DNA from: a virus
Reading direction: 5' to 3' (one strand)
Virus record (IMG/VR): IMGVR_UViG_3300030688_000053
Length of the DNA stretch: 44,999 nucleotides
Shown: one piece after another, positions 1 through 44,999 of the stretch
Position numbering within the stretch: the stretch's first letter is position 1
Layout of the letters: each line of letters starts with the position of its first letter
The notes under the pieces: model-generated
What the model saw: only the letters and a program-made list of their open reading frames with translations
What the model was told of the DNA's origin: nothing
The model's database searches: none
Made by a program: the position numbers and the translations under genes

Positions 1-127
1 TCCTCCACGTCCGTGGAAGCATCCGCCCATCTGAAAAAGGTTTGTATTGTTGGAAGTCTGACAACATCAGATTCGAGAACCTGGCGCAGGCTTTCTCCCT
101 GAGTGATGCGATCACATACCTCAAGCC
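1..127. repeat. Exact terminal duplicate of 44873..44999 (assembly overlap of a circular or circularly permuted genome)
   Basis: Direct comparison: tcctccacgtccgtggaagc...cacatacctcaagcc at 1-127 is identical to 44873-44999. An ORF reads in frame across the junction. Confidence 0.95.
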
Positions 128-245
128 AGATTTCCTTCGATGGCTCAACGTTGCGCTTATGATGGGATTTAACGGGGGGCGGTGTTGCTTCTTCCCCCTT
201 AGTGGTCTTGGCAGGTTTCTCTGCCTTTTCGCTGGACTTCTTCAT
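1..245 (-). CDS. terS: Terminase small subunit, N-terminal part (continues across the window junction into 44533..44872)
   Basis: Minus-strand ATG at 245..243 has GAGG about 10 nt upstream. My translation is MKKSSEKAEKPAKTTKGEE...EIWLEVCDRITQGESLRQVLESDVVRLPTIQTFFRWADASTDVEEGHV.... It joins the track ORF 44533..44880 in frame, giving 194 aa in total. The N-terminus looks like an HTH typical of TerS. Confidence 0.8.
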   Translation of the reverse strand, partial: MKKSSEKAEKPAKTTKGEEATPPPVKSHHKRNVEPSKEIWLEVCDRITQGESLRQVLESDVVRLPTIQTFFRWADASTDVE

Positions 246-307
246 TTTGTGTTTGCCTCATTGCCGGCGTAGAGGGTTTGGTGTTGTGCCCGGCTTGGGG
301 CTTCGCC

Positions 308-616
308 TTATGGCGCGGTGTTTTTTGGCTTGGCGCCGGTGAAGGGCCACCAGTAGAGCCAGTCTGATGCGGGAGGCGGTGCGCTCGAGTCTGGTTCCTT
401 CATGATGCGCGATTGCCTCAGAGCATGCAGAAGTCGATTGCAATCCTCTTGGGTAGGTGGTTGTTTGATATCTGGGATGGCAGCCATCTGATACGTCTGC
501 ACCTTTCGTTCAGCCCACAGCTTATGTGAGGTTTTGTAATCGGCCAGAACGAGGCCGCAGAAAATCCCCGCTAGCCACACGCAAATTCCCATGGGGATGA
601 TTAGCTTTCGAGACAT
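308..616 (-). CDS. Hypothetical membrane-anchored protein (102 aa)
   Basis: This is an internal ATG of track ORF 308..922, preceded by TAAGGAGATGCGTA. The N-terminal hydrophobic segment is MSRKLIIPMGICVWLAGIFCGLVLA. The longer 204-aa version overlaps the upstream gene. Confidence 0.6.
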   Translation of the reverse strand: MSRKLIIPMGICVWLAGIFCGLVLADYKTSHKLWAERKVQTYQMAAIPDIKQPPTQEDCNRLLHALRQSRIMKEPDSSAPPPASDWLYWWPFTGAKPKNTAP

Positions 617-749
617 TACGCATCTCCTTAATAGGGTTGACCCGCCCCGCGCCGTAAGAACCCTAGCATCAGGGGAGAAGAAACGGCTTCCATGTCGTGC
701 GGGTCTGCTGGGCTTTTCCCCGAGTCGCCAGCGCGCGGGTTGATTGCTC

Positions 750-1157
750 TTACGCCACGCGACCAATGTAGGAGGCGTCATAAACGACGCTTCCGGCAAA
801 GTTTGTGATGTCGAATGAAATCTTGTCGGTGCCGGCCAGCACCAAGGTTGGGGCGGTCCCGACAACGCCGGCCGCGCCAGCCCATCGGGTGCCTGCAGGC
901 CATGTAAGCCCCACTCCGCCATTTGTCACCGTCAGGATCGCGCGGATTGCGTGGCCGGTTGTCGGAAGACTTGAAAACGAAAGCGTCGCTGCGGCGCCCA
1001 CCGTAAATGCAATATCGGTCCCCAAACCGAGGTCAATAGCCTTTGCGCCAGAGATAGAATCCACATTCTGGGCCACATTGGAGCCGCCAGAACTAGCGCC
1101 GCCGGGATAGATGCCGAGGATTTTGAGCCAGATAATGAGCTGGGCGATGCCGATCAT
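750..1157 (-). CDS. Hypothetical protein (135 aa), Gly/Ala/Thr-rich, possibly virion-associated
   Basis: Track ORF 750..1169. The ATG at 1157 overlaps the stop of the upstream 55-aa ORF (ATGA). I recognised no motif. Confidence 0.6.
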   Translation of the reverse strand: MIGIAQLIIWLKILGIYPGGASSGGSNVAQNVDSISGAKAIDLGLGTDIAFTVGAAATLSFSSLPTTGHAIRAILTVTNGGVGLTWPAGTRWAGAAGVVGTAPTLVLAGTDKISFDITNFAGSVVYDASYIGRVA

Positions 1158-1321
1158 TGCTTCACCCATGCAGAAACACCTGTCACATTAGAACCGGTAT
1201 AGGTGAGCGTCTGCTTGTAAAAGCTGCCGTAAATGTCAGGCCCTGCAGTGATCGTGTCGACCGCGCCGCTGGGGCCGCCATACGTGATCACCAGGGGCAA
1301 TTGATTGGGGTCGATAGTCAC
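1154..1321 (-). CDS. Small hypothetical protein (55 aa, GTG start), absent from the ORF track
   Basis: My translation is VTIDPNQLPLVITYGGPSGAVDTITAGPDIYGSFYKQTLTYTGSNVTGVSAWVKQ. GAAGAGG lies 7 nt upstream of the GTG. The stop overlaps the next ATG (ATGA coupling). Confidence 0.4.
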   Translation of the reverse strand: MTIDPNQLPLVITYGGPSGAVDTITAGPDIYGSFYKQTLTYTGSNVTGVSAWVKQ

Positions 1322-1406
1322 GGCGGGGCCTCTTCAAATTAAATTGCAATCGGGACAATGATTGTCACATCATAGCGCCTCTAGGCATTACCGTCCATAG
1401 AGCAGG

Positions 1407-1775
1407 CTAAGTCCGAAAATCAACGTCATCCCCGAACTTGGTGGCGACATAAGCACGCATTGCCGCGATGAGAGGTGTAGATCCGTAGAACGTCATGTGA
1501 AGGCCGGCTGTTCTGTGAAGCAACTCCAAGCTGAAAGCAGCCCAAACCTGAGGATGCGGATGGGATGGGGCGCGGATCGTAATAAATTCGCGGTCAATAA
1601 TTGGCCCTGCATGCTGCCAATCAGTCGACGGCTCAAACCTTTCCCCGTTTATCAGACTACCCGGCTTATTCCAGTCGATAACTTCGCACCTTCCATTACT
1701 CAACCTAGAATAGTGCCCCATGCCCTTTGCCACCCAATAATCAAGGGTTATCCCGGTCAATTCGGATACTTTCAT
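1407..1775 (-). CDS. DUF2591-like (NinX-like) phage protein
   Basis: The N-terminus reads LTGITLDYWVAKGMG, followed by PSTDWQHAGPIIDREFI. From memory this matches the DUF2591 pattern. The gene sits in a nin-like region. Confidence 0.6.
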   Translation of the reverse strand: MKVSELTGITLDYWVAKGMGHYSRLSNGRCEVIDWNKPGSLINGERFEPSTDWQHAGPIIDREFITIRAPSHPHPQVWAAFSLELLHRTAGLHMTFYGSTPLIAAMRAYVATKFGDDVDFRT

Positions 1776-1777
1776 GG

Positions 1778-1999
1778 TTAAACCTCGGTGTCGAATTGAA
1801 TGTCGCTCGGCAGCACCGTCGTGATGCTGCCGTCTGGGAATTCCACGATGCCGACAGAAAAGGACGCACGGACTTCCGAATCCCCATCAATCTCCAAACC
1901 CCAGCCGTGAAATTTTCCGGCAATCCTTTCTGCTGGTTCGGAGCACCGTGTTTCTGGGTTCCAGGCGCGGAACGTTACTTGGCAATTTCTCAAAGTCAT
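1778..1999 (-). CDS. Hypothetical protein (73 aa)
   Basis: Internal ATG of track ORF 1778..2293, preceded by GAGAAGAGAAAATT. The longer version overlaps the upstream CDS 2014..2475 in another frame. Confidence 0.55.
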   Translation of the reverse strand: MTLRNCQVTFRAWNPETRCSEPAERIAGKFHGWGLEIDGDSEVRASFSVGIVEFPDGSITTVLPSDIQFDTEV

Positions 2000-2013
2000 A
2001 ATTTTCTCTTCTC

Positions 2014-2475
2014 TCAAGGTCGGTTGTCGGTGCCACAATTGGCACAATTGCTGGTGAAGCGCTGGTTGTAGCTGACAAAACGGCCGCATCCTGCGCAGTT
2101 GTAGCGGTCGCTGCCGAGGCCGCCGCCCTTCTTCCGGGAAAACCATTCGAACACGATCGGCACGGTGGTCGGAAATACACTGGCCTGAATCAGCGCCTTC
2201 CGGTTCTCTGGCGTGTTCATGACCACGGGCCCGGCGTCGTTGTCTACGGTGCGCGGCAGCGGCGGCATGCCTATGGCATCGGCTACAGCGCACGGCACGG
2301 CGAAAGTGCTTTCTCCGCTGAGGTAATAGCCCTGGCGTGCTTCGATGGCCTCACGCGAATACTTTCCCGCCCACGAAAGCGCCCAGCAATACCCGGAATC
2401 GTTCGGGCGCCAGAACGTAATGTAATGAGCGTCCCGGCGCGTGTGCCTGGTGCTGACGATGTAGAAGTCAGTCAT
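2014..2475 (-). CDS. Hypothetical protein with a C-terminal CxxC...CxxC zinc-ribbon-like motif
   Basis: 153-aa ORF. The C-terminus reads CAGCGRFVSYNQRFTSNCANCG. Its ATG overlaps the stop of the phosphatase gene. Confidence 0.65.
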   Translation of the reverse strand: MTDFYIVSTRHTRRDAHYITFWRPNDSGYCWALSWAGKYSREAIEARQGYYLSGESTFAVPCAVADAIGMPPLPRTVDNDAGPVVMNTPENRKALIQASVFPTTVPIVFEWFSRKKGGGLGSDRYNCAGCGRFVSYNQRFTSNCANCGTDNRP

Positions 2476-3179
2476 GGGCCCACCGGCAACAGTGACTCGG
2501 CGTGCAGGACAGTGAAATAGCCGCCCTTGTGTACCGGGAACCAGCCGCCGGTGTCGATATGGTGAACGTTGCCGAGCACGACACGCTTCAGCAGCGGCGT
2601 ATGGCCCACCACCACAGCGCGCACATCGGTTACACCGCCAGTCAGGCGATACTCAATCCGCATACGCGACCATTGAGCGCAGTCGATCAGAGATTTCAGC
2701 TTGCTACGCGGGGTCTCTGGATCGTCCAACGCGGTCACGAATTCCTTCCAACTCGCGCAGGGACAATCAGCATGCACTATGCCGACAATGCCGTACTCAG
2801 TTTCCAATTCGATGGCGATGGGGAGCGCCGACAGGGCATCAGAAATAAACCAGCGCTCAGCGTCCGTATTGGAGATGTTCCACGCGCCGCCGTTCGCCGC
2901 ATAGTTCCCTGCGTCCATGTTTCCATTTGGCCAGCGGATTGCCATGTCTTCGTGATTACCGGCGACGGCGTGAAACCATGGATAGCCGATCCATTCAAGC
3001 GCCTGGTGAGACTCGGGACCACGGTCGACCAGATCGCCAACGCTAAACAGACGGTCCACATCTTTTCTGAATCCGATGGAGTCGAGGAACGACTGCAGCC
3101 GCGTGAAATTGCCATGAATATCGCCGACGATAAAATCGTGCCCAGCTTGATTGCGGGAAAACCGCTTTACCATGCTCAT
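2472..3179 (-). CDS. Ser/Thr protein phosphatase (metallophosphoesterase, lambda PPase/NinI-like)
   Basis: The motifs GDIHGN, GDLVDRGPES and GNHE appear in the canonical order and spacing. Confidence 0.9.
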   Translation of the reverse strand: MSMVKRFSRNQAGHDFIVGDIHGNFTRLQSFLDSIGFRKDVDRLFSVGDLVDRGPESHQALEWIGYPWFHAVAGNHEDMAIRWPNGNMDAGNYAANGGAWNISNTDAERWFISDALSALPIAIELETEYGIVGIVHADCPCASWKEFVTALDDPETPRSKLKSLIDCAQWSRMRIEYRLTGGVTDVRAVVVGHTPLLKRVVLGNVHHIDTGGWFPVHKGGYFTVLHAESLLPVGP

Positions 3180-3478
3180 GCTGGCACCTTTTGTTCTTCG
3201 GTTACTTCGTCTTGCATGGGGAGACCGGAGACCGGGCGCAGTTTGTAGTCATCTGTAATAGCATACTGACTGATGCGCCCAGTCCCCATAGAGGTTGGGA
3301 ACAAAAAATCTCTGGGAAATTTTATGATCCAGCAGTCAACCCCAACACCCTGATGCATTTGCCCATCAGGAAGCTGGAATCTATAGGATGGTGCCAACTC
3401 TATGACCTCAACAATAACGCCAAGGTAAGCCTTGATAACTCCGCCATAAATCGCCAAATCACCTCGTTTGCAGTTCAT
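3176..3478 (-). CDS. Hypothetical protein (100 aa)
   Basis: ORF tightly packed in the operon. Its stop overlaps the downstream start. Confidence 0.6.
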   Translation of the reverse strand: MNCKRGDLAIYGGVIKAYLGVIVEVIELAPSYRFQLPDGQMHQGVGVDCWIIKFPRDFLFPTSMGTGRISQYAITDDYKLRPVSGLPMQDEVTEEQKVPA

Positions 3479-3493
3479 GATTCTTCCTTTTGG

Positions 3494-3994
3494 TTAGACA
3501 GCCACAGCAGCCGGCCGCATCTTGTTAAAAAGCCTTCCCATGTCACTCATAGCACCTGATTGATGCAACAGCTTCACACGCTGTACGGCCCGGCTGGATT
3601 CGCCCTGCGTGCATGCCCGAAGCTGAGCGGAATACATCTCACGGCCTTCCCTGATCGCGGCAAGCTCCGACGCGCGACATGTAGACGATCCACCGGCAAT
3701 CATCCGCTCGGCAATCGCCTTGAGCGCTTCGGACGCCGCCTTGATCGCTGGCACCAGGTTGGCGCCCACGCCAGCGAAAACCAAGCCCTCGGCGACGTTC
3801 ATGGCGTTGGCGACCGTGTTCCAGTCCTGACGGTCCGCGCGGCCTTCGCGCAGCTTGTCGATTGCAACATCAACCGGCCCCATGAACTGCGCATGCTGCG
3901 CATCTGTCAACATGCAAGAACCGGCTATGGCCCACTCAATCGGTGAAGCCAGTATATCACGAGGCTGATATTTTTTGTTTCTTTTTTTCTTCAT
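3494..3994 (-). CDS. Hypothetical protein (166 aa), basic N-terminus
   Basis: ORF beginning MKKKRNKKYQPRD. No recognised motif. Confidence 0.65.
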   Translation of the reverse strand: MKKKRNKKYQPRDILASPIEWAIAGSCMLTDAQHAQFMGPVDVAIDKLREGRADRQDWNTVANAMNVAEGLVFAGVGANLVPAIKAASEALKAIAERMIAGGSSTCRASELAAIREGREMYSAQLRACTQGESSRAVQRVKLLHQSGAMSDMGRLFNKMRPAAVAV

Positions 3995-4016
3995 TTAAAG
4001 AACTCTTGATTTTCAG

Positions 4017-4340
4017 TTAAAGTTCTTCAGTGTCACGCCGGACCCACACGCACACTGCGCTATCCTCGGTCATGTGGATAGAAAGAATGAACCAGCCTTC
4101 GCCAGTCGGCCGCTCTGGGGTCCAATCGCCGACATCGGCATTGCCATCTTCGAAGTATCGGATTTTTGCTGGCGTCGTATCCGGGTAGTCTTCCAGATCA
4201 TCAACAACATATTGAAGCCCCTGATCTTTTAGCCATTGCAAATATTTTTGATATTCGTCTTCCTCGAACTCTGGCACATCAGGGTGAGTCCAATATCCTT
4301 CGCTGTCACGGCATACCTCAACTGGTTGGATCAATTGCAT
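4017..4340 (-). CDS. Hypothetical acidic protein (107 aa)
   Basis: Internal ATG of track ORF 4017..4490, preceded by AAGGAGAAGAAA. The upstream extension overlaps the neighbouring small gene. Confidence 0.6.
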   Translation of the reverse strand: MQLIQPVEVCRDSEGYWTHPDVPEFEEDEYQKYLQWLKDQGLQYVVDDLEDYPDTTPAKIRYFEDGNADVGDWTPERPTGEGWFILSIHMTEDSAVCVWVRRDTEEL

Positions 4341-4381
4341 TTTCTTCTCCTTGGTTAGTGCTGCGTTGAATAAATTATTTC

Positions 4382-4558
4382 TCAGTGTTTGAAAGACGCC
4401 AAGAAAATGGCAATACCCTGCGGAATTCCAACGCCGGCAATCGTCGCCAGCGCCGAGCAGACCATCGCGTCCCAGAATGTCAGGCTGCAAGGCGCTTCCG
4501 CTTCCTCGTCCTCGTAGACCGCCATCGTTTGCTCTATCTGCTCTTGCATGTGTTCCAT
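4382..4558 (-). CDS. Small membrane protein (58 aa)
   Basis: Internal ATG (MEHMQEQ...) preceded by GGGGAGAGACC. The C-terminal hydrophobic segment is MVCSALATIAGVGIPQGIAIFLA. Confidence 0.5.
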   Translation of the reverse strand: MEHMQEQIEQTMAVYEDEEAEAPCSLTFWDAMVCSALATIAGVGIPQGIAIFLASFKH

Positions 4559-4577
4559 GGTCTCTCCCCGGTTATTT

Positions 4578-5333
4578 TCAGACCGCGTTGCCGCGCTGCG
4601 ATTCCCAGTCGAATTTAACCCACTTGCCGCCCTCGCGCAGCCGGTCATAACTGCGGTCGCCCAGAAAGTCCTTCATCTCAGATGCCGTCAAATTCGTCAG
4701 CAAGATCATCGGCATCTGGTCGCGGTAGCGCTTGTCGATAATGTCAAACAGGCTGACCTGTTCGGACTCTGTCCCGTATTGCACGCCCACTTCGTCCAGG
4801 ATCAGCAGATCAACGCTTGCCAGCGCGCGGAGCACCTGGCTTTCTGATTTCTCAGAGTTCCGGCGCCATGTGTCGCGGATCATGCGCACCGCGTCGATTG
4901 CGCTGATGTACATTGCCGTCCGCTCTGGCATGATCGCCGACGCAATGGCAATCGCAAGGTGGCTTTTCCCGGTGCCGGGCTTGCCAGAGAAAACCATCGT
5001 CGTGCCATCCTTGGCATGGGTAGAGAAGTTGTGCGCAAACTCCATGGCGATTGAGCGCGCCTTATCCTTGGCGTCTGTCTCAGTCCGGTAGCCTGCGAAA
5101 TCCTTGCCGCGAAACCTCAAGGGAATTCCGGCCTGGTTCAAGCGATGCTCGAGCGCGCGCTGGCGCTCAATCGCGTCCCGTTGCTTTTTCTCTGCGGCAT
5201 TGCTTTCGCGCTCCGCGCTGGTGCATTCCGGGCAGTTCATCCAAACGACTCGCTTGAGCAGTTTGATTCCCTTGGCAATGTACGCGCCATGGGTCTCGCA
5301 ATTCCGTGCTTCCGTTTCAGTGAATGCATCCAT
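4578..5333 (-). CDS. DnaC/IstB-like AAA+ helicase loader
   Basis: Walker A is GKPGTGKSHLAIAIA and Walker B is LLILDEVG. The gene lies immediately downstream of the replication initiator. Confidence 0.85.
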   Translation of the reverse strand: MDAFTETEARNCETHGAYIAKGIKLLKRVVWMNCPECTSAERESNAAEKKQRDAIERQRALEHRLNQAGIPLRFRGKDFAGYRTETDAKDKARSIAMEFAHNFSTHAKDGTTMVFSGKPGTGKSHLAIAIASAIMPERTAMYISAIDAVRMIRDTWRRNSEKSESQVLRALASVDLLILDEVGVQYGTESEQVSLFDIIDKRYRDQMPMILLTNLTASEMKDFLGDRSYDRLREGGKWVKFDWESQRGNAV

Positions 5334-6168
5334 CGTCGCCTATCCCTTCTCCGTAGTCTTTTTGGTCAAAACCGTTGTGCCGCGAGATCGATGTTTTGGG
5401 TGAGCCGCGCGCCAGGTGCTGACCGCCCAGCTTTGCCCAGTCCCCCGAGATCGCATTACGCAGGGCAGCATCCCAATCGGCATACACGTAGCCGTTGGCC
5501 TTGGCCTTGTCGATGAACGATGAAAAATGCCGGTCGAGGTTCTGCACGTTGTTCTTCACCGCCCAAGCATTGACCTGCTCAGAAACACAGAAACCGTCAG
5601 GCAGTGGAATCTTTTGCGATTTTCGCGTGCGCTTCGGCTTGTCCGAAGCTGGCGCTTGCGCCGTACTTCCAAGCAATCCGGTATCAGGAATCAGTGAATC
5701 AGGAATCAGTGAATCAGGGTGTTCTTTAACTGTTAAAGAATTGTTAGTCGACTGTTTTTGATCTGTTAATTCTTTGTCTTTCAACGAAACGGAGCCTGTC
5801 GAATATCCGTTTTTTCCGCGTTCGTGAATCCACAATTTACCGTCTTCATCCGGCATATCGCCGTCCTTCTCGGTGCCGTGTGGTGTCTGGTGCTTTGAGA
5901 ATCCGGCTACCTGGATGACCTTCACGCCGGCCGACTCGTAGCGCCGGATGAAGCCGTCATTGCAAAGGGATTGCAGCATGCCATCAACATCGGCAGATCG
6001 GTCATACGGAAGCGCCTGGACAGCGATACGGCTTGGCCTATCCTCAAGTCGTCCCTCTCGGTCAGCCAGCATCCAAAGGTAAATGAACAGCAGGCGCGTC
6101 AATGGCGCCAAGGATGCGAGATCCTCATTCACCATGATTGCCGGCTTGATGTTGCGTGCGCGTGCCAT
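5317..6168 (-). CDS. Replication initiator / replisome organiser (lambda O-like role)
   Basis: The N-terminal winged-helix-like region reads MARARNIKPAIMVNEDLASL...LFIYLWMLADREGRLE. The gene lies upstream of the DnaC-like loader. It contains internal iteron-like DNA repeats that encode PDSLIPDSLIPD. Confidence 0.7.
   Translation of the reverse strand: MARARNIKPAIMVNEDLASLAPLTRLLFIYLWMLADREGRLEDRPSRIAVQALPYDRSADVDGMLQSLCNDGFIRRYESAGVKVIQVAGFSKHQTPHGTEKDGDMPDEDGKLWIHERGKNGYSTGSVSLKDKELTDQKQSTNNSLTVKEHPDSLIPDSLIPDTGLLGSTAQAPASDKPKRTRKSQKIPLPDGFCVSEQVNAWAVKNNVQNLDRHFSSFIDKAKANGYVYADWDAALRNAISGDWAKLGGQHLARGSPKTSISRHNGFDQKDYGEGIGDDGCIH
5686..5719. repeat. Iteron-like tandem repeats (2.3 x 15 bp aggaatcagtgaatc; four GAATCAG cores)
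   Basis: Read directly from the sequence. GAATCAG occurs at 5688, 5696, 5703 and 5711. A 9-bp perfect inverted repeat follows (ttctttaac t gttaaagaa, 5722-5740), then an AT-rich stretch. Confidence 0.6.
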
Positions 6169-6169
6169 A

Positions 6170-6598
6170 TCAGTAGTAATCCCTACGACTCTCGTTTATG
6201 CCATCAAATATGGATTTCATTTCTGCCTTGAAATTGAATTTTTCCATCATCGGAACAGGTATTTTTTTCAGGCGCAAAGCCGCCATCATGCAGGCTGGAC
6301 AATCGCCTGCAGCATCACGGAATGCCGGATAAATTTCCTCAAGTTGTTGCGTCAACTTGTAGTGCTCAGTCTCCTCATGCTTTTGAGCAAGACACTCCGC
6401 CGTGTTGTATGTGGTCGGATCGGGAAGCATGTCGATCAGCTCTTGAAGAACTGGGGCAACGCCCAGTAGGTCGCAGACCCGGCATTTCCTATTTGGATTC
6501 AGCGTGCAATGCTTCTCATGCTTCGACATGGCAAAGCTCTGCAGGCCTCCGCGATTGCAAAAATCACACCAGTAACGATTTATTTTCTTGACCCGCAT
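6170..6598 (-). CDS. Cys-rich (zinc-binding-like) hypothetical protein
   Basis: 142-aa ORF with AGGAGAAATAACA upstream. Cys/His clusters are CDFCN, HEKHC, CRVCD and CPAC. Confidence 0.7.
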   Translation of the reverse strand: MRVKKINRYWCDFCNRGGLQSFAMSKHEKHCTLNPNRKCRVCDLLGVAPVLQELIDMLPDPTTYNTAECLAQKHEETEHYKLTQQLEEIYPAFRDAAGDCPACMMAALRLKKIPVPMMEKFNFKAEMKSIFDGINESRRDYY

Positions 6599-6611
6599 TG
6601 TTATTTCTCCT

Positions 6612-6690
6612 GGCCTGAGGGAGAGGGACTGAACCCCCTACCGAAGATTAGGGTGGCGCCATTACTGGTTAGCCGCCCCTCCCTCAGGCC
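6612..6690 (-). other. Long GC-rich compound hairpin (12-bp closing stem plus two inner hairpins) in the ninG/Zn-protein intergenic leader
   Basis: ggcctgagggag (6612-6623) pairs perfectly with ctccctcaggcc (6679-6690). Inner stems are CCCTA/TAGGG and GGCG/CGCC. There is no ORF and no U-tract. Confidence 0.5.
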
Positions 6691-6770
6691 TCGTCGGTTT
6701 GCGTAATCTGGCAGCGGTTCAAGCTGTCAGGGCTTTTGAGCAATCCGGCTTTGCGCCGAACTGATAAAGA

Positions 6771-6799
6771 ATTATTGTATTGCTTAAGTCATAAGTCAA
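6771..6799 (-). promoter_or_regulatory. Predicted sigma70 promoter (TTGACT-N17-AATAAT)
   Basis: On the minus strand, TTGACT is the reverse complement of 6794-6799. A 17-nt spacer follows, then AATAAT (reverse complement of 6771-6776). These are the same hexamers as the leftward promoter at 9277-9305. Confidence 0.5.
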
Positions 6800-6837
6800 G
6801 GAATTCCTACACGGCTTGTAGAAATTTTGGAAGTGGC

Positions 6838-7560
6838 CTATTCAGCCCGCGCAGCGCGCAGGTCTTTGCGTTTTAATTTATAGATTCTGGTCAATGTGAT
6901 CAGGTCATCAATGGTGTATTTGCGGATTTCGTTGTCAGCCTTCAGGACATCGACGTAATCCTGTCCATAGCGTTTGATCAGGCCCTGCTCATAGGCATGC
7001 GGGTTGCCGGTCAAATGGTCATTGCAGTACTTGCATTGGCCGTGGATATTGTTTTCGAGAAAGCGCATGTGCGAAGCGCTGCCAACGCTACGAAAGTGAC
7101 CGGCGTCATAATCGCCGCCTGGACGACCTAGTTTCAGCAAAATCGTGTCGCAAGAGATGCACTCCTTGCCTTCGTCCCGCTCACGGATGAATCCATGCAA
7201 CTCGGTCTTGAGTGCGTTCATGTGCCACTTGCGCGGACGCATAGCGTTCAGCTTGGCGCGCGTCACGGCGCGATCTGCATACTCTTCCTTAGTAGCCTTG
7301 GCCGCCGCCAGACGAATACCCAGCGCAGCGCCACATTCAGGGCTACACCACTTGTCGCGCAAGGCGTTGAACGGACGAAACGGTGTCTTGCAGATAGCGC
7401 ACTTGCGCATACGTGGCTTCTTGACCTTCGCCAGATCCTTATTTGTCGCAAGTAACGATGGCTGAATCGCAGACTTGCCAAGATTTGCCGTGCGCAAGAT
7501 GCCGGGCTGTGCCGATACCTTGGGCTTGAAGCCAGTACGCTTGAGGGCCGTGCGTTTCAT
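6838..7560 (-). CDS. ninG: NinG/Rap-like recombination endonuclease
   Basis: Cys motif CAICKTPF...CSPEC, plus HFRSVGSASHMRFLENNIHGQCKYCNDHLTGN. This matches my recollection of lambda NinG family motifs. Confidence 0.8.
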   Translation of the reverse strand: MKRTALKRTGFKPKVSAQPGILRTANLGKSAIQPSLLATNKDLAKVKKPRMRKCAICKTPFRPFNALRDKWCSPECGAALGIRLAAAKATKEEYADRAVTRAKLNAMRPRKWHMNALKTELHGFIRERDEGKECISCDTILLKLGRPGGDYDAGHFRSVGSASHMRFLENNIHGQCKYCNDHLTGNPHAYEQGLIKRYGQDYVDVLKADNEIRKYTIDDLITLTRIYKLKRKDLRAARAE

Positions 7561-8030
7561 GCGGCCATCCGCCGCTCATTAGGATTAGCATGGAACAGCA
7601 CGCCCAGGTTCGCACCGAAGGCATGGACTTGCTCCAGATATTGCGAGAAGCCTTTGATGGTGAGCTCAGTAGTGGAGCCGACCAACACACGCACGCCGTC
7701 CGGCGTGAAGTCGTATTTTTGATAGCCTTCTTTGGTCAATTCCAGGTCGAATTCCTCGGGCAAGAATTGCTCTTTGAAATATTCATGCCAGACGACAGCG
7801 CTGTATTGCCGACCATTCGACCAAGCTTGCTGCTCGATATCCTTGAGCGGGCCAACCCACATCAGGGTATTCTGATCAAGCTTGCGAGCCTTGACCTCTT
7901 CCCGCAAAACGACCTCAAGAGGTTTTTCGGAATCAAGAGGAATGTTGTTCAGCAAAGCAATTGCCGAGTCGCGTTGCTGAGCTCCGACGAGCCGTATCTT
8001 TCGTTCGGTGAATTTTTGACGCGCGGTCAT
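7557..8030 (-). CDS. ninB: NinB/Orf-like recombination mediator
   Basis: RKLDQNTLMW resembles lambda NinB RSLDQNRKLW. STTELTIKGFSQYLEQVHAFGANLGV resembles STSRMRVGEFAELLELIQAFGTERGV. The lambda sequences are from memory. Confidence 0.75.
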   Translation of the reverse strand: MTARQKFTERKIRLVGAQQRDSAIALLNNIPLDSEKPLEVVLREEVKARKLDQNTLMWVGPLKDIEQQAWSNGRQYSAVVWHEYFKEQFLPEEFDLELTKEGYQKYDFTPDGVRVLVGSTTELTIKGFSQYLEQVHAFGANLGVLFHANPNERRMAA

Positions 8031-8752
8031 AGCAATGCCCCCTGCTCTTGAGTGATCGCTGCGGGCTCGAATAACTTTCCTTGCGAGTGCGCTTGCTCGA
8101 TGCGCTGGCAGGCGATGTCGAAATGGCGCTCATCACGTTCGATGCCGATGAACCTTCTACCTAATTTCACTGCGGCTACGCCGGTCGTCCCACTTCCCAT
8201 GAACGGGTCAGCAACTATTTCATTCGGCGTTGTAAAGTCGCTTACGAAGGAAGAAATCAATTCCAAAGGCTTTTGCGTGGGAACTTGTGCGCCGTTTGTA
8301 ACTGGGAAAGTCCAGACGCCAGCGCCACCACCACGATTCCAAGCCTTTTTCCGATCACCAGAATGCAAGATAAGTACCGTTTCAAATCCCTGCCCCGGAC
8401 GGTCACCGCTAATCTGCGGCATAGGGTTAGGCTTTACCCAAGCGCCGAGGCGGACGAAAGAAGGGGATGAATAGCAGCGTGCCGCGTGTTTGTAATCACA
8501 TGTCGCCACGACCCATCCAAGGGATGCTTGGATACATGAATTTATAACGGTGTCGAATCCTTCATCTGTAAGGCACGCAAACGTGATTAGCTTTGTGCCG
8601 TGCCCAACACCTTTGTTCGTCTTTGCCATCCTATGGGTGTTTGAGCTATATGGCGGATCAGTAATAACTGCATCAACCTTGCCCAAAGTTGGCAAGATTT
8701 CCATGCAATCGCCGAGGTACAGCGTGGCGTCGCCGATGATTACTGGATTCAC
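8027..8752 (-). CDS. DNA methyltransferase, beta-class N6A/N4C type
   Basis: Motif IV (VITDPPY) lies upstream of motif I (DPFMGSGTTGVAA...FIGIE). The GTG start at 8752 is my proposal, based on a GTGA overlap with the upstream micro-ORF. The track ORF extends to 8869. Confidence 0.85.
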   Translation of the reverse strand: MNPVIIGDATLYLGDCMEILPTLGKVDAVITDPPYSSNTHRMAKTNKGVGHGTKLITFACLTDEGFDTVINSCIQASLGWVVATCDYKHAARCYSSPSFVRLGAWVKPNPMPQISGDRPGQGFETVLILHSGDRKKAWNRGGGAGVWTFPVTNGAQVPTQKPLELISSFVSDFTTPNEIVADPFMGSGTTGVAAVKLGRRFIGIERDERHFDIACQRIEQAHSQGKLFEPAAITQEQGALL

Positions 8753-8829
8753 TGCGTCACCAGAATGGCGATGCCGCAGAACGCCAAGAACATCAGGGCG
8801 GCGGCTGTTGAAATGGAGATGTGGCTCAT
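8749..8829 (-). CDS. Possible 26-aa hydrophobic micro-protein
   Basis: My translation is MSHISISTAAALMFLAFCGIAILVTQ. Its ATG overlaps the upstream stop (ATGA). Its stop overlaps the proposed methyltransferase GTG (GTGA). Confidence 0.3.
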   Translation of the reverse strand: MSHISISTAAALMFLAFCGIAILVTQ

Positions 8830-9035
8830 GGCGCTTCCTGATCGAGAGTCGGCAGCCCTGCAATGGCAATCAGGCCGACGAGGTTGAAAATCAGCCCGGC
8901 GAAGAACCAGGCGAACGCCGACCGGTGCTTACCGCTGGCGACGATGGCGGAAAAGATCGCGCAGCCAAAGACGGCAACAAACAGCCATGCCGCGCCGATC
9001 AGAGCAAACGAGTTGAGATAGTCGCTGAATGTCAT
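8826..9035 (-). CDS. Small membrane protein (69 aa, about 2 TM segments)
   Basis: Two hydrophobic segments: ALIGAAWLFVAVFGCAIFSAIVA and FAWFFAGLIFNLVGLIAIAGL. Confidence 0.65.
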   Translation of the reverse strand: MTFSDYLNSFALIGAAWLFVAVFGCAIFSAIVASGKHRSAFAWFFAGLIFNLVGLIAIAGLPTLDQEAP

Positions 9036-9244
9036 GATGGCTTGCCCCGGCGCGATGGTTTTTTCTGCGGCACCACGCTGGCGTGCAACTCCATCAGCTT
9101 ATTACCGACCTCATAACGAGGCTGAGTAGTTACGCCACTATAAAGCTGGCTGATGGCAGATTGACCGCAGCCGCAATATGCAGCTACTACCATTTGAGTT
9201 TTTCCAGCCGCGAAGATTTCCGAGAGAATTGCTGTCCAGTCCAT
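9032..9244 (-). CDS. Cro-like HTH DNA-binding protein, first gene of the leftward arm
   Basis: HTH-like segment KTQMVVAAYCGCGQSAISQLYSG. The protein is 70 aa. The gene lies directly downstream of the leftward promoter, with AGGAAATAAA before the ATG. Confidence 0.65.
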   Translation of the reverse strand: MDWTAILSEIFAAGKTQMVVAAYCGCGQSAISQLYSGVTTQPRYEVGNKLMELHASVVPQKKPSRRGKPS

Positions 9245-9276
9245 TTTATTTCCTATAGTTGTCTTTGATGTTGACC

Positions 9277-9305
9277 ATTATTATCAATCATTAGATAATA
9301 GTCAA
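9277..9305 (-). promoter_or_regulatory. Leftward early promoter (TTGACT-N17-AATAAT) overlapping an imperfect inverted repeat (candidate operator)
   Basis: The minus strand reads TTGACT ATTATCTAATGATTGAT AATAAT. On the plus strand, ttgaccattat (9271-9281) is inverted relative to ataatagtcaa (9295-9305) with one mismatch. Confidence 0.6.
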
Positions 9306-9371
9306 GTGCTTATATAAGCCCTACGATTTAATGCCGCCTGAAATTATTTTAAATAAATATCAAAATAACGG

Positions 9372-9400
9372 TTGACTTGGTTTATTCGATGACTGATAAT
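9372..9400 (+). promoter_or_regulatory. Rightward early promoter (TTGACT-N17-GATAAT)
   Basis: TTGACT at 9372-9377, a 17-nt spacer, then GATAAT at 9395-9400. It lies about 50 nt upstream of GGAGAGCGAAA-ATG of the first rightward gene. Confidence 0.65.
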
Positions 9401-9452
9401 TCAATCACACCAAACGCAAAGCACCGCGCAACTAGATAGATGGAGAGCGAAA

Positions 9453-10190
9453 ATGATTCAAGCAAAAATTCAAATCAAGAACCGTTTTACCAATGCAGTA
9501 ATGTTCGAATGCGCCGCGCCCGATGGCATTGAAAGTGGACTGCATCTGCGACATGCCCTTGAGCAGGCAGTAATTGCCAAAACCAACCTGCGCGGTGCCG
9601 ACCTGCGCAGTGCCGACCTGCGCGGTGCCGACCTGCGCAGTGCCGACCTGCGCGGTGCCTACCTGCTCGGTGCCGACCTGGGCAGTGCCGACCTGCGCGG
9701 TGCCTACCTGCGCGGTGCCTACCTGCTCGGTGCCGACCTGGGCAGTGCCGACCTGCGCGGTGCCTACCTGGGCGGTGCCGACCTGGGCAGTGCCGACCTG
9801 GGCGGTGCCAACCTGGGCGGTGCTGATGACAAGCCGCTGCCTCGCGCTACGCCTGAACAAGCAATCGAAAATCTTGATCGCGTTCGTGCTGTAATTCTGG
9901 AAAATCAGGAACGTCTTGAAATGAATCACTGGCATGGCAACAGTGATTGGAAAGATCGCACATGCGCCGAAGAAGCTGTATGCGGAACAACACATTGCCT
10001 AGCCGGATGGTTACAAGTATGCACCACAGAGCCAGCATTGCGCGAAATTGATTCTGAGTTGGCGGGCATATTATGCGCGCCGGTTGCTTCGAAGATGTTT
10101 TATCGCGGTGCGACTGAGGTTCTTGATTGGCTTGAACAACGTAAATATGTGCAAGAGGCAATGTCTGTTGCGCCTAAAACACTGGCCTAG
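9453..10190 (+). CDS. Pentapeptide-repeat protein with a Cys/His-containing C-terminal domain
   Basis: 16 consecutive (N/D/Y)L(R/G/L)(G/S)A pentapeptides at aa 45-124. The C-terminal domain contains NHWHGNSDW and CGTTHCLAGW. Confidence 0.9.
   Translation: MIQAKIQIKNRFTNAVMFECAAPDGIESGLHLRHALEQAVIAKTNLRGADLRSADLRGADLRSADLRGAYLLGADLGSADLRGAYLRGAYLLGADLGSADLRGAYLGGADLGSADLGGANLGGADDKPLPRATPEQAIENLDRVRAVILENQERLEMNHWHGNSDWKDRTCAEEAVCGTTHCLAGWLQVCTTEPALREIDSELAGILCAPVASKMFYRGATEVLDWLEQRKYVQEAMSVAPKTLA
9585..9824 (+). repeat. Tandem array of 16 x 15 bp (consensus gacctgcgcggtgcc), in frame inside the pentapeptide gene
   Basis: I enumerated the units one by one. Each differs from the consensus by 3 nt or fewer, and the units are contiguous with no spacers. 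Confidence 0.95.
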
Positions 10191-10208
10191 CCCATAGCGA
10201 AACAGAAA

Positions 10209-10685
10209 ATGATTATCTATTTGAAATGTGGAACTGAGATTCAGATTGATGAAATTGATCAGCATCTGTTCATTGGAAGAACCTGGGCCTACAAGAAATC
10301 GCGAACTACTCGATACGTCGCGAGAGTAGCAACTGTTGATGGCAAGTCAAAAGAATGGAAGCTGCATCGCTTAATCATGTCGGCAAAAGATGGTGAATTT
10401 GTCGACCACATAAACGGCGACACGCGGGATAACCGGAGAGTAAATCTTCGTATCGCGACTGCAACACAAAGTGCGCAAAACACTGCGAAGAAATCGAATA
10501 GCAAATCTCGATTTAAGGGCGTGACGAAGACGAATAAATCTTATCGTGTCCGGATAAGGCATGACGGAAAGAGGCTGCAAATAGGCGAATTTAAAGATGA
10601 AGTCGAAGCGGCATATTTTTACGACCTTGCAAGTTTGCGGCTTCATGGTGATTTTGGGAAAAGAAATTTTCTCCCTTTGGTTTAG
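10209..10685 (+). CDS. HNH homing endonuclease with a C-terminal AP2-type DNA-binding domain
   Basis: HRLIMSAKDGEFVDHINGDTRDNRRVNL is an HNH_3-type motif. SRFKGVT...YRVRIRHDGKRLQIGEF...EAAYFYD is AP2-like. Confidence 0.85.
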   Translation: MIIYLKCGTEIQIDEIDQHLFIGRTWAYKKSRTTRYVARVATVDGKSKEWKLHRLIMSAKDGEFVDHINGDTRDNRRVNLRIATATQSAQNTAKKSNSKSRFKGVTKTNKSYRVRIRHDGKRLQIGEFKDEVEAAYFYDLASLRLHGDFGKRNFLPLV

Positions 10686-11117
10686 AAGCTCCGAAAGCAG
10701 CCCGAACGGCGATCAAAAGACTACGGCTGAATAGGAGTGGATCTTTGATGGTTATAGCCGTCGCTTGTTCGCCAGTCGGTGTACAGCAAGCCAGGAAACC
10801 ATCCGTTAAACCTCCGCCGCGATAGTGCGGAGGGCCAACATAGAAGCGTATCCGGGCGAGAAGAACTAGCCTGCCGAGCGTTACTTTTGACGAGAAAAAC
10901 ATAGCGGTGATTCCGCTCTGTAACTTACGTTGATGCGAGCGTGTTGAGAAGCCAGTTCGGTCGATCCTAATCAGACGGCGTGGTCCTCACGGTTTGGATA
11001 CGTTTCTATGTTGGCAACCGCATGACTGGATCTGGCTGGTAGCGGTACTAGCCCCGGATAGTTAGGAACGGTGAAGGTAGCCCGGTCCGCCAACTTCAAT
11101 TTATAGGGAGAGAAGGA
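10686..11117 (+). other. 432-bp ORF-free region with multiple stems (candidate structured RNA or degraded sequence)
   Basis: No plus-strand ORF of 60 aa or more. Perfect stems are cctccgc/gcggagg (about 10811-10833) and gatggtt/aaccatc (10746-10752 / 10797-10803). GGCTGGTA-gcgg-TACTAGCC lies at about 11033-11052. Confidence 0.4.
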
Positions 11118-11303
11118 ATGAGCAAATGTCGACTCGGAGCACGCCACTCATGGACTTGGATCAAGGATCGCCAAGTGAAAACAGCGCGTGTCAGCCTCCA
11201 AGGTGCATCGGTCAAGATTTCCATGAAAGGTGTCTACCAGTGCAAATGCGGCGATCTGAAATGGGGTGAGCCCCGTGGCGGATTCACAGCGAGCGCAGTA
11301 TGA
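11118..11303 (+). CDS. Hypothetical protein (61 aa), Cys-containing
   Basis: Strong RBS AGGGAGAGAAGGA before the ATG. This is the first ORF in a chain of coupled small ORFs. Confidence 0.6.
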   Translation: MSKCRLGARHSWTWIKDRQVKTARVSLQGASVKISMKGVYQCKCGDLKWGEPRGGFTASAV

Positions 11304-11434
11304 AATGCCGAGTCCGCTACATCTACCAGGATGGCTCTGAATACATCGGGCCTGCGATTGGAAACCCTGCCGATCTGGAAGCTGCTGCATTTGATGCTGG
11401 AGCTATTGGCGTAACTGTGATGGTGCTGAAATGA
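11300..11434 (+). CDS. Hypothetical micro-protein (44 aa), absent from the ORF track
   Basis: My translation is MKCRVRYIYQDGSEYIGPAIGNPADLEAAAFDAGAIGVTVMVLK. It has ATGA overlaps at both ends. Confidence 0.4.
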   Translation: MKCRVRYIYQDGSEYIGPAIGNPADLEAAAFDAGAIGVTVMVLK

Positions 11435-11577
11435 AAATTGTTGCCTTGATGATTTTGAGTTTTGTGTGCGGCGGCCTTACCACAATCGCCCTGATCTTCG
11501 CCATGACCGATCCGGTGACGCCAATGCAGAAGACTTCGGCTGTGCCGGCTAAGGCTTGCTATCGGGTGGTGACGTGA
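11431..11577 (+). CDS. Hypothetical membrane micro-protein (48 aa), absent from the ORF track
   Basis: My translation is MKIVALMILSFVCGGLTTIALIFAMTDPVTPMQKTSAVPAKACYRVVT. Its start overlaps the upstream stop (ATGA). Confidence 0.45.
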   Translation: MKIVALMILSFVCGGLTTIALIFAMTDPVTPMQKTSAVPAKACYRVVT

Positions 11578-11632
11578 GCCGCGACGATGGAAATTCGGCA
11601 TTCGCCGACGCCATGCTTGCGGAGCGTGCCAA

Positions 11633-11815
11633 ATGAAGCCCTACACCCGATTTCTCCTGCGCCGTATGTGGAGCAGATTTGTGCGACCTATAGTCGAAGT
11701 ATGCGCGGTCTGCTTCATAATTTTTTACGGCTTGGGTGCCGTTCAAGGCATGGATGGACGCGCCCAGCATGAAGCTGAAAAACTAATGCGCGATCGCATC
11801 GCAAATATCAAATAA
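11633..11815 (+). CDS. Hypothetical membrane protein (60 aa)
   Basis: Track ORF. The hydrophobic segment is VCAVCFIIFYGLGAV. Its ATG overlaps the preceding stop. Confidence 0.5.
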   Translation: MKPYTRFLLRRMWSRFVRPIVEVCAVCFIIFYGLGAVQGMDGRAQHEAEKLMRDRIANIK

Positions 11816-11835
11816 CTCTACCAAAAGGAAATAAC

Positions 11836-13026
11836 ATGGATATCGCAGAAACCACGAAGCCGAAGAAAACAAAGCTGGAGCCGAAGCCATCGGTTGAGCT
11901 GACTCTGCCCCAACGCGCCGCTGTTGCGCTGGATACTTCGGCGCATGAGAAGGCGTTGCGCGCCCTGGTTGAGACTTCTGCCTCCATCAAGGAAGTGAAG
12001 AACAAAGACGGTCGGGAAGAATGCCACGCAGCATACATGCGCCTCAAGAATGCTCGCGTTGCCATCGGCCACAAGGCGACGGCGGCGACAGAGGATGCCA
12101 AGGCATTCACCAAAGCCGTCAAGGAAGAACAGGACCGGCTGATCGGTATTGCATCCGAAGAAGAGACGCGCCTGCAAACCCTGCGTGATGCATGGGATGC
12201 TGCCATTGAGGAAGAGAAGGCCGCCAAGATCGCCGCAGAGCGCGAACGCATTGCCGGCATCCAAAAGGATATCCAAGGTATCCGCGACGTCGTTATCGGC
12301 GTGGCCGGTAAAGATTCGGCACAGATCGAGGTCGCACGTATGGCCGTCAATTCGATTGATGGCGCCGACGAACCGCGCTTCGATGAATTCACGGCTGAAG
12401 CTTCAAAGGCCATCGCCGAAACATCTGCCAAGCTGACAGAAATGTTCGATGCGGCAGTCGAGGCAGAAGAAAAAGCCGCCAAGGATGCCGCTGACCGGGA
12501 AGCTGAAGCCATGCGCCTTGCAGATGAACGCGCCGAACTTGACCGCCGGAAGAAAGAGCAGGACGAAGCCGCAGAAGTCGAGCGCAAAAAGCTGGCCGAC
12601 GAACGCGCCAAGCAAGACAAGGAGCGCGAAGAGGCAGACGCAAAGGCCGCCGCCCTGCGCAAGGTCGAAGAAGGCAAACTGGAAGAACAGCGCAAAGAAC
12701 TGGCTGCACAATTGGCCTCTCTGGATGCCGCCCGTAAGGTCCAGGAAGAAGCCGCGCGCGTCGAGCAGGAAAAGCGTGAAAAAGATGCTAAGGACGCCGC
12801 TGACGCCGAGGCCAAGCGCGTGAAAGATGCAGCCGATGAAGCACTGGCCCAAGAGCAGGCCGCCGCGCAGGCCAAGAAAGAAGCCGAGGACGAGCAGCAC
12901 ATTGCAGAAGTGCACGCTGATATTGCTGCTGATCTCATTTTGCATAAATATCAAGAGATTGATTTAAATTCCTTGATTGATTTGATCCGCACCGGTAAGA
13001 TAACAAATCTATCAATCAACTACTAA
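11836..13026 (+). CDS. Highly charged Ala/Glu/Lys-rich coiled-coil protein upstream of the annealase
   Basis: 396-aa ORF with AAAGGAAATAAC before the ATG. A long low-complexity segment reads EAEEKAAKDAADREAEAMRLADERAELDRRKKEQDEAAEVERKK.... Confidence 0.75.
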   Translation: MDIAETTKPKKTKLEPKPSVELTLPQRAAVALDTSAHEKALRALVETSASIKEVKNKDGREECHAAYMRLKNARVAIGHKATAATEDAKAFTKAVKEEQDRLIGIASEEETRLQTLRDAWDAAIEEEKAAKIAAERERIAGIQKDIQGIRDVVIGVAGKDSAQIEVARMAVNSIDGADEPRFDEFTAEASKAIAETSAKLTEMFDAAVEAEEKAAKDAADREAEAMRLADERAELDRRKKEQDEAAEVERKKLADERAKQDKEREEADAKAAALRKVEEGKLEEQRKELAAQLASLDAARKVQEEAARVEQEKREKDAKDAADAEAKRVKDAADEALAQEQAAAQAKKEAEDEQHIAEVHADIAADLILHKYQEIDLNSLIDLIRTGKITNLSINY

Positions 13027-13032
13027 AAGACC

Positions 13033-13812
13033 ATGAAAAACGAAGTCATTGAAATGAAGGACGAGCAGTTTTCCGGGCCTTACCTCAACCAGGCTGGAGT
13101 CGTCACCGTGAAAAGTAGCGACTCGCAGACAATGATGCGGATGATCGAAGTCGCCATGTCGAAACCGGATTTCGATATCGTCAAGTTGCAGCAGCTTCTC
13201 GAAGTAAAAGAGCGCTGGGACGCTGCCGAATCAAAGACGGCTTTCGTTGAATCAATGACCGCGTTCAAGGCTGAGCCGCTGGAAATTTTCAAGCGAAAGG
13301 AAGTCGGCTACAAGACCAAGGAAGGCGACTTTGTTGGCTACAAGCATGCCGAGCTTTCCGACGTCACCGATGTCGTCGGCCCTGCCATGGCAAAGCGCCA
13401 GCTTAGTTTCCGCTGGAACATCCGCCAAGAATCCGGGACGATCTCTGTTGACTGCATCGTCACGCATGTGCGCGGTCATTCGGAAATGGTAACGATGGTC
13501 GGAGCTCCTGACACCTCGGGAAAGAAGAACGCCATTCAACAGGTGGCATCTACCATCACCTACCTGCAGCGTTACACGTTGCTTGCGGCTACCGGTATGT
13601 CGACCAAGGGGCAGGATGACGATGCGGCAAGCTCAGCGCCAGAGGTCGAGGAAAAGCCCAAGGCAGCGCCGACGAAAATCGGCAAAAAAGGTCTTGAGGC
13701 CGCAATCGAATCCATCAAGAAAGGGGAATTCACTGTCGAACAATTGCGGGCGAATTACATTCTCACCGACGATCAATGGACAGTCGTCAATAATGAGGTG
13801 AAGCGTGGTTAA
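13033..13812 (+). CDS. ERF-family-like single-strand annealing protein
   Basis: YKHAELSDVTDVVGPAM and ASTITYLQRYTLLAATGMSTKGQDDD resemble ERF-family motifs from memory. An exonuclease gene follows directly. Confidence 0.6.
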   Translation: MKNEVIEMKDEQFSGPYLNQAGVVTVKSSDSQTMMRMIEVAMSKPDFDIVKLQQLLEVKERWDAAESKTAFVESMTAFKAEPLEIFKRKEVGYKTKEGDFVGYKHAELSDVTDVVGPAMAKRQLSFRWNIRQESGTISVDCIVTHVRGHSEMVTMVGAPDTSGKKNAIQQVASTITYLQRYTLLAATGMSTKGQDDDAASSAPEVEEKPKAAPTKIGKKGLEAAIESIKKGEFTVEQLRANYILTDDQWTVVNNEVKRG

Positions 13813-14530
13813 ATTTCATCCATCAACCCTCGGCCTGATCATGACCGACGCTCAATCGATCGACAAAAGTCTGGTGCCGCTGGAACTGCACGAAGTCCTC
13901 GGCAAAGCGCGCAAGACCGACGCCGATAAGCTGCTGCTGGCGCCCTACAAAGAAATGTCGCTGTCTGCCGGCGCCAAGACGTTTATCGGAAAGCTCGCCA
14001 AGCAATACGTCTATGGCTACAACAAGGTAGTCGAGACAAAATACATGGACAAGGGATTGGCCTGCGAGGATGAGGCGATCGAGCTGATCAACCGGCTCCG
14101 GTTCAAGAGCTACATCAAAAACACTGAGCGCCGTGAGGACGAATTCCTGACCGGCGAGTGTGATATCTATGTGCCGAAGATCAAGACCATCGACATGAAA
14201 GTATCGTGGGATCTTGATACATTCCCAGCGCTGAGCGAAGACTGCCACGATCCACTGTATGAGTGGCAAGGACGGGCCTATATGCGGCTGTGGGACGTTC
14301 CCGAGCATGAGGTGTGTTTTGCCATGCTGGACACACCAGAAGACCTCATACGCTATGAACAGTTGGAACTGCACCAGGTTTTGCACATTGACCCTTCGCT
14401 TCGGCTCACCAGCATCACGTATTACCGCGACCAGGCACTGGAAGACAAGATGATCGCAAAGTGCAAAATCGCGCAGGACTACCTGCTCAACACCGTGGCG
14501 AAAATCAAGCTCGAACACCGGCACGGCTGA
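13805..14530 (+). CDS. PD-(D/E)XK exonuclease (YqaJ/lambda Exo-like)
   Basis: GECDIYVPKIKTIDMKVS fits a D...(D/E)xK pattern. The gene is adjacent to the annealase. The GTG start overlaps the annealase 3' end. Confidence 0.6.
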   Translation: MVKFHPSTLGLIMTDAQSIDKSLVPLELHEVLGKARKTDADKLLLAPYKEMSLSAGAKTFIGKLAKQYVYGYNKVVETKYMDKGLACEDEAIELINRLRFKSYIKNTERREDEFLTGECDIYVPKIKTIDMKVSWDLDTFPALSEDCHDPLYEWQGRAYMRLWDVPEHEVCFAMLDTPEDLIRYEQLELHQVLHIDPSLRLTSITYYRDQALEDKMIAKCKIAQDYLLNTVAKIKLEHRHG

Positions 14531-14537
14531 ACTGGCG

Positions 14538-14948
14538 ATGAAGACGAAACAAAAAACATGCAGGTATTGCCAGCAGCCAGCGCAGCTTCTTCGTTACCGT
14601 GGCGCTGGCTACCCTTACCGCAGCGATTACGGCCCGACTTGGGTATGCGTACCGTGTCAAGCATGGGTAGGCTGCCATGACGGCACCACGAACGCGCTGG
14701 GCGGCTTGGCGAACGCTGAATTGCGTGGATGGAAAGTCAAGGCTCATGCCGCTTTTGATCCGTTGTGGAAGGCGAAGATAGCGCGCGACGGATGTTCAAA
14801 GTCCAAGGCGCGGAAGGCCGGGTATAGGTGGCTGTCAGAACAGTTGTCGATACCCTACGAAAAGACGCACATCGGCTACATGAGCATCGATGAATGCAAG
14901 ATGGTGGTTTCAATTTGTTCTGCAATACAACCGAAAAATAGAGGATAA
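14538..14948 (+). CDS. Zinc-finger phage protein (DUF3268-like)
   Basis: CRYCQQPA...WVCVPCQAWVGCH forms two CxxC pairs. LRGWKVKAHAAFDPLW follows. The family assignment is from memory. Confidence 0.55.
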   Translation: MKTKQKTCRYCQQPAQLLRYRGAGYPYRSDYGPTWVCVPCQAWVGCHDGTTNALGGLANAELRGWKVKAHAAFDPLWKAKIARDGCSKSKARKAGYRWLSEQLSIPYEKTHIGYMSIDECKMVVSICSAIQPKNRG

Positions 14949-14950
14949 CG

Positions 14951-15640
14951 ATGACCGAAATTAGCAAGCAAGAACAATCAACGATCGAAGGGATCGAGCC
15001 GCCCGAACCGACTGATGTTCACATGATCGCGCGCATCAATGCCGTCGCGCTGAAGATCGTCTACCCATTCGTGGCGCAGCAAGATATTCGCTTCTATCTC
15101 AATGCGATCAACATCCGACCACTTGATGACGGCTCGGTGATGGTCGTTGCAACTGACGGCCACCGTTATGTCGTGGTGCGCGATCCTCATGGCTACGCAG
15201 AGCATGAAATCATCGTCGGAATCAGCAAGGATGCGCTGAAGCACGCAGGTAACGCAAAGCACACGCTTGACGTCATGTCGAACGGCAACGCAATGATTTC
15301 CGGCCAGGTTGCGGAACCGTTGTTCATACAACCAGGCAATGCATTAGTAGACGCCAAGTTCCCGCGCATCGAACGTGTCGCGTCTACCATCGGCTACAAG
15401 GAAGGAATTTCCGGAGCCGTCAACCCGCGCTATCTGGCGGATGCATTGGCAATCGGCAAGAGCTTCGGCAATTCGATCCGATTTTTCACGCGCGACAACG
15501 ATAGCCCTCTCACCTTCCTTCTGGGTGGCATCGGTGAACTCGAATGCTTCGGCGGCATCATGAAAATCCGTGACAGTTTCGAAAACCTTCCGGCATGGTT
15601 CCTGACAGCCTCGGATGCCACTAGCCTAGATGAAGTTTGA
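14951..15640 (+). CDS. Truncated DnaN (beta sliding clamp)-like protein
   Basis: QDIRFYLNAI, VATDGHRYVV, LVDAKFPRIERV, VNPRYLADALAI, IRFFTRDNDSPLTF and GGIMKIRD run colinear with E. coli DnaN. The E. coli counterparts are QDVRYYLNGM, VATDGHRLAV, LVDGRFPDYRRV, NVSYVLDVLNAL, VRMMLTDSVSSVQI and YVVMPMRL (from memory). Confidence 0.75.
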   Translation: MTEISKQEQSTIEGIEPPEPTDVHMIARINAVALKIVYPFVAQQDIRFYLNAINIRPLDDGSVMVVATDGHRYVVVRDPHGYAEHEIIVGISKDALKHAGNAKHTLDVMSNGNAMISGQVAEPLFIQPGNALVDAKFPRIERVASTIGYKEGISGAVNPRYLADALAIGKSFGNSIRFFTRDNDSPLTFLLGGIGELECFGGIMKIRDSFENLPAWFLTASDATSLDEV

Positions 15641-15798
15641 CCTAGATATCAGACTTCAAATATGCAATAATCGCCCTAGCAGACGGCCGGTAATAGTCTG
15701 CTGATAACAACCCTGGCTAGTGCCCACGTATCTGATGGTGAAAATCAGAGTAGACCGCCCTGGCGTCGATAAAGGCCAGGACCAAGACAGGAGATACT

Positions 15799-16293
15799 AT
15801 GGGAATATCCAAAGAAAAACTCGTATTTTTAAAATCCGCATCCTTATCAAAAGATAGTCAATGTATAAATTGGCCGTATATCCTTAATAAAGACGGATAT
15901 GGATCTGCAATGCATAACAAAATTCGAGGCGCCCATCGAATTGTTTATTATTTAGCTCATGGGAATATCGCAGATGAAATGTGCGTTATGCATTCATGCG
16001 ATAACCCAGCTTGTATAAATATACAACATCTTTCCCTTGGAACAGCAAAGGAAAACCATTCTGATATGTATAAGAAAAATAGATGCGTATTCCAAAAGGG
16101 TGGAATAAATTATAAAGAATTTCGCGGCGAAAGCCATGGTTTGTCAAAATTGACGGAAGATGAAGTTAGAAAAATTAGAATTTCCCGGGAAAAAGGTGGA
16201 TTTTCCAATCGTGAAATTGCAAAAATATTAAATATGGGGCGTCAAACAATAAATGACGTCATTTCAAGGAAAACATGGGCTCATGTAAGTTAA
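15799..16293 (+). CDS. HNH homing endonuclease (HNH_3 type) with a C-terminal HTH, in an AT-rich island
   Basis: GYGSAMHNKIRGAHRIVYYLAHG...MHSCDNPACINIQHLSLGTAKENHSD, then GFSNREIAKILNMGRQTINDVISRKTW. One sampled 60-nt line inside the gene is about 30 % GC, against about 58 % in the flanking gene. Confidence 0.85.
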   Translation: MGISKEKLVFLKSASLSKDSQCINWPYILNKDGYGSAMHNKIRGAHRIVYYLAHGNIADEMCVMHSCDNPACINIQHLSLGTAKENHSDMYKKNRCVFQKGGINYKEFRGESHGLSKLTEDEVRKIRISREKGGFSNREIAKILNMGRQTINDVISRKTWAHVS

Positions 16294-16454
16294 TCCGATT
16301 CGGCCACCAACATAGGGACCAGCCCGAAATTTACTGGCAGAGGTGAGGCGCCTCAATAAAACCACCGGAGGCCATCATGAAATAGCAACCTATCGCCGGG
16401 CCACCTTGCCCCTTCATGTTCTCGGTCGCCCGGCAGACTTACGCAAATATTAGT

Positions 16455-16482
16455 TTGCAAATACCGAATACCCTGCTAAAGT
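16455..16482 (+). promoter_or_regulatory. Possible sigma70 promoter (TTGCAA-N16-TAAAGT)
   Basis: The hexamers were read directly. A short inverted repeat gcaaa/tttgc overlaps the -35 element. Confidence 0.3.
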
Positions 16483-16516
16483 GTGGTCATGTGCTTGGAG
16501 GCGCAAACAAACAGTG

Positions 16517-16594
16517 AGGATTCAAAGGCGCCATGCGGGAACTGTTCCCGTCCTCCAACTGGGAAACCAGATGGCGCCTTTGAATCCTTTTTTT
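16517..16594 (+). terminator. Compound intrinsic-terminator-like element: 18-bp perfect stem enclosing two mini-hairpins, followed by a T7 run
   Basis: aggattcaaaggcgccat (16517-16534) is the exact reverse complement of 16571-16588. Inside are CGGGA-actgt-TCCCG and CTGG-GAAA-CCAG. The run ttttttt follows at 16588-16594. Confidence 0.7.
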
Positions 16595-16610
16595 CATTCA
16601 GGAAAATAAA

Positions 16611-17453
16611 ATGAAGACATTCGAAGAAGCTTACGAAATTGCCAACAAGTGGGAAGGTGAAAAACTTGCCGGCCACGGCGCGTTAGTCGCGCGTGCGCTG
16701 TTGGCTCGCATCCATGCCATACAGCATGGATGCGTCATGGCGCGCGTGCATCGCTCCGCTGATGGTACTTGCCACGCCATCTATACGCAAGAGGGCTTTA
16801 AGCTGCCAGACGGATCCCCATTGTTTGCTGCGGGCAGCCTGGCATCGCCGCAAGTAACGGATGAGCAGATACGTGAACTATGGATGAATTTGACTGATGG
16901 CGCAGAAAACTATCGCCAAATATTGAAATTCGCCCGCGCCCTTCTCTCAGCACCGCCAGCAGCAGAGGCAAGCGATGCTGAAAAGCGATTCGACGCTCTG
17001 AGTGGTGCTGTAAAACAACTTGAGCAAGTTCAGGCGGCCAGACTGATCCGTGAAGCAGCAGCGCCGCAAGAGGCGAAGCCGGTAGCGGTTGATCGAGCTA
17101 TCCGACAAGAAGAACGTGCTTGTCGTGCAGAAGACGCGTTAATTGACCTCGTAAATCAAATCTCAAAAACCAATCCGGTTGATGACCATGGGCATAACTT
17201 GAAAATGAATATGGCATACATCAAAGCTGTGGAATTATTGGATGCATCGGCAGCTTCTGAAGCTATTTGCGACGCTGCACCGCAGGAACAAGCGCCAGTA
17301 GTAGACCGTGATGCTGTGATCGAAGAAGTGGCGAAGCACGTTTGGCAGTACAAAGCTGCTGGAGTTATCCCTTCATGGCTGATGTTGGAAATATCCGGCA
17401 TCTGTAAATATATCCGCGATATGCAATCCCAACCGCAGCAGGTGACGGGATGA
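16611..17453 (+). CDS. Hypothetical protein (280 aa) with an internal AAPQE..PV.VDR repeat
   Basis: ORF with AGGAAAATAAA before the ATG. AAAPQEAKPVAVDRAI and AAPQEQAPVVDRDAV are internal repeats. Confidence 0.75.
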   Translation: MKTFEEAYEIANKWEGEKLAGHGALVARALLARIHAIQHGCVMARVHRSADGTCHAIYTQEGFKLPDGSPLFAAGSLASPQVTDEQIRELWMNLTDGAENYRQILKFARALLSAPPAAEASDAEKRFDALSGAVKQLEQVQAARLIREAAAPQEAKPVAVDRAIRQEERACRAEDALIDLVNQISKTNPVDDHGHNLKMNMAYIKAVELLDASAASEAICDAAPQEQAPVVDRDAVIEEVAKHVWQYKAAGVIPSWLMLEISGICKYIRDMQSQPQQVTG

Positions 17454-17599
17454 TTTACATCATTGTGTTTATCACCGGAATTTTATTTGGGATGTTGCCG
17501 ATATTCGTAGGAGTCTGGATCGGACGTATCGAATTTGACGATAGAAATGTCTATATCTGCTACGGAAAGCCAGCAACTACAGCGAAGGAAGAGACGTGA
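17450..17599 (+). CDS. Membrane micro-protein (49 aa), absent from the ORF track
   Basis: My translation is MIYIIVFITGILFGMLPIFVGVWIGRIEFDDRNVYICYGKPATTAKEET. ATGA overlap upstream and GTGA overlap downstream. Confidence 0.45.
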   Translation: MIYIIVFITGILFGMLPIFVGVWIGRIEFDDRNVYICYGKPATTAKEET

Positions 17600-17802
17600 C
17601 CCAAGAACAGATAGCACCATGCAAGTGCGGCCACCATGCGGGCTGGTTCGAGAAGCGATGCGTATCATACGAGCAATATTTTGATGAGACCGGGGAAGCT
17701 ACCCACGCATCCGATATTTTGGCAGCGTCTCGTGGCGGAGTTCGCAAGTATTGCTGCGAATGCAGCCGCGACATTACACGCTTGATAAAGGACCGGCCAT
17801 GA
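17596..17802 (+). CDS. Small Cys-rich protein (68 aa)
   Basis: CKCGHH...CCECS. It has a GTG start coupled to the upstream ORF. Confidence 0.5.
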   Translation: MTQEQIAPCKCGHHAGWFEKRCVSYEQYFDETGEATHASDILAASRGGVRKYCCECSRDITRLIKDRP

Positions 17803-18485
17803 CCTTAGACATAGAACGTGAGCGCCGGGAGTTTGAAGCGGATTTCAAAGAGCAGATGGGCATCGATGTTGGTCGAACATTTCATAGTTGCTATGCATCA
17901 TCGCGCGTCGAGGATCGCTGGAATGGTTGGCTTGCCGCCAAGCGCGCCGCCGTGGGGAGCGCGGAGCCGGTGGCGTTCGCTGAGAAGCTGACATCGAGGA
18001 ACCAATATGACACTGCGGTGGCCGATGCACTCGGCGATGACAGGACAAGTCTTTACGCCCCTCCAGCGCCTGTAAGTGCGGAGCTGGTAGACGCGTCCGA
18101 CGATGCCGCGAAGGGAAACATCAGCGCATGGCTTCGTCGTCACGCTGGTGGCGATCTGGTGATGATTCCGGGGCGCTTGGCGGGACAGATCGCTGATCAT
18201 ATCGACAAGCTCGCCAGCGCCCCGCCATCCACAGATGCGAAGGACAGCGAGCGTCTGGATTGGATTCTTGAACAAGCAAAGTTGAAGACATTACCCAGAG
18301 GAATAAATCATTGGGCAATCGACGTGGCTCTTGATGCGGCTGGCGAGCTTGATTTAGGCAGCGTGTATCTGGATGGTAGAGCCGCTATTGACGCAGCTAT
18401 CGCCCTGCAAGCCAGCACCAAGCCCGGCACCGGCACCGGCACCGGCATCGACGCCGCTATCCAATCGCAAGAGGTGAAATCGTGA
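17799..18485 (+). CDS. Hypothetical protein, paralog A of 19220..19882
   Basis: The ATG at 17799 overlaps the upstream stop (ATGA). It shares WLAAKRAA.GSAEPVAFAEKLTSRNQYDTAVADALGDDRTSLYAPPAPVSAE and SAPP.TDAKD with paralog B. It contains a (ggcacc)4 microsatellite encoding GTGTGTG. Confidence 0.75.
   Translation: MTLDIERERREFEADFKEQMGIDVGRTFHSCYASSRVEDRWNGWLAAKRAAVGSAEPVAFAEKLTSRNQYDTAVADALGDDRTSLYAPPAPVSAELVDASDDAAKGNISAWLRRHAGGDLVMIPGRLAGQIADHIDKLASAPPSTDAKDSERLDWILEQAKLKTLPRGINHWAIDVALDAAGELDLGSVYLDGRAAIDAAIALQASTKPGTGTGTGIDAAIQSQEVKS
17961..18084 (+). repeat. 124-bp perfect direct repeat, copy 1 (copy 2 at 19370..19493)
   Basis: Base-by-base comparison from gcggagccggtggcgttcgc to gtaagtgcggagc shows identity. 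The flanks remain similar with a few mismatches. Confidence 0.9.
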
Positions 18486-18970
18486 AGCCGGTTCTTGATC
18501 CATGCTGCGGCAGTCGCATGTTTTGGTTCAATCCACAGAACGAGCTGGCGCTGTTCGGCGACATACGCGCAGAGGATCATATCTTGTGCGACGGTCGTTC
18601 GTTGCAGATTAAGCCGGACATGATGCTGGACTTCCGCGACATGCCTTTCGATGACGGCAGTTTCAAGCTGGTCGTGTTCGATCCGCCACACTTGCGCAAC
18701 GCTGGCGATAAAAGCTGGATGAAGGCCAAGTATGGCGCACTGAATGAAAACTGGCGGGAAGACTTGCGTGAAGGCTTTGCCGAATGCTTTCGTGTCTTGG
18801 CCAACGATGGTGTGCTGATTTTCAAGTGGAATGAAATTCAGATCAAGGTCAAAGAAGTGCTTGCGCTTACGCCGGAAAAGCCGCTGTTTGGTCACAAATC
18901 TGGCAAGCGCCAGGATACGCACTGGATCTGTTTCATGAAGAGCGGCGCAGACAAGCCGGGGGAGGCGTGA
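18482..18970 (+). CDS. SAM-dependent (probable DNA amino-) methyltransferase
   Basis: Motif I-like VLDPCCGSRMFWF comes first, then motif IV-like VVFDPPH. The protein is 162 aa. Confidence 0.7.
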   Translation: MKPVLDPCCGSRMFWFNPQNELALFGDIRAEDHILCDGRSLQIKPDMMLDFRDMPFDDGSFKLVVFDPPHLRNAGDKSWMKAKYGALNENWREDLREGFAECFRVLANDGVLIFKWNEIQIKVKEVLALTPEKPLFGHKSGKRQDTHWICFMKSGADKPGEA

Positions 18971-19212
18971 TGATAACCAGCAGAGCAGCCGAAGTCTTGG
19001 CGCAGACAGCAATGCAGTCCTACGTCAATCAATGCAAATGCGAAACAGCAGAGGATGTTGCAAACGTCCTGATGAAACTGGTAAGCATGTGCGGCCTTGG
19101 AATGTGCGCGGTAGTCGGAAAAGAAGAGTCGGTAGCGCGTCTGCAAGGGACGACTGACTACATCGCCAAAACGCAAGAAAACGTCAACTGGAAAGCCGAA
19201 AAGGCTCATTGA
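18970..19212 (+). CDS. Hypothetical protein (80 aa)
   Basis: The ATG lies immediately at the methyltransferase stop. No motif recognised. Confidence 0.55.
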   Translation: MITSRAAEVLAQTAMQSYVNQCKCETAEDVANVLMKLVSMCGLGMCAVVGKEESVARLQGTTDYIAKTQENVNWKAEKAH

Positions 19213-19219
19213 GAAAAAC

Positions 19220-19882
19220 ATGACCAAAGAACTGAACATCGAGCAGGAGCGGCGTGCATTCGTTGCCGCCGCTGAAATCGAATTTCGCAATGATGAGTCA
19301 TTCACCAAGCGCGATTTTTCCGTCGGCTTGCGTACATGGCTTGCCGCCAAGCGTGCAGCTATGGGGAGTGCGGAGCCGGTGGCGTTCGCTGAGAAGCTGA
19401 CATCGAGGAACCAATATGACACTGCGGTGGCCGATGCACTCGGCGATGACAGGACAAGTCTTTACGCCCCTCCAGCGCCTGTAAGTGCGGAGCCGGTGAA
19501 AAACGCGGATGAAGCACTTATTCTTTGCGCTTTCCAAAATGCAATCCGCAATATTGAATACATCAGTAAGGGCGTTTATCCCGGCAAGGACTTTGACTTG
19601 GACGGTAGCCTTGTGACCGCAAATATCAAGCATGCGAAACGGCTTGCAGATTTCGTTTTGCCGAATCTGCGTCAGGCGCACAGCTTGGTTGGTAAATTAC
19701 TCGTCAGCGCCCCGCCAGCCACAGATGCGAAGGACAGAGGTTATGAACTTCCCGAGCGCAAACTTGAGTATGTCAGCCCGCTTTGCCCTGACTACCCTAG
19801 CGAAGACTCTTTCAACGAAGGCTACATTGACGGCTGGAACGACTGTATCGACGCAGCTATCGCGGCTAAGGGGCAGCCATGA
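19220..19882 (+). CDS. Hypothetical protein, paralog B of 17799..18485
   Basis: Same conserved blocks as paralog A, with different middle and C-terminal regions. Confidence 0.75.
   Translation: MTKELNIEQERRAFVAAAEIEFRNDESFTKRDFSVGLRTWLAAKRAAMGSAEPVAFAEKLTSRNQYDTAVADALGDDRTSLYAPPAPVSAEPVKNADEALILCAFQNAIRNIEYISKGVYPGKDFDLDGSLVTANIKHAKRLADFVLPNLRQAHSLVGKLLVSAPPATDAKDRGYELPERKLEYVSPLCPDYPSEDSFNEGYIDGWNDCIDAAIAAKGQP
19370..19493 (+). repeat. 124-bp perfect direct repeat, copy 2
   Basis: Identical to 17961..18084. Confidence 0.9.
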
Positions 19883-20109
19883 TGCTCGGCGAATTCGTGC
19901 GCAATCACCGCAAAGAAGAAGGCTTGACGCTTGAGAAGCTCGCCAAATTTGTCGGCACCAGCAAGAGCCACATATTCGAGATTGAGAAAGGTAAGACTAT
20001 GCCAAGTCTCGTAATCGCTGCACGCATTGCGCAAGCGCTTGATGTCAGCTTGCAACAGATGGGCCGCGCAGCAATCAATTCGGATATCGCAAAGAAGGAA
20101 TCCCCATGA
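19879..20109 (+). CDS. XRE-family HTH transcriptional regulator
   Basis: LTLEKLAKFVGTSKSHIFEIEKGKTMPSLVIAARIAQALDVSL is a canonical Cro/C1-type HTH. Confidence 0.85.
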   Translation: MMLGEFVRNHRKEEGLTLEKLAKFVGTSKSHIFEIEKGKTMPSLVIAARIAQALDVSLQQMGRAAINSDIAKKESP

Positions 20110-20297
20110 GCCACCAGTTACCACCTCTGCCGGAGCCTGCTCAACAACAGCAGTACGTTTGCACCAAATGCGGGAAAGCCAATCAAGGCATGGACGCGCG
20201 GCGTGCAGGTAGAGGAGGTTTCAAAATAATTAGAAAATTACACCACTCTACCTTCAACAATCAAATGTCCATTACCCACTCCATCTTCCTCCCATGA
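20106..20297 (+). CDS. Small hypothetical protein (63 aa) with CxxC
   Basis: ATGA coupling to the XRE gene. Contains CTKCGK. Its last 60 nt overlap the convergent DUF1353 gene. Confidence 0.4.
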   Translation: MSHQLPPLPEPAQQQQYVCTKCGKANQGMDARRAGRGGFKIIRKLHHSTFNNQMSITHSIFLP

Positions 20298-20660
20298 GGA
20301 TCTGCCGCCAATCTTGACGCCCAGATAGATGCCGAAGCGGCGCCAGGTCGGGATACCCTCCACCTTTGACGCCTCTAGCAGCACCAGATTAGCAGTCGGC
20401 TCGTCGCACATCTCATGATGGTGAAAAAGCCAATCATGAAGAACCGCCGCCTTGTGACTGGTATCCCCGAACAACAGGTATGCCAGCGGAACACGCGGCA
20501 CGCTAGCATAATCGGTCAGAAAGCCCGATTCGACCACGATGGTCTTGCCTAGGACGTCAGACTGATACACCAGCGGGCGCACTATGCGCCAGATGCCTCG
20601 CCCGGAGGCCGCAAGATCGTCCACACACTCGGCGACCAGCTCTGTCAGAAACTGGCTCAT
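20238..20660 (-). CDS. DUF1353-like protein
   Basis: FLTDYASVPR...HKAAVLHDWLF matches my memory of the DUF1353 signature. This is the last gene of the late arm. Confidence 0.65.
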   Translation of the reverse strand: MSQFLTELVAECVDDLAASGRGIWRIVRPLVYQSDVLGKTIVVESGFLTDYASVPRVPLAYLLFGDTSHKAAVLHDWLFHHHEMCDEPTANLVLLEASKVEGIPTWRRFGIYLGVKIGGRSSWEEDGVGNGHLIVEGRVV

Positions 20661-20664
20661 GATG

Positions 20665-21084
20665 TTACTGCGCCAATGCCTGAGACAATGCTACCTTGAC
20701 CAGCGCCAGCGCGGCCGCAGCAGCAGCTTTTTCCGCGGGGTCAATCGGCGCGACGTCCACCAGAACTGTCACCAACGGAAGCGCCGTGGTCAGGAACTCA
20801 GATACCGATGCAGTCTCGACGGTCGACGTCGATGCTGCTGCGGCAGTGCACACCTTGTCGGCCAAAGCTGCGGCGGTTGTCAGATCGGCGAGCTGGCTGC
20901 CGGTGAGCAATGCTGTCTGAGTCTGCAGCGTTGCGATGGTCGGCTGCACCACCAAACAAGATTTGTTCACCTGGTCGGCCAGATTGGCCACGGCCTGAGC
21001 TGGTGTTTGTGGTGCTGGCGCCGAGGCGCAGGCGGAAAGCAGAAATGTAACAGCGACGGCTACCAAGAGGGCGAGACGTTTCAT
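20665..21084 (-). CDS. Lipoprotein (candidate outer-membrane spanin component or other envelope protein)
   Basis: Signal peptide with lipobox MKRLALLVAVAVTFLLSAC. The mature part is Ala/Thr-rich. The gene sits in the lysis cluster. Confidence 0.55.
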   Translation of the reverse strand: MKRLALLVAVAVTFLLSACASAPAPQTPAQAVANLADQVNKSCLVVQPTIATLQTQTALLTGSQLADLTTAAALADKVCTAAAASTSTVETASVSEFLTTALPLVTVLVDVAPIDPAEKAAAAAALALVKVALSQALAQ

Positions 21085-21126
21085 TTTTAATCCAATCAGA
21101 GAGTGGCCGGAATGGCCGAGGTTGTT

Positions 21127-21363
21127 TTACTGGGCTACAGCGGGTGCAGTTGGTGCGATGACGGACTGAACAACAACTGCGGGAGGTGGCGGTGGAGGTG
21201 GCATATCACGCAACGCCAGTCCGATCGTGCCGAGCGCCATCGTCCAATTGAAATTGATGAACGCTGGACGTTGAGCTGGATCTAAAATTGCCACGATCGC
21301 CAATACGACATAGGCGACCACACCAATGAGCATGAACAACTTGAAACGGACACTTGGATTCAT
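21127..21363 (-). CDS. Small membrane protein with a Pro-rich C-terminus (candidate holin or i-spanin)
   Basis: TM segment FKLFMLIGVVAYVVLAIVAIL. A PPPPPPP run follows. It lies between the endolysin and the lipoprotein. Confidence 0.5.
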   Translation of the reverse strand: MNPSVRFKLFMLIGVVAYVVLAIVAILDPAQRPAFINFNWTMALGTIGLALRDMPPPPPPPAVVVQSVIAPTAPAVAQ

Positions 21364-21384
21364 TTCAGACCTTTCGAAGAACGG

Positions 21385-21406
21385 AAAAAGACCGCTCGCG
21401 GCGGCC
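21385..21406 (-). terminator. Possible intrinsic terminator after the endolysin
   Basis: The minus strand reads GGCCGC-CGCGA-GCGGTC, a 6-bp stem with one G-U pair, followed by TTTTT. Confidence 0.4.
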
Positions 21407-21432
21407 GGGTTGGTTAACGGTGCGTTGTGGTG

Positions 21433-21888
21433 CTATGCGACATTGTCGAACTGCGTCAGGTTGCGAGCATGGATTTCGGCGATGATTTTCTCGGCATAGC
21501 CTGGGTCGGTGGCATAGCCTGCGGCAGCGATTGCCAAGGTGAATTGCTCAGCATTATCGGTATGCAGAAATGCTGGTGCATAGCGCTTGTTGGCCAGCAA
21601 AAACTTGCCGCGATCAACCAGGCAGTCGGACCAACTTGTATAGGCCCGGAACCGGTCAACAATGGAGACCTTCTTGTCACCGACATATTCGTGAGTAGCG
21701 AACTCCGCGACTGGTCCGGCCCATGACTTGTCGGCTTTGATGCCAAACAGGTTCATGCCCGGCGCTTTAGTCCCCCACCCGCTTTCGATGGCTGCCTGCG
21801 CAATGGTCACGCTGGCCGGGATCTTGGTAGCGCGCATGCACGCTTGTGCTCCTGGCGCAATCTGTGCGATAAAATCTTCAGGTTTCAT
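21433..21888 (-). CDS. Endolysin, glucosaminidase (GH73/FlgJ-like) type
   Basis: IAQAAIESGWGTKAPGMNLFGIKA is the typical catalytic-Glu region of mannosyl-glycoprotein endo-beta-N-acetylglucosaminidases. Confidence 0.8.
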   Translation of the reverse strand: MKPEDFIAQIAPGAQACMRATKIPASVTIAQAAIESGWGTKAPGMNLFGIKADKSWAGPVAEFATHEYVGDKKVSIVDRFRAYTSWSDCLVDRGKFLLANKRYAPAFLHTDNAEQFTLAIAAAGYATDPGYAEKIIAEIHARNLTQFDNVA

Positions 21889-22151
21889 TTGTCTGCCTTC
21901 TTGTCAATTTTGTCTTCGATGCGCTCCAACTTATTGAAGACCGCTTCAACGAATTTATGCAGGTCTGAGTTTGATGCGTATGTTTCTGCGACATGCAGCT
22001 TGTAATCCTGCAGATCACGATTGACGCCTTCACGCGCAATCACTTCTTCGCGCAGTTCGGCCTTCAGTACTTTGAAATTCCAGAACAAAATGGTCGCTAG
22101 GGCGGTGACAAGCAATTCGATAATCAGCCGGATAGTTTCGAGTTCGCTCAT
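21885..22151 (-). CDS. Single-TM protein with a coiled-coil tail (candidate holin)
   Basis: TM segment LIIELLVTALATILFW followed by a charged helical tail. It lies directly upstream of and overlaps the endolysin. Confidence 0.45.
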   Translation of the reverse strand: MSELETIRLIIELLVTALATILFWNFKVLKAELREEVIAREGVNRDLQDYKLHVAETYASNSDLHKFVEAVFNKLERIEDKIDKKADK

Positions 22152-22630
22152 TGCGCTACCTGTTCGTGATGGATGATTTCAACATCACTAAATTTGTATC
22201 CTTCTTTGCCATAACGTTGGGCCAGCCATACCGGCTCAGGAAGCGCGTGCACGCCCTCGTCCTTTCCGATGTGATGCGCCTTGCACAGCAACCGGCCGTT
22301 GACGTTCATGTCGTCGACGAAGCTATAGGGATTTGCCTCGTCGAAACTTCCCCAACCAAAGGCGGGAAAATCTTTTCTGATTTGCGATCCTGTCGACCAG
22401 TCGATCATCTCCGCGAACGAGCGCTCAATTGGGAAATGGTGAGCCTCAAGCGGATGTCCGGTTTCTTCAGCCGTGCAACCGCATACCCAGCAGCGGCCAT
22501 CTTCGCGCTCAATCAAATGCTTACGCGACTTCTCAAACAATGGCGTAGCTGATCCGCGCGGCGCATGCCCAGGCAAATTCACGTCCACCATGAACGTGTT
22601 TTTTTCTTCGTGCGTTTCTGTTACAGGCAT
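22148..22630 (-). CDS. HNH nuclease
   Basis: CWVCGC...LEAHHFP and NGRLLCKAHH. The ATG at 22630 has GGAG 8 nt upstream. The track start at 22642 is a TTG. Confidence 0.7.
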   Translation of the reverse strand: MPVTETHEEKNTFMVDVNLPGHAPRGSATPLFEKSRKHLIEREDGRCWVCGCTAEETGHPLEAHHFPIERSFAEMIDWSTGSQIRKDFPAFGWGSFDEANPYSFVDDMNVNGRLLCKAHHIGKDEGVHALPEPVWLAQRYGKEGYKFSDVEIIHHEQVAQ

Positions 22631-22646
22631 TGTTTGCTCCAAGCAT

Positions 22647-22674
22647 AAAAAATCCTGCGTGCGGCGGCCGGATT
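22647..22674 (-). terminator. Possible intrinsic terminator after the tail-fibre chaperone
   Basis: On the minus strand, AATCC...GGATT forms a stem with an internal GC pair block. TTTTTT follows. Confidence 0.45.
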
Positions 22675-22700
22675 CATATCATTCCAATTTCAGTATTGCG

Positions 22701-23228
22701 TTATGTCAGCCAGGTGATCGCCTGCACTGCGGCCACGGTAGTCGCAGCCCTTACCTGACCCTTATAGCCTTGTAATTTCGTGAAAGAAGCTTGCCCTTGG
22801 AGCAGCATGACACCAGCCAAGCCTTGCAATTGCGCGAAGGTCATGGGAACTTGAGCGTCATTTACGTCTTGCCAATAAAATCCAGCGGGCACCGCGCCTG
22901 GCGCAAGACACTTCGCGACGAGCAACTGGCTATCCGGATCGGCCTGGAAGGTCGTACCCATGTAGGCCACAGGGATCTGGATGGACGCGCTGTAGGAGGC
23001 GGTCAAGATGACAATTTGGTCGGCTTGTACCTGGGCTAGGGTAGGCGCTGGCGGATCGACTGCCACCGGGATACCATTTGCATCCGGCTGAATGATTTTT
23101 CCGGCGCTTTGCCCGTCAAGGGCGGCCTGCCATTGCGTATCGGTGATAGCCACTTTATCCGTTGGAATCGATTCGTGGATGCCATCATCGTAGAAGCCAC
23201 CTGTAGATTTTGAATAAAATTTTGACAT
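22701..23228 (-). CDS. Tail fibre assembly chaperone
   Basis: The gene lies immediately downstream of the tail fibre. The N-terminus MSKFYSKSTGGFYDDGIH is typical of this family, from memory. Confidence 0.65.
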   Translation of the reverse strand: MSKFYSKSTGGFYDDGIHESIPTDKVAITDTQWQAALDGQSAGKIIQPDANGIPVAVDPPAPTLAQVQADQIVILTASYSASIQIPVAYMGTTFQADPDSQLLVAKCLAPGAVPAGFYWQDVNDAQVPMTFAQLQGLAGVMLLQGQASFTKLQGYKGQVRAATTVAAVQAITWLT

Positions 23229-23237
23229 TGATATACC

Positions 23238-24830
23238 TTAGTTTCCAATCGCAACCGCGAAAAAATTCAGCGAAGATGCTGATGCTTGAGATGCAAAACT
23301 CACCAACGTTGGGTTGAGTGCTGAAATGGTGTAAGGCGTAGCTGCCCCTACTGTTTGTGTGAATGCTGTAATCGTCACTCCCAATATAGCATTGGGAAAT
23401 GCTATGGGAAAATTATGCGTGAGGCCAGTTCCAGCGCTTGCGCTAGTGGTGCCGGATTGCCATTGAATAATTAATCCACTGGGCAATTTTTGGTAGCCCG
23501 CAGATGACTTTACACTGGCAAAACTAGCTGAAAGTCCGATCTGTGCTGAACCAGCAACTGCGTACCAGCCGGAAGCTCCGTTGCTTTCTAGCGTCAGCGT
23601 GTCTCCATTACCAAGCGCGAGCGTAGTCGAAGTTGTAGAACCCGTGATGAGCGTGTCACTACCGGCGCGCGTTATCGTCGCAATACCGGTATTGATATTC
23701 AGGAATTCGATACGCTTGCCTGCGGCCACCGCTGATGCGGCGGGCAAAGTCAGTGCAATTGCCGACGCAGAATTCGCCAGTACAGTTCCACCCGCTACGC
23801 CAGCAGCAAGCGTACTTGTAGTGATAGCAGCTGTAATGCCATTGGCTTGTAGTCCCAGAGTTATAACCCCAGTCGCCGGGTTCTGCATCACCAGCGCGCC
23901 ATAGGTCGGGCTGTAGTTGTATTCGCCAGGGTAGCCAGCGCCTGGGTTATCACCGGCCACAAGCGCCTGATTATTACCCTTGACGATAGGGACCGAAGCC
24001 TGAACCGTGCCGCCGAGTGTCAGGACTGCCGTCATGGCGCCGGTATTCGCTGCCGCCGCGATGATCGTGAACGGCTGGCCGCTTGCGTATGCCGTTGGGC
24101 TCGTTGCAAATGAAGCGGTAATTGCATTCGCAGTTCCTCCAGCAGTGGCTATCCCCAATGTACCAGATACGACTTGTCCAGCCTGAATCGCATGTCCTGA
24201 CGAGGTTGCGGCCGGCACAGCTACTTCTGCGCGCGTGCAGGTCACCAATTCAAATCCGGAATAGGTAGAGTTCCACGCGATCTTCACATTTCCATTTGCG
24301 ACAATTTCATTTGCTGCTAGCGCTCCATTTGATCCGGTGAGCGGATATGATGTCCCATTGACAGTAATAGTGCTAGCACCAGTGTTGGCAGCAATTGCCT
24401 TGAAATAAAGCAGGGTTCCAGCGGCTGGAGTACCAGAGATGGCAGGCGAAGGGGCGATTGCATATGCATTGGCCGATCCGGTATCGGGGGCATAGCTTGG
24501 CGAATTTGATTGCGCCTGGCTGGCCTGTACGAATTCGCTCATCGTCTGAGCGGTCGGGCCGCAGAGTACGATATCACCAGCTGACCACGACAGAGGAGAT
24601 GATCCTCGCGTCACACCTGATACCGTGTCGCCCGAGATGGTGGTGTACATGATTACTTCATGGATGGAACCGGTCAATTGATCGGTGAAGATCAGACTCC
24701 CAAACTGGCCGGCCGCTGGCTGCGGTAAAGTTGCGCCAGCTCCCGAAGCAACAGAGAATGTTGTCGATGAAGGACCAATAGACCCCGCCAGTGTCGTGTT
24801 GACAAAATTAGAAAAAACTTCAGTGGTCAT
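23238..24830 (-). CDS. Tail fibre protein
   Basis: 530 aa, Gly/Ala/Thr/Ser-rich. The C-terminus GYQKLPSGLIIQWQSG resembles a conserved tail-fibre tip motif. The ATG at 24830 has GAGGG upstream. Confidence 0.75.
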   Translation of the reverse strand: MTTEVFSNFVNTTLAGSIGPSSTTFSVASGAGATLPQPAAGQFGSLIFTDQLTGSIHEVIMYTTISGDTVSGVTRGSSPLSWSAGDIVLCGPTAQTMSEFVQASQAQSNSPSYAPDTGSANAYAIAPSPAISGTPAAGTLLYFKAIAANTGASTITVNGTSYPLTGSNGALAANEIVANGNVKIAWNSTYSGFELVTCTRAEVAVPAATSSGHAIQAGQVVSGTLGIATAGGTANAITASFATSPTAYASGQPFTIIAAAANTGAMTAVLTLGGTVQASVPIVKGNNQALVAGDNPGAGYPGEYNYSPTYGALVMQNPATGVITLGLQANGITAAITTSTLAAGVAGGTVLANSASAIALTLPAASAVAAGKRIEFLNINTGIATITRAGSDTLITGSTTSTTLALGNGDTLTLESNGASGWYAVAGSAQIGLSASFASVKSSAGYQKLPSGLIIQWQSGTTSASAGTGLTHNFPIAFPNAILGVTITAFTQTVGAATPYTISALNPTLVSFASQASASSLNFFAVAIGN

Positions 24831-24831
24831 A

Positions 24832-25038
24832 TTATTGCCCTCGTTTAAATTTTTCTGCAGCATTTTTGATTCGTGCAGAATCGCCGCTAGTTACGGCATC
24901 CATGTACGAACTAACGGAATCATTTTCGCCCAATACCTTTTTCGCATCTGTCGGTGCAATCCCGGCTTTCTTTGCGATTTTTGGATTATGCTCCACCGCT
25001 TCCATTAGGCGGCGTTGTGCTTCGGACTTTGCAGGCAT
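24832..25038 (-). CDS. Small DUF3008-like protein
   Basis: The MPAKSEAQRRLM N-terminus resembles the DUF3008 start, from memory. 68 aa. Confidence 0.5.
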   Translation of the reverse strand: MPAKSEAQRRLMEAVEHNPKIAKKAGIAPTDAKKVLGENDSVSSYMDAVTSGDSARIKNAAEKFKRGQ

Positions 25039-25045
25039 TTTAACC

Positions 25046-25753
25046 TCAATGCGTAACTACGTTATATGTAAATTGGAATGGTAATTCAAGAACACCAGCC
25101 TCAACTGCTGATTGAAATATAGGCACAAGATCCGCACTAGGATAGGCTACATATGTCGAAATAAGCGCTCCATATGAACGCGTTCCATATGAAAAAGTGC
25201 CGTAACTCACAGATCCAGTTATGGTCCTTACTCCAGCAAAAATGCGGATGGTCACTACGGAACCAGCCATAGAAACACTAATGCGATAAGTCTGATCTAT
25301 TTGTCCTGCCGCGCCATTGACGCCAGTAAGAAATCTCATTACGCGACGTTTCAGCCAACGGATATTGAAAACTTTACCATCGCCTTTCCATAAAGCCCAG
25401 GTTCCGATTCTCTTGTAAATATCATCAGTTGTTTCGTAAAATATCGATGGCGTAACGACGCGATGAACAGCGTAAGATATTTTTCCGTAATAGACCGTTC
25501 CATATGGTCCTATCGTGTAACTGTCAGTTCTAGGCAAAGCTGGCCGAACAATATCGTACAGGCCAACCATCACCCAATCTAGCAAAGACCCGGTTAAATT
25601 TGGACCGGAATAAACCGGCAATTGCAAACCATTCAGTGAATCAAGATATTGCTGGCCAATGGCTGTGTATGCAATAAAAAACGCGCTAACGTTTTCATCC
25701 TCCCGGTACTGCTGGTATGGATATGCATATAGAAAGGTGGTTGCAGGCATCAT
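25046..25753 (-). CDS. Baseplate/tail-fibre-attachment protein (by position)
   Basis: 235-aa ORF between the baseplate J-size gene and the fibre. Assignment is by gene order only. Confidence 0.5.
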   Translation of the reverse strand: MMPATTFLYAYPYQQYREDENVSAFFIAYTAIGQQYLDSLNGLQLPVYSGPNLTGSLLDWVMVGLYDIVRPALPRTDSYTIGPYGTVYYGKISYAVHRVVTPSIFYETTDDIYKRIGTWALWKGDGKVFNIRWLKRRVMRFLTGVNGAAGQIDQTYRISVSMAGSVVTIRIFAGVRTITGSVSYGTFSYGTRSYGALISTYVAYPSADLVPIFQSAVEAGVLELPFQFTYNVVTH

Positions 25754-26965
25754 TTATCCTTGAACGATAACGATCCCGGCGCCCTGCGGATCGGTATAAA
25801 GATAGCTCTCATTATCGCCTGCAATGACGCCAGTTCCTGCGGTCGGAGGAACCGTTACTCCATTGATATTCACCACAAACGCCATGCGTGTGAGTAAGGA
25901 TTCCGGCAAAATTGATTCGATGGCAGTTTGAAATGTTCGCTGCAATACGAATAAGTTCATCGGCTGCGTGGCTTGGATCGAATTGACGTAGTTGACCAGC
26001 GCAGGCGTGGCAAGCTGGGCCACGGCAGAATTTGAAACAAGATTGGTGCTGTTGGTATTCCAAGTGATTGACATCGTTACGGTTTGCTGTGGCGGCGTAA
26101 CATAAGTCAGTGAATATGTATCAGGATAATCATTGATTGATACCGTAATATTGCGAGCTGTTGTAGCCGATCCGACAAGCGAGGAGATATCAAATAATGC
26201 GCTGTAAATCGCATATGCGACTTGATAGGGATCGCCGCCGCCAACAATCACTTCCCAGCCAGCTGGGGAGATAGATTGCTTGACAGCGATAAGTCTTGGT
26301 TGCACTCCTTGTATCTCAGAAACCAAGGTTTTAAGATAAGTCGGCATGCCTTGTGATGCGGCCCTCTGCGCCTGCAGCACGCGCGCCCGATATGATTGCC
26401 AAGTTTCCTCTGTCGCGCTACCTGGAGTCCCAGTATTTGGATTTGTAACCGTTATAGTGATCCCGCTTGGCACAGACGTAATCAATTGCGTGACGCTTCT
26501 GGCTGGGACTGCCCATGTTCCAGAAACTGACGCAAGAGCATATAAGCTCGATGAACTTCCCCCCATTCCAATGATTCCGCCGTCAACAATTGTGTATTGG
26601 TAATTACCATCCGAAACAACAAAACCAATCCCAATCACAAAACCTGCTGGGCCGGAAAATACAACGTTTACGCTTGTGTTCGTCGTCGCGTTTATTGGAA
26701 CTCCGCTTTGCTCTCCGATAGCCAGAAGTAAGGGAATATTCGCTTGTGCCGGAGTAATGCTATTGATCAGATCAACTCGCGCCGCATCGATTTCTATTAG
26801 TCCGCCGGTTGCAGTGCTCGCAAGATCCTCAACAAGCGAAGCTGGGAGTGTTGTTGTCAAGCCAGGAGCAAGAGCAGTCGCCGCATCCACCAGCGCCGCG
26901 CGCAAGTCGATTGGCGCCGTTGGCTGGGCTCCATCTTGTCCGATAATAATAGGGATATCGCTCAT
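25754..26965 (-). CDS. Baseplate J-like wedge protein (by position and size)
   Basis: 403 aa, following a 122-aa gp25/W-size gene. Assignment is by gene order in a contractile-tail baseplate module. Confidence 0.5.
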   Translation of the reverse strand: MSDIPIIIGQDGAQPTAPIDLRAALVDAATALAPGLTTTLPASLVEDLASTATGGLIEIDAARVDLINSITPAQANIPLLLAIGEQSGVPINATTNTSVNVVFSGPAGFVIGIGFVVSDGNYQYTIVDGGIIGMGGSSSSLYALASVSGTWAVPARSVTQLITSVPSGITITVTNPNTGTPGSATEETWQSYRARVLQAQRAASQGMPTYLKTLVSEIQGVQPRLIAVKQSISPAGWEVIVGGGDPYQVAYAIYSALFDISSLVGSATTARNITVSINDYPDTYSLTYVTPPQQTVTMSITWNTNSTNLVSNSAVAQLATPALVNYVNSIQATQPMNLFVLQRTFQTAIESILPESLLTRMAFVVNINGVTVPPTAGTGVIAGDNESYLYTDPQGAGIVIVQG

Positions 26966-26968
26966 CTT

Positions 26969-27337
26969 TTACACCGCAATTGTGGTTGATAGGCTCACGC
27001 CCACATTGGTCAGGATGTTGATCGTATAGGTCGGTGTGAGCGCGCCATTTTCATTGACTGCATCGCGCACCGGAACAATCTGCAAGCTGGCAAAATATTG
27101 AGAAAATTGTGACTGCACTTGTGCCACATAGAAATCGGGAAATATCTGCGAGATCACAGAAGGCTGTGCCGGTATGCCGTAATTTGCATAAAACGGTGAT
27201 TCTCCAAGTGCGAGTTTGAGCACTTGGATAAGCGTCGTTAGCCAAACGTAATCATCTTGGCCGTTTGCATCCGTAGATACCTCGGTCCAATCCCAAGTTT
27301 CAGTTGCCTGATTGTAGATTCTTCCCCAAGTTCTCAC
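26969..27337 (-). CDS. Baseplate wedge protein (gp25/W-size)
   Basis: 122 aa, positional assignment. Confidence 0.45.
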   Translation of the reverse strand: MRTWGRIYNQATETWDWTEVSTDANGQDDYVWLTTLIQVLKLALGESPFYANYGIPAQPSVISQIFPDFYVAQVQSQFSQYFASLQIVPVRDAVNENGALTPTYTINILTNVGVSLSTTIAV

Positions 27338-28059
27338 GGTGCGATGCTCCCTCCGGTGTATGGCGTGTTCGGCGCAGTTGTTATGGCAAGCGCGCCTTGT
27401 GCTGTATGTTGATGGCTATTTGCCCACGCGACAAAAGCCGCCCATGCTGCATGCATAATGGCTGGTGATGTGTTTGCTGTACCGTCCGTCATAGTTCCAT
27501 TGGAGCCATTTAATGACCATCCAGCCGGGGTCAATTCTAATACAGTTGTGCCAACCGTGACCTGAAAACTATTCGGCGTGACAATGGTAATGCTGGTCGG
27601 CGTCAACAGAAAAGTTGACGCGCTTGATGCGTCTCGAAGAGTTACTCCCTCCGGTCCATAGATCGTCACCACGGAATGATCCACATCTTGCCATGCAGTA
27701 TTTCCAATAGGCAAAAAAGTTAGTGCTGACAAGTTTGCAGGCTGGGCGAGTGTCGCAGTTCCGGCCGACTGCCCGGAAATACTTGCTATACTCGCCGCCG
27801 CTGGTATCAGCAAACCCTTTTCGCCCTCCTGAATAGGATAGCGCACATATTGAGCCCCATAGACCGGTGCCTTGATATTTTGAAGCGTGAAGCCGCTAGA
27901 CACTTCAAATTTCACCAGAGCGATGCCTTCAGATACCCATGAGATAAATGAGCATGGTAGCGCGCGACCGGTCATCTGAATCTGATCAAGCGCCTTGCTC
28001 TCCGCAAAACGGTTCATTGCATCAGAGAACGGCTTTTTTTGTGCGTTTGTCGAACTCAT
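27334..28059 (-). CDS. Baseplate central spike/plug candidate
   Basis: 241 aa, overlapping starts and stops with both neighbours. Positional assignment. Confidence 0.4.
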   Translation of the reverse strand: MSSTNAQKKPFSDAMNRFAESKALDQIQMTGRALPCSFISWVSEGIALVKFEVSSGFTLQNIKAPVYGAQYVRYPIQEGEKGLLIPAAASIASISGQSAGTATLAQPANLSALTFLPIGNTAWQDVDHSVVTIYGPEGVTLRDASSASTFLLTPTSITIVTPNSFQVTVGTTVLELTPAGWSLNGSNGTMTDGTANTSPAIMHAAWAAFVAWANSHQHTAQGALAITTAPNTPYTGGSIAP

Positions 28060-29003
28060 GATAGGACCGCATGCGCGTCAAATACTGTCACCCAAGCGTC
28101 TGCTGTTGGTTGCCGGGCATTACCTACATGGCGGATTTTGTCCACCTGGAAAACACCGGCGAAAACAGAGCCTTGTTTGAATTGAGAATAGGACTTTTGT
28201 GACAGCGTGGATTGCCCTGGCGGCATCTGAATGTAGTCGCCGACCGCGATATCGCCGCGCATGGCCGTTTTGAAATTGATCTGAAACAGGCTGAGCCATG
28301 TTGGTTGCCCGATCAGGTCGACAAAGGCGATGGGCGTCGGTGCCGTGGGTGTAGTGCCATCGTAGACATAAAATGTCCCGCTACGGATCGTGATTGATAC
28401 GCCCTGATAGTTGCCTCCGATGATGTCCTGGCTGGCCTGCTTCACATAGCTGGCAAACTGTCCAATCGTCTGGTAATACCCAGGTGCATCGTGGCCCAAG
28501 ACAAGGTTATCGGAGATATTGATGTTGTATGTGTAGCTGGGGAAAGCAATCGACAAAGTAGCCTTGATTGCATCGGCCAGCTTTGTGCCAGCGCCCCACG
28601 CTAGCACAAGGTTTTTTTCGTCTGCAATGGTGCCGCCATCAAACTGAACAATCATATCCAGCGTTTGAGTTGTTCCCTGCCAATTCCCAAATGCATTTTG
28701 TATTACGCCCTGCAATAGCAATCCTTGCTGCTTTGGATTCGACAGAGGCAGTCCCTTGGACATTCCACCAAACACGAGGATGCGGACACCATTAAAATTG
28801 AATCCTTGGGAGATAGCCGCTATGGAGATTCCCCATAGTCGTACAAACGCAGACCCGACAGGTAATGCCATTTCGACTACTGGAATATCCAATTCCACAT
28901 TCAAATAGTTAGGGTCAAACTTCCCATTAGGCATTGTCGTTATCGACTTCCCTATTTGATCCCCTGTACCAGGATCTTGAAAAATGATTTCGTAATATCT
29001 CAA
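28056..29003 (-). CDS. Baseplate hub/tail protein (by position)
   Basis: 315 aa, in the operon between the tape measure and the baseplate. Confidence 0.45.
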   Translation of the reverse strand: MRYYEIIFQDPGTGDQIGKSITTMPNGKFDPNYLNVELDIPVVEMALPVGSAFVRLWGISIAAISQGFNFNGVRILVFGGMSKGLPLSNPKQQGLLLQGVIQNAFGNWQGTTQTLDMIVQFDGGTIADEKNLVLAWGAGTKLADAIKATLSIAFPSYTYNINISDNLVLGHDAPGYYQTIGQFASYVKQASQDIIGGNYQGVSITIRSGTFYVYDGTTPTAPTPIAFVDLIGQPTWLSLFQINFKTAMRGDIAVGDYIQMPPGQSTLSQKSYSQFKQGSVFAGVFQVDKIRHVGNARQPTADAWVTVFDAHAVLS

Positions 29004-29266
29004 GGATTGACCTCGATGGTATTGCTTGATGCCCGATAGACCAGCGTCGATGAAAAAACGCCGGCTACCATATTGATGTCGTAGTCATCTGGCGATGCGA
29101 TAAAAGGACGCGTAAGCACCGGATTGGCCTGATTTGTAGTGATGAACAGATACCAGTCCTCTCGATAGACGTTCCATCGAATTTGCGCGCTGTACGTCGT
29201 GCCGTCGAGCGTCGGGGAGAACTGAAACGGAGTCAGCGCCGATGGCTGAAAAAGAATAGATGTCAT
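29000..29266 (-). CDS. Small tail protein (88 aa)
   Basis: Coupled ORF in the tail module. Confidence 0.5.
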   Translation of the reverse strand: MTSILFQPSALTPFQFSPTLDGTTYSAQIRWNVYREDWYLFITTNQANPVLTRPFIASPDDYDINMVAGVFSSTLVYRASSNTIEVNP

Positions 29267-30009
29267 TTCAACGCTCCGACGATGGTCTGCGACACGCCAC
29301 TAATTTGTGATGTTAGTGCGGCGGCAATGCCGTTGACCGATGACGTTACGCTGGCTGCGGCTGCCGAAACTGTAGAACCAATGCTAGTAGATAGTCCAGA
29401 CCAAGCTAATGGAGTAGCTACGCCGCTGCTCATTCTGCTCATCAAAGCGCCTAGCGCCTGCTGGGCTTGGGAATCCGAAATAAGCGGCTTTTCAAAATCC
29501 CAGCGAAATTGAGATTGAACCTGCGTTGGGTCTTCTGCTGTTACATCCGTAACCAACCTGAGAATTAACCCCGTCATCAAGCCGGACGGCATCGCAATGG
29601 AGTAGGTGCCGCCTGAATTATTGTGCAGATTAATGGCGGCAAACATCGATTGCATGGTCATCAATTTGCTGACGTAGGCCCCAGACCCCTTTGCTGGACA
29701 TACCATCAACATGGACAATTGTAGAGGCTGCTGCACCACGGCATTGGCCGCTACAGCTTGGTTGGCGAATGGATATGTGCCGATATCTTGACGGATGAAT
29801 TGCGAGCCGGAAAGTGGACGCCAGTGGGCGTAAAAATTATCCAGGCTCAAAGGGTCGCCACCTGACAGAAGCCCAGTGATGAAGTTGGCACCTTCGGTCA
29901 GGGTCACGATCGGCAGCATGCTCCCAGGAATGAGCGACGCTAGTCCATCCACCAGGACAACCGGCGAAATCTGGTATGCGAGCTTGTATGCAGAGGATAA
30001 AATCGACAT
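29263..30009 (-). CDS. Tail protein downstream of the tape measure
   Basis: 248 aa, positional assignment. Confidence 0.5.
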   Translation of the reverse strand: MSILSSAYKLAYQISPVVLVDGLASLIPGSMLPIVTLTEGANFITGLLSGGDPLSLDNFYAHWRPLSGSQFIRQDIGTYPFANQAVAANAVVQQPLQLSMLMVCPAKGSGAYVSKLMTMQSMFAAINLHNNSGGTYSIAMPSGLMTGLILRLVTDVTAEDPTQVQSQFRWDFEKPLISDSQAQQALGALMSRMSSGVATPLAWSGLSTSIGSTVSAAAASVTSSVNGIAAALTSQISGVSQTIVGALK

Positions 30010-30011
30010 GA

Positions 30012-31784
30012 TTAATACGCCAATTGGCTAGAAATAATATTCACGTTGCCGCCGGTGTTGTCATAGATCGACACGGTAGCGCCGCCTTTCGCATAAACTG
30101 TCGGCGGATTAGTCTTACTCAGGTATCCACTTGTCTCGGCCGGCAGATGGTTTTTCCAGTCAGCGCCATGCTTGGCGATCGATTTGTCCAGATTGCCTTC
30201 GCCCCAATTATAGGCCGCGCGCGCCTTCTCGTCGTCGCCCTTGTAATACTTCCGCAGGTTGGACAGTTTCTGTGCGGCGACTGCGGCAGATTCCTCAAGG
30301 TTATTCGGGTCTTTGAGCCCATATTCTTTCGCGGTTTTATCCATGAAGCCGAAATGGCCTTTAGCACCAACCGGTGAAAGCATTTTCTTGCCGCGCGATG
30401 ATTCAGCCATCCAAATTCGATCAAGCTCTCCCACCGCAAGTTGATATTTCTTCTCTAGAAACGAAAATTTCGCAGCTGCATTGGCTTTATTTGGTATTTC
30501 CGATAGATTGCCGCTTACGCTAGATTTTTCCTTTAGGCTTTTTTGATAATCATCATCAAATTTCCCATGCAGATTCCACCATGCAGGATGAAATGTAGTT
30601 TTCCCAGGCGTGCGATTTTCTGCTTTCTTTTGCTGCTCTTCTTTTTGGAGTTCGTACCAAGACTTTATCTTCCCCTTTTCAGAAGGAGTTTCTTTCGTTG
30701 GCAAATATCCGAAGAATTTAAGGATGTCGCCAATAGCTTTGCCGAACGCCTTCACGCCATCAATCGCGGCTTTGAAATTCTCCTGCGCCTCGGACGATCC
30801 CAGATAATTTGCGGCTTTCTCGATTCCACCGGCAAATTCGCTGATCCATTTTCCGATTTCAGGATTGCGCAATGCCACTTTGAGCCATTCAGCAAACGAT
30901 GCGGACAGTTTCGAAATGACGGGTGCCAGCGGCTCCAGGCCATCAATGAATACAGCCTGAATCTTTTCGCCGGCCCGCGTCAGTTGCGCATTCAGGTCTT
31001 GCCACTTGCGCAGGGTAGCGTCGGAGTTTCCGAGCTCTTGGCGGTCGGACTGGTATTGCGAGGATGCTTTTTGCAGTTCTTCAGGCGATAGTTTGGACAG
31101 GCGCGTCAGCGTAGCGATGTCAGCGAACTGCGTTAGGCCGCGCGCTTCGGCTCCCTGCACGGTGCCCCCGCCTTGCTTGAATGCTTGGACGAGACGCGGC
31201 AGCAGTTCCGGCAGCATTTCAGCCGGCGACTGAGAATTGATCTGACGCTGATTGAAGCCCAGCGAGGATAGCGTCCAGCGCTTGGAAAGGTCGCGCTGCG
31301 CCTCATTGATGCCACCCAGCGTTGAGTCGGCGTCGATATACCGGTTGTAGTTCGTGCGCGCGGCGCGCAGGTCGCCGGACGAGATGCCGAAGCCCTGCGA
31401 CTGCCGGCGCGCATTGTCGGCAGACCCAGCCAGACGGCCGATGCCGAACAAGCCGCCCGCGCCCAACAGGCCGCCAACCACGCCGCCAATCGACAGCATG
31501 CGCAGAAGAGACTTCACCGAGTTGGCGAGATTGCTGGCGATGTTTTTGGTCCAGCCGGCGACCTTCTTGAAGGAGGCGACCGACTTGCCAGCGGCAGACG
31601 ACATCGAGCGGACAGAGGCCGCGAACCCAGCGGCAGATTTGGCGCTCTTGGAGATTTCCCCGTTTGCCTTGGCCCAGTCGGAGGACTGTTTTTTTACCGC
31701 GTCTGCATATTCCTGGTAATCCTTCTGGAATTTGACGAATGCCGCGTCGTCAACATCAACGGTAATAATTGGCTTGTTGCTCAC
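30012..31784 (-). CDS. Tail tape measure protein with a C-terminal lytic transglycosylase (SLT) domain
   Basis: 590 aa. Gly-rich hydrophobic segment IGGVVGGLLGAGGLFGIGRLAG. SLT-like WMAESSRGKKMLSPVGAKGHFGFMDKTAKEYG. The gene follows the chaperone pair. Confidence 0.8.
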   Translation of the reverse strand: MSNKPIITVDVDDAAFVKFQKDYQEYADAVKKQSSDWAKANGEISKSAKSAAGFAASVRSMSSAAGKSVASFKKVAGWTKNIASNLANSVKSLLRMLSIGGVVGGLLGAGGLFGIGRLAGSADNARRQSQGFGISSGDLRAARTNYNRYIDADSTLGGINEAQRDLSKRWTLSSLGFNQRQINSQSPAEMLPELLPRLVQAFKQGGGTVQGAEARGLTQFADIATLTRLSKLSPEELQKASSQYQSDRQELGNSDATLRKWQDLNAQLTRAGEKIQAVFIDGLEPLAPVISKLSASFAEWLKVALRNPEIGKWISEFAGGIEKAANYLGSSEAQENFKAAIDGVKAFGKAIGDILKFFGYLPTKETPSEKGKIKSWYELQKEEQQKKAENRTPGKTTFHPAWWNLHGKFDDDYQKSLKEKSSVSGNLSEIPNKANAAAKFSFLEKKYQLAVGELDRIWMAESSRGKKMLSPVGAKGHFGFMDKTAKEYGLKDPNNLEESAAVAAQKLSNLRKYYKGDDEKARAAYNWGEGNLDKSIAKHGADWKNHLPAETSGYLSKTNPPTVYAKGGATVSIYDNTGGNVNIISSQLAY

Positions 31785-32044
31785 AGGATGCCCCTTGCTT
31801 TTATGGTTTCCGCTATTTTATCCATGGCGCGCAACTGGTGCCGCTGGCGAAATTCTTCCGCGTCTTTATAGCCTAGTTTCTGGTCAAACGACTCGAAATA
31901 GTCATAGAAACCTTCCTCCGACAGCCAGGTCAGGACGGAATGAGCGAGGCCATTTCCTTCCCGCCAGTAGCCTCGTCGGGCGTCGATGTCGGCAAAGAAT
32001 CTTTCAATTCCGTAACATTGAAGGATTCGATTCGCGCACCCCAT
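31781..32044 (-). CDS. Tail assembly chaperone, second ORF (-1 frame relative to 31930..32493)
   Basis: It overlaps the upstream chaperone ORF by 115 nt in the -1 frame and lacks a visible RBS. Its stop overlaps the tape-measure start. Confidence 0.5.
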   Translation of the reverse strand: MGCANRILQCYGIERFFADIDARRGYWREGNGLAHSVLTWLSEEGFYDYFESFDQKLGYKDAEEFRQRHQLRAMDKIAETIKARGIL

Positions 32045-32493
32045 AAACTCAGCAAACTCAGGTGACCGGTCCGAGCCCTGTTTGTGTGCATCCGCGAGGC
32101 AACAGTAAAAAAAGCGATGGCATTGTAGATTTCGTCCAGCTCGACTTCTTCGATCATGCCATCCTGTTTTGTGATCGTGTCAAGGGGATAGGTCTTGTAG
32201 CCGCCGTCGACCGGCAGCACCACGTTGGTCAGGCGCACGACCTCGGGCCAGAATACTTCGTTGAATTCGCGCTCATATCCCATATCCCGGAACGCATCCT
32301 TGAGGGCGAGATGCGCAATTCGCGGGCTGCCCATAACACCATCGCCATAGATGTCGGAAAATGCCTTGGCAATAGGTCGCCAGTGTGCATGGAATGCCTG
32401 CAGCGATACCAGCGAGCTATGCACGTATGCTTCGCCACGCTTGGTATCAACAGGGATTACGAGGTTCAAATTCTTGTCAATTATGGGTTTCAT
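31930..32493 (-). CDS. Tail assembly chaperone
   Basis: 187 aa, between the tube-size gene and the tape measure. Confidence 0.6.
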   Translation of the reverse strand: MKPIIDKNLNLVIPVDTKRGEAYVHSSLVSLQAFHAHWRPIAKAFSDIYGDGVMGSPRIAHLALKDAFRDMGYEREFNEVFWPEVVRLTNVVLPVDGGYKTYPLDTITKQDGMIEEVELDEIYNAIAFFTVASRMHTNRARTGHLSLLSLWGARIESFNVTELKDSLPTSTPDEATGGKEMASLIPS

Positions 32494-32499
32494 GGCGCG

Positions 32500-32940
32500 T
32501 TACAGATTGAACAGCGAGTTATTTTGCGATTGATAGCCGCCGATGGTGATCACGTAGCCAGGGTCAGTGCCGTTGAATTTCTGCTCTTGAACACTTACGA
32601 TGGATGCATTGAAAATTGAGATATCTTGCAAAGCCGATGAATCCGGTGTGCAATAAATATCGCCAAGAATAGAATTGTCTTGCGCCTGGCTCTCGTAACT
32701 TTGAGCCAAGTTCTGTGAACGAATCAGATGGATTGTAAGCACCACAGGAATATATGGCGATGGCGAATTCACCATTCCCGTCAATGTCGGAATCTGATGC
32801 GTGATTTCGCCATTTTTGGAGAGAGAAATGCCTTCTGGCCCCAAATAGGATGCCGTTACATTCAGGTTAGGGAAGGTCGGAATAGTTACCGAGGCACGGA
32901 CCTTATTCAAGGAGCCTTGAGAAATTAGTGGATTTGGCAT
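32500..32940 (-). CDS. Tail tube protein (by position and size)
   Basis: 146 aa, immediately after the sheath-size gene. Confidence 0.6.
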   Translation of the reverse strand: MPNPLISQGSLNKVRASVTIPTFPNLNVTASYLGPEGISLSKNGEITHQIPTLTGMVNSPSPYIPVVLTIHLIRSQNLAQSYESQAQDNSILGDIYCTPDSSALQDISIFNASIVSVQEQKFNGTDPGYVITIGGYQSQNNSLFNL

Positions 32941-32952
32941 TTTTTATCCCTG

Positions 32953-34296
32953 TTAGGCCGTGGCAAAGTCGGTCACGTTCATGTTGAAAATAATGGTCAT
33001 AAAGCCGAGCTGAGGCGTGAACTCCAGCGACAGCCCATTGTAGACGCCTTGCGCATAGTCATTCGGGTTCTGCGTTGTGTAGTCGCCGAATGATGTTGCG
33101 TTGACTAGCGGGCCGGATGCGGTACCCAGCACCATGCCGAATGATATGCCCGAATTTACCACGTTCTGCGCGCGTTTTTGCAGGCGCACAATACCGTTCT
33201 GATTGTAGTAGAGCGGATTGATCGTGTTGTTAGAGCCGTTGATGATTTCATTCGCCAACGCCAGCTTCAGGTTGATCTGCATCCAATCAACTGCATACCA
33301 GTAGTTGAACGGCTTGCCGTCCATTGTCACGCCCCACTTGAGCAGCGTGTTGGCAATGCCGCCTTCGGCACCGGTAGCAATGTAATTGACATATGCCTGT
33401 TTCAATGCGACTTGCTGTGGGCCGGTCAGGGCGTCGGCAGTCACGCCTAGAGCATAGCGGAACTGCATCGGCGGAACCTTGTTGGTGGCGCTTGGCTGCT
33501 GAACAACGCAATTATAGCCAAGAACGGACGCGTCGAATTCGCCTTGGCCGAAATCGGCGGCAGTTGGCCGCATGACAAATGCTGATTTAATACCATTAAA
33601 TAACGCCCACACAGCAGGATCATTTGCGGCTTGAATGATGAAATAAACCATGCTTGTAGTGCTGGCATTGTTCCGGCATACCGTTGCCAAGGAAGTTGCT
33701 GCAGTAGTGTTTGCAGCCCACTCCAGAGGGCATTGATAGGTATAAAACGCCAGTGGGTTCGCTGTCACATAAGCAGCTAGTGCGGAAATGCCATCAGCAG
33801 CATTTCCGTTCCCAAATTCCAGAACATAGACTGGCGTTGCCGATCCTTGGGCAAACCATGTTGTTGCCATCGCCATGATTTCCGCGACATCGCCATCGGT
33901 CACTGTGCCGATTGTTGTCGTGGCGCCGGGGCTGCTGATGAGCGGATAGGTAAACGTGCTCGCGCCAGTGATGGTCGCCTGAACCAATCCGTTGTAGCCG
34001 GTTGGCACGAATCCTGCAATTGTCAGCGGGATAGTTTCTCCGCTAGGGAATCCATGCGGGGCCGTCGTGGTCACAGTCACGACGCTGGACGCCCATACAG
34101 CAGATGTTACAGTTTGTGCGCCGGCCAGTAATGGCGTCAAGTCGGACAACTGAGTAAGGATCGAACTTGATCCTGGCGGAAGGATAGTTCCGCCCTGCGA
34201 GATAATGGCCGCTGTCCGCTGCAATTGGCTCGGCACTGCTGCCAGCGTTTGCGTGACATTTACGACAACAATGTCAGTTTGTGTTGATGTTGCCAT
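32953..34296 (-). CDS. Tail sheath protein (by position and size)
   Basis: 447 aa. It is followed by the tube-size gene, the chaperone pair and the tape measure, which is the contractile-tail gene order. Confidence 0.6.
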   Translation of the reverse strand: MATSTQTDIVVVNVTQTLAAVPSQLQRTAAIISQGGTILPPGSSSILTQLSDLTPLLAGAQTVTSAVWASSVVTVTTTAPHGFPSGETIPLTIAGFVPTGYNGLVQATITGASTFTYPLISSPGATTTIGTVTDGDVAEIMAMATTWFAQGSATPVYVLEFGNGNAADGISALAAYVTANPLAFYTYQCPLEWAANTTAATSLATVCRNNASTTSMVYFIIQAANDPAVWALFNGIKSAFVMRPTAADFGQGEFDASVLGYNCVVQQPSATNKVPPMQFRYALGVTADALTGPQQVALKQAYVNYIATGAEGGIANTLLKWGVTMDGKPFNYWYAVDWMQINLKLALANEIINGSNNTINPLYYNQNGIVRLQKRAQNVVNSGISFGMVLGTASGPLVNATSFGDYTTQNPNDYAQGVYNGLSLEFTPQLGFMTIIFNMNVTDFATA

Positions 34297-34311
34297 GTTT
34301 GCGGCCTCCGA

Positions 34312-34614
34312 TTAGGTGTAGGACACTGCCACTGTTTGGCCGGTGCCTGGCACAACGATGATGCCGACCGCGCAAGGCCAGTTGAATGTATAGGTGCCGA
34401 CTGTATTAGGGATGGTGCCGATCTGGTTGGCAACAGCAGCCGCGCCAGTGGTCAGCACATCGTTGACAGTACCGACAGCGGAACCAGCGACGATGACAGA
34501 AACCAAACCGAGACGGCCCGGTGCTGCCTTGACCACTGTGGCGGCGGTGATGTTGTTGTGATCGCTGGCCGCGCCAGGATTGGTAACTCTTACTGCTGTT
34601 GGACCTTGTGGCAT
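34312..34614 (-). CDS. Small structural-module protein (100 aa)
   Basis: ORF with the same codon usage as its neighbours. Positional assignment. Confidence 0.55.
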   Translation of the reverse strand: MPQGPTAVRVTNPGAASDHNNITAATVVKAAPGRLGLVSVIVAGSAVGTVNDVLTTGAAAVANQIGTIPNTVGTYTFNWPCAVGIIVVPGTGQTVAVSYT

Positions 34615-34624
34615 GATGTTCCCC

Positions 34625-35563
34625 TTAAAGGATGATATTTACTACACTGGATTCTATCAGTTGGCGCGCTAAATCTCGCACATTGCGCTGGTAATAATTC
34701 ACTTCGAACGTGATCTGCTTCTTTTGAGCAATAACGCCCAACTCCGATTGCGTTTTATGCAGGTCGCTTAGCACCGGCATGTTTGCCAAACCGGGGGCAT
34801 ATTCTCCTTCGCAATAGTTCTCGAAGAAGTCGTACAGGTAATCAACATAATCCAGGGCAACGTCGTTGCGCGTCCCGTAAATCACGATGCGAACCCGATC
34901 ACGCGTCATCTGCGAATGCGACGACCTCGATGCTATCAAGGGCGCGCTCGCAAGTGCCTGCGTCAAGGCCGGGTCCACGTAGACGGCGGCATACGGCGGC
35001 GCGGCGTTGGCAGGCACTAGAAACGCCGGGTACACCGGGAAAATGCTATTCAGCGACAGCCACAGCGGCAGGCTGTTCGACACCACCGGCGTGACAAAAT
35101 CAATGAAGGTCGACGGGTCGTCAATGACCTGCGTCTGCATCGTCGGGTACACCGCATCGCCATAGTAGTGATGCAACGCCGCTTGCACATAAAACGACTT
35201 GCGCCCGGTGAAGGCGAAGGTGAAGCCGTCAAAATTCGCCAGATACAGAAAATCCGAATCAACCAGGTCAAAGTCTTGCACCGGCTCGCGCGCGGTGAAG
35301 ATCACATGCTTGATGGCTGGTGACTCGTCTTCATCTTGGCGCTGGTCGGTGGCATAGTGTAGCGAGCCGTTGATCACCAGTGTGATGACTGCCGGCGTCG
35401 TGACCTTGATCCAAAACACAGAACCGTCGATCGGCAGTGTGTATTTCGCGTACTTCGTGAAAGTGATCTGTTGTTGCTGGGATATGTCAGCTACGCCAGC
35501 GTCCAAAGCGGAGGCCAGCGGATTTCCCTTACTATTCGCCATCAACTCAGCGGCGGTCGGCAT
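34625..35563 (-). CDS. Structural-module protein (312 aa), neck/tail-completion region
   Basis: The ATG at 35563 shares one nt with the upstream stop (TGATG). Confidence 0.6.
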   Translation of the reverse strand: MPTAAELMANSKGNPLASALDAGVADISQQQQITFTKYAKYTLPIDGSVFWIKVTTPAVITLVINGSLHYATDQRQDEDESPAIKHVIFTAREPVQDFDLVDSDFLYLANFDGFTFAFTGRKSFYVQAALHHYYGDAVYPTMQTQVIDDPSTFIDFVTPVVSNSLPLWLSLNSIFPVYPAFLVPANAAPPYAAVYVDPALTQALASAPLIASRSSHSQMTRDRVRIVIYGTRNDVALDYVDYLYDFFENYCEGEYAPGLANMPVLSDLHKTQSELGVIAQKKQITFEVNYYQRNVRDLARQLIESSVVNIIL

Positions 35564-36006
35564 CAATCACTCCAAACTTTAAACGCGCCAACATATTGGC
35601 CGGTATCAACAAACGACGGGCGCCGAGGATTTGACGCCGCATATGGATGCTTCAGGCGGTGGTTCACGCCGGCCAGAGCAGCCTTTGTCGGCACTCCTGG
35701 CAAACCTTGGCCCTCAACTTGCTGGGATTCAATGTATCGCTTGAATTCCTCTTCGATATTCGAAAATCCCTCTTTCAGCGGATCGCCTCCAGGCGGTGCG
35801 CCGATCAGTAGATCCTGCATGGCATTGGAAATAGACTCCGCCAGCTTCTCGGCGATGGCGCCCTCGTTCAAATTTACGAAGGACTGCATCACGCCGTATT
35901 CGTCCTCAAGCCAGCCAGCCACATCACCAGTCGACGGCAGCCCCTTCTCGCGCCCATCCGTGGGCTGGTAGGGGATATCCACCACGCCGAGATAGAGCTT
36001 GCGCAT
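35563..36006 (-). CDS. Head-tail joining region protein (147 aa)
   Basis: The ATG at 36006 (MRKLYLG) shares one nt with the upstream stop. The longer track ORF would overlap the upstream gene. Confidence 0.55.
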   Translation of the reverse strand: MRKLYLGVVDIPYQPTDGREKGLPSTGDVAGWLEDEYGVMQSFVNLNEGAIAEKLAESISNAMQDLLIGAPPGGDPLKEGFSNIEEEFKRYIESQQVEGQGLPGVPTKAALAGVNHRLKHPYAASNPRRPSFVDTGQYVGAFKVWSD

Positions 36007-36446
36007 CACGAAATCCCGTAAAGCGGGAAGCCCATCTGCGCGATGCCCATGTATGCCTGACCCCATGGGGTTTTCAGGTACGCCAGCTCGCGCACGTTCA
36101 GTTTCTTGAAAACATCAGGGATCATCCATGATTGCCCGGTGCTTTCATCGTTCGATGCTTGGATCAGGCCCGGCGTGAAATTGAGCGTGCCGAACTTGGT
36201 TCGCAGATCAGCGAAATAGGTTTGCCCTGTCTGGTCCTGGCACTGGCAAACCAGCATGTGGGTCGCCAGATTGTAAACTGCCCAGGCGTAAACATCGGGC
36301 ATATACGCCAGACAAGTCAAAGCAAGTTCAAGGGCGATATTGTAAGTTTGCGCGATGTAAGGCGAATCAGTAGGCAACGCCGACGTTGGAATGGCAACGT
36401 TGCTCCGCAGGAAATCGGTGTACCCTTCCAGTGTTGGCGCTGCCAT
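36006..36446 (-). CDS. Head-tail joining region protein (146 aa)
   Basis: Positional assignment. Confidence 0.6.
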   Translation of the reverse strand: MAAPTLEGYTDFLRSNVAIPTSALPTDSPYIAQTYNIALELALTCLAYMPDVYAWAVYNLATHMLVCQCQDQTGQTYFADLRTKFGTLNFTPGLIQASNDESTGQSWMIPDVFKKLNVRELAYLKTPWGQAYMGIAQMGFPLYGIS

Positions 36447-36451
36447 GGTGA

Positions 36452-36967
36452 TTATTTCCCTTGCTTGGATTTGCGACCAGCATTGCTGGACGGCTGTACT
36501 TCTGCGCGGATTGTGGTGTTAAGCTTTTCGTCACCTTCCTTGCCGCCTCCGATTTGCCGGATTTCTGTTTCAGTAGCGACAACCTTCAGGCCCTGCTCTT
36601 GCGCAAAACGCGCGGCCAGATCGGCGACTGCGGCAGTGTTGTTTTTCAGATGTTCAAATTGTTCTACCGTTCGTAAGTCAACTGCATTGCGATGCAGGCT
36701 GGCTATCTGCTCACTGGTGATGGGCGAATCGACTTGGTAGACCAGCGTGAATGATTTTTGCGCACGCTTCGCTTCAGCCAAGCTTACGGCGCCATAGATT
36801 GTAATGTGCTCGATGATCGCATCAACAACATCGATGGATGCCTCCTGATACGCCACGCGCTGCTGACCAGGCGGGATTTCCGTCTGCATGATCTTCTTGT
36901 TTTCTGGTACACGGAAATTGAGAACTTGATTCTGCATGGATACGTTTGCGATGAAAAGCTTTGTCAT
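36452..36967 (-). CDS. Structural-module protein (171 aa)
   Basis: The ATG at 36967 is preceded by AAAGGAAGATC. The track start at 37009 lies inside the capsid terminator hairpin. Confidence 0.6.
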   Translation of the reverse strand: MTKLFIANVSMQNQVLNFRVPENKKIMQTEIPPGQQRVAYQEASIDVVDAIIEHITIYGAVSLAEAKRAQKSFTLVYQVDSPITSEQIASLHRNAVDLRTVEQFEHLKNNTAAVADLAARFAQEQGLKVVATETEIRQIGGGKEGDEKLNTTIRAEVQPSSNAGRKSKQGK

Positions 36968-36985
36968 GATCTTCCTTTTAAAGTT

Positions 36986-37020
36986 ATTTAAAAATAAAGG
37001 GCGACACATGGACGCCCTTT
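36986..37020 (-). terminator. Intrinsic terminator after the major capsid gene
   Basis: The minus strand reads AAAGGGCG-TCCATGTGT-CGCCCTTT, an 8-bp stem, followed by ATTTTT. Confidence 0.7.
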
Positions 37021-37045
37021 ATTCGCTTCTTTGACCGGCCTGGGC

Positions 37046-38065
37046 TTATTGGTAAGGAATGCTCAGGATGGTCAGCGCTTCAGGACGAACCTGCCAACCC
37101 GGAGTAACGCGCATTTCGGCCACGATGTCAATCGCGCCGCCAGCGATCGGCGTCGGGATTTCGCGTGGTGCCGCCATGTCGGACAGCAGCAGGGCAGTCG
37201 CCGACAGGTTCGGAGTCAGTTTTGCAAACTCGTTCGTGTCGATGCGGTTGACGTTTTGCTGTTCGATTTCCGGGATGTTGATCAACACGGCATCGGTGCC
37301 GCCAGCGCCCTGACCCATCAAGGAGTCATCGTAGCACCATTCGATCAGGTCCGAATTCGATTCCGCCACCGAGCTGACAACGCCGGTGGTGGAAGCCGAA
37401 CCCGCGCCGGTGCGTTGGAACTGCACCAGTTGGACGATGTTCTGGTATTCCATAGGGCCCAGGATGCGCTGAGGACCGCAGATGGTCAGCTTGCGGCCGA
37501 TACCCAACTGCATGATGCGCGTCTTCAGGGCGGAGATCAGTCCGAGGAAGAAGAACGCCAGTTCGCCATTGTCGTAGGTCGCCAGCGTGGTGTTGCCGTT
37601 GCTGTCCGGCGGCAGAGTCACCGCAGTGGCGCCAGCGGTGTTCAGCAAGCCTTCGCCGTTCGCCGATTGGAAGCCGCCCAGCAGACCGTTGCGGATCGTC
37701 TGAAAGTGGCCCTGACGCATCGCCAAGCGGTTTGCTTCAACTAGGTTGATACCCCATTGACCGGCTGCGGCTTGGTCATGGTGATCATACTCAGTGCGGT
37801 TGCGCAGCAGGTAGGTAGGCGTCGAGATCATGGAACTTGTGATCATCGCGCTTGGCAGTTGATTTGCTGCAGACTGGCCGCCAGCAGTTTGCGTGCGCAC
37901 GTCTAGTACTTTGGCGTAAACAGCCATAGTACCCTCGCTCAGTCGCACCATAGGACCATTGGTCGCCAGAAGATTGAATGCACCCGATGCCTGTTGGAAA
38001 GGCATGATGATTTCGGGCAAAATGTAATTCGGGTTGACCGTTACATAGCTTGGTGTGATTGCCAT
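37046..38065 (-). CDS. Major capsid protein
   Basis: 339 aa. The gene is followed by a terminator and preceded by the scaffold-position and decoration-size genes. Strong RBS context. Confidence 0.7.
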   Translation of the reverse strand: MAITPSYVTVNPNYILPEIIMPFQQASGAFNLLATNGPMVRLSEGTMAVYAKVLDVRTQTAGGQSAANQLPSAMITSSMISTPTYLLRNRTEYDHHDQAAAGQWGINLVEANRLAMRQGHFQTIRNGLLGGFQSANGEGLLNTAGATAVTLPPDSNGNTTLATYDNGELAFFFLGLISALKTRIMQLGIGRKLTICGPQRILGPMEYQNIVQLVQFQRTGAGSASTTGVVSSVAESNSDLIEWCYDDSLMGQGAGGTDAVLINIPEIEQQNVNRIDTNEFAKLTPNLSATALLLSDMAAPREIPTPIAGGAIDIVAEMRVTPGWQVRPEALTILSIPYQ

Positions 38066-38080
38066 TTTCTCGGCTCCCTT

Positions 38081-38686
38081 TTAGATTTCAACCAGCGCGC
38101 ATGCGCCGGAAGTGTTCCAGGTTGCGAAACCGGTGCCAGAATTGTACGACACGGTTTTGCAGTTCGCGGTGTAGATTTTCAGGATATGGACCGGCAGAGC
38201 ATTGGTCGCAAATGCGACAATTTTCTGGTTGGTGAAATCCCAGGAAACCTGCGATGTGATGATTGTGCCGTCCAAATTCACCAGCGCAGGGTCGATTTGC
38301 AGCGCGATGCGTGCGCCGCTGCCCAGACGGTAGAAGTTGACGCGGCCGCCGTTGTTCACCAGAGGCACCGGCGATTGCGGGGTGTTCACGGCCGAATAGT
38401 TCTGGTCGAACACCGAGAAGCCGGTGATGTTGGCGAATGCCGCTGCGCGCAGGACGTTGCCGCCCAGCGCCTGGTTGTTCAGAACGGTCGTGGCGCCAGG
38501 GATATTTTCCTGGATCGCAATACCGCCCCACATCGGCAGCGTTTCGGTGCCGGCCAGCACGCCGCCTGCGAGGGCGAAGCGCGTTGCCGGATCGGCCATC
38601 GCCGTGCCCTGCACCAGGCCATCGGAATAAACGCCGAAGGTGCCGGGCGCGTTGGTTGTAGCATACGGATTCAGATTGATAGACAT
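38081..38686 (-). CDS. Head protein (decoration or second capsid component, by position)
   Basis: 201 aa, between the scaffold-position gene and the major capsid gene. Confidence 0.5.
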   Translation of the reverse strand: MSINLNPYATTNAPGTFGVYSDGLVQGTAMADPATRFALAGGVLAGTETLPMWGGIAIQENIPGATTVLNNQALGGNVLRAAAFANITGFSVFDQNYSAVNTPQSPVPLVNNGGRVNFYRLGSGARIALQIDPALVNLDGTIITSQVSWDFTNQKIVAFATNALPVHILKIYTANCKTVSYNSGTGFATWNTSGACALVEI

Positions 38687-38689
38687 GTC

Positions 38690-40378
38690 TTACGCCTCCT
38701 TGTTGAAGCCGCTTGCCTTGCGGCTCGGAGCGACGAATTGACCCCAGCACGCCATGGTATCGCCGACAAACTCGGTGATTTCACGGCCCGATTCGTCGCG
38801 GCGTTTGACCTGGCGCAACTGACCAGCGCTGATTTCGGTCGGACGGCTTGCAACCTTGGTGGCGTCGGCGAAAATCGCAGCTTCAGCCAGACCGAACGCC
38901 TTGGTGTCAGCGGCGGCGATCGCTTGCAGGTTGACTTCCTTGTAGGCCGGGCTGTGCACTTGCAGCTTGCGCGCCATGCGCAGACGGTATGCGGTAGGCT
39001 TTTCGCCCAGCATAGGCTTGGTCGAGTGAGCTGGCATGCCCAGAGCGTGCGCGACGGAATCGGCCTTGTTTTCCGCGTCAGCCATTGCATCAGCTTCGTC
39101 GTCGGACAGCGGCTCCAGAGCAGTTTCGACGCCGCCTACACGATTGTTCAATGCGGCTTCTGCATCCTTGCGGGCCTGCTCTTCCTTGACGGCCTTTTCT
39201 TCGTCAGCCTTGACGACATGGGCGACCGAGGCGTCAGCTTTTTCAACCGGCTTCTCAGCAGGCTTCTCGGTGTTTTTGCCTTCCAGCGAATCCATGCGGG
39301 AAGTCATCGAATCCATGAAAGCCTTAGCCCATGGTGGCGCTTCGTCAGAGTCCTTCTTTGCTGCCGCAGCGGCTTCTGCCTCTGCAGCTTTTTTGGCTTC
39401 TTCAGCCGCGATTTCGTCAGGCATTATTGCTCCTAAATTATCAGATTTGACGCCGGCTGGTTGCCCGCCTTTGTCCCAAACCCCTTGCATGCAGATTGCG
39501 AGGTGATCAATCAGCTCTGGGTTCCCCTCAACCAATACCGGTGTTCCGTCAGCGAGAGTAATTGTACTATTTTTTGTCTTGTCAAGGAAAACAACATTTG
39601 GAGAAGTTGAGAGTTGGGCGGTATCCAGCAATTCACCAATGGCTTTGTCGTAAATCCGCGCAATCGTCCACACCTCATCGCCAGCAATATAAGGCATCGC
39701 GGAGGTTCCTACAATCCTTTCGGCGAATTCTTGCGAGGTGAGGGCCGGTGCTTCGGTGTGGAGCACGATCACCGGCAGCCCATTGCAACGCGCTAGGAAT
39801 TCTTCCGTCAGGTAAATCTCGGGATCGCGCCAGGTCACCTCTTGCTCTATTGGGTCGCCCGGATTGCGCACGGCGATTCCGGTACCGGTGATGCGCAGGG
39901 CATACAGCCACATGTTGACGAAGCGCTGCGGGCTGGGCAGGATGCCGTCACGCATGGCCTGCATGACATCGGTTTCGGTTTGGCCCATTTGCAACAGGCG
40001 TTCGGTCGATGGACGGTCAAACATCGCCTTCAGGCCCGGATGTAGATCATCGGCCATGGCGGTGATATCGTGCCCGCGTACCCACTGATGGCCGACATGC
40101 TCATCATTGAGCGTCACATCGGCACCATCCGGCCATGCCGCAATGTGCGTGACGAAATTCCCATCATTGGCGATCTCGCGCAGGCTGGCCGGATCGACCG
40201 TGACACCGATTTCTTCCATGGCTTCGCGCGCGGCTGCCATCGGCGCATCTTCGCCGTCCTCGATATGGCCGCCCGGGAGACCCCAAGTATTCGGATGATC
40301 GTCGGCAGTGGGCGAACGGCGCAGAACGAGCGTTTGCCCGTCCTTGATAAACATAATCCCCGCAGCAGTAGGCGTCAT
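38690..40378 (-). CDS. Nudix hydrolase domain fused to the scaffold/prohead-protease-position protein
   Basis: A perfect Nudix box lies at aa 37-59: G HIEDG E DAPMAAA RE A M EE I G V (Gx5Ex7REUxEExGU). The downstream 400 aa include the Ala/Glu/Lys-rich stretch AAEEAKKAAEAEAAAAAKKD. The ATG overlaps the stop of the MuF-like gene (ATGA). Confidence 0.8.
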   Translation of the reverse strand: MTPTAAGIMFIKDGQTLVLRRSPTADDHPNTWGLPGGHIEDGEDAPMAAAREAMEEIGVTVDPASLREIANDGNFVTHIAAWPDGADVTLNDEHVGHQWVRGHDITAMADDLHPGLKAMFDRPSTERLLQMGQTETDVMQAMRDGILPSPQRFVNMWLYALRITGTGIAVRNPGDPIEQEVTWRDPEIYLTEEFLARCNGLPVIVLHTEAPALTSQEFAERIVGTSAMPYIAGDEVWTIARIYDKAIGELLDTAQLSTSPNVVFLDKTKNSTITLADGTPVLVEGNPELIDHLAICMQGVWDKGGQPAGVKSDNLGAIMPDEIAAEEAKKAAEAEAAAAAKKDSDEAPPWAKAFMDSMTSRMDSLEGKNTEKPAEKPVEKADASVAHVVKADEEKAVKEEQARKDAEAALNNRVGGVETALEPLSDDEADAMADAENKADSVAHALGMPAHSTKPMLGEKPTAYRLRMARKLQVHSPAYKEVNLQAIAAADTKAFGLAEAAIFADATKVASRPTEISAGQLRQVKRRDESGREITEFVGDTMACWGQFVAPSRKASGFNKEA

Positions 40379-41184
40379 TTTTTCTTCGCGTCGGCAATCT
40401 TCTGCCGTCCTTTTTCTGTCAAATATTCATCTGGCAAGCTGCTGACAGTATAGACCCAGTGGCCGCTACATTTGCAAAAAACCTCTTCGGCCGGCCGGGT
40501 AATGTCGTCCACGTAGCCATGCACCGGCTTGATCAGCCCCTGTTTCAGCGCCCACGACCCTGGCACAAGGTAGATCAGTCCGTCGCGCTCCTTGTGGTCG
40601 GGTCGGTAGTTGTAGCCCGGCTGGCGCCATCGGGAGTGCCAACGCATGGCGATTGCGTTGCCATCCATGGCGATCGTCTCAGCCAGCGCGGAAACGAACT
40701 TGGCACCCTGATCGATGTGGATACGGCGTTCTTCGAAAGGCAATCGCTGCAGCGGCTTGTAGATCGATGCTTTGACCTCGCGCTTATCCACCACCTCGCT
40801 GCCGCCGGCCGGCACGCTTGTCGCCCAGCCCGAGAACCGCGCCAGCGTATCGTCAATGCGCTGGCCCTTGCGCAGCTTGATCAGGTTGGCGGACGCGGCG
40901 ACCCGGTTGCTCAACTCTTGCTGCAGCTTCGGCTTGATCATGTCCACCGTGAAGCGCGACACGCCAGGGTGCACCTTGGCGAGCGCTGGAGCGGTCAATG
41001 CCTTGTTGTAAACGCCCGACAGAAGGCGGCGTAGGGCATCGTCCACGTTCGCCGACCCGGCCGCCTGGCTTGCCGCCGCCGTGCGCAACTTCATCAACCA
41101 TCCATCGAGGCGCGCCTGCGAGTCATATCCGTGGTCGGCCATGTCGTTGATGGCCTCGGTCAGGATGTCGTAAAACGAGGCCAT
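40375..41184 (-). CDS. Minor head protein (Mu F / SPP1 gp7-like)
   Basis: It directly follows the portal gene. The C-terminal FCKCSGHW resembles the conserved Cys/His motif of MuF-family proteins, from memory. Confidence 0.6.
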   Translation of the reverse strand: MASFYDILTEAINDMADHGYDSQARLDGWLMKLRTAAASQAAGSANVDDALRRLLSGVYNKALTAPALAKVHPGVSRFTVDMIKPKLQQELSNRVAASANLIKLRKGQRIDDTLARFSGWATSVPAGGSEVVDKREVKASIYKPLQRLPFEERRIHIDQGAKFVSALAETIAMDGNAIAMRWHSRWRQPGYNYRPDHKERDGLIYLVPGSWALKQGLIKPVHGYVDDITRPAEEVFCKCSGHWVYTVSSLPDEYLTEKGRQKIADAKKK

Positions 41185-42587
41185 TACTCGGCGTCCACTT
41201 CGCCGCCGGCCATTGGTGGCGGTGGCGGCTCATAGGCTATCAGGGCGTCAATGTCCAGATTCAGCGATTCCGGCATCAGGCGCTTGAACTGGTTGAAATT
41301 CTCCTGCGCCCAGCGGAACATCTCGGCTTTGTTTTCCGGGTCTAAGTGCGGCACCATGGAATCGACTGCGGCAATGATCGCCTCGGCGCGCACCTTGTCC
41401 AGCTTGGACAGTTCGCTTTCCGGTTCTTCCAGCAGTTGAGGCCATTCGTAAGCAAAGGCATTGCGCATGCCAGCAAACCACGTCTGATACGCCACGCCCT
41501 TCCATTGCGGGCACTCAGCCTGCAGGGTTTCGTAGAATTCCTTGGACCAAGCCAAATGCATGATCAGCGGGTCAAGAAACTGGAAACAGTCGGCGAGCTC
41601 GTCACGGATGCCGTCCACGTAGCGGGAAACGACCTTAGCATCCTCGGTGCCGTCCGCGAAGCCTTGCGCGAAGGTTTCCGAATTCAGGATGATGGACGGC
41701 ATGTCCGCCGCCGTGGCGATGTTCTCGATCACGTTGGTGCGCGCCGTGGTCATCGCGTCATTGACGTTGGTGAGGTTGAGCGTGCTAGCTTCGTCCTTCT
41801 CGCCGATGTTGATTACGTTGCCGGTGGTGGCCTGCTTGAATGTCTGCCGCTTCTTCGTCAGGAAGAAATCCAGCACGTTGTCCACGATAGAGCCTGGCTG
41901 TTCCGCCTTGAGCACGATGACGCCGGCCTTGACGGTCACGAAGTTGTCCGTGAACATCGACTGAATGAAGGTGCGCAGCGGGAAGAGGGCGCGCTGATAG
42001 ACCGAACGCCCGACGTAGCCATAAGAGGATGTCGTGTACTGGATGAATAGCGGGCGCTCATTCTGAATCACTGCACTGCGCGCGCGCGGGTAATCCACGC
42101 CGCTGGCAGACAGCTTGCTCACCTTCAGGAAGTCGGGGGAATTCGGGTTTTGGTCAGTAACCATGCTGCCGGCCATGACGAGCGGGTCCAGCACGTTGAA
42201 ATAGATTTCACCGTCGGGGATCTCGAATTTGTCGATCAGGGCGTCCGGCGGCTTCCCGGCCAAGCCCCAGATGCAGCCGGCGGCGCCATACATGCGCGCT
42301 TGACCCTTCCACGACTTGATAACGTCGTTCATCTTGTGGCCGGTCCAGACCGTGGCGAACCGGTCACGCAGGCGCTTCTCATACGGCCCAGCGGCCGAAA
42401 TCGTGATGTTGCGCGGCTTGTACATCGCCATGTCCACAGGGAAATCAACCATCTTCTTGCCGATGGGGTGATAGGCGTAGATCAGCTTGCAGAGCTCATA
42501 GGATGCCTCTGCCCCGGGCTGTAGCTCATCAGCCTCAAGAATCCGCATCAAGGGATTTGTCACAGGTGTGATGCTGATTTCTGCCAT
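41184..42587 (-). CDS. Portal protein
   Basis: 467 aa, between the terminase region and the head morphogenesis genes. Assignment is by size and position. Confidence 0.7.
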   Translation of the reverse strand: MAEISITPVTNPLMRILEADELQPGAEASYELCKLIYAYHPIGKKMVDFPVDMAMYKPRNITISAAGPYEKRLRDRFATVWTGHKMNDVIKSWKGQARMYGAAGCIWGLAGKPPDALIDKFEIPDGEIYFNVLDPLVMAGSMVTDQNPNSPDFLKVSKLSASGVDYPRARSAVIQNERPLFIQYTTSSYGYVGRSVYQRALFPLRTFIQSMFTDNFVTVKAGVIVLKAEQPGSIVDNVLDFFLTKKRQTFKQATTGNVINIGEKDEASTLNLTNVNDAMTTARTNVIENIATAADMPSIILNSETFAQGFADGTEDAKVVSRYVDGIRDELADCFQFLDPLIMHLAWSKEFYETLQAECPQWKGVAYQTWFAGMRNAFAYEWPQLLEEPESELSKLDKVRAEAIIAAVDSMVPHLDPENKAEMFRWAQENFNQFKRLMPESLNLDIDALIAYEPPPPPMAGGEVDAE

Positions 42588-42613
42588 TTTATTCTTTCAC
42601 GTGAACCATAATT

Positions 42614-43132
42614 TCAACCCGTCTTAATTCTAACCCCATGGTTTGAAAACTCCGCATGGGTCTCGTTTCTGTAACTATGGACAAAGCAGCAAGCCTCAAA
42701 AAAATCAGATGTATAGTGATTTTTTCGCTTCCCATTCATTTGCACGTATGCATGCCATAACTGCTGATGCTTGGCCCAACTGACGCCTTTGCACCCGGAT
42801 GTGTTGTTGCATTGGGTTTTAATGTTGAATTTATTCTGCGTCGATGTCGACTCCCGCAAATTACGCGCTCGGTTATCAGCCCTATGTCCGTTTTCATGGT
42901 CAATCTCATTAACTGGATAGACTCCGTACATATAAAGCCATGCCAACCTGTGCGCATAGAGCAAGCGCCCATTTATGCCGATTTGCCTATAGCCAATTAT
43001 TATATTCACATTACCTGCAACACTACCAGCCGACTTGCTGCCTCTTGATACTTTCCACTTGAAAACCCCGGTCAGCGGGTCATAACTCAAGATTTCCTTG
43101 AGTTCGGATTGTGATAGCATCGGCTTATTCAT
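42614..43132 (-). CDS. HNH homing endonuclease with an AP2-like C-terminal domain, inserted between terL and portal
   Basis: LSYDPLTGVFKWK...GYRQIGINGRLLYAHRLAW...NEIDHENGHRADNRARNLRE, then CKGVSW...WHAYVQMNGKR. The region is visibly more AT-rich than its flanks. Confidence 0.85.
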   Translation of the reverse strand: MNKPMLSQSELKEILSYDPLTGVFKWKVSRGSKSAGSVAGNVNIIIGYRQIGINGRLLYAHRLAWLYMYGVYPVNEIDHENGHRADNRARNLRESTSTQNKFNIKTQCNNTSGCKGVSWAKHQQLWHAYVQMNGKRKNHYTSDFFEACCFVHSYRNETHAEFSNHGVRIKTG

Positions 43133-43157
43133 GATTTGTCCTTAGCAAATTGTGATA

Positions 43158-43192
43158 GAAGCCCTGAACCGTTACAAGCGATTCAGGGCTTC
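43158..43192. other. 11-bp perfect-stem hairpin between terL and the HNH gene
   Basis: gaagccctgaa (43158-43168) pairs with ttcagggcttc (43182-43192) around a 13-nt loop. There is no adjacent U-tract on the minus strand. Confidence 0.5.
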
Positions 43193-43204
43193 GTCATTTT
43201 ACTC

Positions 43205-44527
43205 CTAGTATCCGCGCGTATTGCCTAATGCAATTGATATTGCATAACAGAATGTGTCCAAAAGGTCGTCGCTCTGGTCCTTGACACCGATGCGGAACCC
43301 GGTTACCTGCGTCAAAAAATGGTTTCTTGAGATTTCCTTGTATTTCTTGACCTTTTCGTAAGCATACCTGCAAATCTTGACTTCGCCGCGATATACATAG
43401 CCGGATATGCTGATTGCGCGCTCATCCTTGCCCATGGCCGTGAGCTTACCGTCAATTGGTCTTGCATTCCAGCCCCGGCGCTTAGCCTGCTGCAACAGAA
43501 TGATGCCAGAGGCCTGATCCTCAATGAACACCCCAAGCGTGGTACCCATGCGTGCGCCTGTCATGGTCGCCAGTTCCTCCAGACGCTCATAGACGGTCGG
43601 CAGCCACGACTCCAGCAGCGATCCCTCAATTTGCACAATATCCCAATCCAGCACGATTAGGCGCCCTTCGCGTCCCATCACCGCCGGCATGAGCGCGTAG
43701 AACGATACGCCGGTGCCGTCATTCTTGGAGCCTGTCTTGATCGCCGTATCGATGACGGCGAAAACAGCATCGCACTTCGTCGGCATGTCGTAGGGATTGC
43801 CAGCAGCGTCGAGCAGGCTGGAAACACTGAAGAACGCGGTTCCCGACCAATCCACGAACTCAGCCAAGTATTCCTGCTGGTAGACCAGTGGGTGGTTGTC
43901 GTTCTTGAGCTTCAGCAACTCCGCCACGCGGCGCTCCATCCATTCTTCCGGCGTCTCACCCGGCCTGATCAGCGGCAGCAGCGGGTTGTCAGCGGTCGGA
44001 GCGTGGTGGTCTTTGAACCCGAATTTCTCGACGTCGTTGAGCAGATAGAAGAAATTGTCCGCTGCGGTTCCGTTCGGCGTGGACAATACCCAGGCGCGGC
44101 CACCCAAGTCAAACAGCGTCGGCTTGATCGATCGTTCCCAGATTTCCACCATGTTTGGCTTGGTGAAGGCGGCCTCATCAATGATGACATCGTGGTATTT
44201 CCGAGATCGGCCGGCACGCTCGTTTTCCAGTGACCAGAAGTCAATGCGGCCACCGGTGGTCGTTTCCATGCGGCCTTCGATCTTGCTGGCCTGCTTCTTG
44301 ATGGGCGTGATGATGTCCAGCAGCTCGTTGTAAGCCTCGGACTGGATCTTGTAGTCAGGGGCAAACCAGCCTACAGAACGCCCCTTGGCTGCCTGCGAGC
44401 CTCCGACCGTCTTGCCGAATTCCGTTTTTCCCCAACGCCGACCACACCGAACCCGGTTGAACCGCGCCCGCTCGTTCCAGACGCGAACTTGGCCGGCATG
44501 CAGCGTGGGCAGGATGACATTCGGCAT
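43205..44527 (-). CDS. terL: Terminase large subunit
   Basis: Walker A-like CGRRWGKTEFG, Walker B-like VIIDEAAF, and a C-terminal nuclease-size domain. It lies directly downstream of TerS. Confidence 0.9.
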   Translation of the reverse strand: MPNVILPTLHAGQVRVWNERARFNRVRCGRRWGKTEFGKTVGGSQAAKGRSVGWFAPDYKIQSEAYNELLDIITPIKKQASKIEGRMETTTGGRIDFWSLENERAGRSRKYHDVIIDEAAFTKPNMVEIWERSIKPTLFDLGGRAWVLSTPNGTAADNFFYLLNDVEKFGFKDHHAPTADNPLLPLIRPGETPEEWMERRVAELLKLKNDNHPLVYQQEYLAEFVDWSGTAFFSVSSLLDAAGNPYDMPTKCDAVFAVIDTAIKTGSKNDGTGVSFYALMPAVMGREGRLIVLDWDIVQIEGSLLESWLPTVYERLEELATMTGARMGTTLGVFIEDQASGIILLQQAKRRGWNARPIDGKLTAMGKDERAISISGYVYRGEVKICRYAYEKVKKYKEISRNHFLTQVTGFRIGVKDQSDDLLDTFCYAISIALGNTRGY

Positions 44528-44532
44528 TGCGC

Positions 44533-44999
44533 CTAGCCCCCGTCCGGCAGGCCGCCGATGATGTTCACCGTCTCATCGTCTTTCAGCTCAGTCGATTTCC
44601 CGCTGTCGCTGTTCAGGTGCCAGCGCTTCGGGTCCATCCGGGCAGAATGCCACTTGCGCGCGTCAATGCGCATCTGCGCGTGCTGCAGCATCGCTCGCAT
44701 GTAGACCGCGACCAGCTTATTTTCCCCCGCTTTCAGGGCATTCCCGACCCTTACGGTCCAGTCAGGCGTCCATGGATTATCGGCAATTTCGATTACCTCA
44801 TCTCCTTGGATGGATGCCCGGGTAAGGATGGCGCGCGCGTAATGCTCCGAAAGTCCGAATAAAACATGGCCTTCCTCCACGTCCGTGGAAGCATCCGCCC
44901 ATCTGAAAAAGGTTTGTATTGTTGGAAGTCTGACAACATCAGATTCGAGAACCTGGCGCAGGCTTTCTCCCTGAGTGATGCGATCACATACCTCAAGCC
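44533..44999 (-). CDS. terS: Terminase small subunit, C-terminal part (N-terminal part continues at 1..245 after the junction)
   Basis: Track ORF 44533..44880 contains RIDARKWHSARMDPKRW, a motif typical of small terminases. The reading frame stays open to 44999 and continues in 128..245. Confidence 0.8.
   Translation of the reverse strand, partial: LEVCDRITQGESLRQVLESDVVRLPTIQTFFRWADASTDVEEGHVLFGLSEHYARAILTRASIQGDEVIEIADNPWTPDWTVRVGNALKAGENKLVAVYMRAMLQHAQMRIDARKWHSARMDPKRWHLNSDSGKSTELKDDETVNIIGGLPDGG
44873..44999. repeat. Exact duplicate of 1..127
   Basis: See the feature at 1..127. Confidence 0.95.

Follow-up and report, generated by a model that had tools for sequence, protein, structure and literature searches.

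The gene under study lies in a window of 44,999 nucleotides (the whole stretch of DNA that was analysed) from the IMG/VR virus record IMGVR_UViG_3300030688_000053. It encodes a pentapeptide-repeat protein (PRP) composed of an N-terminal cap, a tandem array of pentapeptides and a C-terminal Cys/His domain (Table 1). As originally predicted, the open reading frame is located downstream of a TTGACT-N17-GATAAT promoter. It is the first gene past a divergent promoter and operator region. The operon headed by this gene also encodes Erf, an exonuclease and a RusA-like protein, and in this respect it resembles the lambdoid PL operon. The HNH endonuclease gene immediately 3' of the coding sequence is probably co-transcribed with it, and is not kept beside homologues of the pentapeptide gene. 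The HTH protein at the start of the leftward operon matches phrog_6831 (transcriptional regulator, E 2.2e-14) and phrog_6223 (transcriptional repressor, E 5e-10). In the scanned 3-kb region, promoter-like sites are as numerous as expected from shuffled sequences (3 found vs 3.0 expected), but the three are all located in the 208-bp intergenic region between the divergent operons. The -10 hexamer of the rightward promoter sits within the second of two operator-like arms, and both arms may function as operators. A candidate iteron pair, separate from the repeat array, was observed inside an O-like gene. Rfam and tRNA scans gave no match, and a DNA-level search of the INPHARED phages found none resembling the window outside the repeat array. 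An exact-protein look-up detected the identical 245-AA protein in assemblies of JGI and ENA, on 23 contigs in total; therefore, it is not an artefact of a single assembly.

Table 1. Features of the pentapeptide-repeat gene and its surroundings, in window coordinates.
Feature	Position	Strand	Basis
HTH regulator (Cro/repressor-like), 70 AA, first gene of the divergent leftward operon	9032..9244	-	PHROG matches
Near-palindromic promoter block	9271..9305	.	leftward sigma-70-like TTGACT-17-AATAAT (9305->9277) overlapping a mirrored + strand site (9271-9299)
Operator-like palindrome ATTATCAATCATTAGATAA	9280..9298	.	inverted repeat, 19 nt, 79% complementary; inverted partner at 9382-9400
Sigma-70-like promoter TTGACT-N17-GATAAT of the rightward operon	9372..9400	+	promoter scan
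Shine-Dalgarno-like GGAGAG	9442..9447	+	sequence read; GGAG at 9442-9445 ends 7 nt 5' of the ATG
CDS, 245-AA pentapeptide-repeat / Cys-His-domain protein	9453..10190	+	ATG start; Pfam match; identical protein on 23 contigs
N-terminal cap, aa 1-44, beta-hairpin and helix	9453..9584	+	AF2 (E4-10, E16-22, H28-41; pLDDT >90); alignment
Array of 16 tandem 15-bp units, 16 pentapeptides (aa 45-124), ~4 beta-helix coils; hypervariable part	9585..9824	+	Tandem Repeats Finder and in-frame reading
Conserved all-alpha Cys/His domain, aa ~132-240, about 110 aa	9846..10172	+	AF2 (pLDDT 91.5, pTM 0.85)
Signature M157-x2-W160-H161 ... C177-G-T-x-H181-C182-x-A184-G185-W186	9921..10010	+	conservation, 143 representatives
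HNH (AP2-type) endonuclease gene, immediately 3' of the CDS	10209..10685	+	phrog_99, E 3.9e-34

The assignment to the pentapeptide-repeat proteins made in the original prediction was confirmed, and the proposed beta-helix is supported by a structural model. The protein matches the Pfam family PF00805 (Pentapeptide) with an E-value of 2.7e-28 and 97.6 bits (cut-off, 20.2 bits). The full-length AF2 model (pLDDT 84) combines the cap, a beta-helix and a helical domain, and a strand residue recurs every 5 residues over aa 48-120, as in a right-handed quadrilateral beta-helix. A Foldseek search with this model returned only PRPs, with probabilities of up to 1.0, and the structural neighbours of the beta-helix include QnrB1, MfpA, NleL and SopA. 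Model confidence is low in a segment that is gapped in homologues (aa 93-104; pLDDT 43-47). Most pentapeptide-bearing members of the family share the cap motif IK.R.T..V.FE ... A.E.AV.

Tandem Repeats Finder reported a single array at 9586-9823 with a period of 15, 15.9 copies, 88% matches, no indels and a score of 350. All 16 in-frame units are 0-3 nt away from GACCTGCGCGGTGCC, which agrees with the earlier description of 16 nearly identical units at most 3 nt from their consensus. The higher-order 45-bp block that had been pointed out (9660-9704, identical to 9720-9764) is also present and is in fact underlain by a 60-bp duplication, 9660-9719 vs 9720-9779, with one mismatch. These 60 bp correspond to 20 AA, which is one coil of the beta-helix. 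Codon usage within the array is nearly uniform, with CTG in 16/16 and GCC in 15/16 units, and the differences between units are almost all non-synonymous. The inward-facing Ala and Leu are invariant across the units, and the outward-facing positions vary. With 10 Asp, 8 Arg and 1 Lys, the net charge of the repeat region calculated from the sequence is about -1. One of the four faces of the beta-helix, face 3, is acidic and another carries a Tyr/Leu patch; both may serve as protein-binding surfaces.

Within the 90% identity cluster of the protein, alleles of 16, 14, 13, 12 and 7 units were found, with 99-100% protein identity outside the array. The flanking DNA was compared for the 16-, 14-, 12- and 7-unit alleles, and the 13-unit allele is known from the protein cluster. 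Over up to 3 kb per side, the flanks of the compared alleles show 0-1 mismatches to the window. In the contigs with 14, 12 and 7 units, the sole difference from the 16-unit allele is the deletion of whole units between identical ones, and the flanks contain no mismatches. The comparison of repeat numbers among related genomes that had been suggested thus gives 7-16 units within this phage. The slippage and length polymorphism that had been anticipated are supported by these near-identical assemblies, with the caveat that the shorter versions are possibly assembly collapses. The commonest allele has 16 units and every other allele is shorter, and all shorter alleles could be collapses of the 16-unit allele. 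The array looks recently expanded and length-polymorphic. There is a published precedent, as a single 15-bp unit distinguishes phage L from ST64T.

Across more than 30 loci, Leu and Ala are each encoded by one codon within a given array, but the codons differ from locus to locus, which is the pattern of concerted evolution. The number of units ranges from 1 to 41 across the family, with the 41 units found among the IMG/VR relatives. A preferred unit number modulo 4, as would follow from a fixed geometry of cap and C-terminal domain, was not detected (p=0.23, n=45, with crude anchors). Exact-pattern scans of IMG/VR with the array-flanking DNA gave no match. A wobble-tolerant pattern found no match in the JGI metagenome collection either, although JGI contigs are found by the exact-protein look-up.

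The NHWHGNSDW and CGTTHCLAGW motifs noted previously in the C-terminal region are present and belong to the conserved signature of the domain, of which all residues (M157, W160, H161, C177, H181, C182, A184, G185 and W186) occur in this protein. Among 143 representatives of 50% identity clusters, H161 is conserved in 94%, C177 in 95%, H181 in 95%, C182 in 96% and G185 in 97%, and C171 and C190 are not conserved. Many members have acidic residues ahead of the motif, for example CAEE or TPEEE. In minimal members, the H-C and H-C pairs are just 3 residues apart (WHCGTSHC). A metal is probably held through the H/C/H/C residues, as their conservation suggests. The domain has a net charge of -7, which accounts for the bulk of the negative charge of the protein.

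Searches for known relatives of the domain remained negative. Pfam, NCBIfam and PADLOC contain no match to it, and a sequence profile search of the PDB gave a chance match to a mini-intein as its best result (E 0.26). Foldseek against the PDB returned nothing below E=1, with a best E-value of 4; the NiSOD, Dps and cyclin matches in this search were insignificant helical bundles. Analogies to WhiB-like proteins, zinc-binding anti-sigma (ZAS) proteins and the NiSOD hook were considered and rejected, because the spacing differs and a fold match is absent.

The view of the Cys/His domain as a mere appendage to the repeats is not borne out by its distribution. The combination of cap, variable array and C-terminal domain recurs in 187 relatives (E <1e-3; 55-77% identity); the best 120 of these 187 have E-values of 7e-38 or better. 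A profile search of 1.84 billion representatives extended this to 261 clusters of deep relatives. Two long matches from this profile search (P0194 and P0249) do not contain the motif and were judged spurious. In the relatives, the domain is combined with pentapeptide, CxxC-type Cys, GDISGL, bactofilin-like, YdcK-like or hexapeptide-like repeats, or occurs with none, and the repeats are sometimes C-terminal to it. The Cys/His domain defines the family and is its conserved core, and the repeat module is interchangeable and quick to change its length. This unnamed family of solenoids joined to a WH/CGTxHC domain is partly covered by phrog_31265, phrog_889 and phrog_30739. The first of these includes gp4 of the T7-like Ralstonia phage RsoP1IDN and its relatives, which share the N-terminal cap, the pentapeptide array and the location in an early region, and have a shorter C-terminal domain (MGVWHNACGTAHCRAGW). 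Compared to the 245-AA protein, RsoP1IDN gp4 lacks the W..RTCAEE insert, ends in a different C-terminal tail and contains about 24 units, and the two proteins reach about 43% identity in their best aligned segment.

The family occurs almost exclusively in phages. The domain is carried by 32 IMG/VR contigs vs only 3/185,579 species-representative genomes, all of them Comamonadaceae, and these three GTDB-representative matches are prophage-like. The 32 IMG/VR loci and the prophage-like contexts are of phage or prophage origin and belong to early or accessory regions. One prophage copy resides in the cultured strain Variovorax fucosicus J22R193, where the gene lies upstream of an ERF-like gene. 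At another locus (L009), the relative is likewise the first gene after a divergent region and precedes YqaJ, and in a T7-like Ralstonia phage it is found in the early region. At most IMG/VR loci, the gene is inside a same-strand run of small genes and is not the first one, based on crude ORF calling. No neighbouring gene was conserved in more than 3 of over 30 loci. The gene is found close to, or at, the beginning of early accessory regions that are mosaic, and it is not tied to a particular partner gene. More broadly, a tblastn search of the phage collection found 234 records with PRPs; neither a functional study of a phage PRP nor a characterised homologue was found in the literature searched. 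In the P22-like phages, the PRP (ST64T orf232 and its phage L homologue) belongs to a PL-type early operon, where it is flanked by ral and gene 17. It is built from the near-identical 15-bp unit GACCTGCGCGGTGCC, with 88-91% DNA identity over about 200 bp, but only the repeats are shared, since the N- and C-terminal domains are unrelated to those of the 245-AA protein.

The original prediction regarded the protein as a DNA mimic. In such a model, the pentapeptide beta-helix would imitate B-DNA and block gyrase or topo IV, type I R-M or BREX, and the C-terminal domain would be accessory and serve, for example, for dimerisation. This mechanism is not borne out and is considered unlikely. It is consistent with a PRP fold that has QnrB1 and MfpA as structural neighbours, with early expression and the proximity of the P22-like PRP to the anti-restriction gene ral, and with the mildly acidic character of the whole protein (net -8, pI 5.2) and of face 3 as read from the sequence. 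The arrays of the family also have a median of -0.25 charge per unit. Because the arrays of many relatives are acidic, a nucleic-acid-mimic contribution is kept as a candidate at the level of the family. However, the protein reaches only 20-30 bits with the Qnr and MfpA models, for which cut-offs of 240-460 apply: 20.3 bits vs 240 for Qnr (NF033086), 15-27 bits vs 425-500 for the subfamily models, and 30 bits vs 360 for MfpA (NF000349). The repeat region is near neutral, the negative charge resides mostly in the C-terminal domain, and the four coils span only about 2 nm. Compared to Qnr, MfpA, McbG and AlbG, with which it shares the repeat type PF00805 and the predicted right-handed quadrilateral beta-helix, the protein has the 110-aa Cys/His domain instead of a C-terminal dimerisation helix, and its unit number is unstable. 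Qnr/MfpA-type proteins have about 8 or more coils per monomer, and their DNA repeats are degenerate, in contrast to the homogenised repeats found here. Since alleles of 7-16 units coexist and the family spans 1-41 units, the length of the helix is not constrained like that of a fitted mimic. Furthermore, relatives exchange the pentapeptide array for other, unrelated types of solenoid while the C-terminal domain stays. Ocr, ArdA and Arn are likewise early-expressed accessory genes, so that a functional analogy is possible, but family, PDB and Foldseek searches revealed no similarity in sequence or fold, and the 245-AA protein is far less charged. For BREX, DNA mimicry alone has been reported to be insufficient, and two PRPs, McbG and QnrB, gave no relief from it (PMC7261183), which also counts against this explanation. 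B-DNA mimicry directed at gyrase or restriction enzymes is thus not the favoured mechanism.

Other explanations concern the array, the operon and the domain itself. The array could have arisen during assembly, or it could act at the DNA level, for example as iterons or as a hotspot of recombination, and lie in an open frame by chance. Its GC content (74% vs 46-49% in the flanks), the perfect head-to-tail arrangement, the length differences among assemblies and an antisense ORF that is open as well would fit this idea. Nevertheless, it is largely refuted and very improbable: the 16-unit array was recovered in both JGI and ENA assemblies, and its longest exact internal repeat of 65 bp is shorter than the assembler k deduced from the k141_ contig names and a 127-bp terminal overlap. 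The fixed inward Ala and Leu next to variable outward positions, the retention of the peptide pattern with other codons in relatives, the strong PF00805 match and the location of the candidate iteron pair in the O-like gene likewise argue against a DNA element. It is also rather improbable that the protein serves the early programme of the phage itself, as an accessory to Erf/exonuclease recombination or to replication and not against host defences. Although the gene heads an operon with Erf, exonuclease and RusA-like genes, and relatives lie upstream of YqaJ or an ERF-like gene, the lack of a conserved neighbour, the relatives in T7-like early regions that have no recombination module, and a rapid turnover of domains and repeats typical of accessory genes and not of core machinery speak against such a role. 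Finally, the C-terminal domain could be an enzyme that relies on a Cys/His pair where a helix begins, with the solenoid directing it to its substrate, as in NleL and SopA. In these type III effectors, too, a PRP solenoid precedes a domain that has a conserved Cys, and they are structural neighbours via the beta-helix. In the AF2 model, the essentially invariant C182 is at the N-terminus of helix 183-190, H181, H161 and C177 are conserved too, and the acidic residues ahead of the motif in many members also speak for an enzyme. However, an enzyme has to be rated as quite unlikely, since the small all-alpha domain matches no hydrolase or transferase fold in the Foldseek search of the PDB and no enzyme family in Pfam or NCBIfam, and the 3-residue spacing of the minimal members is more in keeping with a metal site than with a catalytic dyad. 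The domain is also not HECT-like, and NleL and SopA act on eukaryotic hosts.

The best explanation, with a rough probability of 0.45, is that the gene encodes a modular, stand-alone early phage protein in which a Cys/His effector is carried on a beta-helix stalk of variable length and acts in host takeover or counter-defence. The protein would bind a host component by protein-protein contact. The Cys/His domain would be the effector, with a metal probably bound via the H/C/H/C residues, and the beta-helix would be a rigid stalk or a secondary binding surface. Slippage in the array would create length alleles, which may tune the activity or aid the evasion of host recognition. An anti-defence role is plausible, as judged from the genomic position only. 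A more far-reaching form of this explanation holds that WH...CGTxHC marks an undescribed metal-binding effector fold on swappable beta-solenoid stalks, and that the array is a contingency locus tuning counter-defence or host takeover within one phage population. This form is speculative and must be regarded as doubtful.

The best lead to the function of the protein is the Cys/His domain rather than DNA mimicry. Hundreds of phage genomes contain annotated PRPs, which are as a rule labelled putative gyrase inhibitors or DNA mimics. At least one large subfamily of phage PRPs is defined by a conserved Cys/His domain and not by its repeats, and its repeat module is exchangeable between solenoid types and may differ in length within one clonal phage population. 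This moves the experimental focus from the helix to the C-terminal domain, for which the prophage copy in Variovorax fucosicus J22R193 offers a testable system. If the length variation is real, the array would represent a case of contingency-type variation affecting an early phage gene.

The ORF of the original prediction was recovered as described, with its ATG 7 nt downstream of a GGAG motif. It contains a single tandem array, whose 16 in-frame units and identical 45-bp blocks were likewise confirmed. These blocks belong to a longer 60-bp duplication that encodes 20 aa, corresponding to one coil of a pentapeptide beta-helix, and the longest exact repeat inside the array spans 65 bp. All 16 Leu codons of the array are CTG and 15 of the 16 Ala codons are GCC, while differences between units are almost confined to the outward-facing positions (D/Y/N, R/G/L and G/S). 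Similar units, with 84-91% DNA identity over ~110-230 bp, occur in pentapeptide-repeat protein (PRP) genes of unrelated Salmonella P22-like, Edwardsiella and Bordetella phages, in which the domains flanking the array are non-homologous. This similarity reflects either convergent codon choice or the spread of the array as a cassette. An antisense ORF across the array is a by-product of the repeats and not a gene; the array of a Variovorax prophage likewise has an open antisense ORF.

Features of the window, of its 245-aa protein (aa) and of relatives' loci (own coordinates)
Feature	Position	Strand	Details
Terminal overlap	1-127 = 44873-44999		127 bp
O-like initiator gene	5317-6168	-	
Tandem duplication	5683-5712		perfect, of ATCAGGAATCAGTGA, within O-like initiator gene
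Minus-strand arm	leftward from 9244	-	70-aa HTH regulator, DNA methyltransferase, NinB, NinG; further genes: O-like initiator, DnaC-like loader, NinI-like phosphatase
Promoter block	9271-9305		near-palindromic, back-to-back, in divergent intergenic region
Inverted repeat	9280-9298 with 9382-9400		19 nt
Sigma-70-like site	9372-9400		TTGACT-17-GATAAT
Antisense ORF	9432-9995	-	187 aa, TAQVG repeats, open through array
GGAG motif	9442-9445		
PRP gene	9453-10190	+	ATG, 245 aa
Plus-strand arm	from 9453	+	PRP, HNH endonuclease, small ORFs, 396-aa charged protein; further genes: Erf, exonuclease, RusA-like protein
In-frame units	9585-9824		16 units, each 0-3 mismatches to GACCTGCGCGGTGCC
Tandem Repeats Finder array	9586-9823		period 15, 15.9 copies, 88% matches, 0 indels, score 350
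Similarity to unrelated phages	9586-9800		GACCTGCGCGGTGCC-like units
45-bp blocks	9660-9704, 9720-9764		identical
60-bp duplication	9660-9719, 9720-9779		1 mismatch
HNH endonuclease genes	10209-10685; 15799-16293		directly after PRP gene; after RusA-like gene
Antisense ORF	11808-12938	-	376 aa
Charged protein	11836-13026	+	396 aa, Glu/Lys/Ala-rich, phrog_21091, upstream of Erf
DUF3268 zinc-finger-containing protein	14538-14948		Pfam E 3.7e-29, between exonuclease and RusA-like gene
N-terminal part	aa 1-41		beta-hairpin and helix (AlphaFold2)
Middle part	aa 48-120		strand residue at every fifth position (AlphaFold2)
C-terminal part	aa 134-239		all-alpha domain (AlphaFold2)
Cys-rich repeats with C-domain	L035 5632-6354; L036 5722-6324; L040 4490-5128		CTDCTGCKGC..., CSDCSRC...
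Prophage L050	NZ_JASZYU010000004.1, ~104-115 kb		Variovorax fucosicus J22R193

The protein is modular: a cap is followed by a beta-helix and a Cys/His domain. It matched Pfam Pentapeptide with an E-value of 2.7e-28 (97.6 bits, cut-off 20.2), and an AlphaFold2 model with 77 homologues in its input (pLDDT 84) comprised three parts. The middle part is a PRP beta-helix, since a strand residue at every fifth position is the signature of this fold. A Foldseek search with the full-length model returned PRP structures only. The curated Qnr and MfpA models gave 20-30 bits against cut-offs of 240-460, and judged by these scores the protein is a generic PRP outside the topoisomerase-protection families.

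The C-terminal Cys/His domain (C-domain) is the conserved core of the protein. Using aa 125-245 as the query, 187 relatives with 55-77% identity were found, nearly all of them metagenomic, which have in common the cap, the C-domain and an array that varies among them. When 1.84 billion representatives were searched with a profile built from this domain only, 261 clusters were obtained, and reading their sequences revealed fusions to many kinds of solenoid-type repeats. These include pentapeptides (1-31 units), Cys-rich CxxC-type repeats such as CSDCSRC, GDISGL, GNAWVSG (Pfam Bactofilin), AKIGGDL and GGRAVV-type repeats (Pfam YdcK-solenoid or hexapeptide). Some members carry the repeats C-terminal instead of N-terminal to the C-domain, and members without any repeats also occur. 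The unusual Cys-rich three-residue repeats matched no Pfam model; besides the three loci in the table, they precede the same C-domain over long stretches in the deep-search relatives P0032, P0048, P0125 and P0138, and members of this type have another N-cap (MRYESxKTAKGNIGVS...).

Among 143 representatives clustered at 50% identity, H161 (94%), C177 (95%), H181 (95%), C182 (96%), A184 (94%) and G185 (97%) were conserved, as were M157, W160 and F216 (90% each). C171 and C190, which had been highlighted from the sequence, were not. The H...C-x3-H-C pattern, which shrinks to WHCGTSHC in minimal members, points to a putative metal site. Modelled alone, the domain reached a pLDDT of 91.5 and a pTM of 0.85. 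It had no Foldseek match in the PDB (best E 4), no match in Pfam, NCBIfam or PADLOC, and a chance match alone in a PDB sequence search (E 0.26).

Conservation is concentrated in the C-domain, and the repeat module turns over fast. JGI and ENA assemblies contain the exact 245-aa protein on 23 contigs, and its 90% cluster comprises six proteins of 245, 245, 235, 230, 225 and 200 aa with 16, 16, 14, 13, 12 and 7 units, which are 99-100% identical outside the array. The DNA-level comparison covered the 16-, 14-, 12- and 7-unit alleles; the 13-unit allele is found on one contig. Flanks of up to 3 kb per side showed 0 mismatches to the window in the 14-, 12- and 7-unit contigs and a single mismatch in two of four 16-unit loci. 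The 14-, 12- and 7-unit arrays, each found in at least two assemblies, differ solely in that 30, 60 or 135 bp are cleanly deleted between identical units.

It is possible that the shorter alleles are assembly collapses, as all variants are shorter than the commonest allele. The k141_ contig names and the 127-bp overlap suggest that the final k exceeded the longest internal repeat, and therefore the 16-unit allele should be correctly assembled. Real slippage is independently backed by two lines of evidence. The phages L and ST64T are >99.9% identical with two differences only, one of which is a 15-bp deletion removing one pentapeptide from orf232 of the early left operon (bioRxiv 10.1101/2020.10.05.325894). 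Furthermore, in 30+ loci each array uses one Leu and one Ala codon (unit identity 0.71-0.97), with the choice varying between loci (CTG or CTC; GCC, GCG or GCT), which is a signature of concerted evolution. The originally predicted slippage is provisionally well supported. That the array is an artefact or a DNA-level element is highly improbable. Arrays of IMG/VR relatives reach 41 units, and a crude test showed no preference in unit number modulo 4.

The genome layout is lambdoid, and the PRP gene heads a PL-like (recombination) operon. Because of the terminal overlap, the assembly is considered circular or circularly permuted and represents the entire ~44.87-kb genome of a phage, which was also recovered from many samples with differing start points. 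The proposed sigma-70-like site is present. A scan of 3 kb returned as many promoter-like sites as expected by chance, but all three of them fall within the 208-bp divergent intergenic region. For the rightward promoter, the -10 hexamer lies inside one arm of the inverted repeat, and both arms overlap -10 hexamers. This repeat looks like an operator pair, apparently for the adjacent HTH protein. The divergent promoters do not enclose a CI-type repressor gene, the window ORFs tested included no integrase, and the reference phage collection contained no DNA-level relative except for the repeat array. The two HNH genes of the early rightward operon may be mobile insertions, and the ATCAGGAATCAGTGA duplication is a candidate origin iteron by analogy with lambdoid phages. 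The 376-aa antisense ORF is probably spurious, being left open by the low-complexity sequence of the 396-aa protein.

The placement of the gene is early or accessory. In the P22-like phage L, the order is N, ral, PRP, gene 17, cIII, kil, erf, abc1, abc2; the PRP of this phage and the window protein have only the repeats in common. The early-region gp4 of the T7-like Ralstonia phage RsoP1IDN has the same cap, with ~24 units and a shorter C-domain. At locus L009, the homologue is also the first gene past a divergent gap, with a YqaJ exonuclease downstream, and in the Variovorax fucosicus prophage it has a CI-like gene upstream and an ERF-like gene downstream. Other loci place it within runs of small same-strand genes, and no neighbouring gene is conserved among the relatives' loci. 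The close subfamily occurs in only three of 185,579 species-representative genomes, all Comamonadaceae, compared to 32 IMG/VR contigs. Judged by these varying contexts, the missing conserved neighbour and the rarity in bacterial genomes, the gene is a stand-alone accessory module that belongs to the early regions of phages. The probable host is a Burkholderiales bacterium. The Variovorax prophage (L050), whose homologue has at least 15 units and a C-domain with 69% identity, resides in a cultured Comamonadaceae strain and is thus experimentally tractable.

The DNA mimicry and gyrase modulation originally predicted were not supported. The repeat region contains 10 Asp, 8 Arg and 1 Lys (net charge -1), and the net charge of the protein (-8, pI 5.2) stems mostly from the C-domain. 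Of the four helix faces in the sequence layout, one is acidic and another has a Tyr/Leu patch, and D and R are balanced on the remaining two. The family median of -0.25 charge per unit is in favour of a mimic. However, the missed Qnr and MfpA cut-offs, the absence of a constraint on array length, the presence of other solenoids instead of pentapeptides in relatives and the lack of BREX relief by McbG and QnrB (PMC7261183) argue against a precisely fitted B-DNA mimic, making a mimicking pentapeptide helix unlikely. It is quite doubtful that the C-domain is a Cys/His enzyme with the solenoid as a targeting module, by analogy with NleL and SopA. A phage-internal role alongside the recombination module, whose operon the gene heads, is similarly hard to favour. 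The literature searched contained no functional study of a phage PRP.

The reading preferred here is that of a factor directed at the host, which would act via protein binding in takeover or counter-defence. The C-domain, probably metal-binding, would be the effector, and the beta-helix, being of variable length, may serve as a rigid stalk or as a secondary surface, so that slippage could generate functional length alleles. More interesting than mimicry is this uncharacterised but confidently folded Cys/His domain, which was under-weighted in the original prediction and which phages mount on interchangeable solenoid repeats.

Follow-up and report, generated by a model that had tools for sequence, protein, structure and literature searches.

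An N-terminal Nudix domain on a predicted prohead protease: a candidate packaged enzyme in a viral head module

Here we describe a 562-aa viral protein in which an intact-looking Nudix hydrolase domain is fused to a predicted DUF2213-type prohead protease, a helical spacer and a conserved C-terminal domain. The gene lies in the head module of the window, the whole stretch of 44,999 nucleotides analysed here (IMG/VR virus record IMGVR_UViG_3300030688_000053). On balance we favour the reading that the protein is the head-maturation protease/scaffold of a temperate-type myovirus and that its N-terminal Nudix domain serves as a packaged and injected enzyme. The architecture itself is already catalogued, in PHROG 6216, in several GenBank phages and in PMC9503650 (Iyer, Burroughs, Anantharaman and Aravind 2022). 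That paper describes Nudix domains fused to MuF, to portal proteins and to the capsid-processing serine peptidase, and predicts that such fusions are packaged in the head and injected, a claim that is computational only. The protein of the window fits the class given there as Nudix plus capsid-protein-processing serine peptidase and shares its late head-module context. Because the idea is already published, what the present analysis contributes is not a discovery but a quantified distribution and defined domain boundaries.

Gene order and the Nudix domain

The genes of the module run in the order portal, MuF-like, 562-aa ORF, 201-aa gene and major capsid. The 562-aa ORF is on the minus strand; its strand was absent from the initial annotation.

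41184..42587, minus strand: portal protein gene (phrog_146, E = 2e-43; weak match to Pfam Phage_portal_3)
40375..41184, minus strand: upstream MuF-like head-morphogenesis gene, 269 aa (phrog_324 'head morphogenesis', E = 4e-20)
38690..40378, minus strand: 562-aa ORF with ATG start, from the ORF list, comprising the Nudix domain, the predicted DUF2213 prohead protease, the helical spacer and the C-terminal domain
38081..38686, minus strand: conserved 201-aa partner gene between the protease and capsid genes (phrog_6268, function unknown, E = 1e-62)
37046..38065, minus strand: major capsid protein gene, DUF2184/PF09950 type (phrog_6671, E = 5e-139)

The major capsid gene also matches phrog_264 'major head protein', and its PF09950 match is weak. 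The slot between the MuF-like and capsid genes, on which the initial annotation had built its reading, stands. The 201-aa gene that it took for a decoration gene matches PHROG 6268, whose function is unknown. The ATGA overlap with the upstream gene, proposed as translational coupling, can be read directly, since plus-strand positions 40375-40378 are tcat, in which the stop codon TGA of the MuF-like gene (269 aa) overlaps the start codon ATG of the 562-aa ORF. The public gene call P0001 (554 aa) begins at M9. We prefer M1 because the family conserves an N-terminal strand, AAGI(L/M)F, with A5 and G7 present in at least 90%.

The match to phrog_6216 spans protein residues 5-559 and positions 4-544 of the 545 in the profile (E = 7e-133). 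The homologue search returned 922 homologues, the best of which, about 100, are full length. Megablast against deposited phages found no nucleotide-level relatives. The following features were placed within the protein.

40004..40378, minus strand: Nudix hydrolase domain, aa 1-125 (Pfam NUDIX, AlphaFold model, Foldseek)
40202..40270, minus strand: Nudix box, aa 37-59, GHIEDGEDAPMAAAREAMEEIGV (read from the translation)
39989..40018, minus strand: short, variable inter-domain linker, aa 121-130 (alignment gaps, drop in pLDDT)
39425..39988, minus strand: predicted DUF2213-type prohead (capsid maturation) protease domain, aa 131-318 (second model, Foldseek, PF09979 in homologues)
39758..39760, minus strand: His207, candidate catalytic histidine (invariant in 97/97 homologues and 150/150 representatives, including Nudix-less ones; codon checked)
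39602..39604, minus strand: Ser259, candidate nucleophile, in the invariant S257-T258-S259-P260 (invariant in the alignments; codon checked)
39503..39505, minus strand: His292 (with Asp291), candidate third catalytic residue (97/97 homologues; at least 90% of 150 representatives)
39107..39424, minus strand: Ala/Glu/Lys-rich helical spacer, aa 319-424, scaffold-like and variable in length (model and alignment)
38693..39106, minus strand: conserved C-terminal alpha/beta domain, aa 425-562 (model and alignment)

The proposal of a Nudix fold at the N-terminus, put forward for checking by profile search and structure prediction, is borne out by Pfam, AlphaFold and Foldseek: the fold is genuine and no catalytic residue is missing. 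The Pfam NUDIX match covers aa 3-117 at 58.9 bits (cut-off 21.1; E = 7e-16) and is therefore not a chance match. Block-mean pLDDT in the AlphaFold (AF2) model is 91-98 for aa 1-100 and 71-88 for aa 101-130, and Foldseek with the full model retrieved the solved Nudix enzymes 3grn, 3r03, 1ktg and 5cfi at a TM of about 0.7; TM(target) is 0.70-0.75 for 3grn, 3r03, 5cfi and 5zrh. The box is as perfect as described, with G37, E43, R51, E52, E55, E56, G58 and V59 in register with GX5EX7REUXEEXGU. All 97 homologues of about 40% identity have G37, E43, R51, E52 and E55, and 96 of them have E56. Box, profile score and alpha/beta/alpha fold all place the domain in PF00293. Judged from its residues, the domain looks catalytically intact. 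It had been given as roughly the first 140 aa; it is indeed the N-terminal module, and we correct its boundary to about aa 125 because the Nudix-less homologue of phage Rac-SA53 begins at the residue aligned to M131.

The conservation of the box bears on whether hydrolysis is the selected function of the Nudix domain. One alternative is that it acts on the protease as a regulatory or structural pro-domain, such as a zymogen cap or a spacer, or as a nucleotide sensor. In favour of this, T4 gp21 and its protease relatives start out as zymogens that carry propeptides (PMC9026906), NrtR-type regulators use a Nudix fold to sense ligands (PMC9503650), and the N-terminus is where a pro-domain would sit. 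However, sensor Nudix domains usually lose the very residues (E43, R51, E52, E55 and E56) that are invariant or nearly so in the 97 homologues. Many relatives also have no N-terminal domain, or unrelated enzymes there, so the protease needs no specific pro-domain. We consider this reading improbable.

The predicted protease, the spacer and the C-terminal domain

The remainder of the protein had been likened to a scaffold. Its tail is scaffold-like, as claimed, and what was missed is a conserved globular, protease-like domain at aa 131-318. Foldseek with the full-length model gave Nudix matches only, so a second AlphaFold model was made without the Nudix domain. Model pLDDT for aa 131-318 lies largely between 86 and 98; it drops to 74 in the loop at aa 171-180 and to 68 at the C-terminal edge. 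Foldseek against BFVD found 83 matches at E <= 1e-3 (best E 1e-22), with the names 'DUF2213 domain-containing protein', 'Prohead protease', 'Prohead serine protease' and 'Capsid maturation protease'. Similarity to solved structures in the PDB is weak. T4 gp21 (5jbl) was matched at E = 7e-3, prob 0.90 and TM 0.38, and the matches to the KSHV and HCMV assemblins, also weak (prob 0.9-0.98, TM 0.3-0.42) agree with it.

Sequence profiles gave a mixed result. PF09979 scored 13.3 bits (E = 0.087) on the window domain alone, under the cut-off of 22. It was found in 20 of the 22 trimmed homologues (best 1.2e-7) and is precomputed in many full-length ones. Hhalign against T4 gp21 gave a probability of 0.1%, with no sequence signal, and a profile of the trimmed domain, with the Nudix part removed, retrieved spurious matches only from the PDB sequences. 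An earlier PDB profile search ranks Nudix subfamilies and says nothing on the middle domain, because its alignment still held the Nudix region.

The order of the conserved residues (His, Ser, His/Asp) matches that of assemblin and T4 gp21-like proteases, both in the 97 sequences and in the 150 representatives, Nudix-less relatives included, and the gene slot between portal/MuF and major capsid fits such proteases. Drawing on the weak similarity to solved folds and on the annotations of predicted structures, we predict that aa 131-318 is a prohead serine protease. Among the neighbouring head-module genes searched there is no second protease or scaffold candidate. Unlike the window protein, T4 gp21, the HK97-type proteases and herpesvirus assemblin have no N-terminal enzyme domain. 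The predicted nature of the fusion partner matters, since a protease could either set the Nudix domain free or break it down.

At the junction, about half of the 97 homologues have gaps at positions 122-129, and linker pLDDT falls to about 71. An internal start giving an unfused protease, in the style of lambda C/Nu3 or T4 gene 21, is not supported. In 54 of 97 homologues a Met occurs where the two domains join, and the Rac-SA53 protein starts at the residue aligned with M131. The window has no Shine-Dalgarno-like sequence ahead of M131, and a Met is missing from the junction in the genes of the Yersinia and Pantoea phages. A T4-like L/I-x-E site was also rejected there: the invariant E135 is preceded by Q-T here and by M-T in most relatives. 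Nor can E135 be read as a Nudix-releasing site, because it is also conserved in Nudix-less proteins. A T4-type L/I-x-E capsid-targeting peptide is absent, the N-terminus entering the first Nudix strand (AAGIMF) directly with no propeptide. Targeting, if any, would be via the fused protease/scaffold.

The Ala/Glu/Lys-rich segment singled out in the initial annotation is present at about aa 320-420. The spacer that contains it (aa 319-424) is modelled as long helices with pLDDT 36-72, and most alignment insertions occur there. In the C-terminal domain pLDDT is mostly 77-97, falling to about 54 at the last few residues, and E459, R467, S476 and D505 are invariant. This domain is kept in Nudix-less homologues and is presumed to be a capsid-interior binding or targeting module. 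A comparable layout of N-terminal protease, helical scaffold part and capsid-binding C-terminus is known from P2 gpO, Mu gpI/Z and lambda C/Nu3, and an N-terminal fragment of P2 gpO reportedly remains in the mature capsid. These proteins belong to other protease families and have no extra enzymatic domain.

Distribution of the fusion and its relatives

The 562 codons are uninterrupted and the fusion is conserved in hundreds of relatives, so the claim that it is one gene is upheld. That two adjacent genes had been merged by a sequencing or assembly frameshift is a general possibility, and in phage Bm1 the two parts are indeed separate genes. Against this, the continuous fusion is carried by 7 deposited phage records (coverage of at least 80%) and by 25 of 48 prophage loci from bacterial genomes, and relatives at 92% and 85% identity from other samples keep the same architecture. 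An artefact can be dismissed for practical purposes.

Comparison of relatives with and without the N-terminal extension, which the initial annotation had proposed, found both kinds. The N-terminus of the DUF2213 protease is used in modular fashion, like a cargo slot, and the commonest domain there is Nudix: among the 150 best protease representatives it is there alone in 91 and together with another domain in 5, while 6 carry some other extension and 48 none. Nudix-bearing proteins are thus the majority state (96/150). Between roughly a third and a half of relatives lack the Nudix domain, which is therefore accessory. The extensions seen are ART+Nudix, LPD3+Nudix, PBECR1 (an RNase), DUF5710+Nudix and ParB-like+Nudix. 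Of 51 related loci, about 45 keep the order portal, MuF, protease with or without Nudix, homologue of the 201-aa protein (p201) and major capsid protein (MCP). When presence of the Nudix domain is mapped on a neighbour-joining tree built from the protease part, it requires 37 state changes, compared with 44 when the labels are shuffled, which would fit either very frequent gain and loss or a poorly resolved tree.

Full-length homologues with the Nudix-protease-scaffold architecture of PHROG 6216 are encoded by the Klebsiella phages vB_Kpn_Chronis, RothC and RothD, Pantoea phage PdC23, the Yersinia vB_YenM_29.18 group and Shewanella vB_Sb_QDWS. These share 38-44% identity with the window protein, and their genes follow TerL, portal and MuF and precede the p201 homologue and MCP. 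They differ from the window in their hosts and in the absence of nucleotide similarity. They are labelled 'NUDIX hydrolase', 'glycosyl transferase' or 'hypothetical', and none is labelled as a protease.

Other relatives share the protease and the scaffold-like tail but have no Nudix domain. The protein of Escherichia phage Rac-SA53 (ALP46870) is 37% identical over aa 131-561 and is without the N-terminal Nudix domain. Burkholderia phage Bm1 (WVR18065) and the PB1-like phage JJ01 (ORF54) have Nudix-less DUF2213 (PF09979) head-maturation proteases. All three proteases are paired with a DUF2184-type capsid gene. In Bm1 the Nudix domain is a free-standing 142-aa gene between MuF and the canonical DUF2213 protease, and the link of Nudix to the module is therefore independent of fusion.

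Loading into the head and possible targets

The favoured reading can be set out as a series of steps. The C-terminal domain and helical spacer would assemble together with the major capsid protein and so bring the protease into the procapsid, as suggested by gene position and by the behaviour of T4 gp21 and P2 gpO. The covalently attached Nudix domain would be enclosed too, perhaps in tens of copies per particle. At maturation the His207/Ser259/His292 protease would digest the scaffold-like parts and probably cut the short variable linker near aa 121-130. A compact Nudix domain of ~14 kDa, if resistant to digestion, would be too large for the capsid pores and would stay with the DNA. The retained domain could then be ejected into the next host and be active before any phage gene expression. 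That the fusion loads the Nudix domain into the capsid is a reasonable proposal, the ART, LPD3, PBECR1 and ParB-like domains at the same slot providing comparative support.

In HK97-like systems the protease degrades itself and the resulting pieces exit the capsid; a Nudix domain attached to such a protease could likewise be broken down or lost. The domain might then act only late, in the producer cell or procapsid, before being degraded or expelled, with the fusion ensuring late stoichiometric co-expression and no delivery. Possible roles are sanitation of the nucleotide pool, or clearing of a signal or toxin made when defences sense head proteins. HK97-type prohead proteases are largely self-digested and lost, and the unfused Nudix gene in the same module of Bm1 indicates that covalent loading is not required there. 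Most T4 core fragments likewise exit the head (PMC9026906). A report cited in PMC13276650 names a prohead protease as a trigger of type I CBASS, and a local counter-measure is conceivable. However, Nudix enzymes cut pyrophosphate bonds and leave the phosphodiester bonds of cyclic oligonucleotide signals uncut, and the CBASS link was set aside for this reason. A late role alone also sits poorly with the predominance of the fusion among close relatives, and ART, the PBECR1 RNase and LPD3 in the same slot make most sense as injected effectors. Moreover, a free cytoplasmic enzyme needs no tether to a capsid-interior protein. We regard an exclusively late role as rather unlikely.

Packaging and injection, the reading that we favour, has parallels in known systems. 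Phage T4 loads enzymes in the prohead, as with the Alt ADP-ribosyltransferase and the internal proteins, and an Alt/VIP2-type ART is part of the same polypeptide in some relatives of the window protein. T4 proteins bound for the prohead core are cut by gp21, stay in the head and leave it with the DNA, and engineered fusions reach 20-200 copies per head (PMC9026906). T4 targeting uses a removable peptide of ~10 residues on separate proteins, whereas the cargo of the window is covalently part of the protease/scaffold. The polyvalent proteins, which are predicted to be injected from the virion, typically use ART, PBECR1, LPD3, DUF5710 and ParB-like domains (PMC5512222; Iyer et al. 2017). Like these and the MuF-toxin proteins, the window family joins variable effector domains to a head-internal protein; effectors are fused to a head-assembly domain and are interchangeable at the same position in orthologues. 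It differs in that the carrier is a prohead protease and not MuF, in having one to three effectors, and in having no zincin-like peptidase. A search of the literature, mostly openly accessible papers, found nothing relevant on virion proteomics or biochemistry of head-module Nudix proteins. We know of no phage for which a virion-delivered Nudix counter-defence or host-takeover enzyme has been demonstrated experimentally.

The substrate class was approached by comparison with characterised Nudix enzymes. PMC9503650 puts such Nudix domains in a T4 NudE-like clade that acts on ADPr or NAD. The window domain resembles T4 NudE in the box region only (30% identity over 64 aa), and by profile the NudG, MutT and RppH types are closer. 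Profile ranking of solved relatives placed NudG, MutT, RenU and RppH best and the ADPRase 4kyx lower. No NCBIfam equivalog came near its cut-off (NudE 23.9 against 169; NAD diphosphatase 16.5 against 158). The suggestion that NAD-derived defence signals are the target thus found no specific link, the nearest profiles being NudG/MutT/RppH and not ADP-ribose pyrophosphatases. The sole connection to NAD or ADPr is contextual, through the ART-Nudix-protease variants among relatives. Sequence places the domain nearest to the minimal Nudix enzymes of MutT/NudG/RppH/Ap4A type, which makes RNA 5' ends or caps, alarmones or defence nucleotides plausible targets. ADP-ribose or NAD derivatives are possibly further candidates.

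A broader proposal is tentative, and we hold it with more doubt than the packaging of the window protein. The N-terminus of the DUF2213 protease might be a natural, general cargo port in many temperate myoviruses of Proteobacteria and other phyla, distinct in mechanism from a T4-type peptide and loading tens of copies per capsid, most often of a MutT/NudG/RppH-like Nudix enzyme. Released by the protease and ejected with the DNA, such a Nudix domain might then, ahead of phage gene expression, disarm a nucleotide-based response or strip host RNA 5' ends.

If the Nudix domain does travel in the capsid, the family would join T4 Alt and the internal proteins as a second, widespread case of a ready-made enzyme delivered with the DNA, and a nucleotide-type target would be struck within the first seconds of infection. 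Protease-tethered loading would also be a possible engineering handle for packaging foreign proteins in temperate phage heads. For annotation, genes in this slot named 'NUDIX hydrolase', 'glycosyl transferase', 'TolA' or 'hypothetical' can be read as predicted head-maturation protease/scaffold genes.

The Nudix gene and its neighbourhood

The focal ORF runs without interruption for 562 codons from an ATG start. By residue count on the translation, GHIEDGEDAPMAAAREAMEEIGV (aa 37-59) fits the Nudix box GX5EX7REUXEEXGU position for position, and Pfam NUDIX covers aa 3-117 with 58.9 bits (cut-off 21.1; E = 7e-16). The surrounding genes are as follows.

Genes around the focal ORF
43205-44527 (-), large terminase
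42614-43132 (-), HNH/AP2-type homing endonuclease, 172 aa (Pfam HNH_3, E = 3e-12; phrog_99, E = 3e-60)
41184-42587 (-), portal
40375-41184 (-), MuF-like head-morphogenesis gene, 269 aa
38690-40378 (-), focal ORF (Nudix and predicted protease), 562 aa
38081-38686 (-), 201-aa gene (PHROG 6268, function unknown)
37046-38065 (-), major capsid protein

The plus-strand bases 40375-40378 read tcat, so that the start codon of the focal ORF and the stop codon (TGA) of the 269-aa gene share an ATGA. Upstream of the start codon no Shine-Dalgarno sequence can be discerned, which fits translational coupling. The ORF, Nudix box, overlap and neighbour order agree with the initial annotation, which left the strand unstated and misplaced the domain boundary. 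It had also called the 201-aa gene 'decoration'; in Pantoea phage PdC23 the homologue of this gene is annotated 'endosialidase', and Dec is encoded separately, downstream of the capsid gene.

The HNH endonuclease gene resembles a recently acquired mobile insertion, with a GC content of 0.44-0.48 versus approximately 0.58-0.61 in the flanks. The gene recurs in L056, a relative at 92% identity, and is missing from the relatives in Yersinia and Pantoea phages and Rac-SA53, in which portal directly follows terminase.

Genes elsewhere in the window
32953-34296, tail sheath
30012-31784, tail protein with lytic transglycosylase domain
28056-29003, baseplate hub
25754-26965, baseplate wedge
23238-24863, tail fibre
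13033-13812, Erf recombinase
8027-8869, DNA methyltransferase
5317-6168, replication initiator

With its tail sheath, baseplate, Erf, replication initiator and methyltransferase genes, the window looks like a near-complete temperate-type myovirus genome.

Distribution of the fusion

PHROG 6216 matches the focal protein end to end (E = 7e-133). Among deposited phages, tblastn recovers full-length relatives at 38-44% identity in the Yersinia vB_YenM group, Shewanella vB_Sb_QDWS, Klebsiella Chronis, RothC and RothD, and Pantoea PdC23. All of these sit after TerL, portal and MuF and ahead of the capsid gene, and they are variously annotated as 'glycosyl transferase', 'NUDIX hydrolase' or 'hypothetical'. 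The first label, carried by the protein of Yersinia vB_YenM_29.18 (L001 5986-7617), is misleading. A search covering 5.8 billion proteins, with 8,000 candidates scored, returned 922 matches; almost all of the best 120 span the full length and contain PF00293. Scanning bacterial genomes, one per species, added 48 prophage loci. The Nudix domain is present in 25, with hosts including Paraburkholderia, Caballeronia, Rhizobiales, Acetobacteraceae, Nitrospira, Rhodanobacter, Acidobacteria, Planctomycetes and Chloroflexi; the 23 Nudix-less loci are mostly from Enterobacterales. Local tblastn of 51 related loci found the order portal, MuF, [Nudix]protease, 201-aa gene, capsid kept in approximately 45, and no separate Nudix gene near the Nudix-less loci. 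A frameshift artefact as the source of the fusion is excluded, because PHROG 6216 (end to end), the deposited phages and 25 of the prophage loci share the architecture.

The module boundary is fixed by the Rac-SA53 homologue (L002 6013-7305), whose first residue aligns exactly to M131. Misleadingly, that protein carries the label 'TolA protein' and the note 'nudix', though it has no Nudix domain. Rac-SA53 also has an LT-IIa ADP-ribosylating enterotoxin operon just upstream of its terminase genes. A Met directly before an invariant T-E occupies the junction in 54 of 97 aligned fusion proteins (alignment column aa 133; in the window M131, codon 39986-39988). It possibly derives from the start codon of the unfused ancestral protease; none of the three genes examined has a ribosome-binding site ahead of it. 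Burkholderia phage Bm1 (L055) has a split version, in which a free-standing 142-aa Nudix gene (3998-4426) overlaps the MuF end and is followed by three small ORFs and a canonical DUF2213 'head maturation protease' (5038-6507; PF09979, E = 3e-38).

Whether the architecture was already catalogued had been left open. It is, in PHROG 6216 and by Iyer et al. 2022 (PMC9503650), who published the idea of a head-loaded, injected Nudix enzyme on in-silico grounds. A portal version is exemplified by PHROG 15528, in which a portal protein includes a Nudix segment. A literature search mostly outside subscription journals found no virion proteomics, enzymology or genetics of any head-module Nudix. The focal protein belongs to a known, widespread and experimentally uncharacterised class that a specialist would recognise, and it offers a clean, testable case with cultured relatives.

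Predicted protease domain, spacer and tail

An AlphaFold2 model of the whole protein, built on 97 homologues, averages a pLDDT of 82.6, with the Nudix part very confident. Foldseek matches it in the PDB to Nudix enzymes only (3grn, 3r03, the Ap4A hydrolases 1ktg and 5cfi, and MutT2; TM ~0.7). In a separate model of aa 131-562 (pLDDT 84), aa 131-318 form a compact beta-rich domain (pLDDT mostly 86-98). Against predicted viral structures this domain has 83 matches at E <= 1e-3, with names such as 'DUF2213 domain-containing protein', 'Prohead protease' (Shigella phage 2019SD1, Pseudomonas phage POR1), 'Prohead serine protease' and 'Capsid maturation protease'. The best non-spurious solved structures, the T4 capsid assembly protease gp21 (5jbl) and the KSHV and HCMV assemblins, match weakly (probability 0.9-0.98 but E ~7e-3 and TM only 0.3-0.42). 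Of 22 trimmed homologues, 20 match Pfam DUF2213 (PF09979); the copy in the window scores only E = 0.087. His207, S257-T258-S259-P260, D291-H292 and W301-D302-K303 are invariant across the 97 homologues and conserved over 150 representatives at 50% identity, Nudix-less forms included. The order and spacing of His...Ser...His presumably resemble those of assemblin-type prohead proteases. Beyond this domain, aa 319-424 form long Ala/Glu/Lys-rich helices of low confidence and highly variable length, and aa 425-562 a conserved, well-predicted alpha/beta domain.

Because the search of neighbouring head-module genes yielded no other protease or scaffold candidate, the protein is read as a predicted maturation protease with a scaffold-like tail and an N-terminal Nudix enzyme. 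The 'scaffold' of the initial annotation is better described as a predicted prohead protease with a scaffold-like tail.

The N-terminal slot and proposed capsid loading

Protease and tail alone retrieved 1,796 representatives (E <= 1e-3, 50%-identity library). Local HMMs applied to the best 150, a sample biased to the query's nearest relatives, found Nudix only in 91, another domain plus Nudix in five, a non-Nudix extension in six and no extension in 48. The domains that precede or replace Nudix include an Alt/VIP2-type ADP-ribosyltransferase (P0043, P0098), LPD3 (P0071), a PBECR1 RNase (P0180), DUF5710 (P0154) and, weakly, a ParB-like nuclease (P0159); several extensions of approximately 200 aa matched no Pfam family. 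Three of these domains (ART, PBECR1 and LPD3) are hallmarks of 'polyvalent' proteins, predicted to be virion-packed and injected (Iyer et al. 2017, PMC5512222). This interchangeability is the strongest comparative argument that the slot holds putative cargo. The claim of a fused, capsid-loaded enzyme is partly supported: the fusion holds, and loading is likely.

T4 provides the precedent with experimental grounding: its internal proteins and its Alt ADP-ribosyltransferase enter the prohead core by targeting, undergo trimming by gp21, remain in the head and are ejected, and engineered fusions reach 20-200 copies per head (PMC9026906). In contrast, the focal protein lacks an N-terminal targeting peptide, its chain starting directly at the first conserved Nudix strand, so that loading would come from the cargo belonging to the protease/scaffold polypeptide. 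The C-terminal domain would bring the protein into the head. Self-processing in the spacer, probably also in the short variable linker (aa 121-130), would free a Nudix domain of ~14 kDa, which could stay with the DNA if protease-resistant.

The main rival confines Nudix activity to a late stage in the producer cell or procapsid, followed by destruction of the domain. HK97-type prohead proteases clear themselves, which agrees with such a fate, as does the unfused Nudix gene of Bm1; the interchangeable domains argue for cargo. A pro-domain or sensor role is unlikely, because all catalytic Nudix residues are invariant and many relatives do without any N-terminal domain.

The earlier emphasis on NAD-derived defence signals found no specific support. 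No NCBIfam equivalog comes near its own cut-off, and the T4 NudE alignment is confined to the Nudix box. A family profile ranks NudG (CTP pyrophosphohydrolase), MutT, RenU and RppH above ADP-ribose pyrophosphatases; since Nudix specificity is not reliably readable from such similarity, no substrate is assigned from this ranking. NAD or ADPr is hinted at only by the ART-Nudix-protease architecture of occasional relatives.

A motif like F-x-E-S-(D/E/K)-HPR-x3-G-x-F-G-S-G-G-G, matching no Pfam family, opens or is repeated in several non-Nudix extensions of the protease family (P0149, P0180, P0244, P0112) and could be a processing or targeting signal common to head-loaded effectors. In some prophage relatives, MuF and the Nudix-protease are separated by a gene for a type IB topoisomerase (L019 2176-3231, L036 2692-3723; Topoisom_I E = 1e-17 to 7e-20, plus Top1B_N_bact), which may be another head-module enzyme. 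The MuF genes of such loci (L019 386-2194, L036 666-2432, L024 2132-3829) are ~300 aa longer, with sub-threshold intein splicing-domain matches (24-38 bits versus the Pfam cut-off of 35.8).
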